A stretch of 64,000 bases of DNA from Octopus sinensis (lineage: Eukaryota), in NCBI RefSeq assembly GCF_006345805.1, contig NC_043008.1:31682001-31746000 (forward strand). The letters are read 5' to 3'. A model generated the notes under the pieces. The model saw only the letters and a list, made by a program, of their open reading frames with translations. It did no database searches and was not told where the DNA came from. Position numbers and translations under genes: made by a program. Below are positions 1-64,000 of this stretch, one piece after another. Every line of letters starts with the position of its first letter. The stretch's first letter is position 1.

Positions 1-383
1 CTTCCAGTTATCTCCTATGATATGCAAGGATACAGTGTTTCTATTCTGAAACCAGAACACACAAGGTATACTGTCAAAAATCACTGTATTGACCAGACTA
101 TTGGATGTCGCTACACACTGTTGGTTACAATGCATTGCCTTGCATTGCTGCAGCTTTTGAGTGATGCCTCTCTGCTGGCTGGGTAGGAAGGCCAATATCC
201 CTATAGAACAGAATGCCAGTCCATCACAAGGTTTTTCCTATGATGATGATGATGGTGATGGTGATGGTGATGGTGGTGGTGGTGGTGGTGGCGACGACAA
301 CGACGATGATGATGAAAAAAACACACACAAATTGAAAAAGGGAAGTGTATTTCTACTCCTAACAAATTACAATATTTACTTAC

Positions 384-496
384 TGGAAATTGCAGTACTG
401 GCAGTAGGTGGTGGTTGACTCCCACTGCGAGTTGGTGGTCGCTCCAAGGTCTCATTAATAGGTTCAATTACAGTATAATTTGGAACTCTGTCATTA
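384..496 (-). CDS. ARMC9: ARMC9 coding exon 21 (Pro/Ser/Thr-rich tail): NDRVPNYTVIEPINETLERPPTRSGSQPPPTASTAIS
   Basis: ttccag acceptor, gtaagt donor, 113 nt, phase 2-1, open and in frame with exon 20; low sequence conservation. Confidence 0.75.
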
Positions 497-1310
497 CTGG
501 AAATCACAGCATAAAATATTTTACAAGAAAATTTAAATAACACGCATATAGTAGACTTTATGAATTAACTGATTCTACAAAAATATTTCTAGCCTTGCTT
601 TAACGAGGTTAACAACAGAATGGTTTATATCAAATCAAAATACATTAGATACAAGAGAATGTTACTTATTTTGTACTAAAGATGAGCCTCATCGTCGTCA
701 TTGTTTTACATCTACTTTTCATGCTAGCATGAGTTTGATGGGTTGATACTGTTCTTCAAGATAGATCAGAGAATTACATCTTGCTTTAAGTTTCAGTTTG
801 GGCTTGATTTCTATGGCTGGATGCCCTACCTAACACCAACCACTTTAATGAATGCCTTCTTTGTTGAACCAGTACTAGAGAGGTGATCATACCTTTAACA
901 AAACCAAAGGGTTCATTTAACTCCTTACTTAACAGAGTCTACTAGGTAAACTTTATCATAGTACCAGCACTAGAAAGGAGCAAGGAGAGAGAGAGAGAGG
1001 ATGGTAAGAGGTGGATAAAGGGTGAGGAGGGTAAAGACTGATGTCCATATCAAATGGCCGGAGGAGAGTATTAGTAAAGTTACAAACACACATAACCAAA
1101 ATACAGATCTACTGTTCGGTCCTCTCTCTTTCTATTTCTCTCCTTCACCTTCTTTCTTTCTCTCTTCCTTTTTCGACAATCCTCACTATCTTTCATCCTC
1201 CCGCCTATTTCCTCTTCCTTTCTATTTTTTTCTTCCTATCATACTATCATTCTTTCTCTTGTTCCTCTAAAATTATTGAAAATAATTGATTCAACCCTTT
1301 AGAATTTAAA

Positions 1311-1722
1311 CTCTTTTACTCTTTTACTTGTTTCAGTCATTTGACTGTGGCCATGCTGGAGCACTGCCTTTAGTTGAGCAAATCAACCCCAGGACTTATT
1401 CTTTGTAAGCCTAGTACTTATTCTATCAGTCTCTTTTGCCGAACCACTAAGTTACGGGGATGTAAACACACCAGCATCGGTTGTCAAGCAATGTTGGGGG
1501 GACAAACACAGAAGCACAAACATATACACACACACATATATATATATATACTTATATACGATGGGCTTCTTTCAGTTTCCGTCTACCAAATCCACTCACA
1601 AGGCTTTGGTCGGCCCGAGGCTATATTAGAAGACACTTGCCCAAGGTGCCATGCAGTGGGACTGAACCCGGAACCATGTGGTTGGTAAGCAAGCTACTTA
1701 CCACAGAGCCACTCCTGCACCT
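1311..1722 (-). mobile_element. Young tRNA-derived CORE-like SINE (family 1) with central TA/CA microsatellite
   Basis: Head ggtgcaggagtggctctgtggtaag (A box), ggttccgggttcagtccc (B box), ggcaccttgggcaagtgtc core, (GAGTAAAA)n tail. Confidence 0.85.
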
Positions 1723-1933
1723 AAATATTCTAACTATTTTATGTTCAAACCAGCCAGGTCTGGCTTTTCACACCTACCCTACAATGTAATTCCAAAAATA
1801 AGCAATCACATCATTGAAATTTCAAAACTACAAGCTAAATGCATGACTAATTCAAAACAATGTAAATAAATAATTTAGCATTTTATCACTTTAACATTTA
1901 CAGGCAAGTGCTTTCAGCTCTTCCAATACTTAC

Positions 1934-2031
1934 TTTGTTTTAGTTGGTGATACATCAGTATTCTTCATTTGGCTTGGTGTCACTGGACGTTGCAGAGGTT
2001 GCTGTCGGCCCATGATGTGGTCTTGGGGCTG
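1934..2031 (-). CDS. ARMC9: ARMC9 coding exon 20: QPQDHIMGRQQPLQRPVTPSQMKNTDVSPTKT
   Basis: TAGCAG tandem acceptor, gtaagt donor, 98 nt, phase 0-2; PLQRPVTP motif. Confidence 0.88.
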
Positions 2032-3364
2032 CTAAAAAACAAACAATACAATGTCATACTGAACAGACTTACAACAACAACAACAAACAATATTGGATTG
2101 ATTTACAACAAACAAACAAACAAACAAACACTAAATTGTTTATTTTTAGCTACAACTAACAACTACCACCAACTCCTATTATGGGTCAAATCATGTACTG
2201 TATCAATGGGTGAGCTTCTACATGGTCACTTGACCTGCTAAAAATAGCAGCTAACTAATACTTATTTCATCAATTCTTGACAGATGAAAGGCAAAGTCAA
2301 CTTTATTAGGATTTGAACTCTTAATATAAAGAGATGTGACAGGGTATTCTAAACTTTCTACAATCAATTCTGACATTTATTGTTTTTTGTTGCTCTCAAG
2401 GAGGTACAAGGCTTCAGATCACACATTAACATTTTAAAAAAGAAAGACTGGGAGCATTAGATAGTCTTTCATAGTTGTCTTAGATATGCTATTTTTGAAA
2501 AGAATAAGATAGTCATGACTAAACAGTTAAACCATACAACCATGTTGGTGCTTATCAATCCTAAATCTTGTCTCTGATCATACATGTGCTTGATATGGTT
2601 GACCTAGGGTTGAACAACAAAATCCTTCCTATTAATTGATCACAGACTCAAGAAAATTACAAAGATGTATAGGGTCACAAATTTGAAGTGAAGTGAATTA
2701 TAATTAAATCCAGTAATTAAATAGCATTGACTCCAGAAGAATAAAAGAAAAAACGTTGACCTCAATAGGATTGAACTCAGAATTTAATCAACCACTCTGC
2801 TGATGCTAAAAATTCACTGCCCTTTAAAATAAAATAACCCTTTCTACCATAAGCACAAAGCCTGAAATTTGTGAATGGTGGGGACCAACTAAACGGCATC
2901 GACCCAAGCACTCATGTGGTACTTGCTTCATTGAACCCAAAATCATGAAAGATAAAGTCATCCTAAACAAAAAATTACAAATTTTCCCTAGCCCCCAGCC
3001 ATTATATGACAGCTTTTGAGAAAAAAGGTAAGCACAATTATCACCATAACAACCACTACAACCTCCACTTCACATCATCATCAGCATCATTATCACCAGA
3101 ATCCTCACCTATGTCATCATCAATATTAAAATGGTAAGCAGAATCATTAGCATGCCAGGAAAAATGCATTTCGTCTGTCCTTATGTTGCAAGTTCAAATT
3201 CTGACAAGGTTGATTTGTCTTTCATCCTTTCAGAGTCAATAAATTAAGTACCAGTTGAACACTAGGGTCAGTGTAACTGACTTACCCCCACCCCACTGGA
3301 ATTGCTGGCCTTGTACTAAAATTTGAAACCAATATTGAAATGGCTCTCATTCTTGAAGACTTAC

Positions 3365-3478
3365 CTTTTTCCTCAAAAGATATTCAGTTGAAAGCAATTC
3401 TTCTCCTGCAAGTCGTTCAGAATTCCCTGGTTTCACTTCATCATCTTTATCAAGATCTGGTTCCATCTCGAGATCTTC
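3365..3478 (-). CDS. ARMC9: ARMC9 coding exon 19: EDLEMEPDLDKDDEVKPGNSERLAGEELLSTEYLLRKK
   Basis: ttttag acceptor, gtaagt donor, 114 nt; ME.DLDKD and GE.LL.TEYL motifs. Confidence 0.95.
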
Positions 3479-3774
3479 CTAAAAACAAAAATGAAAGAGC
3501 AAGTGTCAGCTATTGTAATTTTATTTTAAATATATTTATATACATGTATGCATGTGTGTGTGTGTTTTAGTATCTCCTTGCCTTGACATAGCTGTAAACA
3601 AGTGTCACCACCATACAAGAAGTGGCCATCATTTTCAATCTCCCATATAAACATTCCTGGCCACAGGAAAATATTACCCTGCTTAGAAACTGGTGAGAGT
3701 TAGTAACAAGAAGGCTACTGGCCACAGAAAATTCTGTACAACTTAAGTATAGAATGGCTGTTAAATGATCACAA

Positions 3775-4330
3775 ATACACCATCATTTAACGTCTGTCTT
3801 CTATGCTGATCTGGGTTAGACAGTTTGACAGGAGCTAGCCAGCTGGAGAGCTGTCCAGGCTCCAGTTGTGCATTCTGGCAGCATGGTTTCTACAGCTGGA
3901 TGCCCTTCCTAAAGCCAACCCTTCACAAAGTGTGCAGGGTGTATTTTTTCATGGCACCAGTATGAGTGTTGTTCATATGGCACAGGCATGAGTGTCTTTT
4001 GCATGGTGCCACCATGAGTGTTTTTTACATGAAACCAGCAGAGGCCATAAAGGATGACCACAGTTTTACTTAGCCTGACGGGTCTTCTCTAGCACAGTAA
4101 ATAGCCAGAAGTCTCAATCCCTTGTCATGTCCTAAGTGAGGCCCAATGTCTGAAGATCCTTTCCTACCACCTCATCCCACATCTTCCTGAGTCTACCCCT
4201 TTCACAGATTCTCACCACAGTTAGAGATCAGCATTTCTTTATGCAGCTGTCATCATCCATATGCATCACATGACCATACCAGCAGTCTTCTCTCTTGCAT
4301 GCAATATCTGATACCTCTTATATCCAAATT
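3775..4330 (-). mobile_element. RTE LINE 3' end and tail
   Basis: Reverse strand reads WYGHVMHMDDDSCIKKC...RKMWDEVVGKDLQTL, the same RTE terminus as 47.1-47.3 kb. Confidence 0.75.
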
Positions 4331-4750
4331 TTCTCTTAAATTATTTACACTCCATCATACATTTGTCACAGGTTCAGTCCCACTGCACAGCACCTTGCCT
4401 TCTACTATGTCCCCAGACCAATCAAATCCTTGGGAGTGGATTTTATAGACAGAAACTGAAAGAATCCTATCATACAAGTGTATGTGTGTGTGCATACGTG
4501 CATGCACACATGCATGTACGTGTGTCTGTTTGTGTATGTATTTGTCCCTCACCAATGTTTGACAACTGGTATTGGTGTACTTATGTCCCTGTAACTTAGC
4601 ATTTTGGCAAAAGGGACCCATAAAATAACAGGCTTTGCAAAATAATAAGTACTGCGGTCAATTCATTCAACTAAAATTCTTCGGCAGTTGCCCCAGCATG
4701 GCCACAGTCTAATGAGTGAAACAAAAGATAAAATACTAAAAAATAACAAC

Positions 4751-4809
4751 CTCATCCTCTTCATCATCTTCCTCTTCATCCTCAGATTCTCTGTCATTAA
4801 ATGTTTGAT
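4751..4809 (-). CDS. ARMC9: ARMC9 coding exon 18 (acidic tract): DQTFNDRESEDEEEDDEEDE
   Basis: Poly-T + ag acceptor, weak donor GAG|gttgtt, 59 nt, phase 1-0. Confidence 0.88.
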
Positions 4810-5189
4810 CTAAAAAAAAAAAAAAAATTAAGATTTTCAGATACCATGGCTAATCAAATAACTAATTCAAATTGTATATGTGTTACATTTAAACCACCAA
4901 GAGAAGTCATTGGCAGAATTGGTATCTCATAGAACAAAATACCTTGTAGTTTTAATCTTCATCCTTATCATCACCCACTGAGGGCATCTGAGCAACATTA
5001 CAGGCCCCTGGGCAAATCAATGCACTGAGCCCTATTTTATTTATCTATTGTCACCAAGCCACAGCATACACAGATCAGAAATGGGCTCCTAGACTTGTGA
5101 TGCCCCTGGACCACTGCCCAGTAGGCTCATGCCTTAAGACAGTATTGCGTCCAACAGATCCACCCACAAATCACTATCATTAGCTACAA

Positions 5190-6530
5190 CCATCATCATT
5201 ATAATCATCTTTGTCCTCTTCCTACTATCACTATAACCAGCATCCACCTCATGTTACTACCACAATCATTACCACCTCCCGAACCATTATCATCATCATT
5301 ATCACAACTACTACCAACAACACTACTAACATCATCATTTCATGTTCTGGGTTCAAATCCACCAAGATCAACTTTACTTTCCATCCTTCAAGGGGGTGGG
5401 GGGAGATGTTGCTCATTTCCAGTCTTCCATGGAAAACAGGTCTCATCACGAAGAAATATTACCTTGTTTGGAAACATGTAAGAGTTGGTGACAAGAAAGG
5501 AATTCAACCACAGAAAATCTGCAGCAGTAAATTCCATCTGACCCATGCAAGCATGGAAGAGTGGACGTTAAATGATGACAATGAAGAGGAGGCTACTAGC
5601 AGACATATCTAGTATTAGTTCCAACAACACCAAGTAGTTATAGAGTACCTTGAGAGTTCATCATCATCATTGTTTAATGTCTGCTTTTCCACAGGTTGAA
5701 TGGTTTGAAGGAGCTGGTTAACTGTAGGTCTTTCCAGACTCCAATTGTCTGTTTTGGCATGGTTTCTATGGCTAGATTCCCTTCCTAATGCCAACCACTT
5801 TACAGAGTGTACTGGGCACTTTTTACAGGCAATCGGTTCAGTTAAATAAATACAAGCCCAGCCCATTTTCTCAACTAAAACCCTTAGCCCCCACCGAATT
5901 TGCAACCTGCCTAGATTACCATTACAGAACATCTTCCCAATGGAGGAATAAAACTGGAAAAAAACAAAAAAAAACAGCATCAAACTCAAAGGAATTTACA
6001 TCATTAATGAGTGGAGACAATCTAAGGGCACAAAGGGGCCAATAGACAACTATAACAATGATGATGACAACTACCACCACTAACACTGCTACTGTCTTTA
6101 AGACCATCATCTCTCACTATCACCACCGATACAACTACAACTATCTAATACCACTACCATCATGGTCCACAACATCCTTGTTAACACTTTCACCATCAAC
6201 ACTATTACAAAAGCCAAGAATGTTACTACTAATACTACCACCACTGCCACCATTACAGCCCCACTATTATTATCACCCTTAACACCACCACTAATACCAC
6301 TAATAATAACCACTACTAACAACCTCCACTATTACTACTATTATCACCCTTATGACCACCACTTAACACCACTAGTAGCCCTCTTACCTCTATCATCAAC
6401 ATCAAATATAATACAATCTACTGCTGCTATCACCCTCAACACCACCACTACAACCATAATGATACCACTACCAATCACTGCAACTACTATTATATCCACC
6501 ACTACTATTACCACCACCAGTAGCCCTCAA
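5190..6530. repeat. Cryptic trinucleotide (ACC/ACT/ATC) low-complexity tracts interrupted by a SINE/RTE tail
   Basis: Source of the spurious Thr/His/Ile-rich ORFs. Confidence 0.75.
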
Positions 6531-7061
6531 GTCAGAAATTGAGGAACAGTTTATCTACAGTTTTATTAATAACAGTTAACATACAATTATGCAGCACACA
6601 TTTTCCAGCACATAGGGCAAATTTTTCAGACCAATATTTACAGCCAAAATAGGTTGGTCCACTTACACTCCAAGACAACTTTAGCCCTTTAGCAGTCAGA
6701 TTACTCACTGAAAAAGCAATGCTTACCTATTCACATTGTTTTGAATTCATCTCACATTACCTTATAGCTTTGAGATTTCAATAATGTGATTATTTTTAAA
6801 ATGACATTGTAGAGTAGAGAAAGTGTGAGAGGTTAGATCTAGCTGGCTTGAATATTAAATAAGTAGGGTATTTGGGTTGGATATGGCCAGTTTAAATGCT
6901 AAAGGTTTAAAGGACTCAAAATTCCACGTGAAATGCATCATGATTTGGAAAGATGTTTGAATGTTTGCACTATTTACTATGCCAACTTGTATGCTGGAAA
7001 ATATGGTCTCTGTAAGTACAACAACTGCTCCAACAACAAATATAATAAAAATGTCTCTCAC

Positions 7062-7146
7062 CTGAATTTAACTGTTTAATAATATATTCCAACTCCCTAG
7101 CTGAATGTCCTTCTTTGATGAAACCTTCAACAATTTCTTCAATTCC
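7062..7146 (-). CDS. ARMC9: ARMC9 coding exon 17: GIEEIVEGFIKEGHSARELEYIIKQLNS
   Basis: gtttag acceptor, gtgaga donor, 85 nt, phase 0-1; FIKEG and IIKQLNS motifs. Confidence 0.95.
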
Positions 7147-7996
7147 CTAAACAAACAGGAATAATATTAACATAGTAATCTTTTCAAGGCCTGAAATTTT
7201 GAGTGAAGTGGGGCTAGCCAATTACTTCTACCCCAGTGCTCAACTGGTACTCGTTTTATTGATTCCCCAAAGAATGAAAGGCAAAGTCAACCTCAGTGGC
7301 ATTTGAACTCAGAACAAAAAGCCAGAAGAAATACCAGTAAGCATTTTGTCCGGAACCATGTGGTTGGTAAGCAAGCTACTTACCACACAGCCACTCCTGT
7401 GCCTACTGTTTTAAAAATAAGTATAATATAGTCATAGGTAGAATATGCTTGAAAACAAAACAAGATGGTCATGGTTGGAACCTTTTCCCCATAAGTCTGC
7501 TGAATCAGAGCTGAACAAAAAACAACAAAAGTAGTATTACCTTGAACTTGATATTAGTATACATCAAACAACATTGAGAAAAGCATGTGCGTCAAGTAAT
7601 AAACTATGAGGTTGCTCCATTGACAGGTTTCATGCATGACGATTTTTCCATGGTCTGGAGAATCATATGCATTACAAAACATCGTCATCATCATCACTAT
7701 CATTTAACAGCTGCTTTTCACACTGGCACCAGCTGGATAATTTCAATGAAGCTGGCAAGTCAGAAGAGAGCACCTAGCTCTGATGTCTGTTTTGGCAGGT
7801 TTCTATGGTTGGACACCCTTTCTAATGCCAACCAATTTACAGTGTGGACAGGGTACTTTTTACAAAGCACCAGCAGCAGTGTGGTCAACAAATGATTTGC
7901 AAGACAAGGCCCCTCAACTGAGGAGCGTAGTACTGTTGAGGAAGGTGGCTTTGTGCCAGATGAGAGGGTATGATGTATAATTTAATTACCTATATA

Positions 7997-8789
7997 TCTC
8001 TATATATATAAAACTGAGAATGTCTGTCTGTCTATGTGTTTCCCTAAAACTTGAGAACTACACAACCAATTTCATTCAAATTTTACACATGCCTTACTAA
8101 AGCTCCGGGGAGTGTCATCGGAAAAAATAATCTTAACTTTTTCCCTAGGGCGACCCCATAGCAATATCATATCTTCTCCACTATTTCAGTATTACGTGTT
8201 AAAAGTGAAACAAAAACGTCTCTCTATTGTAATGCAGACACTTTCATTTTAATACTGAAACTATTAAAGTGAAAGTACTATATAACAGGGATGAACCATT
8301 AACAAGTGGTCATCCATTTTGCTAGAAGATCCGCTATGGTCTTATATGCTACACCACTGGTTTTCAATTCATATTAATTAAATTAATATTCAATTTTTCA
8401 CCCTTATTATGTGTGTGTGTGTGTGTTGAACTTCACAGAGCAACCACAATTCAATTTCTCTGGTTGACTTTAAGATCTCCACTCCCTAATAGGAGCCTTA
8501 ACTCCCACATTTTAGAGCTCCATTTTACAGGAGCAAAAACCTTTGAATAGGTTTTGCAAGATTTGGATTTTGGAATCTGGGCATAAAGGTGAGTAGTATG
8601 GGATAAATATGTCATGATTAGAATTTTTGTTAGGGTGTGTAAAGATAGAAAGAACCCTCATTAAAACTCTTAATCTCCAATTTTGATGAAATTCAAATCA
8701 CAGGTATTCCACTTCATTAGAGAAAATATAAAAGAAACGTCTAATTCTTCAATTCCATTTGACATGGGCAAAGCGGGTATCTCTGCTAG
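7997..8789 (+). mobile_element. Non-autonomous Helitron-like element
   Basis: 5' TC(TA)nAAA start, 3' gggcaaagcgggtatctctgCTAG, inserted between A and T, no TSD. Confidence 0.7.
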
Positions 8790-9831
8790 TTACATATCAA
8801 ATACAAATGTAATTATTACATTGTATATTATGCACTTTATTTCTACTATTATTACATTGTAATATATATAATACAACAAGAGAGGCTAACTGGCAGAATT
8901 GTTAGCTTGCCAGGCAAAATGCTTAGTGGCATTTTGTCTGCCTTAAAGTTATGAGTTCAAATTCCACCAAGGTCAACTTTGCTTTACATCCTTTCAGGGT
9001 CAATAAAATAAGGACCAGTTGAGCACTGGTCAACTTAACCCTACCCCAAACCTGCTGGCCTTGTGCCAAAATTTGAAACCAATGTATATAACGCAATTCA
9101 AAATTTAAATATCTATTGTTTCTACATAGTCCAGTACTGGTCAGTGGCTCATTACTTGTCTGTGGTCCAGGGGCTGGAGACCCTTGGATTAGATGAAAGC
9201 ATGTTGGAGCAGAATTTCCTACAACTTAATGTCCGACCTGAAGCCAACCACCACCACCTAATTCCAAGCACAGTTATAATCTTTCATTCGACCAATTGGT
9301 CTAATGATGGTTACACAGTGAACTGGAAACAAATTAATCACATCATCTGCATGAACTGCGAGGCCATCATTTATAATCAGCAAACACATGTGAAGATGAG
9401 GAGAAAATACACACACACACACACGTGTGTGTGTATACAGACGCTGGCATGGCTGTGTGCTAAGAAGCTTGCTTCCCAACCACATGGTTCCAGGTTCAGT
9501 CTCACTGCATGGCGCCTTGAGCAAGTGTCTTCAACTACAGCCTTGGGTGAACCAAAGCCTTGTGAGTGGATGAAAACTGAAAGAAGCCTGTTGTGTGTGT
9601 GTGTGTGTTTGTTCCTGTGTTTGTTCCCAATATCATTTGACAATCATTGTTGGTGCGTTTACTTCCCAGTAACCTAACGGTTCAGCAAAAGACACTGATG
9701 GAGTAAGTACCAGGATTTAAAAAAAATAAGTACTCAGGTCTATACATTTGGCTAAACTTCCTCAAGGTGATGCCCAAGCATGGCCACAACCTGACTGAAA
9801 CAAGTAAAAGCTAACATATAGGCATGCATAT

Positions 9832-9881
<50 letters not shown>

Positions 9882-10341
9882 CAGGCTACTTTCAGTTTCC
9901 ATCTCTCAAATCCAACCACAAGACACCTGATGATGATGGTGATGATAATTAGAGATCAGCCAAACCTGGTTTTGGTGTATTTTAAAAAAATACCATAATC
10001 AAGATTATAATCTTATTAACAACTCTACTATAGCCCTGGGCTATCCAAAGCCTTTTAAGTGGTTTTGGTAGATGGAAATTGAAAGAGGCCAGTTGTGTGT
10101 GTGTGTGTATGCACGCACTTACACACATGTTTGTGTTTGTCACCCACCATCATTTGGCACATAACGTAGCAGGTAGGCAAAAAAGAGACTGATAGAATAA
10201 GTACCTGGCTGAAAAATAAGTATTGGGGTCAATTTGTTCAACTAGGCCATTCAAGGTGGTGCCCCACCATGACCGTAGTTAAATGATTGAAACAAGTAAA
10301 AGGTAAACTCATTTCAAACCTTTTATGCACACAATTCTTAC

Positions 10342-10416
10342 CATATCTTTGGCAGCTTCACGTACAGAGGGAATGGCTAAAATGCTGTACAAAACACCAT
10401 TCACATAAGGAAGAAT
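10342..10416 (-). CDS. ARMC9: ARMC9 coding exon 16: ILPYVNGVLYSILAIPSVREAAKDM
   Basis: ttctag acceptor, gtaaga donor, 75 nt. Confidence 0.96.
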
Positions 10417-12394
10417 CTAGAAACAAAATGAAAATTTATTATTCAATGAAGATATTTAATAAAACATGTTTAATAGATATGTTATTTAATAAAGCATATA
10501 TATGTTATTCAATAAAAGGTTGATTCAATTCCACATTGATTTTTCTGTAAGCATATAGATATGAAAATAAACAGATCAACATACAGATGGATAGGTACAT
10601 AGGTTTATAAGTACAGACAAGCGCACATACGCAAATGAAGACTGAAACACACGACCATATATACACACACTTTACTCCACACAAAGACACATACGGAGAC
10701 ACAAATCCACATATGTAAAGATGCACATCCATACATACAAACATGTACATAGTTGCATAACACACATGCACACACACACACAGACATGCACACACAAGGA
10801 GACTGCAGTGCATACATATACAAACGCATGCTCACACACACATACATAGAAACACGGACATGCAAGCACGTAAATATGCAGGATACATACAGATGCACAC
10901 ACATACATACATACATATATACATATGCATACACACACATATATACATACACATGCAAACATATACACATACATACATACGTACATACATGTATGTATAG
11001 GCACACACATATACTAACCCACTGACCTACACACATACGCACAAACAAACAAAAGGGAACGCAGTGTAAATAACGGACAGAGTGAAGACTATTGAAAAGG
11101 TTGCAAGACGCAACGAAAATTTTAGGAAAATAAAAATAAGAAATAAGTGGAAATTTTACCGGTGAGTGTGTTACATTATAAGGCACAAAAAGAAAATGAC
11201 TCTCCCCGGACACAACAGAATATGCTTCAACTCACGAACTCATATAAAGAATCTTGCAAACCAAATCCAAAAACATGTCTAATAGATATGTTATTTAATA
11301 AAGCATATATATGTTATTCAATAAAAGGTTGATTCAATTCCATATTACTAATGCTCCATGAGTACAGAATATGTCTATCTAGGAATTCTGAGACTAAGGA
11401 AAGGACCTCCTTAGCATAACCTAGATCTGGATCAACCTTGACAAGACACACACCTTCTCACTCCTTACTCACCTGGATTTATAATAGCCAACACTGTTTC
11501 CATGAGAAACAGCATATGCTCCAGCAGCAGTCTGAAGTTTTCATCAATAGGAAAACTGACCAACCATATTATTGCCAGTTGAGATACACTCTGCTAATAA
11601 ACTTTAAGCCATTGGCTACTGATAAACTGGTAATACCACACTATAGGCCATGCTGGACTACACCATAATCCCCAGTGCCCTAGACCAGTTACCTCTCCAT
11701 GTGGGAACTGGTGTCAAACTCTACACAACACTGATTAACAACTGATACCAGCATCCTGTTTGCTCTACCACATAGGGCATGTAAGGAAATGGAAGCCTAA
11801 ATATTCTCACCTAGAAGCCATTTTAAAACCTCTTTCATATTCTATTTTGTGACAAATATAGCACATAATTTGACCAGCAATCACAATACCAGTAGCTCTG
11901 CTATTGTGCACTCATCCAAAATATATTTTCAGTCCAAGAGTAGATGAGCATACCAGCAGACATAAAGAGCAGCAGTGTTTTGCAGGTATTATTCACAGGT
12001 ACCAAGTGACCATCTCAAGTTGGTCACTTGATACACGACCTTTCATGAATGACAAGCGCAGCTTTAAAGTTATAAGATTACTGACTGCACAGGTGAAAAT
12101 ATTTCTGAATCTTCTACCATGCAGAGCAGCAACATCCTGCAGTTTTGTGTTGTTACATTTGATTATTTGAAGGACAATTCAAATTTTCTTCTCAAACTGC
12201 AGGCTGTTATTCCAAATTACAGCCTGTCGCTTACTTTTCAGTGCAAAATGTTCCCAATGAATGATATTCAAAGACTTAATACAGAACTTATACAAGCTGA
12301 AATAAACATCTTTATAAAAGAAGTTGTTACAAACAAAAATGATTCTATAAAAATTTTAAATAAACCAATTTTTATATCAAATTTAACATGAGTT

Positions 12395-12610
12395 TTTAAC
12401 CCTATAGTTTTCAGAATATTCTGTCAAATGTAATGCTTATTGTTTTGAATTAATCATGCATTATCTTGTAGCTTCAAGATTTCAATGATGTAATGGTTTA
12501 TCTTAATAATGACATTGTAGGATAAGTGTGAAAAGCTAGATCTGGCCAATATGAACATGAAACAGAATATTTGGGCCTGATATGGCCAGCTTAAATGTCA
12601 AATGGTTAAA
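12395..12610. mobile_element. Second piggyBac-type MITE family (~230 bp); related copies at ~6680-6910, ~14722-14953, ~48325-48550 (reverse) and a partial one at ~1730-1900
   Basis: ttaaccct..tag / gatatggccag..aaatgctaaagggttaa-type ends and a shared internal sequence. Confidence 0.7.
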
Positions 12611-12691
12611 AATAGAGATAAAACCTGGAATAAAATCTTTGCAAGTTTTCTACTGTAAAAAATTTTCAAGAAGTAATAAGAAAGTAGTTAC

Positions 12692-12774
12692 CTCTTGATA
12701 ATCATTCCCAAGTCCAAGAAGGTCAGTGAGGACTTTCAGAGCAGTTGTGGGGTTGTTAGCACAGCGTTTCTTAC
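12692..12774 (-). CDS. ARMC9: ARMC9 coding exon 15: GKKRCANNPTTALKVLTDLLGLGNDYQE
   Basis: tttaag acceptor, gtaact donor, 83 nt, phase 1-0; LKVLxDLLG motif. Confidence 0.93.
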
Positions 12775-13095
12775 CTTAAATTAGAAATAAGCCACAAATG
12801 ATTCAAACCTTTTGACACCAACCTGCATGCAACCACTTCTGGTTCTAAGATACAAACTTCCAGTTTTAAAGCAATCTAAAGCAAAACCTTGACATCAGTA
12901 TTTCATGTTTGTTTATGTTACAAACACTGGCTTAATAATGACAAAGTTATTGTACTAAATTCTTCATTGTTTTGAAAATTGATTGAAACAAAAGATAGTG
13001 CATTCCAACAGAAATATTGTAATAAAAGGACCAATTCATGTGAAAAGTATTTAAATCCCTGCATCTGCAAAGATTAACAAATGCATTCACTTTAC

Positions 13096-13137
<42 letters not shown>

Positions 13138-14369
13138 ATTCACTTACCCACACACACACAGACACAGCCCTTTCTTATAATTCTTTAAATTTTCTCAACA
13201 AATAGGTCTTTCAAGTGGTTCTTTCTACACAGTTGACATGAGATTTACAAAAGCTGAGAAAGGATGTGTTTTTGAGAAACACTTAGCAGTTTAAAACGTT
13301 TACTACTCAAATCAAAGACAACTGGAGTGAGCTTAAGAAGGATTAATATAAAGGGACTGAGTAGATATTGATATAATTAACAGGAGGCAAAGTCAATGGA
13401 AAAATAAAGTCTGAAAGAAACTGAACCTTAGAGAAAAAGAGAAGGTAGAAGGACAAACAGAGTGAAAGAGACAGAAAAAATGTGAAGAAGATAGTGAAAG
13501 TCATTTTTGAATATCTTTGATATGAACCAAAACTTCTAATGGCCCATGTAACTCAACTGGGTTATCAGAACATTACTGACAACTCAGTTTTTATGTGAGT
13601 TGAGGTAAGATAGTTGCACTATTTGTCTTCCATACACAAGTAAGATATTTTGAACTCAGTACAGCAAGCAAATAAAACATCTGTAAGTATTATAGTGTTA
13701 CCACTGATTACACTGGTGAACCCTAGAACCATGAAATACCTACTTTGAGCTAGGGAAGGTAGAATTGTTGAAGGTTTAGTGTCTTGACATAGAGACAACA
13801 CAGTAGCAGTAATATGTTTTGACATGCAAAACTCTGGGAGTGGATGTCAGGTACCTTTACCACCCAGCCATTTGTCCTCTAAAAACTTACAAGAGCCTCT
13901 TTAAGAAATAGCGGTCAAGCCTCTCAAATTTTAAAAATTATGGATATATTTGCCAATATGGTCCTAGATAGATTATATCTGAATAACAGATTAATTGATT
14001 ATGGCTGAAATCTATTTTTTCTTAATAGTTTAATCACAGGAAAGACAGAACCACAACTGTTTCATTCAGAACTACCAAGACTGGTGGGATGAAGAGAGTA
14101 AGTTATCTTCAGATGAGAAACCTCATCCAAATGCATGTTGCAGAATAGACTCTGCTAAAAACAACTAAAAACAAGTCAAGTGGTAGTGTTAATCTCCAGG
14201 GTCACAGATTAAATCTACCATCTTAAAAACAGGATTGGTCAATTGACAGGCTTCAACGAAGATTTAGTGGACAAAATCTCACTCTCAATGTTTTTATCAA
14301 CCCAAGGTTGTGTTAGCAAACATTGCTTCAGATACTAATCAATGTGATTGATCACAAAAAAATCAAATA

Positions 14370-14702
14370 CAGGCACACCTCAACTTACATTGGTAAATGG
14401 TGGCAAAATATAAAACTTCATTCAAAAAATGGTACAACACAAAAATGCATTTTTAAAAATTCCTGATTTCTACATACTTTCACATGTATTTTATTTGATT
14501 TTCCACTTCAGTATTGGTTTTGGAGTGTTTCTGTTTTTTTTCTAGTTTTAAATATTTTTTCTGAGACCAAAGTAAAGTCAGATAAATTGATTGCAGGTGA
14601 AGTTTATTTTTCCCATTGATTTCTTCAAAAAAATTATGTAAAATCAAAAAAGGAGTAAGTTGAAAAATGAGTAAGTTGAAAAATTCAGTTGAGGTATGCC
14701 CA
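14370..14702. mobile_element. Tc1/mariner/pogo-type MITE
   Basis: TA|caggcacacctcaact ... agttgaggtatgcc..|TA (13/14 inverted match). Confidence 0.5.
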
Positions 14703-15392
14703 TAGTTGCAAAATAAGTTTCTTAATCCTTTATCAATCAGATTACTCTGTCAAATGCAATGCTTAATTATTCTCATTCTTTTCAATTAATCATGTGTTAT
14801 CTCAGAGCTTCAGGATTTCAATGATACTACTGTTTATTTCTAGACTGACATTACATTGTAAGCTAGGAATAAGAGGTTGGATCCAGCCAGTATGAATATA
14901 AAACAGGTAAAATAATTTGACCAAATATGTCTGGTTTAAATGCTAAATAGTTAAACCATACAACCATGTTGGTGCTTATCAATCCTAAATCTTTTGGACC
15001 AGCATTACAACTAACTGAACAGTGCTTCCACTTCTCACAATAGAACACTGTATCTAGCTTTGCACCTATTTACAACTACCCAGATTAACGCAGACTGTGT
15101 TTATGTTGGCAATGGACAGTCTGTAGTATTGTTTGTGTTATCTTTTAGTTAATAGTTCACGAGCCCTTTTGTAGTTATCACTTACTTATTTTAGTCATTG
15201 AACTGCAGCATTGCTGGGGTACTGCCTTGAAGAACATTGTGGGGAAAAAAATCAACCCCACTATTTCATTTTAAGTCTTGTGTTTATTCTATAGAAACTT
15301 TTGCTAAACTGCTAGGTTACTGGGATTAAACAAACCATCACCAATTGTCAACAAGTGAGTTGGGGTGGGGGGCACAAACACACACACACATG

Positions 15393-15423
<31 letters not shown>

Positions 15424-15819
15424 GATGGGCTTCTACACAGTTTCCATCTACCAAATTCACTCACAAGGCATTAGTTAGCTCAAGGCTATAGTAGAAGACA
15501 CTCACCCAAAGTACCATGCAGTAGGACTGAACTCTAAATCTTGAGGCTGCAAAGTGAGCTACTTAACCTTATAGCTATGCCTGCACCTTTATCTTCTAGA
15601 ATTAAGTAAAAACCCTCAAATAAAACTTTACAAAATTTTAACAAAAACACGAACACATTGGATAATGCAATCCTAGAAAAATAAGATGGAATGGTCATAG
15701 CTGGAACACTTTGACCACATGTCTACTTGCTTCATGTTGACCCAGGATTAAACAACAACAACAGCAACAACAGTAACAACAGCTGCAGACAAACAAATAC
15801 AACCCATCATTCCTCTTAC

Positions 15820-15959
15820 CTGCAGTACGGAAACAGAGATTCATTAAAAGTGCCACAGCATATTCCAGTGTATAATCAGAGACTAAATCATATTCTTCCA
15901 AAAGACTGATTAACCATTCCACAAGATCAACATTAATCATCAAACTCTGGAAGTTACGC
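15820..15959 (-). CDS. ARMC9: ARMC9 coding exon 14: RNFQSLMINVDLVEWLISLLEEYDLVSDYTLEYAVALLMNLCFRTA(G)
   Basis: atcag acceptor, gtaaga donor, 140 nt; signature SDYTLEY.VALLMNLC; within ORF 15695-15982. Confidence 0.97.
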
Positions 15960-18254
15960 CTGATAATAAAAAAGAAAATCAATATCTATTTCAGATCAAT
16001 TAGTATTTCTGTTAAAAATTAAAACAAAAAAAAAACATATGAATAACAAAAAATAAACTTAAGTAATAGATTATGAGTTGCATGGCCTAGTGGTTAGAGT
16101 GTTCAACTTATAATCCTAATATTGTGAGTTCAGTTCCAAGACAGGGAAATATATTTTTTTCTTTAGCATGGCACTTCAGTTCATATTGCTCTAGTTTATT
16201 CACCTGAAAATAAGTACCAGCCAAGTGATGGAGCAGTTGTTTCTCTCCTTCCAGCAGTCACAACTGGGAACTGCTGCAGTGAAAGAGTCAAGAGAGTATC
16301 AATGTCTGCTCACAACTATCCAGGCACCTAAAGCAATTAGCGAAAGCAGGGTATCTGTTAGTAAATCATACTCATTCATGGGTGACGGCCAGTTCTAACA
16401 CAGTGGTGTAATAAACAATAGTCCATGGAATGTAGAGATGAACTGTATTGGTGAAAATATCAATTAATAGACAAATTGAATAAGTTTATACAGGGGAGAA
16501 GTGTATTCTAATATTTCAAGAAAAGATGAAAAACTTCACTGGAAAAGAACAGAATGAGATGACTGCACATAGTTGTTTCGACACTGATGATTTGGCTTGG
16601 TTGAGTGAACATTCAGCCTGTTTTGACAGCAGTACTTTTTGGCACTGGAAGCAAACACACACACACACACACATGTAAATACATACACAGAAATGACTAT
16701 TCGAGCATGATCATTACCAGCATCACCTTACTGGCACATGAAAAAAACATCGTTTCCACTGCCGCTGGACTGGCTCCTGTGCAGGCGACACGTAAAAAAT
16801 ACCATTTGAGTGTGGTCATTGCCAGTACCGCCTGACTGGCCCTCGTGCCGATGGCACATAAAAGCACCCACTACACTCTCAGAGTGGTTGGCATTAGGAA
16901 GGGCATCCAGCTGTAGAAACTCTGCCAGATCGAAATTGGAGCCTAGTGCAGCCATCTGGTTCACCAGTCCTCAGTCAAATCGTCCAACCCATGCTAGCAT
17001 GGAAAGCAAACATTAAACGATGATGAGAAAGAAGCACATAAAGAGAGAGAGGTTGGAGAGAGATCTTACATCTTAAGCATACAAACATAACTAGATGCTC
17101 TCACAGAGACAGAGTGAGAGGAGGGAAAAAGAGAGAGAGAGTGAGAGAGAGACAGAGAGACAGAGAGAGACATTAAAATGTCTGATGTCAAGTAAGTCAG
17201 CATTGAATCAGCAATGCCAAATAAGTGACACCAACCTGAATCTGAAGTTGGGTTGAGTGGCGAGAATGTCAAGAGCAGATCTATGTCTGCTCACAACTAT
17301 CCAGGCACCTAAGGCAATTAGTGAAAGCAGTCATTTTCATTAATGGGTAACATCTGGCCCTAACACAGTAGAGTAGTAAATGATAGTCCATGAAATGTAG
17401 AGATTGAATGTATTGGTGAAAATATCAGTGAGTCAACAAAATATTAATTAATTGATAAATTGAATGAGCTTATAAAGATTTAGGAAGAAATGAAGAACTG
17501 TTTTCTTACCATTTAGTAAGAGATGGGGGAGCCTTTAGAAAAGATATCTTCCAACTAAAGAATTGGCCCAAACGTTTTCAATAGAGGGACCTCCAAGAAC
17601 CAGGTGGTAGAATTATACTGGGCAAATGATTCTAACACCCAAAACCTCAGAATGCAAAGAGATGGAGCAATCATTACCAAACATCTTGTCCAATTACAAT
17701 AACATGTAGCATATTACATTTTGATTTGTACCCTACCTTTAAAACAAACAATCTTTTCATAAAAATTAAACAACAGGCGCAGACGTGGCTGTGTGGTAAA
17801 AAGCTTGCTTTTCAACCACATAGTTCCAGGTTCAGTCCCACTGTGTGGCATCTTGGACAAGTGTCTTCTGCTATAGACTCAGACCAACCAAAGCCTTGTG
17901 AGTGAATTTGGTAGATGGAAATTGAAAGAAGCCCACCATATATATATGTGTGTATGCCTGTATAAGTTTGTGAGTCTGTCCCTACCACCATTGCTTGACA
18001 ACTGATGTTGGTGTGTTTATGTCCCTGTAATTTAGCAGTTCGGCAAAAGAGACTGATAGAATAAGTACTAGGCTTACAAAGAATAAGTCCTGGGGTTGAA
18101 TTATTCGACTAAAGGCAGTGCTCTAGCATGGCTGCAGTCAAATGACAAATAAAAGTGCAAAATAGTAACTGTCTGACATTCTACTAAATCAGAAGATTTT
18201 CTACTCAGCAGGTCCAGTCCTTGTAGGGTAGTGTCAGAGTTAGCAATGACTCAC

Positions 18255-18378
18255 CTCAAACTCAGCTTCTGGAGAGTCCCAAGAATCATTCCACGAGTCA
18301 GGGAATTGCACTGTTCAGCCTTCATATTATCAATGAGAGACGCCATCAAGCCAGGATTGCGAGCCAAGTATGACCGAC
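18255..18378 (-). CDS. ARMC9: ARMC9 coding exon 13: GRSYLARNPGLM...MILGTLQKLSL(R)
   Basis: cttcag acceptor, gtgagt donor, 124 nt, phase 1-2. Confidence 0.95.
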
Positions 18379-19412
18379 CTGAAGACACACAAAAAGGAAA
18401 TAATAAAAATAAGAAAAGAAAAATGTATTGAAATTAAATCCCTGCTTTTTACCTCAGTCTCTAAATCAAAATATGGTGACAATAATTATGAAGAACCCAT
18501 GCTAGCATGGAAAATGGACGTTAAATGATGATGATGATGATGATGATGGTGGTGGTGGCAGGGTTGGTGGTGGTTGTGGTGGTGGTGATGAGGATTTCTG
18601 TCAGAATATTGTTCCACTCTCATATGACATTCTTTGGTTTTAAAATTAATATTCTGAAAGGTTTTTACTTTTATTTATTCCTTTATTTCTATTTATTTTT
18701 TTCCCAGAAATCCATAATGGCACAAAATTTCTTAACAGTGTCTTCGATATTTCAGCAAACCAAAGTTTGTTACTTGTGTTCACCAAGGAATATTCATAAA
18801 TGATGACAACAACAACAACAACCACTACCACCATCCTCAGCATAAAGTCAGGTAACTTGCCTGGACCACTGCAACTTTTCCATGCCTGACATCCAAATGA
18901 AGCAATGTAGCATGAATGTTTGGTTTGAGTTTTAGTCACAGAAGTCTTCCCCTCACTGAAATATCTCATTTGTGCACACCATGACTACAGATGATAGCAG
19001 TAGTTCACTAACTGAACTGGTTGATTCTCGCCATTGACAGTTTGTTCACTGTTCATCTGCTCAGCCTCTAGTGGTATTTGTCATGGACACAATAAGTTTA
19101 TTAGCCAAAAAATTCACATCCTCCGAGCTGCATCCCATGATTTTAGACATATCTTGGTTTGGGTGGTTACATGCTATTTAAACCATAACTGAAACCCTAA
19201 CAGGTGCTACTATTCCAGGTCAGAGAAGACCCTGGGAACAATGGTGGCTAAGAATTGCTTCAATGCTCCTCAAATCCCGGGAACTCCCAACCTAGGAACC
19301 TCACTTGTATAAAGTCATACTCAGGACAAATAACCATGGCACATTTACCAATACTCACTGAAATATAGGAAAATTCTCACCAATTCACACAACAGTATGT
19401 GTAAATACTCAC

Positions 19413-19503
19413 CAACACTCACTGAAGAAATGGTATTTATGAGACGAGACATTGCACCAGTCAAATCAGCTACTTCAGAATTTAAGATCTTTGGTATAAT
19501 ATC
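19413..19503 (-). CDS. ARMC9: ARMC9 coding exon 12: DIIPKILNSEVADLTGAMSRLINTISSVSV(G)
   Basis: ttttag acceptor, gtgagt donor, 91 nt, phase 0-1; M.RLIN motif. Confidence 0.9.
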
Positions 19504-19614
19504 CTAAAATAAAATATTGAACAAGGAATAGTTAACCTTTGAGAAGAAAAGTATATTAAATCTAGTATTCTAAGTAGTTTCTCTACAACAGAATGCACAC
19601 ACTGGTACATGTGT

Positions 19615-20400
19615 TTGTATGGGTGTATGGTCATGCAATACATATGGATGAGGACAGCTGCATGAAGAAGTGCCAATCTCTAATTGTGAAGAGAATGTGA
19701 AGAAGGAGTACACCCAGGAAGTTGTGGGACAAAGTGGTGAGAAAAGATTTTCAGACGTTGAGCCTCACTAAGAGGATGACAAGGAACCAAGAGTTCTGGT
19801 GGTTTGCTGTGCTTGAGAAGACATGACAAACTAAGTAAAATCGTGATTGTCCTTGCATACAGACATGTCCCCTACAACCTTCTTCAATGAAGCAATCCTA
19901 ATTTTGTGGGCTCATGGATGCTGGTGCCACATAAGAAGCACTCATGCTAGTTCCACATAAAAGTGCCCATGCTGGTGTTGTGTAAAAGTACCCAGTACAG
20001 TGGCTGGCATTAGGAAGGGCATCCTGCTGTAGAAACCATGCCAAAACAGACATGGAACCCAGGCAGCTCCTCAGCTGACCAGCTCCTGTCAAACCACCCA
20101 ACCCATGCCAGCATGGAAAACAGTTGCTAAATGATGATGATGTAGTAAGAGAGAAGACTGTGCAGGTATGGTCATGTGATGCATGTGGATGAAGACAGCT
20201 GCATTAAGTGCTGCTCTTTAAACATAGAGGGAAATGATGGAAGAGGTAGACCCAGGAAGATATGGGGCAAAGTGATTGAAAAATGGTTTTCTGATATTGA
20301 GCCTCACAGAAGAGATGACAAAGAACCAAGATGAACGGTGGTTTGCTTTGCTTGAGAAGACCCAACCAGCTTAAGTAAAATAGAAGCCATGAAGGAATGT
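19615..20400 (+). mobile_element. Two tandem RTE 3'-end fragments with tail
   Basis: tatggtcatg..gatgaggacagctg..ccaggaag..gtgcttgagaagac appears twice (19.62-19.83 kb, 20.17-20.37 kb). Confidence 0.75.
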
Positions 20401-21642
20401 TCATTTATGTCCATACCCTGCACACAAGCTGTCCCTTACAAACCTCTCCCCATAACAACCCATCTTCCAGACACTGCCCTCTATTGCCCCACCTGAGCTT
20501 ACCACTCACTTATTCTTCTCCCTTCTATCTCCCACTCTCCTTTGCACCTTCATGAACCTGTCTGCACACAATGCATCCCTGTTGAATTTCTTCCCCCACA
20601 ACACATCCTCCTAACACCCCCTCCCTCAATTTGTGTTCACTCATTGCATTCTCTCCCCTCCACCTCTCACTCTTTCACAATCTCACTAAGTTACCCACCA
20701 CCTGATCACCTTATCCAGTCCTTGGTCCCACTTACATACACCCCTCTATAACTCAAGTGGACCCCCCCTCCTTCCAATCACATTTTCATCATCTCTCCAT
20801 GCTCTCTCTTTCCATCTCTCTCTCTCTCTCTCCAGATGAAGTAGCCGTCCATCTCCCTTATAGCAAGACACCTATTTCTGTCCCACTTTTCATACCCTGA
20901 TCCAGTGGTTCCCAAAGTGGGCAGTACTGATTCCCAAGGAGCAGTGGAAAGATTGGGATGGATGTAAAAACAACAAAATAATAGGTTGATTAGGTTAAGT
21001 TTTATTTGTGAAATACAGTTGTTTTGAATTTGTGGCAGAAAGGGGTTTTTCTTTGTGATAGAGAGTGGTGAGGGACAGGCACTAGGAATGTGGCCTGGGT
21101 GCCAAAGGGATGGGAACTATTGCACAGACTTCTCATCACCAGGCATAATGTCACTTGCATTGAAACTACTTCCCCTCATTTGAGGGATCTCCTCTTATAA
21201 GTTACTTTGTGACCTCACCAGTGCAGATGCCGAGTAAAAACACCCACTCCACTCTGTAGCATGCTTGGCATTAGGAAGAGGATCCAGCCATAGAAACCAT
21301 GCCAAAGCAAAGAGTTGGGCTTGGTGCAGTCTTCTGACTTGCCAGTTCCTGTCAAACTGACCAACACTTGGAAAACAGATGAGGATGAGGATACATGCAT
21401 AAGCATATATGCATCTATTTGTCCATTAATTAAAGTATGAACTGTATGTGAAATTTAGGCTTCTCTCCTTATAATCTAAATATGTTGGCCTTAAAGATTA
21501 TTTTAGTTGCTTATGTATATACATGCATGTCAGTCTCGCATGGATCTTAACTATCACAGATTTATTCATTGATGTCTATACATCAACTCTCAGTCAGAAA
21601 CATGTATGTGTCGAGTTGGCAGAAACTTGAGTTGGCATCAAA

Positions 21643-21855
21643 TTGGCAGAAACGTTAGCACGCCGGGCGAAATGCTTAGCAGTATTTCATCTGTCGCTAC
21701 GTTCTGAGTTCAAATTCCGTTTAGGTCGACTTTGCTTTTCATCCTTTCGGGGTCGATTAAATAAGTACCAGTTATGCACTGGGGTCGATATAATCGACTT
21801 AATCCGTTTGTCTGTCCTTATTTGTCCCCTCTGTGGGAACAGTAAAGAAATGAGA
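21643..21855 (+). mobile_element. tRNA-derived SINE family 2 (ggcggcgagctggcagaaacgttagcacgc head), long-tail subfamily; other family-2 copies at ~3130-3335, 7190-7350(-), 8885-9085, 33835-34050, 38867-39100(-), 54300-56152(- split), 59350-61100(- split), 62670-62890
   Basis: A-box tggcagaa, B-box gagttcaaattcc, ctttgcctttcatcctttcggggtcgat body. Confidence 0.85.
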
Positions 21856-22091
21856 AATATGTATGTGTGTGTGCATGTGTGTATGTACATATGTGTGTAT
21901 ATGTGTTTGTGACTGTATGTATGTATGCATGTGAGTATATGTGTATGTGTGTATGTATATATATGTGTAGGAGTATGTATGTAATAAGTGTACAGAGTTT
22001 AGAGTAAACAAGAAGGGAAAAAGAGAGTACTCAATACAGAGAGTAGCCAAATGTATCTATTAAAGATGAAATTTCAGAATTCTAGACTCAC

Positions 22092-22190
22092 CTTATAAGG
22101 ACCAGATGCAGCAGCACAGCCCAGCAGGTCAGAATGTACATAACTAGTGATGTTTATTGTTCTTTGCTGTGTGTTTGTACGGGTCAATCG
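22092..22190 (-). CDS. ARMC9: ARMC9 coding exon 11: RLTRTNTQQRTINITSYVHSDLLGCAAASGPYK
   Basis: ctgcag acceptor, gtgagt donor, 99 nt. Confidence 0.92.
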
Positions 22191-22585
22191 CTGCAGATAG
22201 AAATAGATCACATGGATTACAAGAATTTCTCTCTTTAACTGTTTCATTGTTAAAATTTATCTGCAATAAAATTGGTTATATATCTACAATACACAAAATA
22301 TTTTTTTTAATTTTCAATACAATTCCTAATAATATTTAACTGTAAAAACATAATATGATCTTTTTAAAATGTTGAATAGCCAGAAGGGTCCAGTGGTAAA
22401 AAATGATTGGGAAACACTGCTATACATAGCTGCAGAAAGTCCTAGATTTACAAAAAAGATGAAAGCTGTAAAATAATTATTAAGCTTAAGAGAACCATCA
22501 AACAATACTATTTCCTTAGAAAAGTACAAAGAAGTTGAAAACATCAACTGAAAATAGTAAAATGCTGCACCAAGCTTTTACTCAC

Positions 22586-22697
22586 CCATCGTAAGGCTTG
22601 CAGTAGCAATGATTTGCGGTGATTATTAGCTGACATGAGGTCGGATTTCACTTTGGGAAAATCTAAAGGTGTGTCCCCTTTTATCTTACTTGGAATA
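22586..22697 (-). CDS. ARMC9: ARMC9 coding exon 10: (D)IPSKIKGDTPLDFPKVKSDL...LLLQALRW
   Basis: ttgcag acceptor, gtgagt donor, 112 nt, phase 2-0. Confidence 0.95.
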
Positions 22698-24209
22698 CTG
22701 CAATGACAGAGATCATTAAAAATTTCTTTAATATAAACTTATGACAAAACACTGTTCTCTGTATTCAGAAAAGAAAAAAACTTCTGATACATGCTTCCCA
22801 ATCATGAGGTTTACAGTTCAGTCCCACAGCATGGCACATTGGGCAAGTTTCTTCTACTATAGCACCAAGTTAACCAAAGCCATGTAAGTGGATTTGGTTG
22901 ATGGAAGCTGAAAGAAGCCCATATTGTATACACATTTGTGTGTGCATGTGTGTGTGTGTGGGGGGGGGTGTATCCCTTTGTTTAGACATCATGTAATGGT
23001 TGTAAATTAATATTAGCCTCATACAAATGAATTTGTCTGTTTCTAGTCACCAAGGGAAAATATTATCTTCTTTGGAAACAGGTGAAGGTGACAGAAAGGG
23101 CAACCCGTCATAGAAAATGTGCCTCAAGAAATTCTGTCTGACAGATGTAAACATGGAATAGAGATGCTAAATAATGATGATATGGTTAATGGAAGCAACA
23201 AAGATGCCGGGCTGATGGAAGGAGAAGAGGAGTTTATTTGGCTTCTAGAAGGCATGAAGGACTTTATTTTATTATCCATATTAAAACAAATATTTTTCTT
23301 TTTTCTTTTAGCTTATTAAAAGCAAAATATAAAATGCAGAAAGTTGTTGCTTAGGAAAAAAGAATCTATTTAGCTAAAAGTAGTAGTAAAAAAAAAGTGG
23401 GGTGTCTTTTAAAAGGAGTTAATATAGTATGGCTTACAAGAGTGAAGATGGTTGTGAACTTTATAAGAATGATAGAAGTTGTTTGGCATATAAAACAAAG
23501 GAGGTTGAGTGACTTATAGAAGCTGGATAAAAGTATATAGCTTATTATAGAAGCAGGGGATGAGTCTGTATGGTTTGTAGAAGCAGAATAAAATTGTATG
23601 TTTGTAGAAGCTGAATAGGATGTTGTATGGCTTTTAGAAGAAACTAGGAGACATACATAGTGTTGCTTGGGATTTAAACGGCATTGTTTGTATATATGGT
23701 ACAGTTAGGTTGAAACACGTGATACAGGGAAGTGCAGAATTGATAACAAAACATTTGTGGAGTAAATGAAGGGCTAATTTGACTAAATGACATGTCATGT
23801 GTCTGTTTGAAACATTCCAGGCCCTAACCTGGTCATAGAAAAGTGAGTGGGAGGTGGGCATGTGATTTTTGGATGCACCAAAAAGCACTCAGTGGATATA
23901 CTCTCCTTTGTGGCTGATGGTGCTGCAAATATTCAAACATTTCACAATCTCTGTGAGATTAATGTGCAAAGCTATAAGTTACTTATTACAATTATTGATA
24001 TACGAGTGGGTGCTGAAAAGTTCCTGGTTTTAAGGGTATTGCAAATGACCTGGTTGGAGGCCCAACCTTCCAAGTTCTTTTACAGGGCTTAGAAAAACTG
24101 AAGGACCACTGCAATAACTGTGTTTATTAACAACAATTAATTAGACTGTCATAGATACAATGGAATTAATGGCCATTCAATCAGTACACAATAACATAAT
24201 CAACCTTAC

Positions 24210-24328
24210 TCAATAATAGATGTCCGAAGAGCTTTTCCAGCAGTTCCAGGCCGGTTGAAGTCAATGGATGGTTGCTTGGCATGTGTAAATAGGCGTTTGC
24301 AGATTTGTTGGAGCATTTCTGGACTGAC
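24210..24328 (-). CDS. ARMC9: ARMC9 coding exon 9: VSPEMLQQICKRLF...IDFNRPGTAGKALRTSII
   Basis: cttcag acceptor, gtaagg donor, 119 nt, phase 0-2; DFxRPGTA motif. Confidence 0.95.
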
Positions 24329-24396
24329 CTGAAGAAAATGAAAACCAAAAGCAACAATTCTTAATAATACTGAGAGGGAGTTTTTATGATCATTTG

Positions 24397-24762
24397 AGTC
24401 AACAAAAGAGTCTGTATGGAGACACTTGAGTCAACAAGAGAGTCAATATGGAGTCACTAGAGTCAATAACAGAGCCTGTATGGAGACACTCAAATTGACA
24501 AGAGAGCTTATATGAAGACAACAAAAGAGTTTATATGGAGTCTACAAAAGAGTCTGTATGGAGTCACTCAAGTCATTAAGGGAGCTTATATGATGTTGCT
24601 TGAGTCAACAAGAAAGCCTATATGGAGTCACTCGAATCAACAAGGGAGAGTATATTGAGTCACTCGAATCAACAAGAGAGCCTATATGGAGTCACTTCAA
24701 TCAACAAAGGAGCCTATATGGAGTCACTCGAATCAACAAGAGACCTTGTTACTTGAGTCAAC
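24397..24762. repeat. ~32-bp minisatellite, about 11 degenerate units (gagtcaacaagagagcctatatggagtcactc)
   Basis: Unit visible by eye, with some truncated units. Confidence 0.8.
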
Positions 24763-26681
24763 TAGAAAGATACATAACAATCTCCTCAGTAAGAACATTG
24801 ACAAATTACTCATCAGGATAGACTTTGCCACATTCCAGAAAATAACAATAAATCATCATTCACTATCTTTGTTTTAACATCCACTTTTCCATGCTTGCAC
24901 GAGTTGGACACAGTTTACTGAGACAGATTTTTTTCTATGGCTGGATGCCTTTCCTCTTGCCAACCATTGCTTGTTTCCAAAGATGATAATATTTCTCCAT
25001 AGTCAGACATGTTCCTGCAGAATATTGAAAATGACTGACATTGCTTGAAGAACAGTAACAATCACTTACAATTATCACATGATGTCAAGACAAAGAGACA
25101 AACATACACATATTCACACGCACACATATATTTACATATAACCCATGGCAACAGGAACATGGACATTAAATGATGATGATGATGATATGTGTGTCATGTG
25201 CCATCAGTAATTACTCAGGGTAGGCAGTTGGTGTGTAGTAACACACACAAAAAATAAGCGAAACACAGGCGCGTGACTGAGTTGTGGGCAGATTTACTTC
25301 TGCCTTTATAGTGTGTAAAGAAAACGTTGTAGGAATGTACACAGCACATGTACTACAGCAGTTGTATGCATAGCTTTAATACTGAGATTGAAAGGCAGGG
25401 GCAAATCATGCCTACCTAATCAACAAAAAAATAAAATATTTTGTATTTTATGCATAGTTATCAGAGTAACCTTCATAATTTTATTGAATTAGGTACATAT
25501 TTTGCCATAAAAGGAAAATATTACTATCAATCTATTTTATTCTGGGTAGGCACTGCTTACCTTGCCTACCCAGATGGCACATCCCTGATATATATATGTA
25601 TATATATATATGCACTCTAGGAAACTTATATGGTTAAGGTAATGCATTCAGAATTATCCAACGGAATATATCCTAAATTCTTATAAGAATATTATTGGAT
25701 TTATATATTAACTGTTGAATAACCTATTTTGAATACCTAACTGAGAGTGAACTGGTAAACGTTTGGGTAATCCTTTACTATTTACAATATATATATATAT
25801 ATGTTTGATATATATATATATATATATATATTTATATCAAACAAAGTGAATGAGTGCTCAGCCAATGTATTGGTGGATAAAGATTCTTTATTTGTGTATG
25901 AAGGCTACTATTGGTTTCTTGTTAAGGAAAACTTCAACAATTATTCAAGCCTATCATATAGAAAACTAGCGTTTGTCTTCATTTCGGATTGAAACATGAA
26001 AAGCCACAGAAAGTCACAATACAATTATGCAAGAATTTCAGTAAACAAAAACAAAATATTAAGGGGAGTAACTCTTGAATTATTATCTCCCTTGAATCCG
26101 ATTTTTCAGAAAATTGAAATACTAATATTTTTGTATACGCATATCTGCACTAATATTAAACAGCACGGAATTTTGTAATTTTAAAATTTGTACACTTAAA
26201 ATTTACATTTACATGTATGAGCGCCTGGTTGCCAAATGTTTATCACAAGTTTTGGCATCAAAATTTTGCAGTCTTTGTAATTTCATATACATAATTTATA
26301 CATACAGACATATGCACACACACACACAAACATACATATAAAAGTTAAAAAGTAAAGTTGTTCATGGCAGGATTTGAACTCAGAATGTAAAGAGCCTGAA
26401 GAAATACAAATCATTTTGTCCAATGTGCTAATAATTTTGCCAGCTTACTGCATTAACAACAACAATAATAGGCAACAGGAAATATTCTGCACAGAACAAT
26501 AGATTTGATTGTCAGTTGCCTGCCCTAGACCATATGAATATGTCGCTGACTGCTGATGATAGGAGCAAGAGTAATGAGGGAGCCTTGTAGCTACATGTTG
26601 AGAAGGATTCTTTGAGGTTTGAATAATTCATCCCTGGAAACATGAATGTTTCATTCATTATCCTTAAACATTATCCTTATA

Positions 26682-26846
26682 GGCATAGGAGTGGTTGTGT
26701 GGTAAGTAGCTTGCTTACCAACCACATGGTTCCAGGTTCAATCCCACTGTGTGGCACCTTGGGCAAGTGTCTTCTGCTATAGCCTCAGGCCAACAAAAGC
26801 CTTTTGAGTGGATTTGGTAGACAGAAACTGAAAGAATCCCATCGTA

Positions 26847-26921
<75 letters not shown>

Positions 26922-27145
26922 GTGTGTATGTGTTTGTGAGTTTGTGTTTGTCCCCCCAACATCACTTGACAACAATGGTGGTGTGTTTACGTCCCCGTAA
27001 CTTAGCAGTTTGGCAAAAGAGACCAATAGAATAAGTACTAGGCTTACAAAGAATAAGTCCTGGGGTCGATTTGCTCGTCTAAAAGGTGGTGCTCCAGTAT
27101 GGCCATAGTCACATGACTGAAACGAGTAAAAGAGTAGAAGAGTAA
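26682..27145 (+). mobile_element. SINE family 1, full length
   Basis: Same head, core, (TA)n and tail as 1311-1722. Confidence 0.85.
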
Positions 27146-27390
27146 CTCTTATTCAGGGACCTTTTGAGCAGGATAGGGTACTCAACTTGAAGAAAATTCA
27201 AACTGGGCCCTACCTGAAAAGTTCAAGTGTTGTTTAACTTGAAATGAGATCACCATGTTGCATACATATGATTGTGATGCACGTGCCTGGTGGACTCTTA
27301 TCAGATGGGTAGTCATGATGGGTACATGGGGCTTCGTATACTTTTACCACAGCATCACTTTGATGGCTTGCGCTGGTCTATCATTCAATA

Positions 27391-27422
<32 letters not shown>

Positions 27423-27792
27423 AATGATGCTGATGATAATGATGCTGATGATAATCCCCTTATGTTTTGGACTAAATCAGGAATTTGTGTCTATGCAGCC
27501 AAATACCTGAGACAATGGACAATTTACACTAAGTATGTCAGTGGACTTCATGAAAACATTAAATGCAATCTGAATTACCTGCTGCAGTTTGTCTACATCA
27601 ACACAGGCACTTTAGAGAAATCCAGGTGATTGATGTCAGACATTTTGACATGCCTAAGCAGGTTTGCCAGTCTCTGACACCTCATTCTCCAACTGACTAC
27701 TGCCACACAGTACCTGGATGTGAGTAAGATGTCATTCCAATAAGTAATTATCACTAATGAGCGAGATGTTCCTCAGAATATCCTTAGATGTG

Positions 27793-27807
27793 GAAAGAAA
27801 GAAAGAA

Positions 27808-27847
<40 letters not shown>

Positions 27848-27930
27848 AAAAAGAAAGAAAGAAAGAAAGAAAGAAAGAAAAGGGGAAAGAAAGAAAGAAA
27901 AGGGGAAAGAAAGGAAGAAAGAAAGAAAGC
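27793..27930. repeat. (GAAA)n microsatellite
   Basis: Direct inspection. Confidence 0.95.
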
Positions 27931-28103
27931 CAACCAGCTCTTATTGGAGTGTACATGGCCACAAGTTAGAAGATCCACCTCACTGTTATCCATGTCCAGA
28001 ACTACTGACTTATCATCCTATGAAGGTCATGTTTACCTCTAAATTGCAGCTGTTTTGAAACAGTATTTGATATGGACTGACTGAAAGAGGTATAAACTTC
28101 ATA

Positions 28104-28437
28104 GTTGGCCAGAAGAACCACTATTAACCATCTTACTAACAATAACTCTGAGCACCTTTTCAAACTCCACCTGTCTAACACCTGTGGACATGTTTACAAA
28201 GTCAGAAAACAGCACAGCTCCCATGATTTTCAGAAACATTTTTTCACGCTAAGAGTTGCTGAAGCATGGAACAAACTGCCGGCATCAGTTGTTAGTTGTC
28301 GGAGCACTGCATCCTTCAAAACTTCCATGCTTCTTGAGATTCGCCAACATTACACCTGATTTTCTCCCCTCCATACACACACAAGCAAGTTATGGTGCAC
28401 CTGAGCACTGTATACAATAATTTCATTATTATTATTT
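28104..28437 (+). mobile_element. 3' fragment of the same CR1 family
   Basis: INHLTNNNSEHLF...FFTLRVAEAWNKLPASVV closely matches 37.76-38.06 kb, including the 3'UTR gcacctgagcactgta and TTA tail. Confidence 0.9.
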
Positions 28438-28649
28438 TAAGTGAATATATGTTGGAAATTATGGTGGCACTGTCAGTTACCAAATCTAGATGTAATGACC
28501 TGAAAGTATTGAGAAAGTGTTCCTGCTTCTACAACTTCATAGCACATGTATTTATACCATATTCTTACTATGGCCATGGAGAAGAAACATTCACCCCTGT
28601 CTCTGGCTGCCCAGTCTTAGCCAAAAAAGAATAAATTCATAGACATAAA

Positions 28650-28990
28650 TGAGCTGGGACTTATATACACTGGACATTATTGCCAGCACTAGGAAATAAC
28701 AACAGAAAGAAGATAGCATAAAACATACAAGCAGTTTTAGAGAATGGCAAAGCAAACATACTATGGAATATGCCATTTTATACAGACAGAAGGATCAAGA
28801 TTAATCAGCCAGATACTGTTGGCAAAGACCACCTAGACAGGAACACCATCTTAATTTAAATCTCAATTCCAACTAACTATATCATATCTCTCAAATAAAT
28901 GGGGAAATGCAAATATAAGGATCTGAAATTAGAGATAAGCAAAAAGTTGGGAATGAAAACAGAAGTACACAGTGTCATAGCTAGAGTGCA
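28650..28990 (+). mobile_element. Fossil restriction-like endonuclease (RLE) domain of an R4/Dong/NeSL-type LINE
   Basis: Translation ENGKANILWNMPFYTDRRIKINQPDTVGKD...ILI*ISIP...KCKYKDLKLEISKKLGMKTEV fits the PD-(D/E)xK RLE C-terminus; two in-frame stops. Confidence 0.75.
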
Positions 28991-29984
28991 TGTTATTTGA
29001 GGCAGCTTTTGGGTTTTTGACATCTCCCCCTGCCCCCACCACCTATACAGGATTGTACAGTAGGCTTAAGTATAGGAGCACTCTGTCGGTTACAACAAGG
29101 CTCCCAGCTGATACGATCAACAGAACAGCTTGCTCGAGAAATTAATGTGCAAGTGGCTGAGCATTCCACAGACACGTGTACCCTTAATGTAGTTCGCAAG
29201 GAGATTCAGTGTGACAAGGCTGGCCCTTTTGAAATACAGGTATTACTCATTTTTGCCAGCTGAGAGGACTAGAGAAACGTGAAATAAAGTGTCTTGCTCA
29301 AGGACATGATGCGTCACCAGGAATTGAACTCACAACCTTATGATCATGAGCCGAATGCCCTAACCACTAAGCTACATGCAGGCTTAAGTATCGACCCCAT
29401 AAAAGCATCACTCATGGCTGACTGCCCACTTCAGCCTCTTAAACCAAGCTATGTTACTGGAAATACAGAACATTGTAACCAGTGCCTAGGAAATGATTAA
29501 AAATGATACAGACAAACACAAAACTGTACTACTAGGTACAGCACATGTACAGAGCTGAATTAATGTAAAGGCCAATATGTACCATGGCCTAGGATCCCTA
29601 AGCGTGGGTGACTCCAAGCACTGGGGGATCTCCTTTATCTCAGAGCAGTGTAAAGCTTGAAGTTACAGTTAAAATTTTTAAAAATACATTTATAACAATC
29701 AAAAAAATAATTTGTAATTTTTTACTAGTTTAATTTTTTTAGTTTAATTCTTTTAAAATTATTGAACCCTCTTTTGATTCATTGAGTCCTTTTAGATTTA
29801 ACCCCCCCCCCCAAAAAGCATTAAATTTAACTGAGTCCTTCTGAATCTACAAAAGCTACTCAAAGTTTTGGAGCCTCCACAAAGGGTTCGGGGCTCTCTT
29901 ACCTCACAATATAATGAATTAGCAAAATTGTAGGGGACCCCCACAACCTATTAGACCAAGAACTTCATTAGGTCTAAATCTACC

Positions 29985-30027
<43 letters not shown>

Positions 30028-30085
30028 CATAGAGTGTAATATAACAGAATATACAATGTTTTGTTTTCTAGATTTACAAACTTAC

Positions 30086-30160
30086 AGTATTTCCTAATGC
30101 AGTTTCTTCTAGAGCATCAACCAAATCAGCTGAAATTCCAATGAGGTCATGGTAGTCTCC
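30086..30160 (-). CDS. ARMC9: ARMC9 coding exon 8: GDYHDLIGISADLVDALEETALGNT
   Basis: tttcag acceptor, gtaagt donor, 75 nt; matches the DYHNLIG..ELVD.LE motif. Confidence 0.95.
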
Positions 30161-31807
30161 CTGAAATTATAAAATATTTATTTAATGAAGTCTCAGTTAT
30201 GTAATAGGACTGGTATAACCTACTATAATTTCCAACCCCCTTATGGACAAGTATTTGGGAATTATTAATTGGCAGATTGGTTAATTTGCTGATATATAGA
30301 CAGACAGATAGACAAACAGAAAAATAGACAGACAGGCAGATAAAAGGAAAAACAGGCAAACTGAAAGATAAAATGATTGACTGATATGTGACTGATGGAG
30401 TGACTGATCATTAAATAAGTTGACTGAACAATGTATCATTGATTGACCATTAGTTAAATAGATTGATTGCTGTATAGCTAAATTGATTGAGTAATCATTT
30501 TTGGTTAATTGATGGATATATTGATTGATTCATTCATCAATTTATATATTTTATTGAATGACATCACATGATAGTTGTAAATGAAACTCACTTTCATACA
30601 AGCAGTGTTGTTCATTTCCAATATTCTATGAAAACATGTATTACTATGGGGAAATATATCCTTGCTTGGAAAAAGGAAGGGCATTCAGCTGTAGAAAACC
30701 TGTTTTATAATAAATTCCATTAACCCATGCAAGTATGGAAAAGTGGACATTAAAATGATGAAGTTGATAAATAGCTAAATTAATTAATTAACAAACTGAG
30801 TCAAACATTGGTTGATTAATTTTTAGAAGGATTGCTTGATTGATTACCTGATTGCTTATTCACTAATTAATTTTAGGACACCTCTGATGAAATATTTCTT
30901 ACTCTTTCAGAAAATAGTGTGGCATTTTGTATTCCTAGGTCAAACAGGGTGCAGCAGTACCTGTGACTTTTGCAGCATCTGAAATTGGTTTTAAATCAAT
31001 ACATTTGCTGTTCAGAATCAATATCCATAAAGTTGACATCTGTATGAGACATGAGGGTGGTGAGGGGATACTGGAGAGTTGATGATCTAAGTAGGGAGGA
31101 AGAATTAAGGCTTTCCTTAACAGATAACCATCTTGCTAGCGTTCAGTCTGAATATTAGTTAGCTCTGTAAATATTGATGTCATATTGGAATAGTTGTATG
31201 ATTAAGAAGTTCAGGTTCAGTCCCTTAACACCTTATGCAAGTGTCTTCTACTATAGCCTTGAGCTGACCAAAGCCTTATGAAAGGATTTAGGAGATGGAA
31301 GCTAAAAGAAGCCCATCATGTGTGTGTGTTTGTGTGTGTGTGTGTGTGCATGCGCACAACACTTATCTTGACATCATGTGATGGTTGTAAATGAGCATGT
31401 TGTTCATCTCCAGTCTTACATGAAATATTACCTTACTTGGAAACAGGTGGGATTTGGTGACAAAAAGGGCATCTGACCATAGAAAATCTGCCTCACCAAG
31501 CATGGAAAAGTGACATTAAATGATGATGATGATGATGATTACGCATGTGCGTGTGTGTTGTCTGGAGTAGAATTAATGAGAGTATCAAATAAAAAATGCC
31601 ATCAACCTTTTACAGCCATTTCAGTTTTGTCTTTCACCCAACCTAGGTTGCTGAGGTAAGTACCTGACAAAGTTCTGTAGCCAATATAATTGACATAAAT
31701 CTCTTGGAGTCAGTGCCAAGGTATGGCCACAGTTCAATCAAAGACCAAAACCAATAAAAGAATAAAATGCTGAAAGAGTAGAAGAATGAATGAATAAAAG
31801 AATGTAC

Positions 31808-31899
31808 CTGAAGTTTGGCATTGTTCTTCATATATCTATGCAATTCTGTGTTACTGAGATTTAACTTTTCCCTAGCTTCATGTAATTGGTCACGAAGTT
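31808..31899 (-). CDS. ARMC9: ARMC9 coding exon 7 (coiled coil): LRDQLHEAREKLNLSNTELHRYMKNNAKLQ
   Basis: tttcag acceptor, CAG|gtacat donor, 92 nt, phase 1-0. Confidence 0.88.
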
Positions 31900-32481
31900 C
31901 TGAAAAATGGACATGAGTTTATCTAAGGTTATTAATAACTCTTACCTGGTTTATTTATCAATCTCAACTTCCAATCTTTCAAACATAATTTACATTAGAT
32001 TTATCAATAAATATTTTTGTGTGTAGTACTTGTTTATTTCCTGCAATTTATACTTTCCTTACCACAGCACAGGGAACTTTACCTGCTTCACAAAATACAA
32101 GGTATTTTTCTTACTACACACAATATAGGGTACTTCTATGCTATACATTACAGGGCATTTCTGTACAGAATATTGGGTACTTTCCTTCCATACACAACAA
32201 AAGTAACTCTGCAATTCTCAAGACAAGGCACCACACACACATAGACTAGAAAGCATTTCCCTGCCACTCAAAGTTGATACATCATACTTCAAATATAGAT
32301 TTGTGAGAGATGAAATTATTTACTGAAGGACATTCACCTTTGCTCACTGTTGTAGTCCTACATAGACAGAATGATGGTCATGGCTTGTACATCTTCAATC
32401 ATAAGTCTTCTTCAACAGATTTGACTCAAGTAAATATTAGCAACGTAATCATAGGTCTGCTCAGACAGGGCTGATCTAGAG

Positions 32482-32654
32482 CAGTGCTCTGCAACCAGTA
32501 TATTGTAGCACACTGGTGTGCCATGAAACAATGCTAGGTATTCCACAGTGTAACCTGAATATAAATTTTTTTCCCTATACTTTTAGTTCAGGTGTGCCAC
32601 CGAATTTTGAAAAAAATAAGTGTACTGCAAGTGAAAAAAAGTTGTGGAGCACTG
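32482..32654. mobile_element. hAT-type MITE
   Basis: TIRs cagtgctctgcaac / gttgtggagcactg with a perfect 8-bp TSD ATCTAGAG (32474-32481, 32655-32662). Confidence 0.9.
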
Positions 32655-33108
32655 ATCTAGAGGACTAAACATCATCAGCATGGCTGGAATGGTTTTCCAG
32701 TGGCCTGAGAGGAAATATCAGCAACATAGTCACAGCTTAAACATCTATGATCATAGGTCTGCATAAACAGAGTTGATCTTGGTTCAAGTATCATTGAGCA
32801 TAAAACTGTTTGAATATGGTTGATTTGGGAATAAACACCTATAATACAACCATAACTCAGATACTTTTGATCATAAGCTTGAACTGGGATGACTTAGAAA
32901 TGAACAACAACAACAATAATAAATAAACAGGTACTTGATAAAATAAAATAATTGTCATATACTGAGATTTATTTTGTCATATACAGGTATGTATTTTAGC
33001 AGCCCTTGAAGAAGTGAATAAAATTGATAGCTATAATATACAGTCAATTCAGTCAATAATAAACATGTATCATTTTGGCCAATGTGAGAAATAGTTATTA
33101 CTACATAC

Positions 33109-33133
33109 CTTCAGTTTGAGCAGGTGATCCTCT
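33109..33133 (-). CDS. ARMC9: ARMC9 coding exon 6 (25-nt microexon): RGSPAQTE(E)
   Basis: tttag acceptor, AAG|gtatgt donor; supplies the phase 0-to-1 change needed between the flanking exons. Confidence 0.75.
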
Positions 33134-34146
33134 CTAAACATAGTTAAGGTGTGAATAAGGAAACTAAATAATAGAAGTCAGATATACACAACAGTATTTT
33201 ATGGAGCAGATACTTTCCTTTACTGAGGGAAATGATCTTGCATGGATCTGGCTGTGGTCACCAAACAAATAAAAGAACTAAAAAAAACTTTTAGTCATTT
33301 GAATGTAGCCATACTAAGGTACCACCTTCACAGTTTTAGTTAATTATATATCCACCTAGATATTTCATCTAGTACTCATTTTATCACTTTCAGTTTATTG
33401 ATTGGATAAGTACTCATTGGTATAAAGAGATGTAATCATCTGCCTGTATGTACACACTAGCATGCATATATCATGTGATCACGTGACCGACCAGGCTAAC
33501 ACACACATATATATATATATATGAGATGAGATTCAGGACAGCTTCTGTCCAGTCAAATCAAGGTTAAGGTAGAAGACATTAACACAAAGTGCTATACAGT
33601 GTGACTGAACAAGAAATGGAGTATCCACAATTAAGTAGATGTTCTCAACTAAATTTTATAAAGAAGATTACAAGTAAATTTTGTAAAGTAGAAGATTATA
33701 AGTAAATCTATATTGCCTAATAAATCTTATAAACATGATGGCCTCATGTAAATTTCATGTAAGAAATACTCAAGAGACACCAAACCTATCGAAAAGAAAT
33801 CAAAGTTCTTTTATTATTGAAGTAGAGACAAAGGTGGAAAGCTGGCAGAATTGTTAACTCACGGGGCAAAATGGTTAGTAACATTTTGTCAAGCTTTACA
33901 TTCTGAGTTCAAATTCTGCTGAGGGTGACTTTGCCTTTCATCCTTTCAGGGTCAATAAAATTAGTACCAGTTAAGCATTGGTGTTGATATAATTGACTTA
34001 TCCCCTCCCACCAAAACTGCTGGTCTTATGCCAAAATTTGAAGCTATTATTAAAATAGAGACATCGAGATGTACACAAGTAAAATTTTTAATGACCTCAA
34101 CAAATGAAAGTAGAAAAGAAAATATTTGACATCAAGAAAAAGATAC

Positions 34147-34236
34147 ATAAAGTTGAAACAACTGGGGTTGATCAGCTTTTGTAGAGAGCAGCCAAAATTG
34201 TTGGAAACGATTACGCAGATCCTCTACCCAGGATGG
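34147..34236 (-). CDS. ARMC9: ARMC9 coding exon 5: PSWVEDLRNRFQQFWLLSTKADQPQLFQLY
   Basis: ccacag acceptor, gtatct donor, 90 nt, phase 0-0. Confidence 0.88.
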
Positions 34237-34864
34237 CTGTGGAAGAAGAGAAAAACATTTTTTGAATACAAGAATACTAAGAAAGAAATCATTTGAATAG
34301 GGTACATGCCCGTCACTTAGGGGTTGCACTGGACAGCACTTCCCCTTCACTGTTCAATGGTGCACCCTCAGATTTACAATGATACACTTATTTCGAAACT
34401 CCACTTTAACACTATTACAAATTTGTGTCCAACCAGAATATTCTGAGGCATCCCCAGAGACCAAAGTCTGGCACCAGGCCTGCAGTGGTGGTTGTTATTC
34501 AGCTGAACAATCAACTATGATCCGGTTGAGTTATGACCAAAGGCATTCCATTCAGAACCTTTCTAACAGTCTGCTTTAGCCAATGTGTCTTTTGTTCAGA
34601 TGGTAAGGTAATGATCTGAGGGAGATTTGGTTGGTATTTTTAGCAGGTTGAATGGCCAAATCAAGGCTCATCATCACTTGTTGGGTAACAGGGACATCAC
34701 TGAAGACTTTATTCTGAGATAATCTACTATAATAATACTTGTGTTTATGAATGAGAAAGGAAGGGGTGATAGATGAACAAGGAAGGCAGGGATAATGTTA
34801 TACCTGGTAGTGGGATGATGAAAATTGCATGCTGAAAAATAAATCAAACAGCATTTCAACTCCA

Positions 34865-35155
34865 TGTGAATATATGTGTGTATGTAAAAGTGGGGTATGT
34901 GAATGTGTGCGTTTGTGTGTGTGTGCACGCGTTTGTGTGTGTGCGTGCATGTGCTTGTGTATGTGTGCACATGTGCCTGTGCAAGCACATGCTTGTGTGT
35001 GTGTATGTGCGCATGCATGTTTGAGTGTCCACGTGCATTTATGTGTGCATGTGCATTTGTGTGTGCATGCACGTTTGTGTGTGCACATGTTTGTGTGCAC
35101 GTGTGTTTGTGTGCATACAAGTGTGTGTGCGTGCACATTTGTGTGTGTGTGCACA
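34865..35155. repeat. Cryptic (TG)n/(TGCA)n microsatellite
   Basis: Direct inspection; source of the Cys/Val and His/Thr ORFs. Confidence 0.9.
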
Positions 35156-35384
35156 ATGGAAGTGAGATGGTTCGAGTTTGTTCGCTTAGTATTTGGGTTT
35201 ATTTTTTGATTTGGTTGAATCTTGGTTGGATTTTTTTTTGTTGTTGTTCAGTTATTTTTAGCATTTTTACTGTTTTTTTAACAGAAGTGTGCCCAAACAA
35301 GTTGGATGCTTACACAGAGCAGGTTTTACAGTCACATCATCCAAACCAACCGGGTGAAACCGGGCTTAGCTTCTAGTATATATA

Positions 35385-35607
35385 TCTTTTATTTGTTTCA
35401 TTCATTAGACTGCAGCCATGCTGGAGCAGCACCTTCAAGAATTTTTTAGTTGAATGAATCAACCCCAGCATTTTTTATAGCCTGGTACTAATTCGATTGG
35501 TCTCTTTTGCTGAACTGGTGAGTAATGGGGATGTAAACACACCAACACTGGTTGTCAAGCAGTGGGGATGGGGACAAACACACACACACATGTGTGTGTG
35601 TGTTTAC

Positions 35608-35668
<61 letters not shown>

Positions 35669-35682
35669 ATATGTGTGTGTGC

Positions 35683-35721
<39 letters not shown>

Positions 35722-38065
35722 CAAGTAGTCACCTCTCCAACAAGAGGCGACAACACCTTGGACCTGCTCTTCACCACAACTCCTGAAGCGGTTATCAATT
35801 GCACTACGGAGGAACCTCTAGGTGACTCTGATCATGCTATGATCATCGCCAATCTGGCTCTTGCGGGCAACAAACACCTGAACCATCTCCAATCTGCTTC
35901 CTTCGATTGGAAGAGAGCAGATTGGAACCTGTACCACACTGAACTACAGCACCCAAACTGGCGTGAATTCTACAACTCTGGAGATGTGAATACTATACTC
36001 CAGAGTATCCTGGACTCAATATGGGCAGCATGTGCAGCATCAGTGCCACGTAAACAAAAAAAGAAGAACCGCCCCAAAAGGGCAATTTGGGAAACTTCAG
36101 CGGTCCGACTTGCCAGGAAGGAACGTCGGACTGCTGAACAGGAATACAAGTTGCATAAATCAGACACCAACAGGAAGAAGCGGAATAAATCCTCCAACCA
36201 TCTCAAGCAAGTGACAAAAAATGCAGTGCTTGAACTGTTCAATGCTTTGAACAGTGCATAGCAGCCAATCCTGACAGCAAGGTTTTCTGGAAATATGTGC
36301 ATTCAAAGCAGAGACCTCACTCTCCAGTGGGCCCTCTTCGCAACCCTCACACGAACCAGATCACTGACGACCCCAAGGAATGCGCAGAACTCATTGCCGA
36401 GTGCTATGCAAACATATTCACTGTCGAAAGTCAAAATGTACCATCTTCACCATCACTAACAGCAAACTCCATAACAACTATGGAATTTACACCTGCAATG
36501 CTGCGATGTCACCTTCAAAATAAGCACAACTATGCCTCCCCTGGTCTTGATGGCATTACGTACATGCTTCTCAAACGTGGCAGGCACTTCCTTTTACACC
36601 AGCTTTCTATTTTTTTCCAGTACTGTCTCAACAATGGTGCTACTCCGGAGCAGTGGAAAACTGCCAGTGTCATTCCTCTGTTCAAAAAGGGTGACCGCAC
36701 ATCACCTGTCAACTATTGCCCAGTCAGTCTCACTAGCTGTATTGCAAAACTGATGGAATCGTGTGTCAGAGAAACACTCTGGAACTTCTGGAGCTCTCAC
36801 AGTCTCATCCGACCCTCACAATATGGATTTGTCCCTAACTCCAGCTGCAGTGACCAGCTTGTCGAGTTTCTTGAGGACATTACTCAGATCACTGACAGTG
36901 GCTCATGGGTGGATGTTGTCTACCTTGACTTTGCTAAGGCTTTCAACTCTGTGCCACACAAAAGGCTTATGGTGAAACTCTCTGCAATGGGTGTGGGGGA
37001 TGACCTTTTTAACTGGTTGAAATCCTTCATCCTCAGCCGAAAGGAGGTAGTCACAGTTCTAGGACAGCACTCTACACCATATGAGATGTCATCGGGTGTA
37101 CCACAGGGATCTGTCCTTGGTCCCCTCCTGTTTGTGGCATACATTAATGACATAGATGCCAATTTAAAGAATGCCACAGTATTGAAATATGCAGACGACA
37201 TCAAGCTGTACCTTGAAATCAAGAGGACTGATCCTGATGTCTACAACTCTTTCCTGCAATCAGACCTAGACACAATGCAGCAATGGATCACAGACTGTCA
37301 ACTGAAACTGGCTGTGGACAAGTGTACCACCATGCATTTTGGGAGAAAAAACCCTGCGTCCACATACTCCCTTCACAACACTGATATCAAGAAATCCTCT
37401 TGCGAGCGTGACCTAGGCATCACTGTCAGCAGTGATTTGCGTTGGACAAAGCATATCTCTAAAATTGTCAAGAAGGCCGAGGGTGTCTTGGCATCACTCA
37501 GCAAGACTTTTGTTAGCCGCTCTCCAGCCATCTATTTAAAACTGTATACAGCTATGGTACGACCACACTTGGAATTCGCATCATCAGTTTGGAATCCCTA
37601 TCTTGCTCAGAACATTGACCTCCTGGAATCTGTCCAGAGACGTGCAACCAAACGCATACCCTCCATCAGACACCTACCATATTCTGAGCGCCTTGTTTCC
37701 CTGGGCATGGATTCACTGAAGCTCCGGCGTCTGGCGACGGACTTGGTAAACACCCACAAGGTTATCAACCACCTCACTAACAACAACACTGAACACCTTT
37801 TTGATCTCCATGTGTCTAACACACGTGGACATGCCTACAAAGTCAGAAAACAGCACAGCTCCCATGACTTTCGGAAACATTTTTTCACGCTCAGGGTTGC
37901 TGAAGCGTGGAATAAACTGCCTGCATCAGTTGTTGACTGCCATGACACTGCATCCTTTAAGGCCCTCATGCTTCCCGAAATCCGTCGAAACTACACCTGA
38001 TTATATATACACTTTAGATGAGTTGTAGTGCACCTGAGCACTGTACACAATTATTATTATTATAT

Positions 38066-38099
<34 letters not shown>

Positions 38100-38106
38100 A
38101 TATATA

Positions 38107-38178
<72 letters not shown>

Positions 38179-38370
38179 TATATATATTATATATATATAA
38201 AATATATACACTCACACACACACACAACAGGCTCCTTTGAGTTTCTGTCTACCAAATCCACTCATAAAATTTTGATCACCCGAGAACTATAGAAGACACT
38301 TGCTCAAGGTGCCACACAGTAGGACTGAACCTGAAACCATGTGGTTGGGAAGCAAACTTCTTGCTACACA
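35385..38370 (-). mobile_element. SINE family 1 split by the CR1 insertion (3' half 35385-35720, 5' half 38215-38370)
   Basis: The two halves are colinear with the family consensus on either side of the LINE and its (TA)n flanks. Confidence 0.8.
35722..38063 (+). mobile_element. 5'-truncated CR1-clade LINE (end of APE endonuclease + complete RT), antisense in an ARMC9 intron
   Basis: PTRGDNTLDLLF/LGDSDH (APE end); 567-aa ORF with YLDFAKAF, SGVPQGSVLGPLLF, YADD and CR1-type FFTLRVAEAWNKLP; one frameshift at ~36234-36258; (TTA)n tail. Confidence 0.93.
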
Positions 38371-39746
38371 GTCCTTGATATTTAGCACCAAATCACCCCA
38401 ATCCAGAAAATCAGTTATCAAATAGGCATAGGTATGGCTGTGTGGTTAAGAAGTTCACTTTGTGACCACACTGTTTCAGGTTCAGTCCCACTACACAGCA
38501 CCTTGGGTATCCAAAGTGATACCCAAAGAGGGACTGACCCTGACACTACATAATATAAAACAAACCTTTTAAACCAAACAGCCATGTCTGTTAATCTAGA
38601 TTATAAAGATGAGATTAATAGCCAAAAATGTATCGTATCTTTTATTTGTGTCAGTCAGTGAACTACAACCATGCTGGAGCACCAGTTTGAAGGGTTTAGT
38701 CAAACAAACTGAAACCAGTCCTGTTTTAAGTCTGGTGCTTATTCTATTGGTTCCTTTGCAAAAACAATTAAGCTACGTGGACAGAAACAAACCATCACTG
38801 GTTATCAAACAGTGGGGGTATAAACACAAACACACACACACACACAATAAGCTTCTACACAATTTCTTATTTCTTTATTACCCACAAGGGGTTAAACATA
38901 GAGGGGACAAACAAGGACAGACAAAGGGATTAAGTCAATTACATCGACCCCAGCACGTAACTGGTACTTAATTTATTGACCCCAAAAGGATGAAAGGCAA
39001 AGTCAACCTCGGTGGAATTTGAACTCAGAATGGAACGGCAGATGAAATACTACTAAGCATTGCACCCGGCATGCTAATGTTTCTGCCAGCTCGCCACCTT
39101 TCAGGTTCGGTCATCTTCTCCAGGCCTCAAAGAATGTCGGCGCAGAACGCCACCATGTTCTACACAGTTTCTGTCAACCAAATGCTACACAGTCAACCAA
39201 ATTCACTCACAAAGTATTGGTCAACTTAGGATTATAGAAAGCACTTGCTCAAGGTGCTACACAGTGGGACTGAACCCAAAATATGTGGTTGCAAAACAAG
39301 CTTCTTAATGACACAGCCATGCCTGAGATTTAATAGTCTGAAAGGTATTATCTATATGAGAAAATAAAAGTGAAAGAAAAAGACTGGCACTCCATCGGTT
39401 ATGGCAACAAGGACACCAGTTGATTCAATCAATGGAAGAGCTCATTTGAGAAATTAACATGCAAGTGGTTGAACACTCCACAGACACATGTACCCTTAAT
39501 GTAGTTTTCAGGGAGATTCAATGTGACACAGAATGTAACAAGGGTAGCCCTTTGGATTATAGGTACAACTCATTTTTGCCAGCTTAGAAGACTGAAGCAA
39601 TGTAGAATAAAGTGTTTTGCTGAAGGACACAAGCACCCCTAGGAATTGAACACATGATCATACAATTGTGAGCCAAATACCCTAACCACTAGGTCACGTG
39701 CCTTCACATGAGAAAAATAACTCACCTGAGTACTGTACACATTTAA

Positions 39747-39966
39747 CCCTTTCGTTACTGTATTTATTCTGAGACGCTCTGTGTTTCTTTCAATTACTTT
39801 AAATATAACGAAGAATTTAGTAAAATAGCATAGTTATCATTCAGCTAGTGTTAAGAACATAAACTGTGACTAAGGTTTGGTGGAAGATTTTAATTCAAAA
39901 CTTATGCAAACAAGACATTTGTACTCAGTGCCAGAGCCAGTTTTAGCCGGGTTGGTAATGAAAGGG
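39747..39966. mobile_element. piggyBac-type MITE
   Basis: TTAA|ccctttcgttac ... gtaatgaaaggg|TTAA; 220 bp. Confidence 0.85.
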
Positions 39967-39993
39967 TTAATCAGAGCAGGTAAATTACTTTAC

Positions 39994-40140
39994 CTTGAAT
40001 AGTTCCTTATAGGAAGGATGACTCGTTGGGTTCTGAACAAAAGGTAAGGCATAAAATGGAAGGAACTCTGGTGTCTGGCTCAGCTCAGCACCTTGGGTTT
40101 CTAGAAAGTTTTTGAAAGTAGCCATTGCTTGTTCACTATC
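39994..40140 (-). CDS. ARMC9: ARMC9 coding exon 4: [49 protein letters not shown]
   Basis: tttcag acceptor, gtaaag donor, 147 nt, conserved [11 protein letters not shown] motif. Confidence 0.96.
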
Positions 40141-41906
40141 CTGAAATAGAAAATAATATGGAATAATGTAAAATTAGTTTCTTGAATATGGTTAGTACAG
40201 GAGAGTATGTTCACTATTGTTGCTGTTACTTAGATCAAGGTCAGCCCTAATCTTTCGTCAAAGACATTCTAATGGTGACCATCCTATCTTTTGCTTTCAT
40301 ACAGTGTATCTAGAACCACATTATTTAATAGTTTGGTCATTAGAGAGAGAAAGGAAGGTTGATTCAACCCTTCTAGATACCATCCTACCTGAGACCACCT
40401 TTGGTTCTATAATACAAACTTGTTCTAAAGAGATCTAATTAAATTAACATGAAATTTTGATGGAAAGTTTTATGTTTCAAATGCTTGCTTAATAAATTCT
40501 TCATTATTTTCAAAATTATTTGAAAAAAAAAAACACTTTTCCACAGAAATATAGTTGGAAAAGGGTTAAGGTATTGAACAACCAGTCAAAAAGTTGAAGG
40601 TTTCAATCCTAACATTATCTGAGTATAACAGCCTGGACATTTTCCTGACATTATCAGAGGATTACAAACATTTAAGACCCAAGCTCCACACTTCACTTAC
40701 CAGTCACATCAGTTTCTGTTATGGAAAATTTAACCATTCAATAAATGGAGATCAATAAAATAAGTAACAAACAAAGAATGAAGGACTTGACTAAAATATT
40801 TGAAAGTGATGCCTCAGTATAGCAACAGACTGGAAACAAAAAGCATGCTCGTTTGATGGTGATGCACATTTATAACCATTGTGTGATGTCTAGACTCTGG
40901 TTGATACACACACACACACATGAAGGGGTTCTTTTAGTTCCTATCTATCAAATCCACTCATGAGGTTTTGGTTAATCCTGTTAATAGTAGAAAACACTTG
41001 CCCAAGGTGCCATGCAATGGAAATCAATACCACATGGTTAGGAACCAAACTTCTTTATACAACCACAAGTTCATTGAGTGCACAAAACTGAAAAATTCCA
41101 TTCCATTCTTTTCTGGTGACAAAAAGCAAGATTTGAACTCAGAGCACACAGATCCCAACCAAAACTCCAAGCCAATATACTACACACACACATACATAGC
41201 AACTGTATGCCACACATGTATGTGCATGTGTGAGTATTGACAGTAGATGTCATTGAAAACAAATGCCTTTTGAATCTATCCCAGTAACATGTATGTAAAT
41301 CTAGTTTGGCTTCCTTCCTACCAAGTTGATAAACTAAATCTCAGTCAAAATACTGGATTGATATAATTAACAAAACTCCTAAAGGTGGTGCTCCAGCATG
41401 GCTGCACTCTTATAACTGAAGCCAATACAGGAAATAAAAGAGTAAAAATATAAACAACAAGTGTAACTCAGTGGTTAAGGAGCTTGCGTTCTGACCATGT
41501 GGTCTTTGATTAAGTCCCACTGTACGGCACCTTGGGTAAGCATTTGCTGTTATAGGCCCAGGCCAACCAAAGCCTTGGCAGTGGATTTGGTAATTTGGAA
41601 GACAGCTGTCATGTATATACACACATACACACATACATATATACACAGGGCTAATGCTAAGAAGTGCAGGGGCATAATGAGAGAATTGTCAGTGGGACCT
41701 CTATTCTACAAAAGCTGAAGACTGATGTTTTATGCTTCATGCAATACACCAGTCCCAGCCAAAAAGCATTGAGAGCTTGAGGTTCCACCATTAGCCACAT
41801 TGATATACTAAAAATTCATCCTAGAATCCTCTCCTCAAGCCTGTGTGGAGGACCCAATTTGAATAAATCTGTCTAACTGGCTTAAAACCAGTCCTGTATA
41901 TATATA

Positions 41907-42460
41907 TACGAGCAAAACGTCCCCCGTCCAATGGACGGTGCTGAGTTGTCAAACATTTAAACCAAATTTTCTCAAAACAACTTATCCGACCATCCCATTG
42001 GCCTTCCCTTTGAGAAACACTGATTTAACCTAACTTTGAGACACCAGTAAAAGAAGAAATAAAGATAGACTTTTTTTCTATTCCAAAGAAAAACGATTTT
42101 ATTCACACAAATATGCAACCGAAGAGTTTAAAGTACCAGTAATGATAAGGCTGTTGACTGGGAGAACACAAACATGGTTTAAACAGTAAGCTTGGCAGGA
42201 AAGAAACGTGCCTTTAAGCAGTACAAAAATAACAAAAAATGGAAGGTGCAGTTATGTACAGGTTGACAGAAGAAAAGCAGGACAAAAACGACTTTATCGA
42301 TTGCATTCTCACTTGGAATCGATTTTTGTAATTTTTTCAAGACTTATACATGCCCTGATACTGTCGGTATCTACATATCAAATTTGAGCGCAATTGGATG
42401 GAGGATGCCCGAGATCCTAGAAGACACACAGACAGAACGGATTTTATATATATATATATA
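41907..42460 (-). mobile_element. Non-autonomous Helitron-like element (reverse orientation)
   Basis: Subterminal hairpin ccgtcc-aat-ggacgg near the left end, acagacaga..(TA)n at the right end; CpG-rich, so probably young. Confidence 0.55.
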
Positions 42461-42770
42461 TACATGCATACGTATGTATATATATATGTATGTGTGTATG
42501 TGTAAACCCTAATCTAGACAACACATGATGGTCATAAATGAGCATCATCATTTAAGTGAGATTGTTTGTTTCCAGTCATTTGCAAAAGACATTTCTATAT
42601 ACATGGGAAAACACTATCTTGCTTGGAAACTAGTAAAGGTTGGAAAAAGAAGTGGCACCCAGCTGTAGAAAATCTGCCTCAACAAATTCCATCTGATACA
42701 TGCTAGCTGGGAAAAGTGGACATATGATGATGATGATGATGATGATACAGATTTCAGGAGCACTTCTTAC

Positions 42771-42941
42771 TTTTGTTGGTAATTTGTGACGCATCGGATA
42801 AACAGCAAAATGAATCCATAGTGTAAACTCCAGTTTCTTAGCAACCATGTCAGTACTGCGAATATCTTGAGGAATATTTGTATTCCACTCACGCAGAAAA
42901 TCTTTCCTTTTCCCTAAATCAAAATATTCAAGGATATTTTT
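42771..42941 (-). CDS. ARMC9: ARMC9 coding exon 3: KNILEYFDLG...KKLEFTLWIHFAVYPMRHKLPTK
   Basis: Polypyrimidine tract + gcag acceptor, gtaaga donor, 171 nt; within ORF 42630-42962. Confidence 0.95.
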
Positions 42942-43413
42942 CTGCAAAAAAAAGAAAAACAAAACATGTTCATATTTATATAGAATAAAAGTATATTTGA
43001 TTATACATGTACCAGCTCAATTGAAACACTGCCTACAGCTGCTCTTCATTTAGGCAGTTGAAGCTGGAGTTCAGGTAGGAAGTCAACTTGAGTAATATCT
43101 ATATATACATCATCAAATGTAAGATAACGTGAAATTTATATATATATATATATATATATATAAACAATTTATAAGTAAAGGCAAAAGAAAAAAATTCTAA
43201 TGCCAAAATATGCCGTACTCTGATGCTTCAATCAATTTGTCATTTGTCTTTAAAAAGGAAGTACACATTAGATAATGAATCATGGATATATTAAGTTTCA
43301 ATAAAAGATGGAATGGTTACAACTGGGATGGTTACAACATGGGGGTTATCAACAGAACTGGTCTGGAGCTACACAATCACAACAACAATATTAATAAAGG
43401 ATAAAATAATTAC

Positions 43414-43539
43414 TTGAATAGCTTTCTTCTGGTCATCTAAAACTAATTCAGCCGAAATATCACAAATTGGTTTAGACTTTTGCTGGCATTCTTCAACAAA
43501 CGTCTGTTGAGCCTGTTCATAACCGCCAAACTCGAGGTA
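43414..43539 (-). CDS. ARMC9: ARMC9 coding exon 2: YLEFGGYEQAQQTFVEEC...KKAIQ
   Basis: ttgtag acceptor, gtaatt donor, 126 nt, LisH-like EYLxF..T. Confidence 0.93.
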
Positions 43540-43876
43540 CTACAATAATAGAATAACAGATAATATCATAAAGTGTTGAGAGCAGAAATGTCAAGGGTTT
43601 CATACATACATCAAGAAAGAGTAGTGAACTGACTCACATCCTCTAAATCAATCAGTGACATAGTGATGAGTTGTAAAAGATTCTCCATCTGTGATTCTGA
43701 AAATGAATGTATAGGTGCAGCTGTGTAGTGAAAAGCTTGCTTCCCAACCACCTGATTCTGAGTTCAGTTCCACTGCATGGTACTTTGGGCAAGTGTCTTC
43801 TTCTATAGCCTCAGGCCAACCAAAGCTTTGTGGGTGGATTCAGTTGACAGAAAATGAAAGAAGGCCATCATGTGTA

Positions 43877-43921
<45 letters not shown>

Positions 43922-45847
43922 GTGTGTGTGTGTGCGTGTGTTGTGTGTGTACGTGCACCTTTGTGTCTGTCCCCCACCCCCACCCTGTACTACCATGTTT
44001 ACACTCCTGTAGCTTAGTGGTTTTGCAAAAGAGTACCAGGCTTAATCAAAGTAAAAACTGGGGTCAATTCATTCAACTAAAAATTCTCGAAGGCAGTGCC
44101 CCAACATGACAACAGTCTAATGAATGAAACAAGTAAAAAAACAGAAGATCAAAAGATACACTCATATGTACGTACATGAAGACTAATGAAACATGCATTT
44201 GTCTGATAAAGAGGCAGGCATACTCATTCCATGAGTGCAAGTATATCCACACATGCACCTGGCAAGGGTGAAGCATGTCTGTATGGTTAAGAAACTCACT
44301 TTGCAACCATATGGTTTTGGGTTCTGACCAACTGTGCTGTACCTTGGGCAAGTGTCTTCTGCTATAGCCCTAGAACAACCAATGTCTTGTGAGTGAATTT
44401 AGTTAAACAGAAATTGTATGGTGGCTTGTTGCATACATATATACATACAAACTTATGTATGTATGTATGTATGTATGTATGCATGCATGTATGTGCATGC
44501 ATTGTATGTATGTGCATGCATGCATTTTATGTATGTCCCACCACCACTTGACAGCTGATGTTGGTTTGTTTATATCCCCATAGCTTAGCAGTTTGGTAAA
44601 AGAAACAGAAAGAATTAAGAACCAGACTTTAAAAAATATGTACTGGGGGGGGGTCAATTTGTTCAACTAAACCTTGAGGTGATGCCCCAGTATGACCACA
44701 GTCCAATGATTAAAGCAAGTAGAAGATAAAAGAGGTATATCCACAGACTAACTCATTTGTGTAGTCACAAATGCCATGAAATAATTTGATTCAAACAGAA
44801 GGATCTTGTCACTTTTTCGGTAACAATTCTACGAAGAACAAAAGCAGAAATAAATAAGACGGGAAGGAAAAGCCAGGAAAGGATGGATGCATCGCAAATA
44901 TTACTAAGCACAGAAGAATATGAATCACCAGGGCTCAACGTCACTTTGATGGATGCAGAGGGGCTGGCATGGGACCACGTGTAATGGAGAGCACAGGTGA
45001 ATTTGATCAGTTCGACACATGATCTCTGGAACCACTAACCTGGGATGATCCCAGCCCCATCAAGTAGAGCAGAAGCAAAGCACTATATAGCTAAGCTCCT
45101 GCAAGTTATTAACAGAGTAGATATCTATATAAATCCCAGTCTGATCTACAGACTGGATTTGGTGTCTACTTTAAAGCAAGTGTTACTTGTTCAAACGTGC
45201 TTGAAACATATTCAAACCGATAAGAAAGCCTTTCACTGTATTTTGTCATGGAGAACATTTTTCACTGCAGACAGATTGATGTAAACACACTGAATCAGCA
45301 TGCAGTGTTCCCTAACCAGACAGGTTGATGCATTCATTCCTCTTCAGTACCGGAAACCAAAGAGGCAGATATAGCAAACTAACAAGAGAGACAGGTCTTT
45401 TTTATTATATTCCTGTCATTATACAATGACTGGTTGTGGTATTCAGCACCATGTTGTAAATAAAATAAAGGGTAACAGTGTTATGCAGTAATGTGTATAA
45501 CTACAAACTTACTACCAGTTCAAATATGCTTCAGGCATATTCAAACCCATAACAAAGACATTTACTGTATTTTGACATGGAGAAAATTTCTCGCTGAAGA
45601 CAGACAGGTATAAGCACAATGAGTCAGTTCACAGTACCCACCACAAAAACACACACACACACACACACACATCATAATCATTTAACATCTGTTTCTATTC
45701 TGGCATGGGTTGGATGGTTTGACAGGATCCAGTGAGACACAGGGCTGCATCAGGCTCCAGTGTCAAGTTTGGCGTAGTTTCTACAGCTGAATGGCCTTTC
45801 TACATGCCTGTGTGTATGTGCAGAAGGAAAAACATGATAGCACTTAC

Positions 45848-45916
45848 CTCTTTCACAATAGCATTTAACTCTCCTTCAAATGCAACGACAGGCCAAGGCC
45901 TTACAGAACCAGACAT
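45848..45916 (-). CDS. ARMC9: ARMC9 coding exon 1 (start of LisH region): MSGSVRPWPVVAFEGELNAIVKE
   Basis: Acceptor tttcag at 45920-21, ATG 3 nt inside the exon, donor GAG|gtaagt; 69 nt, phase 0. Confidence 0.9.
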
Positions 45917-45939
45917 AACCTGAAATATAAACGTGTATG

Positions 45940-45997
<58 letters not shown>

Positions 45998-46599
45998 AGT
46001 GATTTACATTAAATTTATGTTTAAAATGTTAGATTTAAACTAATTTGTTACCTTTCAGATTTCTAGTCTTGACTGAGTTTTTATTTCAGATGCATTACAC
46101 TCTGTATTTCAAGTTACTTTTGATTGTCATGGTCAATTTACACACACATACACACAATATATATATATATCCTGGCATTGCAGAGGTACAGGCATGGTTG
46201 TGTGGTTGCAATGTTCACTTCCCAAACACCAACGATGTGGTTCTGGGCTCCATTTCACAGCATGACACTTTACAGAAGTGTTTTCTACAATAATCCAGGA
46301 TTAGATAAACAGAAACTAAAATAAGACCAACACGTGTGTGTGTGTGTATTTCTCTTTCTCTCTCATTGCTTTGCTATCACACAATAGTTGTAAATGAGTA
46401 TCAAAATCATCCCAATAGTGTTCATCATTTCTAATCTGAGGAAACATGTCCAGCAATGGGGAAATATTATATTGTCTGAAGACCAAAAAGGATTGACAAC
46501 AGAGAGAGCAAGCAATCATATAAAATCTACTGCAACAAATTTCATCTGACCCTTGGAAGCATGTAAAAAGGGACAATAAATAATTATATATAAAATCAT

Positions 46600-47915
46600 C
46601 CTCATCATTTAATGTCTGTTGTCCATGCTGGCATGGGTTGGATGGTTTGACCAGGGATGGCAAGCTGGAAGGCTGCAACAGACTCCAGTTTGATTTGGCA
46701 TGCTTTCTATGGCTGGATGCCCTTCCTAATGCCAACCACTCTGAGAATGTAATGGGTGCTTTTGTGTGCTACTAACACAGGTGTAATTTGCATGACACCA
46801 GTATCATGCCACAACTATGATTTTACTTGACTTGATGGGTCATCTTCTCAAGCACAGTATAATGTCAAAGGTCTCAGTCATTGCCTCCATGAGGTCCAAC
46901 ACTTGAAAGGTGCTTTACACATGCCACCAGCATCAGCCATCTTGCCTCCATGAGGCCCAACACTCAAAAAGTGCATTTTATGTGCCAGTTACATGCCACT
47001 AGTATTGGACACGACCATGATTTCACTTGGCTTGCCGGGTCTTCTCAAGCACAGCATATTGCCAAAGATATCAGTCACTAGTCATTGCCTCTGAGAGGCC
47101 CAAATTTTGAAGATCATGCTTCACTCCCTCGTCCCATGTCTTCCTGGGTCTACCTCTACCACAGGTTCCCTTCACAGTTAAAGATCAGCACTTCTTTACA
47201 CGGCTGTCCTTGTCCATGCACATCACATGACCACACCAGCACAGTCGTCTCTCTTGCACACCACATCTGATGCCTTTTATTCCAACTTTTCTCTCAAACA
47301 TGCACACTGACATTGCACATCCAGTGAAGCATACTGGTTTCATTTCTTTCAAGCTTATGCATGTCCTCAGCTGTCTCAGCCCATGTTCCACTGCCACGTA
47401 GCAGAGCTGTTTGCACACAGGCATCATACAATCTGCCTTTCATTCTAAGGGAGAGGCCCTTTGTTGCCAGAAAAGGTAGGAGCTCTCTGAACTTTGCCCA
47501 GCCTATCCTTATTCCCACAGCTACACTCTCAGAGCATCCACCTCTACTACTAACTTGGTCACCCAGATAACAGGATCCATCTACTACCTCTAGCTTACAC
47601 CCCTCGCATTTCAAGGAGTCTATTTTCTGTACATGTTCTGTGTTTATTGTACCTGTACATCTTCCACACACGAAAACTATTTTCCTTGTTAACCTTCCTC
47701 TGATATTGCTGCATCTCATACATGTCCACAGCTTACATTGGGTACATCTTATGGAGTTTCTACCTACACCTTTTCTACAGATTGAAAAGGAACATCTTGT
47801 GATTTGTCTGCCTTCCTACTTACTAAGACTCTGGTTTTTGCTAGGATAACTTGAAGGCCCTTTGATTCTAGAACTTGCTTCCATACCTGAAACTTTTCTA
47901 GTTCTGGCAGTGATT
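46600..47915 (-). mobile_element. 5'-truncated RTE-clade LINE remnant with 3' tail
   Basis: WKQVLESKGLQVILAKTRV, YLGDQV...GWAKFRELLP...KGRLYDACV, RRLCWCGHVMCM (RTE C-terminus); many disruptions. Confidence 0.85.
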
Positions 47916-49652
47916 CAAATTATATATATATATATATACACACACACACTCACACATACATATAAAAACATCCATACACACATGCACATCAGCATTCACA
48001 TATATGTATACTTCTGAATTGACCCTAGAATTATTACTACCACTTGGGAACTTTTGTAGACCCTAAATGGATGAAAAGTTAAACCGTGCAGTATTTGAAC
48101 TCACAAACCTTAATAAGATAAACTTCTAAAATACTCTAAAAACAGCTTGTTAAGATAATTGTTATTTTTGTTGTTGATGCTAGTGTTGAGTAGTCCCAAG
48201 TCAATCCTGACCAAACAGCATAACTATGATTAAGTGCTATTCCAGCTATGACCACCCCATCTATTTTCTTTCAGACACTGTGTGCATAGCTGTCTGGAAC
48301 TAAAACTACCAATGTGTTCTTCTGTTTTAATCCTTTAGTATTAAAACTGGCCATATCCTGCCCAAATATTTTACCTGTTTTATGTTCAAACCATCCAAAT
48401 CTGGCCTCCCCCACCCATCCTACAATGTCATTCTAAGAATAAACAACCAAATCATCAAAATTCCAAAGCTATGAGAAAATGCATGATTAATTCAAAACAA
48501 AGCAAATAAATAGCATTACATTTGACAAAATAATCGGAATGCTAAAGGGTTAAGATGGAAATTTGGTTAGTATTTCTAGCAGGTCAAGTCAGTGTTGTTA
48601 CATATATATATATTTATATCATCATTATCTTTTAACGTCCATTGTCCATTCTGGCATGAGTTGGACAGTTTGACCAGGGTTGTTAAGCTGAAGGGCTGCA
48701 CCAGACTCCAGTCTGATTTGGCATGGTTTCTACATCTAGATGCCCTTCCTAACAACATATGTGTATATATATGTTTAACAAGCTATCACATGGTTTCCAT
48801 CAACCAAATTCATTCAAAATCATTGGTTGGTCAAGGTCTATAGTTAAAGACACAGTCTCAAGGTGCCATACAGTGGGACTGAACCTGAAACCATGTGGTT
48901 CTGAAGCAAGCTTCTTAACCACACAGCCATGCTTGTACCTACCTATAAATAGACACTTGATGTCTACCAATCTGCTATCTCTTTCTCTTCCGTGCTTCTT
49001 CTTTATAACTATTCCATCAGTCTTGGAAACGTTGCTAGCCCTTCACTCACTCACTCCTTTATTTCTGGTAAAAGGAATACTGCAAGTGGTCGTCCATTAT
49101 TCCAACTTATAGAGTTCACTGTAGCTGATCCAGAAAGAAAGAGGAAAACACTGGAAGGATCTCAGCATGATTTGAACAGAGAGCTGACAAAATACAAGGC
49201 ATTCTATCTGACACTAAGGACTCCTCAAATTTACCATTTTTCATAGTATATTAGAGGAGCTTAGTTTAACAAGCAAAAAGTATGAAAGAGATTAAGTCAA
49301 CTCTAGTGGGATTTAAACTCAGAACAAAGAGAGATGTGACTATATAAAGGCTGTTGGTTTTCTTCTCTCCCCATCGTTTCTTCTCAAGCTCTTTTTATGA
49401 TTAGAATCTAACACAAAAGACAACATATTTCTAAATAAAGCACATTCATTTTAGGCTCATAGTTATTGCTGTTACTGGATAGTCCTGAGATAGCTTTGGC
49501 TGGCTCACAGGTTATCAGTTCAATGATTATGCTCAGTACCAGTGTTGTCATCAGATGACACCACTAGTGGCATTGAGAAAAGATTTAACTTTGATTCCTT
49601 GATGATTTGAAGTGCTCCTAAAAGGAGAAAACTAGAAGAATGATAGCAGTTG

Positions 49653-49736
49653 TATTAAAATGGCTTCAATTCAGCTGTTCCTATTAAAATGGCTTCAATT
49701 CAGCTATTCCTATATAAATGGCTTCAATTCAGCCAT
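49653..49736. repeat. 29-bp tandem repeat x3 (tattaaaatggcttcaattcagctgttcc)
   Basis: Direct inspection. Confidence 0.85.
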
Positions 49737-50078
49737 TTAATAAGTAATTAAATGCTCACTTATAATCCACTGATAACTAATTATTTCTTAATTATAAACT
49801 ATTGCTTACTAATGAAACAATTACACACCATTATTTACTAATGAAACACCTACTCACTGTACACCATTGATTACTAATTATGTAAATAATGAAGTACAAC
49901 TTACTAATGAAAAGCTATTTACTAAATGGAATACTCACTAATTATATACTATTGACTTCACCTAAACACTAATTATATACCCACTACTAACAAATGAAAC
50001 CAAACATCCATGAAAAATTACTGGAAACTTGTGGAACCCATGAAAATTCCATATTTTGTCATTTTGTCTTTTTGCTGA

Positions 50079-50252
50079 ATTTCTTCCAACCACTTGAAGT
50101 TTTTCAAATTTCAGATTAATCTTTTAAAATGTTTAGCTCTGATGTAATCTAATGAATGTGATTTTTATCATTAAATACAAAACTACATCAGAACAATAAA
50201 TTTGAAAATAATCTAGTGAAAATTTGAAAAACTTTAAGAAGTTGGAAGAAAT
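50079..50252. mobile_element. Palindromic MITE remnant
   Basis: Nested inverted repeats atttcttccaac/gttggaagaaat, aagtttttcaaattt/aaatttgaaaaactt, tctgatgta/tacatcaga. Confidence 0.6.
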
Positions 50253-51650
50253 CTAATAAGATCTGCTCATTGCTTATTTCTATTTTGATGCATATATTTA
50301 CACATTTACAAGATTGTTTTATTTTAAAAACTTGGATTATACCTTCAATTTTGTTCTATACTTAAAAGTTGCTTAAAGCCAATCACTTGAAACTGTTTCA
50401 TGTAGAAAATTTGAACTATGTCTCTGATTTTGTTCCACAGTTAAGGTGTTGTAAAGCATAATCTCCAGATGCTGTAACCAGTGGAATATTGTAGATAATA
50501 GATTTTTGCATACCTACACAAGTGTTCCACCTGCCACACACCAACTCACAGAAAAATGGGTATTTTTTAATGAAATTTTCTACAAATACATTTCAGATGG
50601 CATAAATGATGATTATAAATGATGAATTTAAAGAGCAAAAAAATAAATAAATAATAATAATAACTGGTGGACACACACACACATACATAATGACACACAA
50701 CATACAATTTTTTCAAAATTTCAAGTAACATTTTGTTGATATATATATTCATTTGATGTGTCAGTTTGTATGTTTAGGTGTGCACAACATTTTGTTTTGC
50801 TTTTACATCAAATCCCAATATTATTGTAATATACTGTAGATAAAAGATATTTGTAGAAAATTTCATTGCAAAAAAAAAAAAATAATAAAATTCATTATTC
50901 TGAAAGTTATGAGGAAACAAAATCAGGGTGGGTGCCTACTTGTGTAGGTATGCTACAATATCTTGTGACAAGTGTAATGAATGAGAACACATACAGATAT
51001 AAACCACAAAATGATGAGATAATGTTGACAAATTTAACAGTGGATGACAGGCGTAAAATCAAGTTGACACCTTCTGAGATTCTCTCCCTTGTTTATTGCT
51101 AACAGACGTCCATTACACTTTAAACGTTTACCACATTCACCTGACTCAATAACTGTGTTACAATCTTCTATGTAGAAATTTTATTTGCTAGAAATAGTAG
51201 TTCAATCTCCCTATATTAAGTACATTCACCTTACTAAATAACCATTTGACACAAGCCTCTATGTAGTATTTCTACATGTTAGAAATAGTAGTCCAATCTT
51301 CTACCATCTTAAATAAAGGCTAAACTGGGGCTATACAATGACAATAACAAAAACGTCGGTGGTATTTTTTTGTATCATCCTAAATTACTCATTTCTCTCA
51401 CAAGAAGCATGAATGAATAATTATAGACATCCACTTTGCAATTACAAGGTGCTAAGTTCAATTCCAATGAATGGTATGTTGAATAAGTTTTGTGAGTGAA
51501 AGTGAATAGACAGAAAGTGAGATGACTTTTATTAGGTTTGCCCAGATTTGCTATATCATTATCATGCTGGGTTGTCATCTGAGAACTGTTCACACACTCT
51601 CTAATTCAATAAACAGTTTAAGTGATCAAACAACTAAAAAAAAAATCATA

Positions 51651-52065
51651 GGCGCAGGAGTGGTTGTGTGGTAAGTAGCTTACTTTCAAACCACATGGTT
51701 CCGGGTTCCGTCCCACTCCGTGGCATCTTGGGCAAGTGTCTTCTACTATATCCTCGGGCCAACCAAAGCCTTATGAGTGGATTTGGTAGACGGAAACTGA
51801 AAGAAGCCCATCGTATATATGTATATATATGCGTGTGTATGTGTGTATGTTTGTGTTTCTGTGTTTGTCCCCCTGGCATTGCTTGACAACCGATGCTGGT
51901 GTGTTTATGTCCCCGTCACTTAGCGGTTCGGCAAAAGAGACCGATAGAATAAGTACTGGGCTTAGAAAGAATAAGTCCCGGGGTCAATTTGCTCGACTAA
52001 AGGTGGTGCTGCAGCATGGCCACAGTCAAATGACTGAAACAAATAAAAGAGTAAAAGAGTAAAGA
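51651..52065 (+). mobile_element. SINE family 1, full length, young; further copies at ~4330-4735(+), 9435-9810(+), 15190-15580(-), 17775-18155(+), 43710-44150(+), 44270-44730(+) and partial ones elsewhere
   Basis: ggcgcaggagtggttgtgtggtaag head, CpGs retained. Confidence 0.85.
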
Positions 52066-53918
52066 ATATTGTCAAAACTAACATCAGTCCATTTACAACA
52101 GAGTCCAATGTTGTTTCTCCTGGTGAGTCTTTCCCTTTCAACTGTCCACTCCTTTTGACTTTAAGCAGTTCTTGTTAATGCTCTATAAATATAATAAGTT
52201 TGTTGATTGTTTCATTAGTTATTTCTAAATACAACTAATTGCTAATTAAATAAATAGAACACTGCAGATTAGCCTAATTCATAACAACCACTGAATTATT
52301 AATTAATTTTCAAAACATGTGTATTCTTCTGTGATTCTAAATTTCGTTTTCTTTTTGTTCCTATTTTGTCATAATATACCAGCCTAAAAAGAATGGTGAA
52401 CTGACAGAAATGGTTGAGACCACATGGTTTCAAATCCTACAAGAACTGATTTTTCTTTCATCCTTCTCAAGTTAATAAAATCAAGTTCCAACGAAGAACT
52501 GAGTTTGAGCTTAATTGAATATGTCCTTACCAAAAATTACAGAGCTTGTGTATATACTAATGTAGTGAGGCTTCAGTTGACATGCCATCATTAAAGGCAA
52601 CATGTTGTTTGTTATAGGAGGTATTGATGCCTATACAAATATAGTCCAACCAATTAGAATTGCTACTTGTTATGGTTGATTCAGTGAACTTAAAAGGAAA
52701 TGAGAAAGTTTTCCCATCAAATAGCCTGACCAAAAGTTCTAGATACTTTTACTTACAGTTATAAAAAGTTAACAAATTCAACCTCAGATAGAGCCATCCA
52801 GAACCCACACTGAACTATGTCACTGTATGTGATATTCCCATGCCCTCTTCCACTTTTCATTACTTAAAATCTTTATGTCACGTTTGAGAAAAGGGGTTGG
52901 CTTTGCATAATAATGTCAAATATGCACTCATCGTTCCTTTAAATTAAATATATGTATACATGTAAATATAAGCAATGTGTGTTAATAAGACTATATGAAA
53001 ACTCAAATATTAGTGTGGTCATTCTTGACTTCACATGGAGCCACCTAATATTGTGCACTACCAACAAAGGATTAATGATTACAGCCCTCCTAAACTAGAA
53101 ATCAATATACTACCCCTTACAAACTTTGCTGAATGATGGATGCAAGTTTATATACATGTGTGTGTGCAGTGTACATTCATACATACATATATAGATGTGT
53201 GTATTTTTTTCTATTTTAATATCCACTTTCTCATGCTTGCATATGTGTGTGTGTGAGGGATAGAGAGAAAGAGAGAGTGTGTGATTTGAGTAGGTATTCA
53301 GTAATTACACAATAATAATTTACTAAAAAGTCATATATACCATTTCTGAAAGAAATGCGAGAATACATTTGGATAGCATAATATAGTGTTTTTAATTTTC
53401 CAACTCTAATGTGCTATACTTAATAACAGAGTCTTCAACTGTCTAATTATAAAATACAGATTACCACAGAACAACGTGGCAGCCATTCATTATTGAATAC
53501 TTTCAACCCTTAAATATTATAATATGAAGACACTCACTCCTTGATTGCTCACCCTTTAATGAAAATTACAATCTCTGTTAACAAAAGCATTGTTGACTCA
53601 AAATAAAATCTACCTACCATGGGTCAACAGAGAACCTCTAGATGGTCGCTCAACTTGCTAGAAATAATAGCCAGATTTCTTTCATGTAACATCATACTTT
53701 TCTAAAATAGGAAGCATACACTGAATGGTATAGTTGGAAGACCATTATATCTGAAAAAGAAGATGGATGCTTATGGCTTGAATAACTTTAAATATAAGGT
53801 CTACTTTATCTGGAGGTTAAACAATAACAACAACCAGCATGGTGTTGGAGTTTCTGTCAATCATATGAAAGCTGCTTTAAATAACATCTTCCTGAGAAAA
53901 CTGAGGCAAACTACTTCA

Positions 53919-54112
53919 GTGCTACTTTAGCATGCGGCTTTCTGCAGTATCCACAGTCTATGCTGTGAAATGACCTATCTGAGTTGGGGTTAGGGTTCAG
54001 ATTAGATTTTAGGGCTAGGTGAGGGTTTAGGGTAAGGGTTAAGAGTTAGGATTTGGGTAAGACTGCATGCAAAGGTGTAAATGGCCAGGTAGAATGCATG
54101 TAAAAGTGACAC
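53919..54112. mobile_element. Helentron/HINE-like short element with degenerate TTAGGG core
   Basis: Imperfect inverted repeat gtgctactttagcatgc / gcatgtaaaagtgacac enclosing ggttagggtt-type repeats. Confidence 0.5.
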
Positions 54113-54499
54113 CACTAATTTTTACCAAGGATCAGTAATAAAGAGCACACAGAGGTTTCTTTGGCTTGATAAATATGTCTTCAGTTAAAAAGGTATACAA
54201 TAGAGAAACGAGTGTCTTCATTTAAAAGCATTTAATATGCAAAAGGATTCAATACTGATAATAAATCAAAGAGAGCTGCATTGTACAATAGTACCAATAT
54301 TCTTTTCTATTCTAGGCACAAGGCCCGAAATTTTGGGGGAGGGGGTCATTCAATTAGATTGACCCCAGTATGCAACTGGTACTTAATTTATCGGCCCCGA
54401 AAGGATGAAAGGCAAAATCAATCTCAGCGGAATTTGAACTCAGAACGTAAAGACAGACGAAATACCGCTAAGCATTTCACCCGGCCTGCTAATGTTTCT

Positions 54500-56120
54500 A
54501 ATTTTTTTTACTACCCACTACAGGGCAAACATAGAGGGAACAACATACATGTGGTGACACACAAACAGAGAAAAAAGTTAGAAGCAACATACGAAGAATG
54601 ACATGGAAAGTGAAATGAAAAATGGAATGAAACCACTATGCCCCACTTCATAGCAGCTTCATTTATACCTTTTAAACTTCATTCCCACTAGAAGATCAAT
54701 TTCGAATTCTTCCACCACTTCCTCATATGTCATATACTGTGGTAATACATCCCAGTCCAATTTGACCTCCCAACACCTATATCCACTTTTAAATCTTTTT
54801 TTTCTGTTCATCTGAGCACAGCGTACAACAGTGCCATCCCTTTATGTTGTCAAAACTCGTTGTTCCAACTGTTTTAAAGTCTTCCCAAGATAACACTTCT
54901 TTACACAGTTTTTCATTTGAGTACTCATACATTACTGCATGGCATTTTTTTTTCCTCTTTGTTTGTCTGGAGGGAGGTAGTTTGGGAGTTCTGTTTGTAC
55001 ATTTTTCTGTGTCAGAGAGGGATGGGCAGGTTTGGTGTTTGTAGGGGGTAGGGTGGGTCGAAGAGGGTGTTGGGTGGTTATGGGCTTAATTTTTTCCTTT
55101 TTCCTATTGTTTCCCATTTGTTCTCTGTTTCTTTCTTCTCTTCTTCTGTTGATATCTTTTCTTGCTCTTTCTGGGTCTCTTCCTCTTGTATCTCCATCTT
55201 TTTGGTCTTTGAAGGGCAATCTGATCTGATGTGGCCTTTCAGGTCACATTTAAAGCATCTAGGGATTTTGACCCCCCACCCTGACCCTCATTATCACGCT
55301 GTCCATACTTATTGTTTTTGTAATGTTTTCTAGGATTTCAATTGAACCTAGAATAATCATGTCCAGTATATGTCCCTTCCATATAACACTGTGTGTTTTT
55401 GTGGCCTGGAGAATCACTATATTGTCCTCATTTCCCAGAAGGACAGCAGCTGCTATCCAGGCCACATCTATCTCTGGCAGAATTCCCTCCACTCTAATTC
55501 TGGTCGCATGTTATTCACAGTAAGTGGGCAAAAGCACCACTTCCTCACTCTTAATAGTAGTTGCTGTGTGCTTTTCTGCTGTTGCCACATCCTCTTGCAA
55601 GGTACACAATTTCATGCCATATTGGTCCTAACGCCTTCTCCACTTCACCCATGGTCACGACATCAATTTTTCCTTTAATTATTGAAAATGTCTTGTACGA
55701 AATTGTCCTTTCTTTGATATCATTAAGCATCTCATGCGGTTGCGGGGAGGGGCAACTTAACGTCAAATCCATCCTGACTTAACAATTTTTGTAATTTTCA
55801 AACTCACCGATATTGACATCATTTTCCTGGCATTTTGCCATGTCCGCAAAGTTTCTCTTTTCTTCGTTTAATTTATTGTCCATTTTCTTGACCGTTTTCA
55901 AAAATTCTTCCTCTGAAGATGACATATCTGAAAAGCTGAAGTCTTCTTCAGACATCTTTTTCTTTAAGCCGACCCTAATCTATGAGGAGGGGAATCACAA
56001 ACGAATAGCTGCAAAGCAGCACAAAAACAATTTACAGAGGGTCAAAAAACACTGACACAAAATTACAACGACACTAACACAGTGAAGATTACTGCAAAAA
56101 CAACTTACAGACACTGAGTA
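54500..56120 (-). mobile_element. ORF1-only (Gag-like CCHC) non-LTR retroelement copy A, decayed; L1/Tx1-ORF1-like
   Basis: ATG at 55955 (MSEEDFSFSDMSSSEEEF...), RIRVEGILPEIDVAWIAAAV, knuckle CFKCDLKGHIRSDC at 55216-55257, several stops/frameshifts, A-rich 3' end, TSD gcctgctaatgtttct (54484-54499) / gcgtgctgacgtttct (56121-56136). Confidence 0.8.
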
Positions 56121-56169
56121 GCGTGCTGACGTTTCTGCCAGCTCACCGCCTTACAATAGTATCAATATT

Positions 56170-56500
56170 GTCGGCATACTGTGTGCTCCTGCTTGACTTT
56201 GTTTCCTCATAACTTTTTTTTTTTTAATGGATATCTCAATGAAACTTCCTACAAATTTTTTTACTAATACTAATGCAAATCACACATATATCAACAAAAT
56301 GCAACTTGAGATTTCGAAAAAACGATGCTATGCATGGCAGTAGGTCTGTGTGCGCGACCACCATTTTCTTTTTCATAATACATTCCGATATAATTGTAAT
56401 TTACATCATCTGAAAGGCATTCGTAGAAAATTTCATCAAAAATAATCATTTGTCTAAGAGTTATGAGGAAACAAAATCGATAGAGTACACTTGCGTAGGT
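56170..56500. mobile_element. Palindromic MITE; related half copy at ~50815-50960
   Basis: Perfect 17-bp inverted repeat tttgtttcctcataact (56198-56214) / agttatgaggaaacaaa (56459-56475). Confidence 0.65.
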
Positions 56501-56801
56501 GTGCCATATTTTCTTTAACTTTTTAATTATAATATACTATTTTGAATATTCTATAAGATTTTTAAAAAACAAACACCCTAAAAAGGGAAACAAAACTCTT
56601 CGATAAAGAAACGTATTTAAAAAGGGTTCGATGAGAATAAATTTTCGTTACCTTAACAATCGATGTGAATGGTTAATTATATACACAAGTCTTATTTCAT
56701 ATACGTAAATCTCAAACAGATACTCTCTTTGTTATAAATCTGCCCCGACATATATCCGGATAAACGTCGTTTTCAATGAAATAAATGTGTTATTGTTATT
56801 C

Positions 56802-56814
56802 ATTACCTAGCAAC
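56802..56814. promoter_or_regulatory. Candidate RFX X-box ATTACC-T-AGCAAC overlapping the putative exon-1 donor
   Basis: One mismatch to GTNRCC-N-RGYAAC. Confidence 0.4.
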
Positions 56815-56990
56815 CATGCGAATCAAAACATCCGTTTTATTCCATCAATACAGCCTACGAATCATCAGTGCTTATAGTCAGCGAGGGTGAGGAAGCGAGG
56901 GAAGGAACACGCCTACAAACATCAATGGTGCCTGAGAAGAAGTCATAATAACGAGTCCTGTCCTACAGTGAATTACCGTCGTAACACACA
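56807..56990 (-). other. ARMC9: Candidate non-coding first exon (5'UTR) of ARMC9; 5' boundary unknown
   Basis: Good donor TAG|gtaatg at 56807/56806 in non-repetitive CpG-containing DNA. The first coding exon has its own acceptor, so an upstream exon is required. Confidence 0.4.
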
Positions 56991-57478
56991 CACACGCGCA
57001 TATATATAAAATACATCCCTGTCCACTATATATATTGTTTTTAAAAAAACCATTCACATATAAATATATATAAGTAAAATGTGATAGATAGAGAGAGAGA
57101 GAAAGAGAGACAACACAGCTAGTATTTCCCTCAATCATTATTCGAAATTGCTTGTTTTCACTCAAAAACTGTGACCTGTGCGAAAGTTTAACAACTGACA
57201 ACTCTGAGTGATGGCAGATGAGGAGAAAACAATCACGAACCATAATTATACGCTTTGAGTACTTTTTCCCCTCATTTGTGAAAATAAATCTCACTCCTTA
57301 AACACACACGAAGTGTATACAAGTAATAAATTTAAAGCAAATTGAAGCTGATTGCTAAAATGAAAAAAAAAAAATTCAAAATGGGTATCAAAAGAAATTG
57401 TTTTGTTATTTTAGAATTTTTAAAAGAAAATTGCCGCGATTAACGCGAACAGTTCTAGAGTTACGTACCCTCGATAAG

Positions 57479-57492
57479 GTTACCATAACAAC
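57479..57492. promoter_or_regulatory. Candidate RFX X-box GTTACC-AT-AACAAC
   Basis: Fits the X-box pattern RYYNYY-N(1-3)-RRNRAC; lies upstream of a ciliary gene in CpG-retaining DNA. Confidence 0.5.
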
Positions 57493-59533
57493 TAGTTAAA
57501 CAAAAATATTTCTTCAGTTTTAAACAGTCATTTCGCTCTTGAATTTAGTATTAATCCCGCTACAAGGCTTTAATACAAGCTTAAATGGTATTTTTTTCTT
57601 TCTTTCTTTCTTTTTTTTTTGTTAACCGTTATTTTATTAATTATTGAGATATATTGTGCTTTGCAAGCGATATGATTTGCGGTCATGTGTAGGAGCGATG
57701 ATGCTCACACCGTATGAGACTTGAAACACACTCGTACACACACGAAGAGCCTAAACTAAGATTATTTTTCTTTAATAACGATGCTGATTATAGGATATCA
57801 AAATCTGCCACTGACCATGTATGACTAAATCACTAGACATCTTTTTACACCACTATATCGTCTCATCGTATCTTTCCATATTTTCTAAGAGTTGCGTCCC
57901 TTAAATTAATGAATTATATTTATTTCATTCTTTAACTATTTTGATATCAACCCGTCCAAAACTTCGCGTTTTAAAATGATCAAAATTAAAGACTTAACGA
58001 GGACAAAATTATTTCACTAAATTTTCCATTTTTTTATATAATTAAAACAAAGTGTTTCAATAGGAATATACCAACGAAAGAGCTAGAACTTTAGGCAGCG
58101 TATCATCAGCTTTTTCAAAGTTTCATTGCTATGCACACACACAAAAAAGTGAGGATTGAAACCGTTTTAAAAAATAGATGCATGTATTGCATTTAATCCA
58201 CAAAAGAGCATACATGTATTGTGGTGAATTAAAACTACTTAAGATTTCTGAATATCATGGCTGTCTTTCACTCGCCCCTGAAATCCGCGGTACAGCTATG
58301 GTCAATACATAGTAGTAGGGTTGAAAATGTCGACTCTAGGGCGATGGGTTGGTAAAACTGTAGACAAAATGGTTTGTGATTGTTACACTTCTTTATGCTC
58401 GGATTAAAATCCGTCTAGGATCGACTCTTGTCTTTTTCTTCTCGGCGTTGATAAAGCATGTACTAACGAAAAACTGCGCCTATGTTTAAAAATCAATACT
58501 CTTAGAGTGTCAGATTACCGGAGTGTCGAACAAAACGATTTGTAGTGTTTAGTTACACCTAAGTTCAAATCCTACAAAGGCTAGTTTAGTGTTTATCCTT
58601 CCAGGAGTCGATAAAGTAAACATTAGTCAAGTTCTAAGCCCAGTTTTATCGACTACAGCTTTTTCTAAAAAGTGAGTGACCTTATACTCATTTTAGGATT
58701 AGGATTGTTAATCATCACTTCTGAATAACTTGAACAAACTCATTCAATTTTGAAACATTTACATAATAATAATATCGTTTTTAGTTAATCTCGGATTTTT
58801 AAAGTTAGAAATTATAGTAAAACGCAGCACTAATAAATGTTATTGGTTTCTCGAGAATTTTCACTTTCTTAAATGTATTTTTAAAGACAAATCAATGTTT
58901 CAAACTCTAATATTATCATTAAAAAGAAATAATGGTAGTAGTAGCTAAACAAATTATCTTTCAATGAAAATGTTCAAATAAACTAATTGCTAAAAAAAAA
59001 AATTTTAATATGTACTATGTTCTAACCATTTCAGCTGCCTAAATCATGTTCACACTAAAACTTCACATCCAGGGATTCAATACACACCATAAATATTAAT
59101 CAATATTAAAATATTAATCAATAGTGGCAAAATTATTCCTAAACTCTTAGTATCGACGAGAACAATTTCAACGGTGACTGAGCAAATCTATGATATAAGG
59201 CATTCCAGCCATGACCACCAGGACATAATCTGATACGTTCTTCCTTCTTTAAAACAAAAGAAAAAGGGCGTTTTGAAGGAGAAAATTTGGTTTAGTACAA
59301 CGGAACACAGAAATGCTGCATGATGGGAGATATAGAATCGTCGAATGGTTTCAAATTTTGGCACATAGCCAGCAATTTTCGAGATTGAAGTAAGTTGATT
59401 ACACAGACTCCAGTGTTCAACTGCTACGTATTTTATGAGCTCCAAAGGATGAAAGGCATAGTCGACATCGGCAGAATTTGAATTCAAAACGTGAAGACGG
59501 GCGAAATTCTTCGCGTGCTAATGATTCTGCCAG

Positions 59534-61067
59534 AGTTTCTTTATTTCCCATAAAGAGTACACACAGAAATTGGCACAACGCATGTGGAAGACATTAAAAA
59601 ATTACACAGACAAATAAATAAATATAAAAATTAAAAGCGTATGATATACATGCATGATAACAATGAAATGAATATGAAATTGAACTATTTGCCCCACCAA
59701 GCAGTCTCATTTCTTCCCTTTACCATTTATGAGGTGTCTCCCTTAATATATAGACTCAATGCTGCTTTATTAAGTCTTTGTACTTCAAACTATACGGTGA
59801 CTTTTTAATGTCCGTGTACAGCCTCCAATATATGACTCCTTTTTTATAATTGGATATCACATCCTTTTGGCTTTGAGTTACCAGTACACACAATTGCAAG
59901 CCTATAATGTTTATGAATCCCTCCATGTTCACGAATTTCGCCTTTTTCCACCTCCTAATCTCACAAATCAAATCCTCTTCTGTCAACAAACAATAATTCT
60001 CACGGGGAGGGAGCTTTTGTAAATCCTGTGATGTCTGTTTGCTTTCTTTTTTCTTTTTGTTTTGTAAAGTAGGGGAATGGGTGGATTTGGTGTCTGCAGG
60101 TAGAAGGTGGGACTGAGTGGGTGTGGGAGGGATGGGACGGTTTGGGGTTTCATCTCGTTCTCTCCTTTCTTTCTCTTTTTCCCAGCTACTGTCCATACTT
60201 CCTCCTTACTCTGCGCTTCCTCCAGTATCTCCTGAATTTTTTCTGGCTCATTTTCCTCTTTTTCTGTTGCTTTCTGTGTGATACAGTGTGCCATAATGTG
60301 GCCTTTCTGGTCACATTTAAATTAACGAGGGACTCTTCCCTCCACCCACACTCTTAGAATCGTCTCTCCGATCGACACCGTTTCTACGAGTCCTTCCAGA
60401 GTTTCCACTTCCGCTTGAACAATTAGGTCTAGCGTCTTGCCTTTCCATTTTGTTCCTTCTATTTCTGTGGCCTGAATGACGGCCACCTCTTCCTTATTTC
60501 CGAGGACCGCTGCCGCAACCCAAACCACATCTATATCTGGTGGGATTCCTTCTACCCTAATCTTGGAAGTCTTTTTTCCAAGATAAGTGGGTAGAAGGAC
60601 CACTTTATCTGTTCTTGCCGTAGTCACTGCCTGTTGCCTTGCCACTTCCTCTATCCTAAAATGGATTACACCACGATCTTTTTTTTCCATTTCCTCTATC
60701 TTCTTGAGTGGTGACAACTTAACGTCATCCCACTCTCTATGCGCCATTTTACCGTCTTTGTCAATATTTGCTAAGCCCATCTCTCTTCTTTTTTTCTTTT
60801 GTCACTTCTGCGAAGTTCTTTTTACCTAATACTTTGTCCATCTTATTCACCGCCATTGTTAGTTCTTTATCTGAAGAGGACAACTCAATGCTACTAAGGT
60901 CTGAGTAAAACATTACTTCTGCCATTATCCTGGCTAACTCTCCTTAAAGCGGAAAGAAAGCACCTCTAGCAAAACCACTGCAAAGCAGCGCAAAAACAAT
61001 TTACAAAGTGTTAAAAAAACACTGGCACAAAATTACAACTGTAAAAATAACTTACAAACACTCAACG
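59534..61067 (-). mobile_element. ORF1-only (Gag-like CCHC) non-LTR retroelement copy B, decayed; related to copy A
   Basis: ATG at 60925, KIRVEGIPPDIDVVWVAAAV, knuckle *FKCDQKGHIMAHC at 60283-60324 (first Cys is now TAA), 3' AATAAAGAAA, TSD gcgtgctaatgattctgccag (59513-59533) / gcgtggtatcgattctgccag (61068-61088). Confidence 0.8.
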
Positions 61068-61149
61068 GCGTGGTATCGATTCTGCCAGCTCGCCGCCTTA
61101 GACTAGTCGAATATATATTGGCTATATCTTTGTAATTCAGTATCTCTTT

Positions 61150-61290
61150 CTCGCAACTAAATGCTTATACAATATAAAAGCAGCATAGAACCTACAATTC
61201 TCGGAAACCACTTTCATGCTCAGAATTGTCGAAGCACGGAATGAACTATCCTCGTCGGTTGTTTAAGTCAGGACACCAAATACTTCAAAA
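61150..61290 (+). mobile_element. Old degraded CR1 3' fragment
   Basis: cagcatag..cggaaaccactttcatgctcagaattgtcgaagcacggaatgaact aligns by eye to the CR1 C-terminus. Confidence 0.55.
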
Positions 61291-61304
61291 ATTCTATTCA
61301 TCAT

Positions 61305-61804
61305 ATTGGGCGGAATATTCACATATAACCCCTCATAACTTATCTATTTTTTGGAATTTTCAGAAAACTTTTACGAATTTGTGTTCTACACTCAGCAATT
61401 CATACGATTATGGAAAAAAATTTTTTCTTCATTTTTAAAATGCTAAAAGTTACACTCTTTTTTCGAATTTTTAAAAAATCAGTTTAAAATATGGACAGTT
61501 CGAATTTTTTGCTTACATACCAGGAACTGACTATCATCATTCCATAAAATGTGTTTATGGAGACAAAAATATTGAAAAACATCAAAACATGTCAGATTGA
61601 CAAACGAGAAACGAGGAAAGTATCAGGTGGTCGTGAGATGTAAAAATAACTGCTAAATCGCCCTTTAATCACACAATTTTTTTCCTCTGCATAATTGTAT
61701 GAATTTCTGTGTGTAGAACACAAATTCACAAAAATTTTCTAAAAGTTCCAAAAAATAAAATAGTTACGAATGGATATGGGGTGCTAAACCAGAATTCCGC
61801 CAAT
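61305..61804. mobile_element. ~500-bp MITE with long imperfect TIRs
   Basis: attgggcggaat/attccgccaat ends; internal gaatttgtgttctacac / gtgtagaacacaaattc. Confidence 0.7.
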
Positions 61805-62194
61805 TGTCGTTTAAATTATTCCCCACTATTTTTGTGGGGAATGCCCTTCTCTTCTGAAAATTGTCTCAGCCATGGAAGGGTGTATCACACTATTCGCTGG
61901 TTATATGCCAAATTGGTCCCCTTGTTTAACATCACCATTACAATCACCACTTGGTCCTTGCGTAACTTTAGTAGAGTTTGTTGCAAGCATTTAGACCAGG
62001 TCTGTCTCCTGTCTCAGAAGATAATTCAATATTCTTGATGCATTTCTTGCTAATGCAGCAACTCGTAATTCATGGATTTTTTTTTTCTCTTTCCCAGACA
62101 GTCTCAGATCTCCTGCAAAAGAGATCATAGAAAGGAAAAAAAAATTCAACTACATTTGGAGAATTTTAATATTTACAACCTCGCGGGCGGTGGT

Positions 62195-62485
62195 GGAGGC
62201 ACATGGCCTAGTGGTTAGAGCAGCAGACTCGTGGTCGGGGGATCGCGGGTTCGAATCTCAGACCGGGCGATGTGTGTGTTTATGAGCGAAACACCTAAGT
62301 TCCACGCGGCTCTGGCAGAAGGTAATGGCGAACTTCTGCTGACTCTTTCGCTACAACTTTCTCTCACTATTTCCTCCTGCAACTTGCAGCACACCTGCGA
62401 CGGACCGGCGTCCCGTCCAGGTGGTGAACCTATACACCAAGGAAACCGGCCCTAATGAGCTAGGTGTGGCTCGAAAAGGCAGGCA
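62195..62485 (+). mobile_element. tRNA-derived SINE with V-domain-like core (family 3)
   Basis: A box tggcctagtgg, B box ggttcgaatc, cctgcgacggaccggcgtcccgtccagg resembles the V-SINE core. Confidence 0.6.
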
Positions 62486-63920
62486 AAATGTTTTGGCGGC
62501 ATTTCGTCCGTCTTTATGTTCTGAGTTCAAATTCTGCTGAAGTCGACTTTGCTTTTCATCCCTTTGGGATCGATAAATTAAGTACCACTAGAGCACTGGG
62601 GTCGATGTAATTGACTTTACTCCTAACCCAAATTGCTGGCCTTGTGCGAAAATTTGAAATCAATTTTTACAGCGGCGAGCTAGTAGAATCATTAGCACGC
62701 CAGGCAAAATGTTTCGCGGCATTTCGTCGTCCTGACGGTCCGAGTTCAAATTCCACCGAGGTCGATATTACCTTTCATGCTTTCAAGGTTGATAAAATAA
62801 ATACCAGTTGAGCCTTGGAGTCGATGTAATCGACTTATACCCTCCCCGAAATTGCTGGCCTTGTGCCAAGATTTGAAAGCAATATTTACTGCGTCGGCTA
62901 AAAAAATATTCTCAGCTTTGTAATTACGGTTATGTACTTGACACTGCTGCTGAAGGACAATGATTCCTAAATGTTACAGAATTGTTTCTCAAAACTTGCA
63001 ACATGTCACACTAACTCTGACATATTAATTTTGATTCAAACAGGCCAAAGGGGGACAACTTTTTTTCTTTTCCCTTCACACTTTTTCTTTTATCTTCCTC
63101 TCATCGTTTTTCGTGTCTTCTCATGTTGTACACTTGAGTGTGACAAGCTGCTTGGAAACACGACATTCTACACAGCTTGCCAGCTTCTTGTGTTTTCACA
63201 ACAGGAAACAAATAGTAGCTCGAATTTAAATACCGTGTATATCAAATGATATTTATCTCTCACTGGATGCAGTACTTTTTTGTTAATTCCACCAATAACG
63301 GAACAGTAATATCCATCGGTCAGTGTAGCTTTTGATAGAATATCCGCGTTACGTAAGATATACAGAATGTTAAATGTGTGCTTGGCTGAAATTCGAAATT
63401 GAATCCACACACCAGTTGCTTGTCAGATGAATGTCTGATCCTTTGTGTTTTATCTCCATACTGAGGGATTAACGGGAAACACCTGACCTGCTAGGACCAT
63501 TATTGGTCATGGAAGAGTCACTCCATTGTTTTAGGTTTGACTTACTTCCTGACCACTGACCATACCTTATATAACTGCGAGTACCTTTCTCTCGCTCTCC
63601 TCAGTTTTGGACCGGCTAATGGAGAACACATATGTCTCGGATCTTTACCTTTTGACCGACAGATTAAAAAAAAAAATTTTAGTAACTAAACACTTTCAAA
63701 CTTCGTATACTGGTAGAATGTGTCATATAAAACATCCTTTACTTTTAGCGTTTTTTGAGAAAAATCTTATATTTAGGAAGTTATTTCACGTTAAAATTGT
63801 CCTGTTTCGGTAATTTCAACCAACCAATGACGTGTATTTAGCTGAATAAAATTACTGCTGTTGTTTGTCAACAAGAACTTCTAGCGGTGTATATTTCGTT
63901 TGTTACTGTTATTTATAACA

Positions 63921-64000
63921 ACCTTAACTCTAAAACCTTAACCCTAACCCTAATCCTAAAATCCTAACCCTAACTCCCTAAAACCTTAAAGCTAAAACCA
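63921..64000. repeat. Degenerate (CCCTAA)n telomere-like tract running to the window end
   Basis: accttaaccctaaccctaatcctaaaatcctaaccctaa. Confidence 0.7.

What the first reader, a model, noticed from the sequence alone, without database searches (positions are those of the whole stretch)
38867..38945. A SINE subfamily shares its 3' tail with the ORF1-only elements that parasitise its head
Seen: the long-tail family-2 SINE end (tttattacccacaaggggttaaacatagaggggacaa, 38875-38911; similar at 21810-21855) aligns with the 3' end of copy A (tttactacccactacagggcaaacatagagggaacaa, from ~54507) and copy B (tttctttatttcccataaagagtacacacaga). Other family-2 copies carry a different tail. Established: SINEs borrow the 3' end of their partner LINE for recognition by its RT. 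Inference: SINE, ORF1-only element and an unseen autonomous LINE form a three-way system, in which one RT/endonuclease both mobilises the SINE and cuts it as a target.
Basis: partly seen in the sequence, partly recalled or inferred. Interest (0 to 1): 0.7.

Follow-up and report, generated by a model that had tools for sequence, protein, structure and literature searches.

The report
Octopus SINE borrows a LINE tail
A minority subfamily of an abundant octopus SINE ends in the same roughly 75-base tail as an L1/Tx1-like retrotransposon clade whose short ORF1-only members insert at one fixed spot in that SINE's head: a real and neat, but mostly textbook-type, parasite-of-a-parasite arrangement.

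Summary
The tail of the SINE copy at 39101-38862 (minus strand) matches the 3' end of "copy A" at 30 of 37 bases. No dinucleotide shuffle out of 2000 scored as well. The match to "copy B" is weaker but significant. Eight of ten other copies of this SINE family carry an unrelated tail.

Using relatives of the ORF1 protein I fetched two Octopus sinensis loci:
- **L001** holds a third ORF1-only element, with an uninterrupted 384-aa ORF. It sits at the same spot in a SINE head and carries the same tail. L001 also holds two more long-tail SINEs.
- **L002** holds a full LINE with a homologous ORF1 and an ORF2 that has endonuclease, reverse-transcriptase and zf-RVT domains. Its 3' end aligns with the SINE tail (0 of 3000 shuffles).

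So the "unseen" RT-encoding LINE clade exists, although the direct partner was not found.

The claim that one enzyme both moves the SINE and cuts its head is only partly supported. ORF1-only elements sit in SINE heads in 3 of 3 cases, long-tail SINEs in 0 of 4. Two of the four SINE insertions do share the AGAAAC junction motif.

I rate this a new variant of known kinds (SINE/LINE tail sharing, HAL1-like elements, Tx1-like target specificity), of moderate interest.

The parts
38862..38935 (-). Long 3' tail of SINE copy 'SINE38' (ctttgtctgtccttgtttgtcccctctatgtttaaccccttgtgggtaataaagaaataagaaat). This is the feature in the finding.
   Evidence: Homologous to the 3' ends of copies A, B and C and of the L002 LINE.
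38936..39101 (-). Head and body of SINE38, a family-2 SINE with a box-B-like gagttcaaattcc motif.
39098..39157 (-). 60-nt 5' extension carried in with SINE38, lying between the TSD and the SINE head. The boundary with the head is uncertain by about 4 nt.
39158..39172 (-). 5' copy of the SINE38 target-site duplication, AGAAACTGTGTAGAA. The target gacAGAAAC lies inside a family-1 SINE.
38853..38867 (-). 3' copy of the same duplication, AGAAATTGTGTAGAA. Its first 6 nt overlap the tail end, so the TSD is 9-15 nt.
21612..21858 (+). Second long-tail SINE copy ('SINE21'). The tail is 21806-21858 and has a 14-nt deletion.
21596..21611 (+). 5' TSD copy of SINE21, AGAAACATGTATGTGT. The 3' copy, AGAAATATGTATGTGT, is at 21853-21868.
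54500..56120 (-). Copy A: a 1.6-kb ORF1-only LINE derivative with a broken ORF1 that carries a CCHC knuckle. Its 3' end (54500-54543) shares the tail.
56121..56136 (-). 5' TSD copy of copy A, agaaacgtcagcacgc, inside the head of a standard-tail family-2 SINE. The 3' copy is at 54484-54499.
54297..54499 (-). Remainder of the host SINE interrupted by copy A. The head piece is at 56121-56157. The host's own TSD is aatattgRtactattgta.
59533..61067 (-). Copy B: an ORF1-only LINE derivative whose conceptual ORF is 37% identical at the amino-acid level to copy A's. Its 3' end is ...tgtgtgtactctttatgggaaataaagaaactc.
61068..61087 (-). 5' TSD copy of copy B, tggcagaatcgataccacgc, in a family-2 SINE head. 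The 3' copy is at 59513-59532, and the rest of the host SINE runs to about 59345.

Best explanation
The window is octopus DNA, lying in introns of an ARMC9-like gene.

**What it is.** One abundant SINE family ("family 2") has a minority subfamily whose last 70-75 nt were captured from the 3' end of an L1/Tx1-like LINE clade. That clade has two kinds of member:
- Full elements with ORF1 and an ORF2 carrying APE endonuclease, RT and zf-RVT domains. One such element is seen in O. sinensis locus L002.
- A lineage of 1.6-kb non-autonomous derivatives that keep the 5' UTR, ORF1 and the 3' UTR but have no ORF2, as HAL1 does in mammals. These are copies A and B in the window and copy C in L001.

**How it most likely works (inferred).**
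- The clade's reverse transcriptase recognises the shared tail. The tail consists of a short CCC-N5/6-GGG hairpin followed by (A)ATAAAGAAAT(N)AGAAAT.
- It therefore copies its own RNA, the ORF1-only RNAs and the long-tail SINE RNA by target-primed reverse transcription.
- Priming is helped by pairing of the terminal AGAAAU with AGAAAC at the nick.

**Target choice (shown).** The ORF1-only lineage is site-specific for ...GGCAGAAAC^GTTAGCACGC(CG)^... in the family-2 SINE head. The SINE copies land more loosely.

**Consequence (inferred).** Target choice is not set by the tail alone. Either different members of the LINE clade serve the two passengers, or ORF1p or downstream read-through RNA adds the head specificity.
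For: **Tail homology**
- SINE38 vs copy A: z 7.1, 0/2000 shuffles. SINE38 vs copy B: z 5.3.
- SINE38 vs copy C: z 10.4, 0/2000.
- SINE38 vs the L002 LINE: z 8.1, 0/3000 shuffles, and 0/2931 random genomic 120-mers score as high.
- In every case the match lies at the extreme 3' end, in the same orientation.

**The SINE and its tail move as a unit**
- Four long-tail copies share the junction gacttaatcc|[cg]tttgtctg but have different flanks and TSDs. One of them is 5'-truncated.

**The ORF1-only elements belong to a LINE clade**
- An ORF1 profile finds 326 relatives, the top ones from Octopus and Argonauta.
- In L002 a homologous ORF1 is followed 30 nt later by an ORF2 starting MANLRIGCLNVRGL, with Exo_endo_phos, RVT_1 and zf-RVT domains.
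- The only matches among solved structures are to human L1 ORF2p.

**ORF1-only structure**
- It is seen three times: A, B, and C with a 384-aa open ORF.
- dN/dS between the ORF1 cores is 0.17-0.34.

**Site specificity**
- Three mutually diverged elements lie in independent host SINEs, each with its own TSD. All are at the same head position, with TSDs of 16, 20 and 12-19 nt.
- Only 6 of 33 CAGAAAC sites in 111 kb lie in such heads.

**Shared junction motif**
- SINE38, SINE21, copy A and copy C all have AGAAAC at the 3' junction.

**Precedent**
- Tx1-clade LINEs target other transposons and microsatellites and mobilise SINEs that share their targets (PMC4494074).
- HAL1 encodes only ORF1p (PMC5753468).
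Against: - No intact autonomous LINE with this tail and this target was seen.
- The L002 ORF2 is broken into at least four frames, its ORF1 is only about 30-33% identical to copy C's, and it sits in (ATT)n.
- Long-tail SINEs are in SINE heads in 0 of 4 cases, and 2 of 4 lack the AGAAAC motif.
- The sample is only 111 kb with 8 tail-bearing elements.
- The hairpin rests on 8 sequences read by eye, with one compensatory change and two broken pairs. Fold z-scores are weak, -1.2 to -1.75.
- The L1/Tx1 assignment rests on domain content and PDB hits, not on an RT phylogeny.
- tRNA ancestry of the SINE head was not detectable.
Confidence: 0.72

Rival explanations
1. Same machinery, RNA-guided homing. 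One autonomous LINE serves both passengers. The ORF1-only elements reach SINE heads because their transcripts read through into the downstream SINE sequence (gttagcacgcc...), which then pairs with other SINE heads at the nick. This is how R1 and R2 use co-transcribed rDNA. SINE RNAs end at their own tail and so land wherever AGAAAC or A/T-rich microhomology is available.
For: - In copy C the 3' "TSD" copy reads cagaaaTgttagc where the 5' copy reads cagaaaCgttagc. The T matches the element's own ...AGAAAT end, which suggests that this junction was templated by RNA.
- SINE38 and SINE21 show the same C-to-T difference.
- The 5' junctions of A, B and C fall within 2 nt of each other, while the 3' junctions vary by 4-8 nt.
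- Co-transcription with the target is said to strengthen the specificity of other LINEs (PMC4494074).
Against: - No read-through transcript or intermediate was seen.
- Copies A and B show no C-to-T signature.
- The idea rests on 3 elements.
- An endonuclease with sequence specificity, as in Tx1L or R1, explains the fixed site equally well.
Confidence: 0.15
2. Different partners. The long-tail SINE is mobilised by a non-site-specific member of the same LINE clade, of the L002 type, and has no functional link to the head-targeting ORF1-only lineage beyond common ancestry of the tail.
For: - Long-tail SINEs are in SINE heads in 0 of 4 cases, ORF1-only elements in 3 of 3.
- In L001 a long-tail and a standard-tail SINE re-used the same A/T-rich target, tattttatct.
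- The L002 LINE has the tail but lies in (ATT)n.
Against: - The SINE tail is closer to the tails of copy C (z 10.4) and copy A than to the L002 tail. The L002 tail carries a 16-nt insert.
- The SINE tail ends ...AAAGAAATaAGAAAT, as does copy C's (...AAAGAAATcAGAAAT).
- 2 of 4 SINE insertions are at cAGAAAC, the motif of the head site.
Confidence: 0.1
3. There is no functional tail sharing. The similarity is either chance or convergence on a poly(A)-signal-like AATAAAG end in AT-rich DNA, or the "long tail" is just a 5'-truncated LINE fragment that landed next to a SINE.
For: - Part of the match is the generic AATAAAGAAA.
- SINE21 alone vs A or B is not significant.
Against: - Shuffle and genomic-background controls reject chance.
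- The similarity covers non-repetitive blocks (ttgtcccctctatgttt; ccccttgtggg) and stays collinear over 50-90 nt.
- Four SINE copies at unrelated loci share the identical body/tail junction, and TSDs enclose head plus tail. The tail was therefore retrotransposed as part of the SINE.
Confidence: 0.03

Closest known systems
SINE/LINE pairs with a common 3' tail ("stringent" recognition; e.g. eel UnaSINE1/UnaL2, tortoise Pol III SINE/CR1; Ohshima and Okada reviews, cited)
   Same: - The SINE's 3' end is homologous to the 3' end of a LINE clade that encodes RT.
- The match is terminal and collinear.
- The SINE copies have TSDs and show 5' truncation.
   Different: - Only a minority subfamily of the SINE carries this tail. 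The majority has another one.
- The closest tails belong to ORF1-only derivatives, not to an autonomous LINE.
- Recognition of the tail by the RT is inferred, not tested.
HAL1 (half-L1) of mammals, a non-autonomous L1 derivative that encodes only ORF1p (PMC5753468)
   Same: - The layout is 5' UTR, ORF1 and 3' UTR, with no ORF2.
- There are several diverged copies, so the elements form a lineage and are not a one-off deletion.
- ORF1 has evolved under purifying selection (dN/dS 0.17-0.34).
   Different: - These elements are from an invertebrate (octopod).
- ORF1 is of the CCHC-knuckle type.
- The tail is specific and is not a plain poly(A) end.
- Insertion is site-specific, which is not a feature of HAL1.
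Target-specific Tx1-clade LINEs and their SINEs: Tx1L in Tx1D, Tx1-Mar in Mariner-N4_AMi together with SINEU, Keno in U2, Kibi/Koshi in microsatellites (PMC4494074)
   Same: - The LINE is APE-type and of the L1 superfamily, and inserts at a fixed site in another abundant repeat. A relative (L002) lies in a microsatellite.
- A SINE appears to depend on the clade.
- Tandem SINE insertions and 5' extensions occur here too.
   Different: - The target here is the head of a SINE, and a subfamily of that same SINE family uses the clade's tail.
- The SINE does not share the strict target: 0 of 4 copies are in SINE heads, whereas SINEU-3 is 90% in its target.
- Tx1 membership was not tested by RT phylogeny.
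R2-derived SIDEs and other internally deleted site-specific LINE derivatives (own knowledge: Eickbush and Eickbush 2012)
   Same: They are non-autonomous deletion derivatives that keep the parent's 3' end and its site specificity.
   Different: - SIDEs retain no ORF.
- Their parents use a restriction-like endonuclease and target rDNA.

Membership tests
SINE/LINE common-tail pair | The 3' end of the SINE is homologous to the 3' end of the LINE. | tested here: met
   SINE38 tail vs copy A z 7.1, copy B z 5.3, copy C z 10.4, L002 LINE z 8.1. No shuffle, or at most one, reaches the observed score.
SINE/LINE common-tail pair | The partner LINE encodes RT and endonuclease and was active at the same time as the SINE. 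| tested here: inconclusive
   L002 has ORF1 plus an ORF2 with Exo_endo_phos, RVT_1 and zf-RVT. However, the ORF2 is broken and the element is a diverged relative. No intact, closely matching partner was available, and ages were not compared.
SINE/LINE common-tail pair | The RT recognises the tail, shown by a retrotransposition assay. | not testable with these tools
   This needs an experiment.
SINE/LINE common-tail pair | SINE and LINE share TSD length and target features. | tested here: inconclusive
   TSDs are 9-16 nt for the SINEs and 12-20 nt for the ORF1-only elements. AGAAAC is at the junction in 2/4 SINEs and in 2/3 elements (the third has AGAATC nearby). SINE-head targeting is 0/4 for SINEs against 3/3 for elements.
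tRNA-derived SINE (SINE2) | The head is recognisably derived from a tRNA, with A and B boxes. | tested here: not met
   ARAGORN finds no tRNA in the window and Rfam finds no tRNA match in SINE38. Only a box-B-like gagttcaaattcc motif is visible by eye. The element is a short, abundant, TSD-flanked repeat, so calling it a SINE is safe, but its tRNA ancestry was not shown.
L1/Tx1-type LINE | ORF2 has an N-terminal APE endonuclease, an RT and a C-terminal zinc-binding domain. | tested here: met
   L002 has Exo_endo_phos (E 7e-8), RVT_1 (E 2e-10) and zf-RVT (E 2e-7) in that order. The only PDB sequence hits are to human L1 ORF2p (E 3e-7).
L1/Tx1-type LINE | The RT groups with the Tx1 or L1 clade in a phylogeny. 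| not tested
   No reference RT set was available offline. L1-Tx1 is listed among the recently active LINE groups of O. vulgaris (PMC13282606).
L1/Tx1-type LINE | ORF1p is a nucleic-acid-binding protein with an RRM and a CCHC knuckle. | tested here: inconclusive
   The CCHC knuckle reaches Pfam's threshold in relatives: P0121 scores 23.7 bits against a cut-off of 20.8, and copy A scores 20.7. The AF2 model shows a ferredoxin-like beta-alpha-beta-beta-alpha-beta domain (pLDDT 81-90), but no PDB match is better than E 0.07. RRMs appear among the weak hits.
HAL1-like ORF1-only LINE derivative | The element contains ORF1 and LINE UTRs but no ORF2. | tested here: met
   Copies A, B and C are 1.54-1.62 kb. 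ORF1 is followed by about 200-330 nt of 3' UTR, and no RT or EN similarity is present.
HAL1-like ORF1-only LINE derivative | Its ORF1 is homologous to the ORF1 of an autonomous LINE. | tested here: met
   P0146, the ORF1 of the L002 LINE, matches copy C at 33% identity over 227 aa in tblastn (E 1e-34) and scores E 2.8e-19 against the A/B ORF1 profile.
Site-specific LINE | Independent insertions occur at the same position of the same target sequence. | tested here: met
   Three diverged elements lie in three host SINEs that have different TSDs of their own. All 5' junctions fall after CACGC(CG) and all 3' junctions within GGCAGAAAC. With n = 3, a genome-wide count is still needed.

The most novel reading that the evidence does not exclude
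A long-lived ORF1-only retrotransposon lineage has specialised in homing to the head of the genome's most abundant SINE family. ORF1 has been kept under purifying selection while the copies diverged to about 40-55% amino-acid identity in the ORF1 core. A subfamily of that same SINE has stolen the lineage's tail. The result is a reciprocal three-level parasitism of autonomous LINE, ORF1-only hyperparasite and SINE. In this reading target choice is supplied not by the tail or the RT alone but by ORF1p or by read-through RNA, because the tail-sharing SINE does not home.
Probability: 0.25. Interest if true: 0.7.

Novelty: new variant of a known kind. Interest (0 to 1): 0.5.

Why it matters
Octopus genomes are about 12% SINE and 13% LINE (PMC13282606), and which LINE drives which SINE there is largely undescribed.

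This locus names a concrete partner clade for one SINE subfamily. It also shows a HAL1-like ORF1-only lineage outside mammals, and it adds a SINE head to the list of repeats targeted by site-specific L1/Tx1-like elements.

The contrast between strict homing of the ORF1-only elements and loose insertion of the SINE that carries the same tail gives a natural experiment. It can help separate what the 3' tail contributes (RT recognition) from what sets the target site (endonuclease, ORF1p or RNA pairing).

None of the individual mechanisms would surprise a transposon specialist. The combination is new as far as the searched literature shows.

Tried and rejected
**Searches that found nothing or little**
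- A word-indexed protein search with the conceptual copy B ORF1 found nothing. The exhaustive profile search then found 326 relatives.
- A second indexed search with a 16-sequence profile returned only 4 proteins. This limited the genomic look-ups to two loci, because P0271 and P0272 are not on record.
- Two scans of JGI metagenome contigs, one for the tail and one for the tail/SINE-head junction, found nothing.

**Candidates ruled out**
- The RT-bearing LINE inside the window (35701-38030, CR1-like) was checked as a candidate partner and rejected because its 3' end is unrelated. Its homologues in the protein database are not from octopus assemblies.

**Tests that were inconclusive**
- tRNA ancestry of the SINE head was not detectable with ARAGORN or Rfam.
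- A MAFFT alignment of eight tail ends misplaced the hairpin arms, so I made no formal covariation count. The hairpin is read by eye only.
- The AF2 model of P0122 and the Foldseek search against the PDB gave no significant match.

**Idea tested and rejected**
- I first thought the (TG)n after both long-tail SINEs in the window was part of the SINE tail. For SINE38 it belongs to the central microsatellite of the family-1 SINE into which SINE38 inserted.
Full report
**1. What is at the coordinates**

The window is AT-rich animal DNA full of short repeats. It carries exons of an ARMC9-like gene on the minus strand.

The region 38862-39101, read on the minus strand, is one copy of an abundant SINE, here called "family 2". 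blastn finds at least 11 copies in the window. Its last 74 nt, 38935 to 38862, read ctttgtctgtccttgtttgtcccctctatgtttaaccccttgtgggtaataaagaaataagaaat.

A second copy at 21612-21858 on the plus strand has the same tail with a 14-nt deletion. The other eight alignable copies diverge from the two long-tail copies just after ...gtaattgactta and end in ...ccaaaattgctggccttgtgccaaaatttgaaaccaat.

**2. Copies A and B**

Both elements lie on the minus strand and are about 1.6 kb long: copy A runs from 56120 to 54500 and copy B from about 61067 to 59533.
- They share a 62-nt 5' UTR block at 90% identity, and a conceptual ORF of about 400 aa at 37% identity.
- Copy A's ORF has a CCHC knuckle.
- Neither element has any RT or endonuclease similarity.
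- Each interrupts the head of a standard-tail family-2 SINE at the same place, with duplications of the SINE sequence. Copy A duplicates agaaacgtcagcacgc (16 nt) and copy B tggcagaatcgataccacgc (20 nt).
- The host SINEs have different TSDs of their own, so these are independent events.

**3. Is the tail similarity more than chance?**

Yes.

| Comparison | Result |
|---|---|
| SINE38 tail vs copy A end | 30/37 ungapped; score 39 vs 17.9 +/- 3.0; 0/2000 shuffles |
| SINE38 tail vs copy B end | 1/2000 shuffles |
| TTGTCCCCTCTATGTTT, up to 2 mismatches, in the window | only these two ends; 0.02 expected |

All matches lie at the extreme 3' end of the elements, in the same orientation.

**4. Bringing in relatives**

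A word-indexed protein search found nothing. An exhaustive profile search with the A/B ORF1 alignment found 326 proteins. The best are from Octopus bimaculoides, O. sinensis, O. vulgaris and Argonauta hians. Two of them could be traced to O. sinensis chromosomes.

*Locus L001.*
- Copy C (9458-11062) is again 1.6 kb and ORF1-only, with an uninterrupted 384-aa ORF.
- It sits in a family-2 SINE head at the same position. The 5' junction reads ...gctggCAGAAACGTTAGCACGCCG|tgtttgac and the 3' junction ...ggataaataaagaaat|CAGAAATGTTAGCACGCCGggcg.
- Its tail matches the SINE38 tail with z 10.4.
- L001 also holds two more long-tail SINEs. One is 5'-truncated (6004-6166). The other is full-length with a 10-nt TSD (18014-18231).

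*Locus L002.*
- It holds a complete LINE at about 9789-15345. P0146, a homologous ORF1, is 33% identical to copy C's over 227 aa.
- About 30 nt downstream an ORF2 begins MANLRIGCLNVRGL. It carries Exo_endo_phos, RVT_1 and zf-RVT domains spread over four broken frames.
- The only matches among solved structures are to human L1 ORF2p.
- The last 115 nt of the element align collinearly with the SINE38 tail, with a 16-nt insert. The score is 47.5 against 18.8 +/- 3.6; 0/3000 shuffles and 0/2931 random genomic segments reach it.

Such a LINE clade exists. L002 itself, however, is a diverged, dead relative flanked by (ATT)n, not the direct partner.

**5. Direction of transfer and unit of transposition**

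The tail is found across a LINE clade whose ORF1s have diverged to about 30% identity. Within the SINE family it marks only a minority subfamily: 2 of 11 copies in the window, and 2 of about 10 in L001. The parsimonious reading is that the SINE captured the LINE tail.

Four long-tail copies at unrelated sites share the same body/tail junction, and TSDs enclose head plus tail. The tail was therefore retrotransposed as part of the SINE and is not a neighbouring fragment.

**6. Target sites**

*ORF1-only elements.* All three are in family-2 heads. The 5' junctions fall within 2 nt of each other, after CACGC(CG). The 3' junctions fall inside GGCAGAAAC. Only 6 of 33 CAGAAAC heptamers in the 111 kb examined lie in such heads, and copy B's site reads CAGAATC. 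The specificity therefore goes beyond that motif.

*Long-tail SINEs.*

| Copy | Location | Junction | TSD |
|---|---|---|---|
| SINE38 | inside a family-1 SINE | gacAGAAAC\|TGTGTAGAA | 9-15 nt; a 60-nt 5' extension came in with it |
| SINE21 | unique DNA | gtcAGAAAC\|ATGTATGTGT | 10-16 nt |
| L001 6004-6166 and 18014-18231 | sites with no AGAAAC (18014-18231 in A/T-rich DNA) | no AGAAAC | 5-8 nt (uncertain) and 10 nt |

- AGAAAC occurs about 5.5e-4 times per position (71 per 128 kb of both strands). Two junction hits in four insertions is therefore far above chance.
- In SINE38, SINE21 and copy C the 3' copy reads AGAAAT, which is the element's own end. This points to priming by pairing of the RNA's terminal AGAAAU with AGAAAC at the nick.
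- Head targeting differs between the two groups: 0 of 4 SINEs against 3 of 3 ORF1-only elements. So "one enzyme moves the SINE and cuts it" is at best half the story.
- Standard-tail SINEs have 14-18-nt TSDs that begin with ATT.

**7. Mechanism proposed**

*Shown:*
- The tail is homologous across the SINE subfamily, the ORF1-only elements and the L002 LINE.
- The elements have an ORF1-only layout and belong to a LINE clade.
- They insert at a fixed site in the SINE head.
- The AGAAAC/AGAAAT junctions are as described in section 6.

*Inferred:*
- The clade's RT recognises the tail, perhaps through the small CCC-N5/6-GGG hairpin just before AATAAAG. The hairpin is present in 6 of 8 tails. L002 has one G-C for C-G swap, and two copies have a broken pair. 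This was read by eye, and single-sequence folds give only weak support.
- That RT mobilises the SINE subfamily and the ORF1-only RNAs in trans.

*Speculative:*
- Head specificity comes from the partner's endonuclease, from ORF1p, or from read-through RNA.

dN/dS of 0.17-0.34 between the ORF1 cores of A, B and C indicates that ORF1 was under selection while the lineage diversified.

**8. Comparison with known systems**

- SINE/LINE tail sharing is textbook knowledge.
- ORF1-only L1 derivatives are known as HAL1 (PMC5753468).
- Tx1-clade LINEs are known to target other transposons, snRNA genes and microsatellites, and to mobilise SINEs with the same target preference (PMC4494074).
- L1-Tx1 is among the recently active LINE groups in O. 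vulgaris (PMC13282606).
- I found no open-access paper that describes this tail, these ORF1-only elements or SINE-head targeting in cephalopods. Repbase could not be consulted.

**9. Verdict**

I rate it a new variant of known kinds and of moderate interest (0.5). The main limits are the tiny sample (111 kb, 8 tail-bearing elements) and the absence of the direct autonomous partner.

Noticed in passing
window 15698-15985 (-) and 42633-43016 (-): Exons of an ARMC9-like gene: ARMC9_ARM at E 1e-16 and CTLH_Armc9 at E 3e-15. The repeats studied here lie in its introns.
   Followed up: partly
window 35701-38030 (+): A 5'-truncated CR1-like LINE with the end of an endonuclease domain and RVT_1 (588-aa open frame), followed by (AT)n. 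Its 3' end is unrelated to the shared tail. A fragment of the same family lies at 28105-28356.
   Followed up: partly
window 39098-39157 (-): The SINE38 insertion includes a GC-rich 60-nt 5' extension between the TSD and the SINE head. It is unique within the 111 kb examined. It may be a 5' transduction or a template switch. SINEU-2, which is mobilised by Tx1, also shows 5' extensions.
   Followed up: partly
window 21612-21660 (+): The head of SINE21 is partly triplicated: cgagTTGGCAGAAAC, then ttgagttggcatcaaa, then TTGGCAGAAACgttagc. The break lies exactly at the hot spot used by the ORF1-only elements. It may be the scar of an abortive or extremely truncated insertion.
   Followed up: no
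L001 18001-18472: A long-tail SINE and a standard-tail SINE lie in tandem, and the same 10-nt duplication, tattt[t/c]atct, is present three times. The same nick site was therefore re-used by SINEs with different tails.
   Followed up: no
window 38638-39330 (-); also 26679-27133, 1320-1711, 51640-52050: A second SINE family ("family 1", about 450 nt) has an internal (TA)n(TG)n microsatellite. SINE38 is inserted just upstream of that microsatellite, at gacAGAAACtg.
   Followed up: partly
window 54297/56157, 3138-3340, 33830-34060; L001 9400-11270; L002 9727-9790 and 15345-15375: Standard-tail family-2 SINEs have 14-18-nt TSDs that begin with ATT, and the L002 LINE is flanked by (ATT)n on both sides. 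This hints at a common A/T-rich nick preference that differs from the AGAAAC junctions.
   Followed up: no
proteins P0123, P0141, P0254 (O. bimaculoides gene models): ORF1-like segments are fused in gene models to Helitron_like_N/PIF1, to C2H2 zinc fingers and to an SNF2 domain. These are probably chimeric annotations across nested transposons.
   Followed up: no
window 47297-47815 (-): A 173-aa cysteine-rich open frame (CxxC...CxxC motifs) has no significant Pfam match. It may be the C-terminal part of another retroelement.
   Followed up: no
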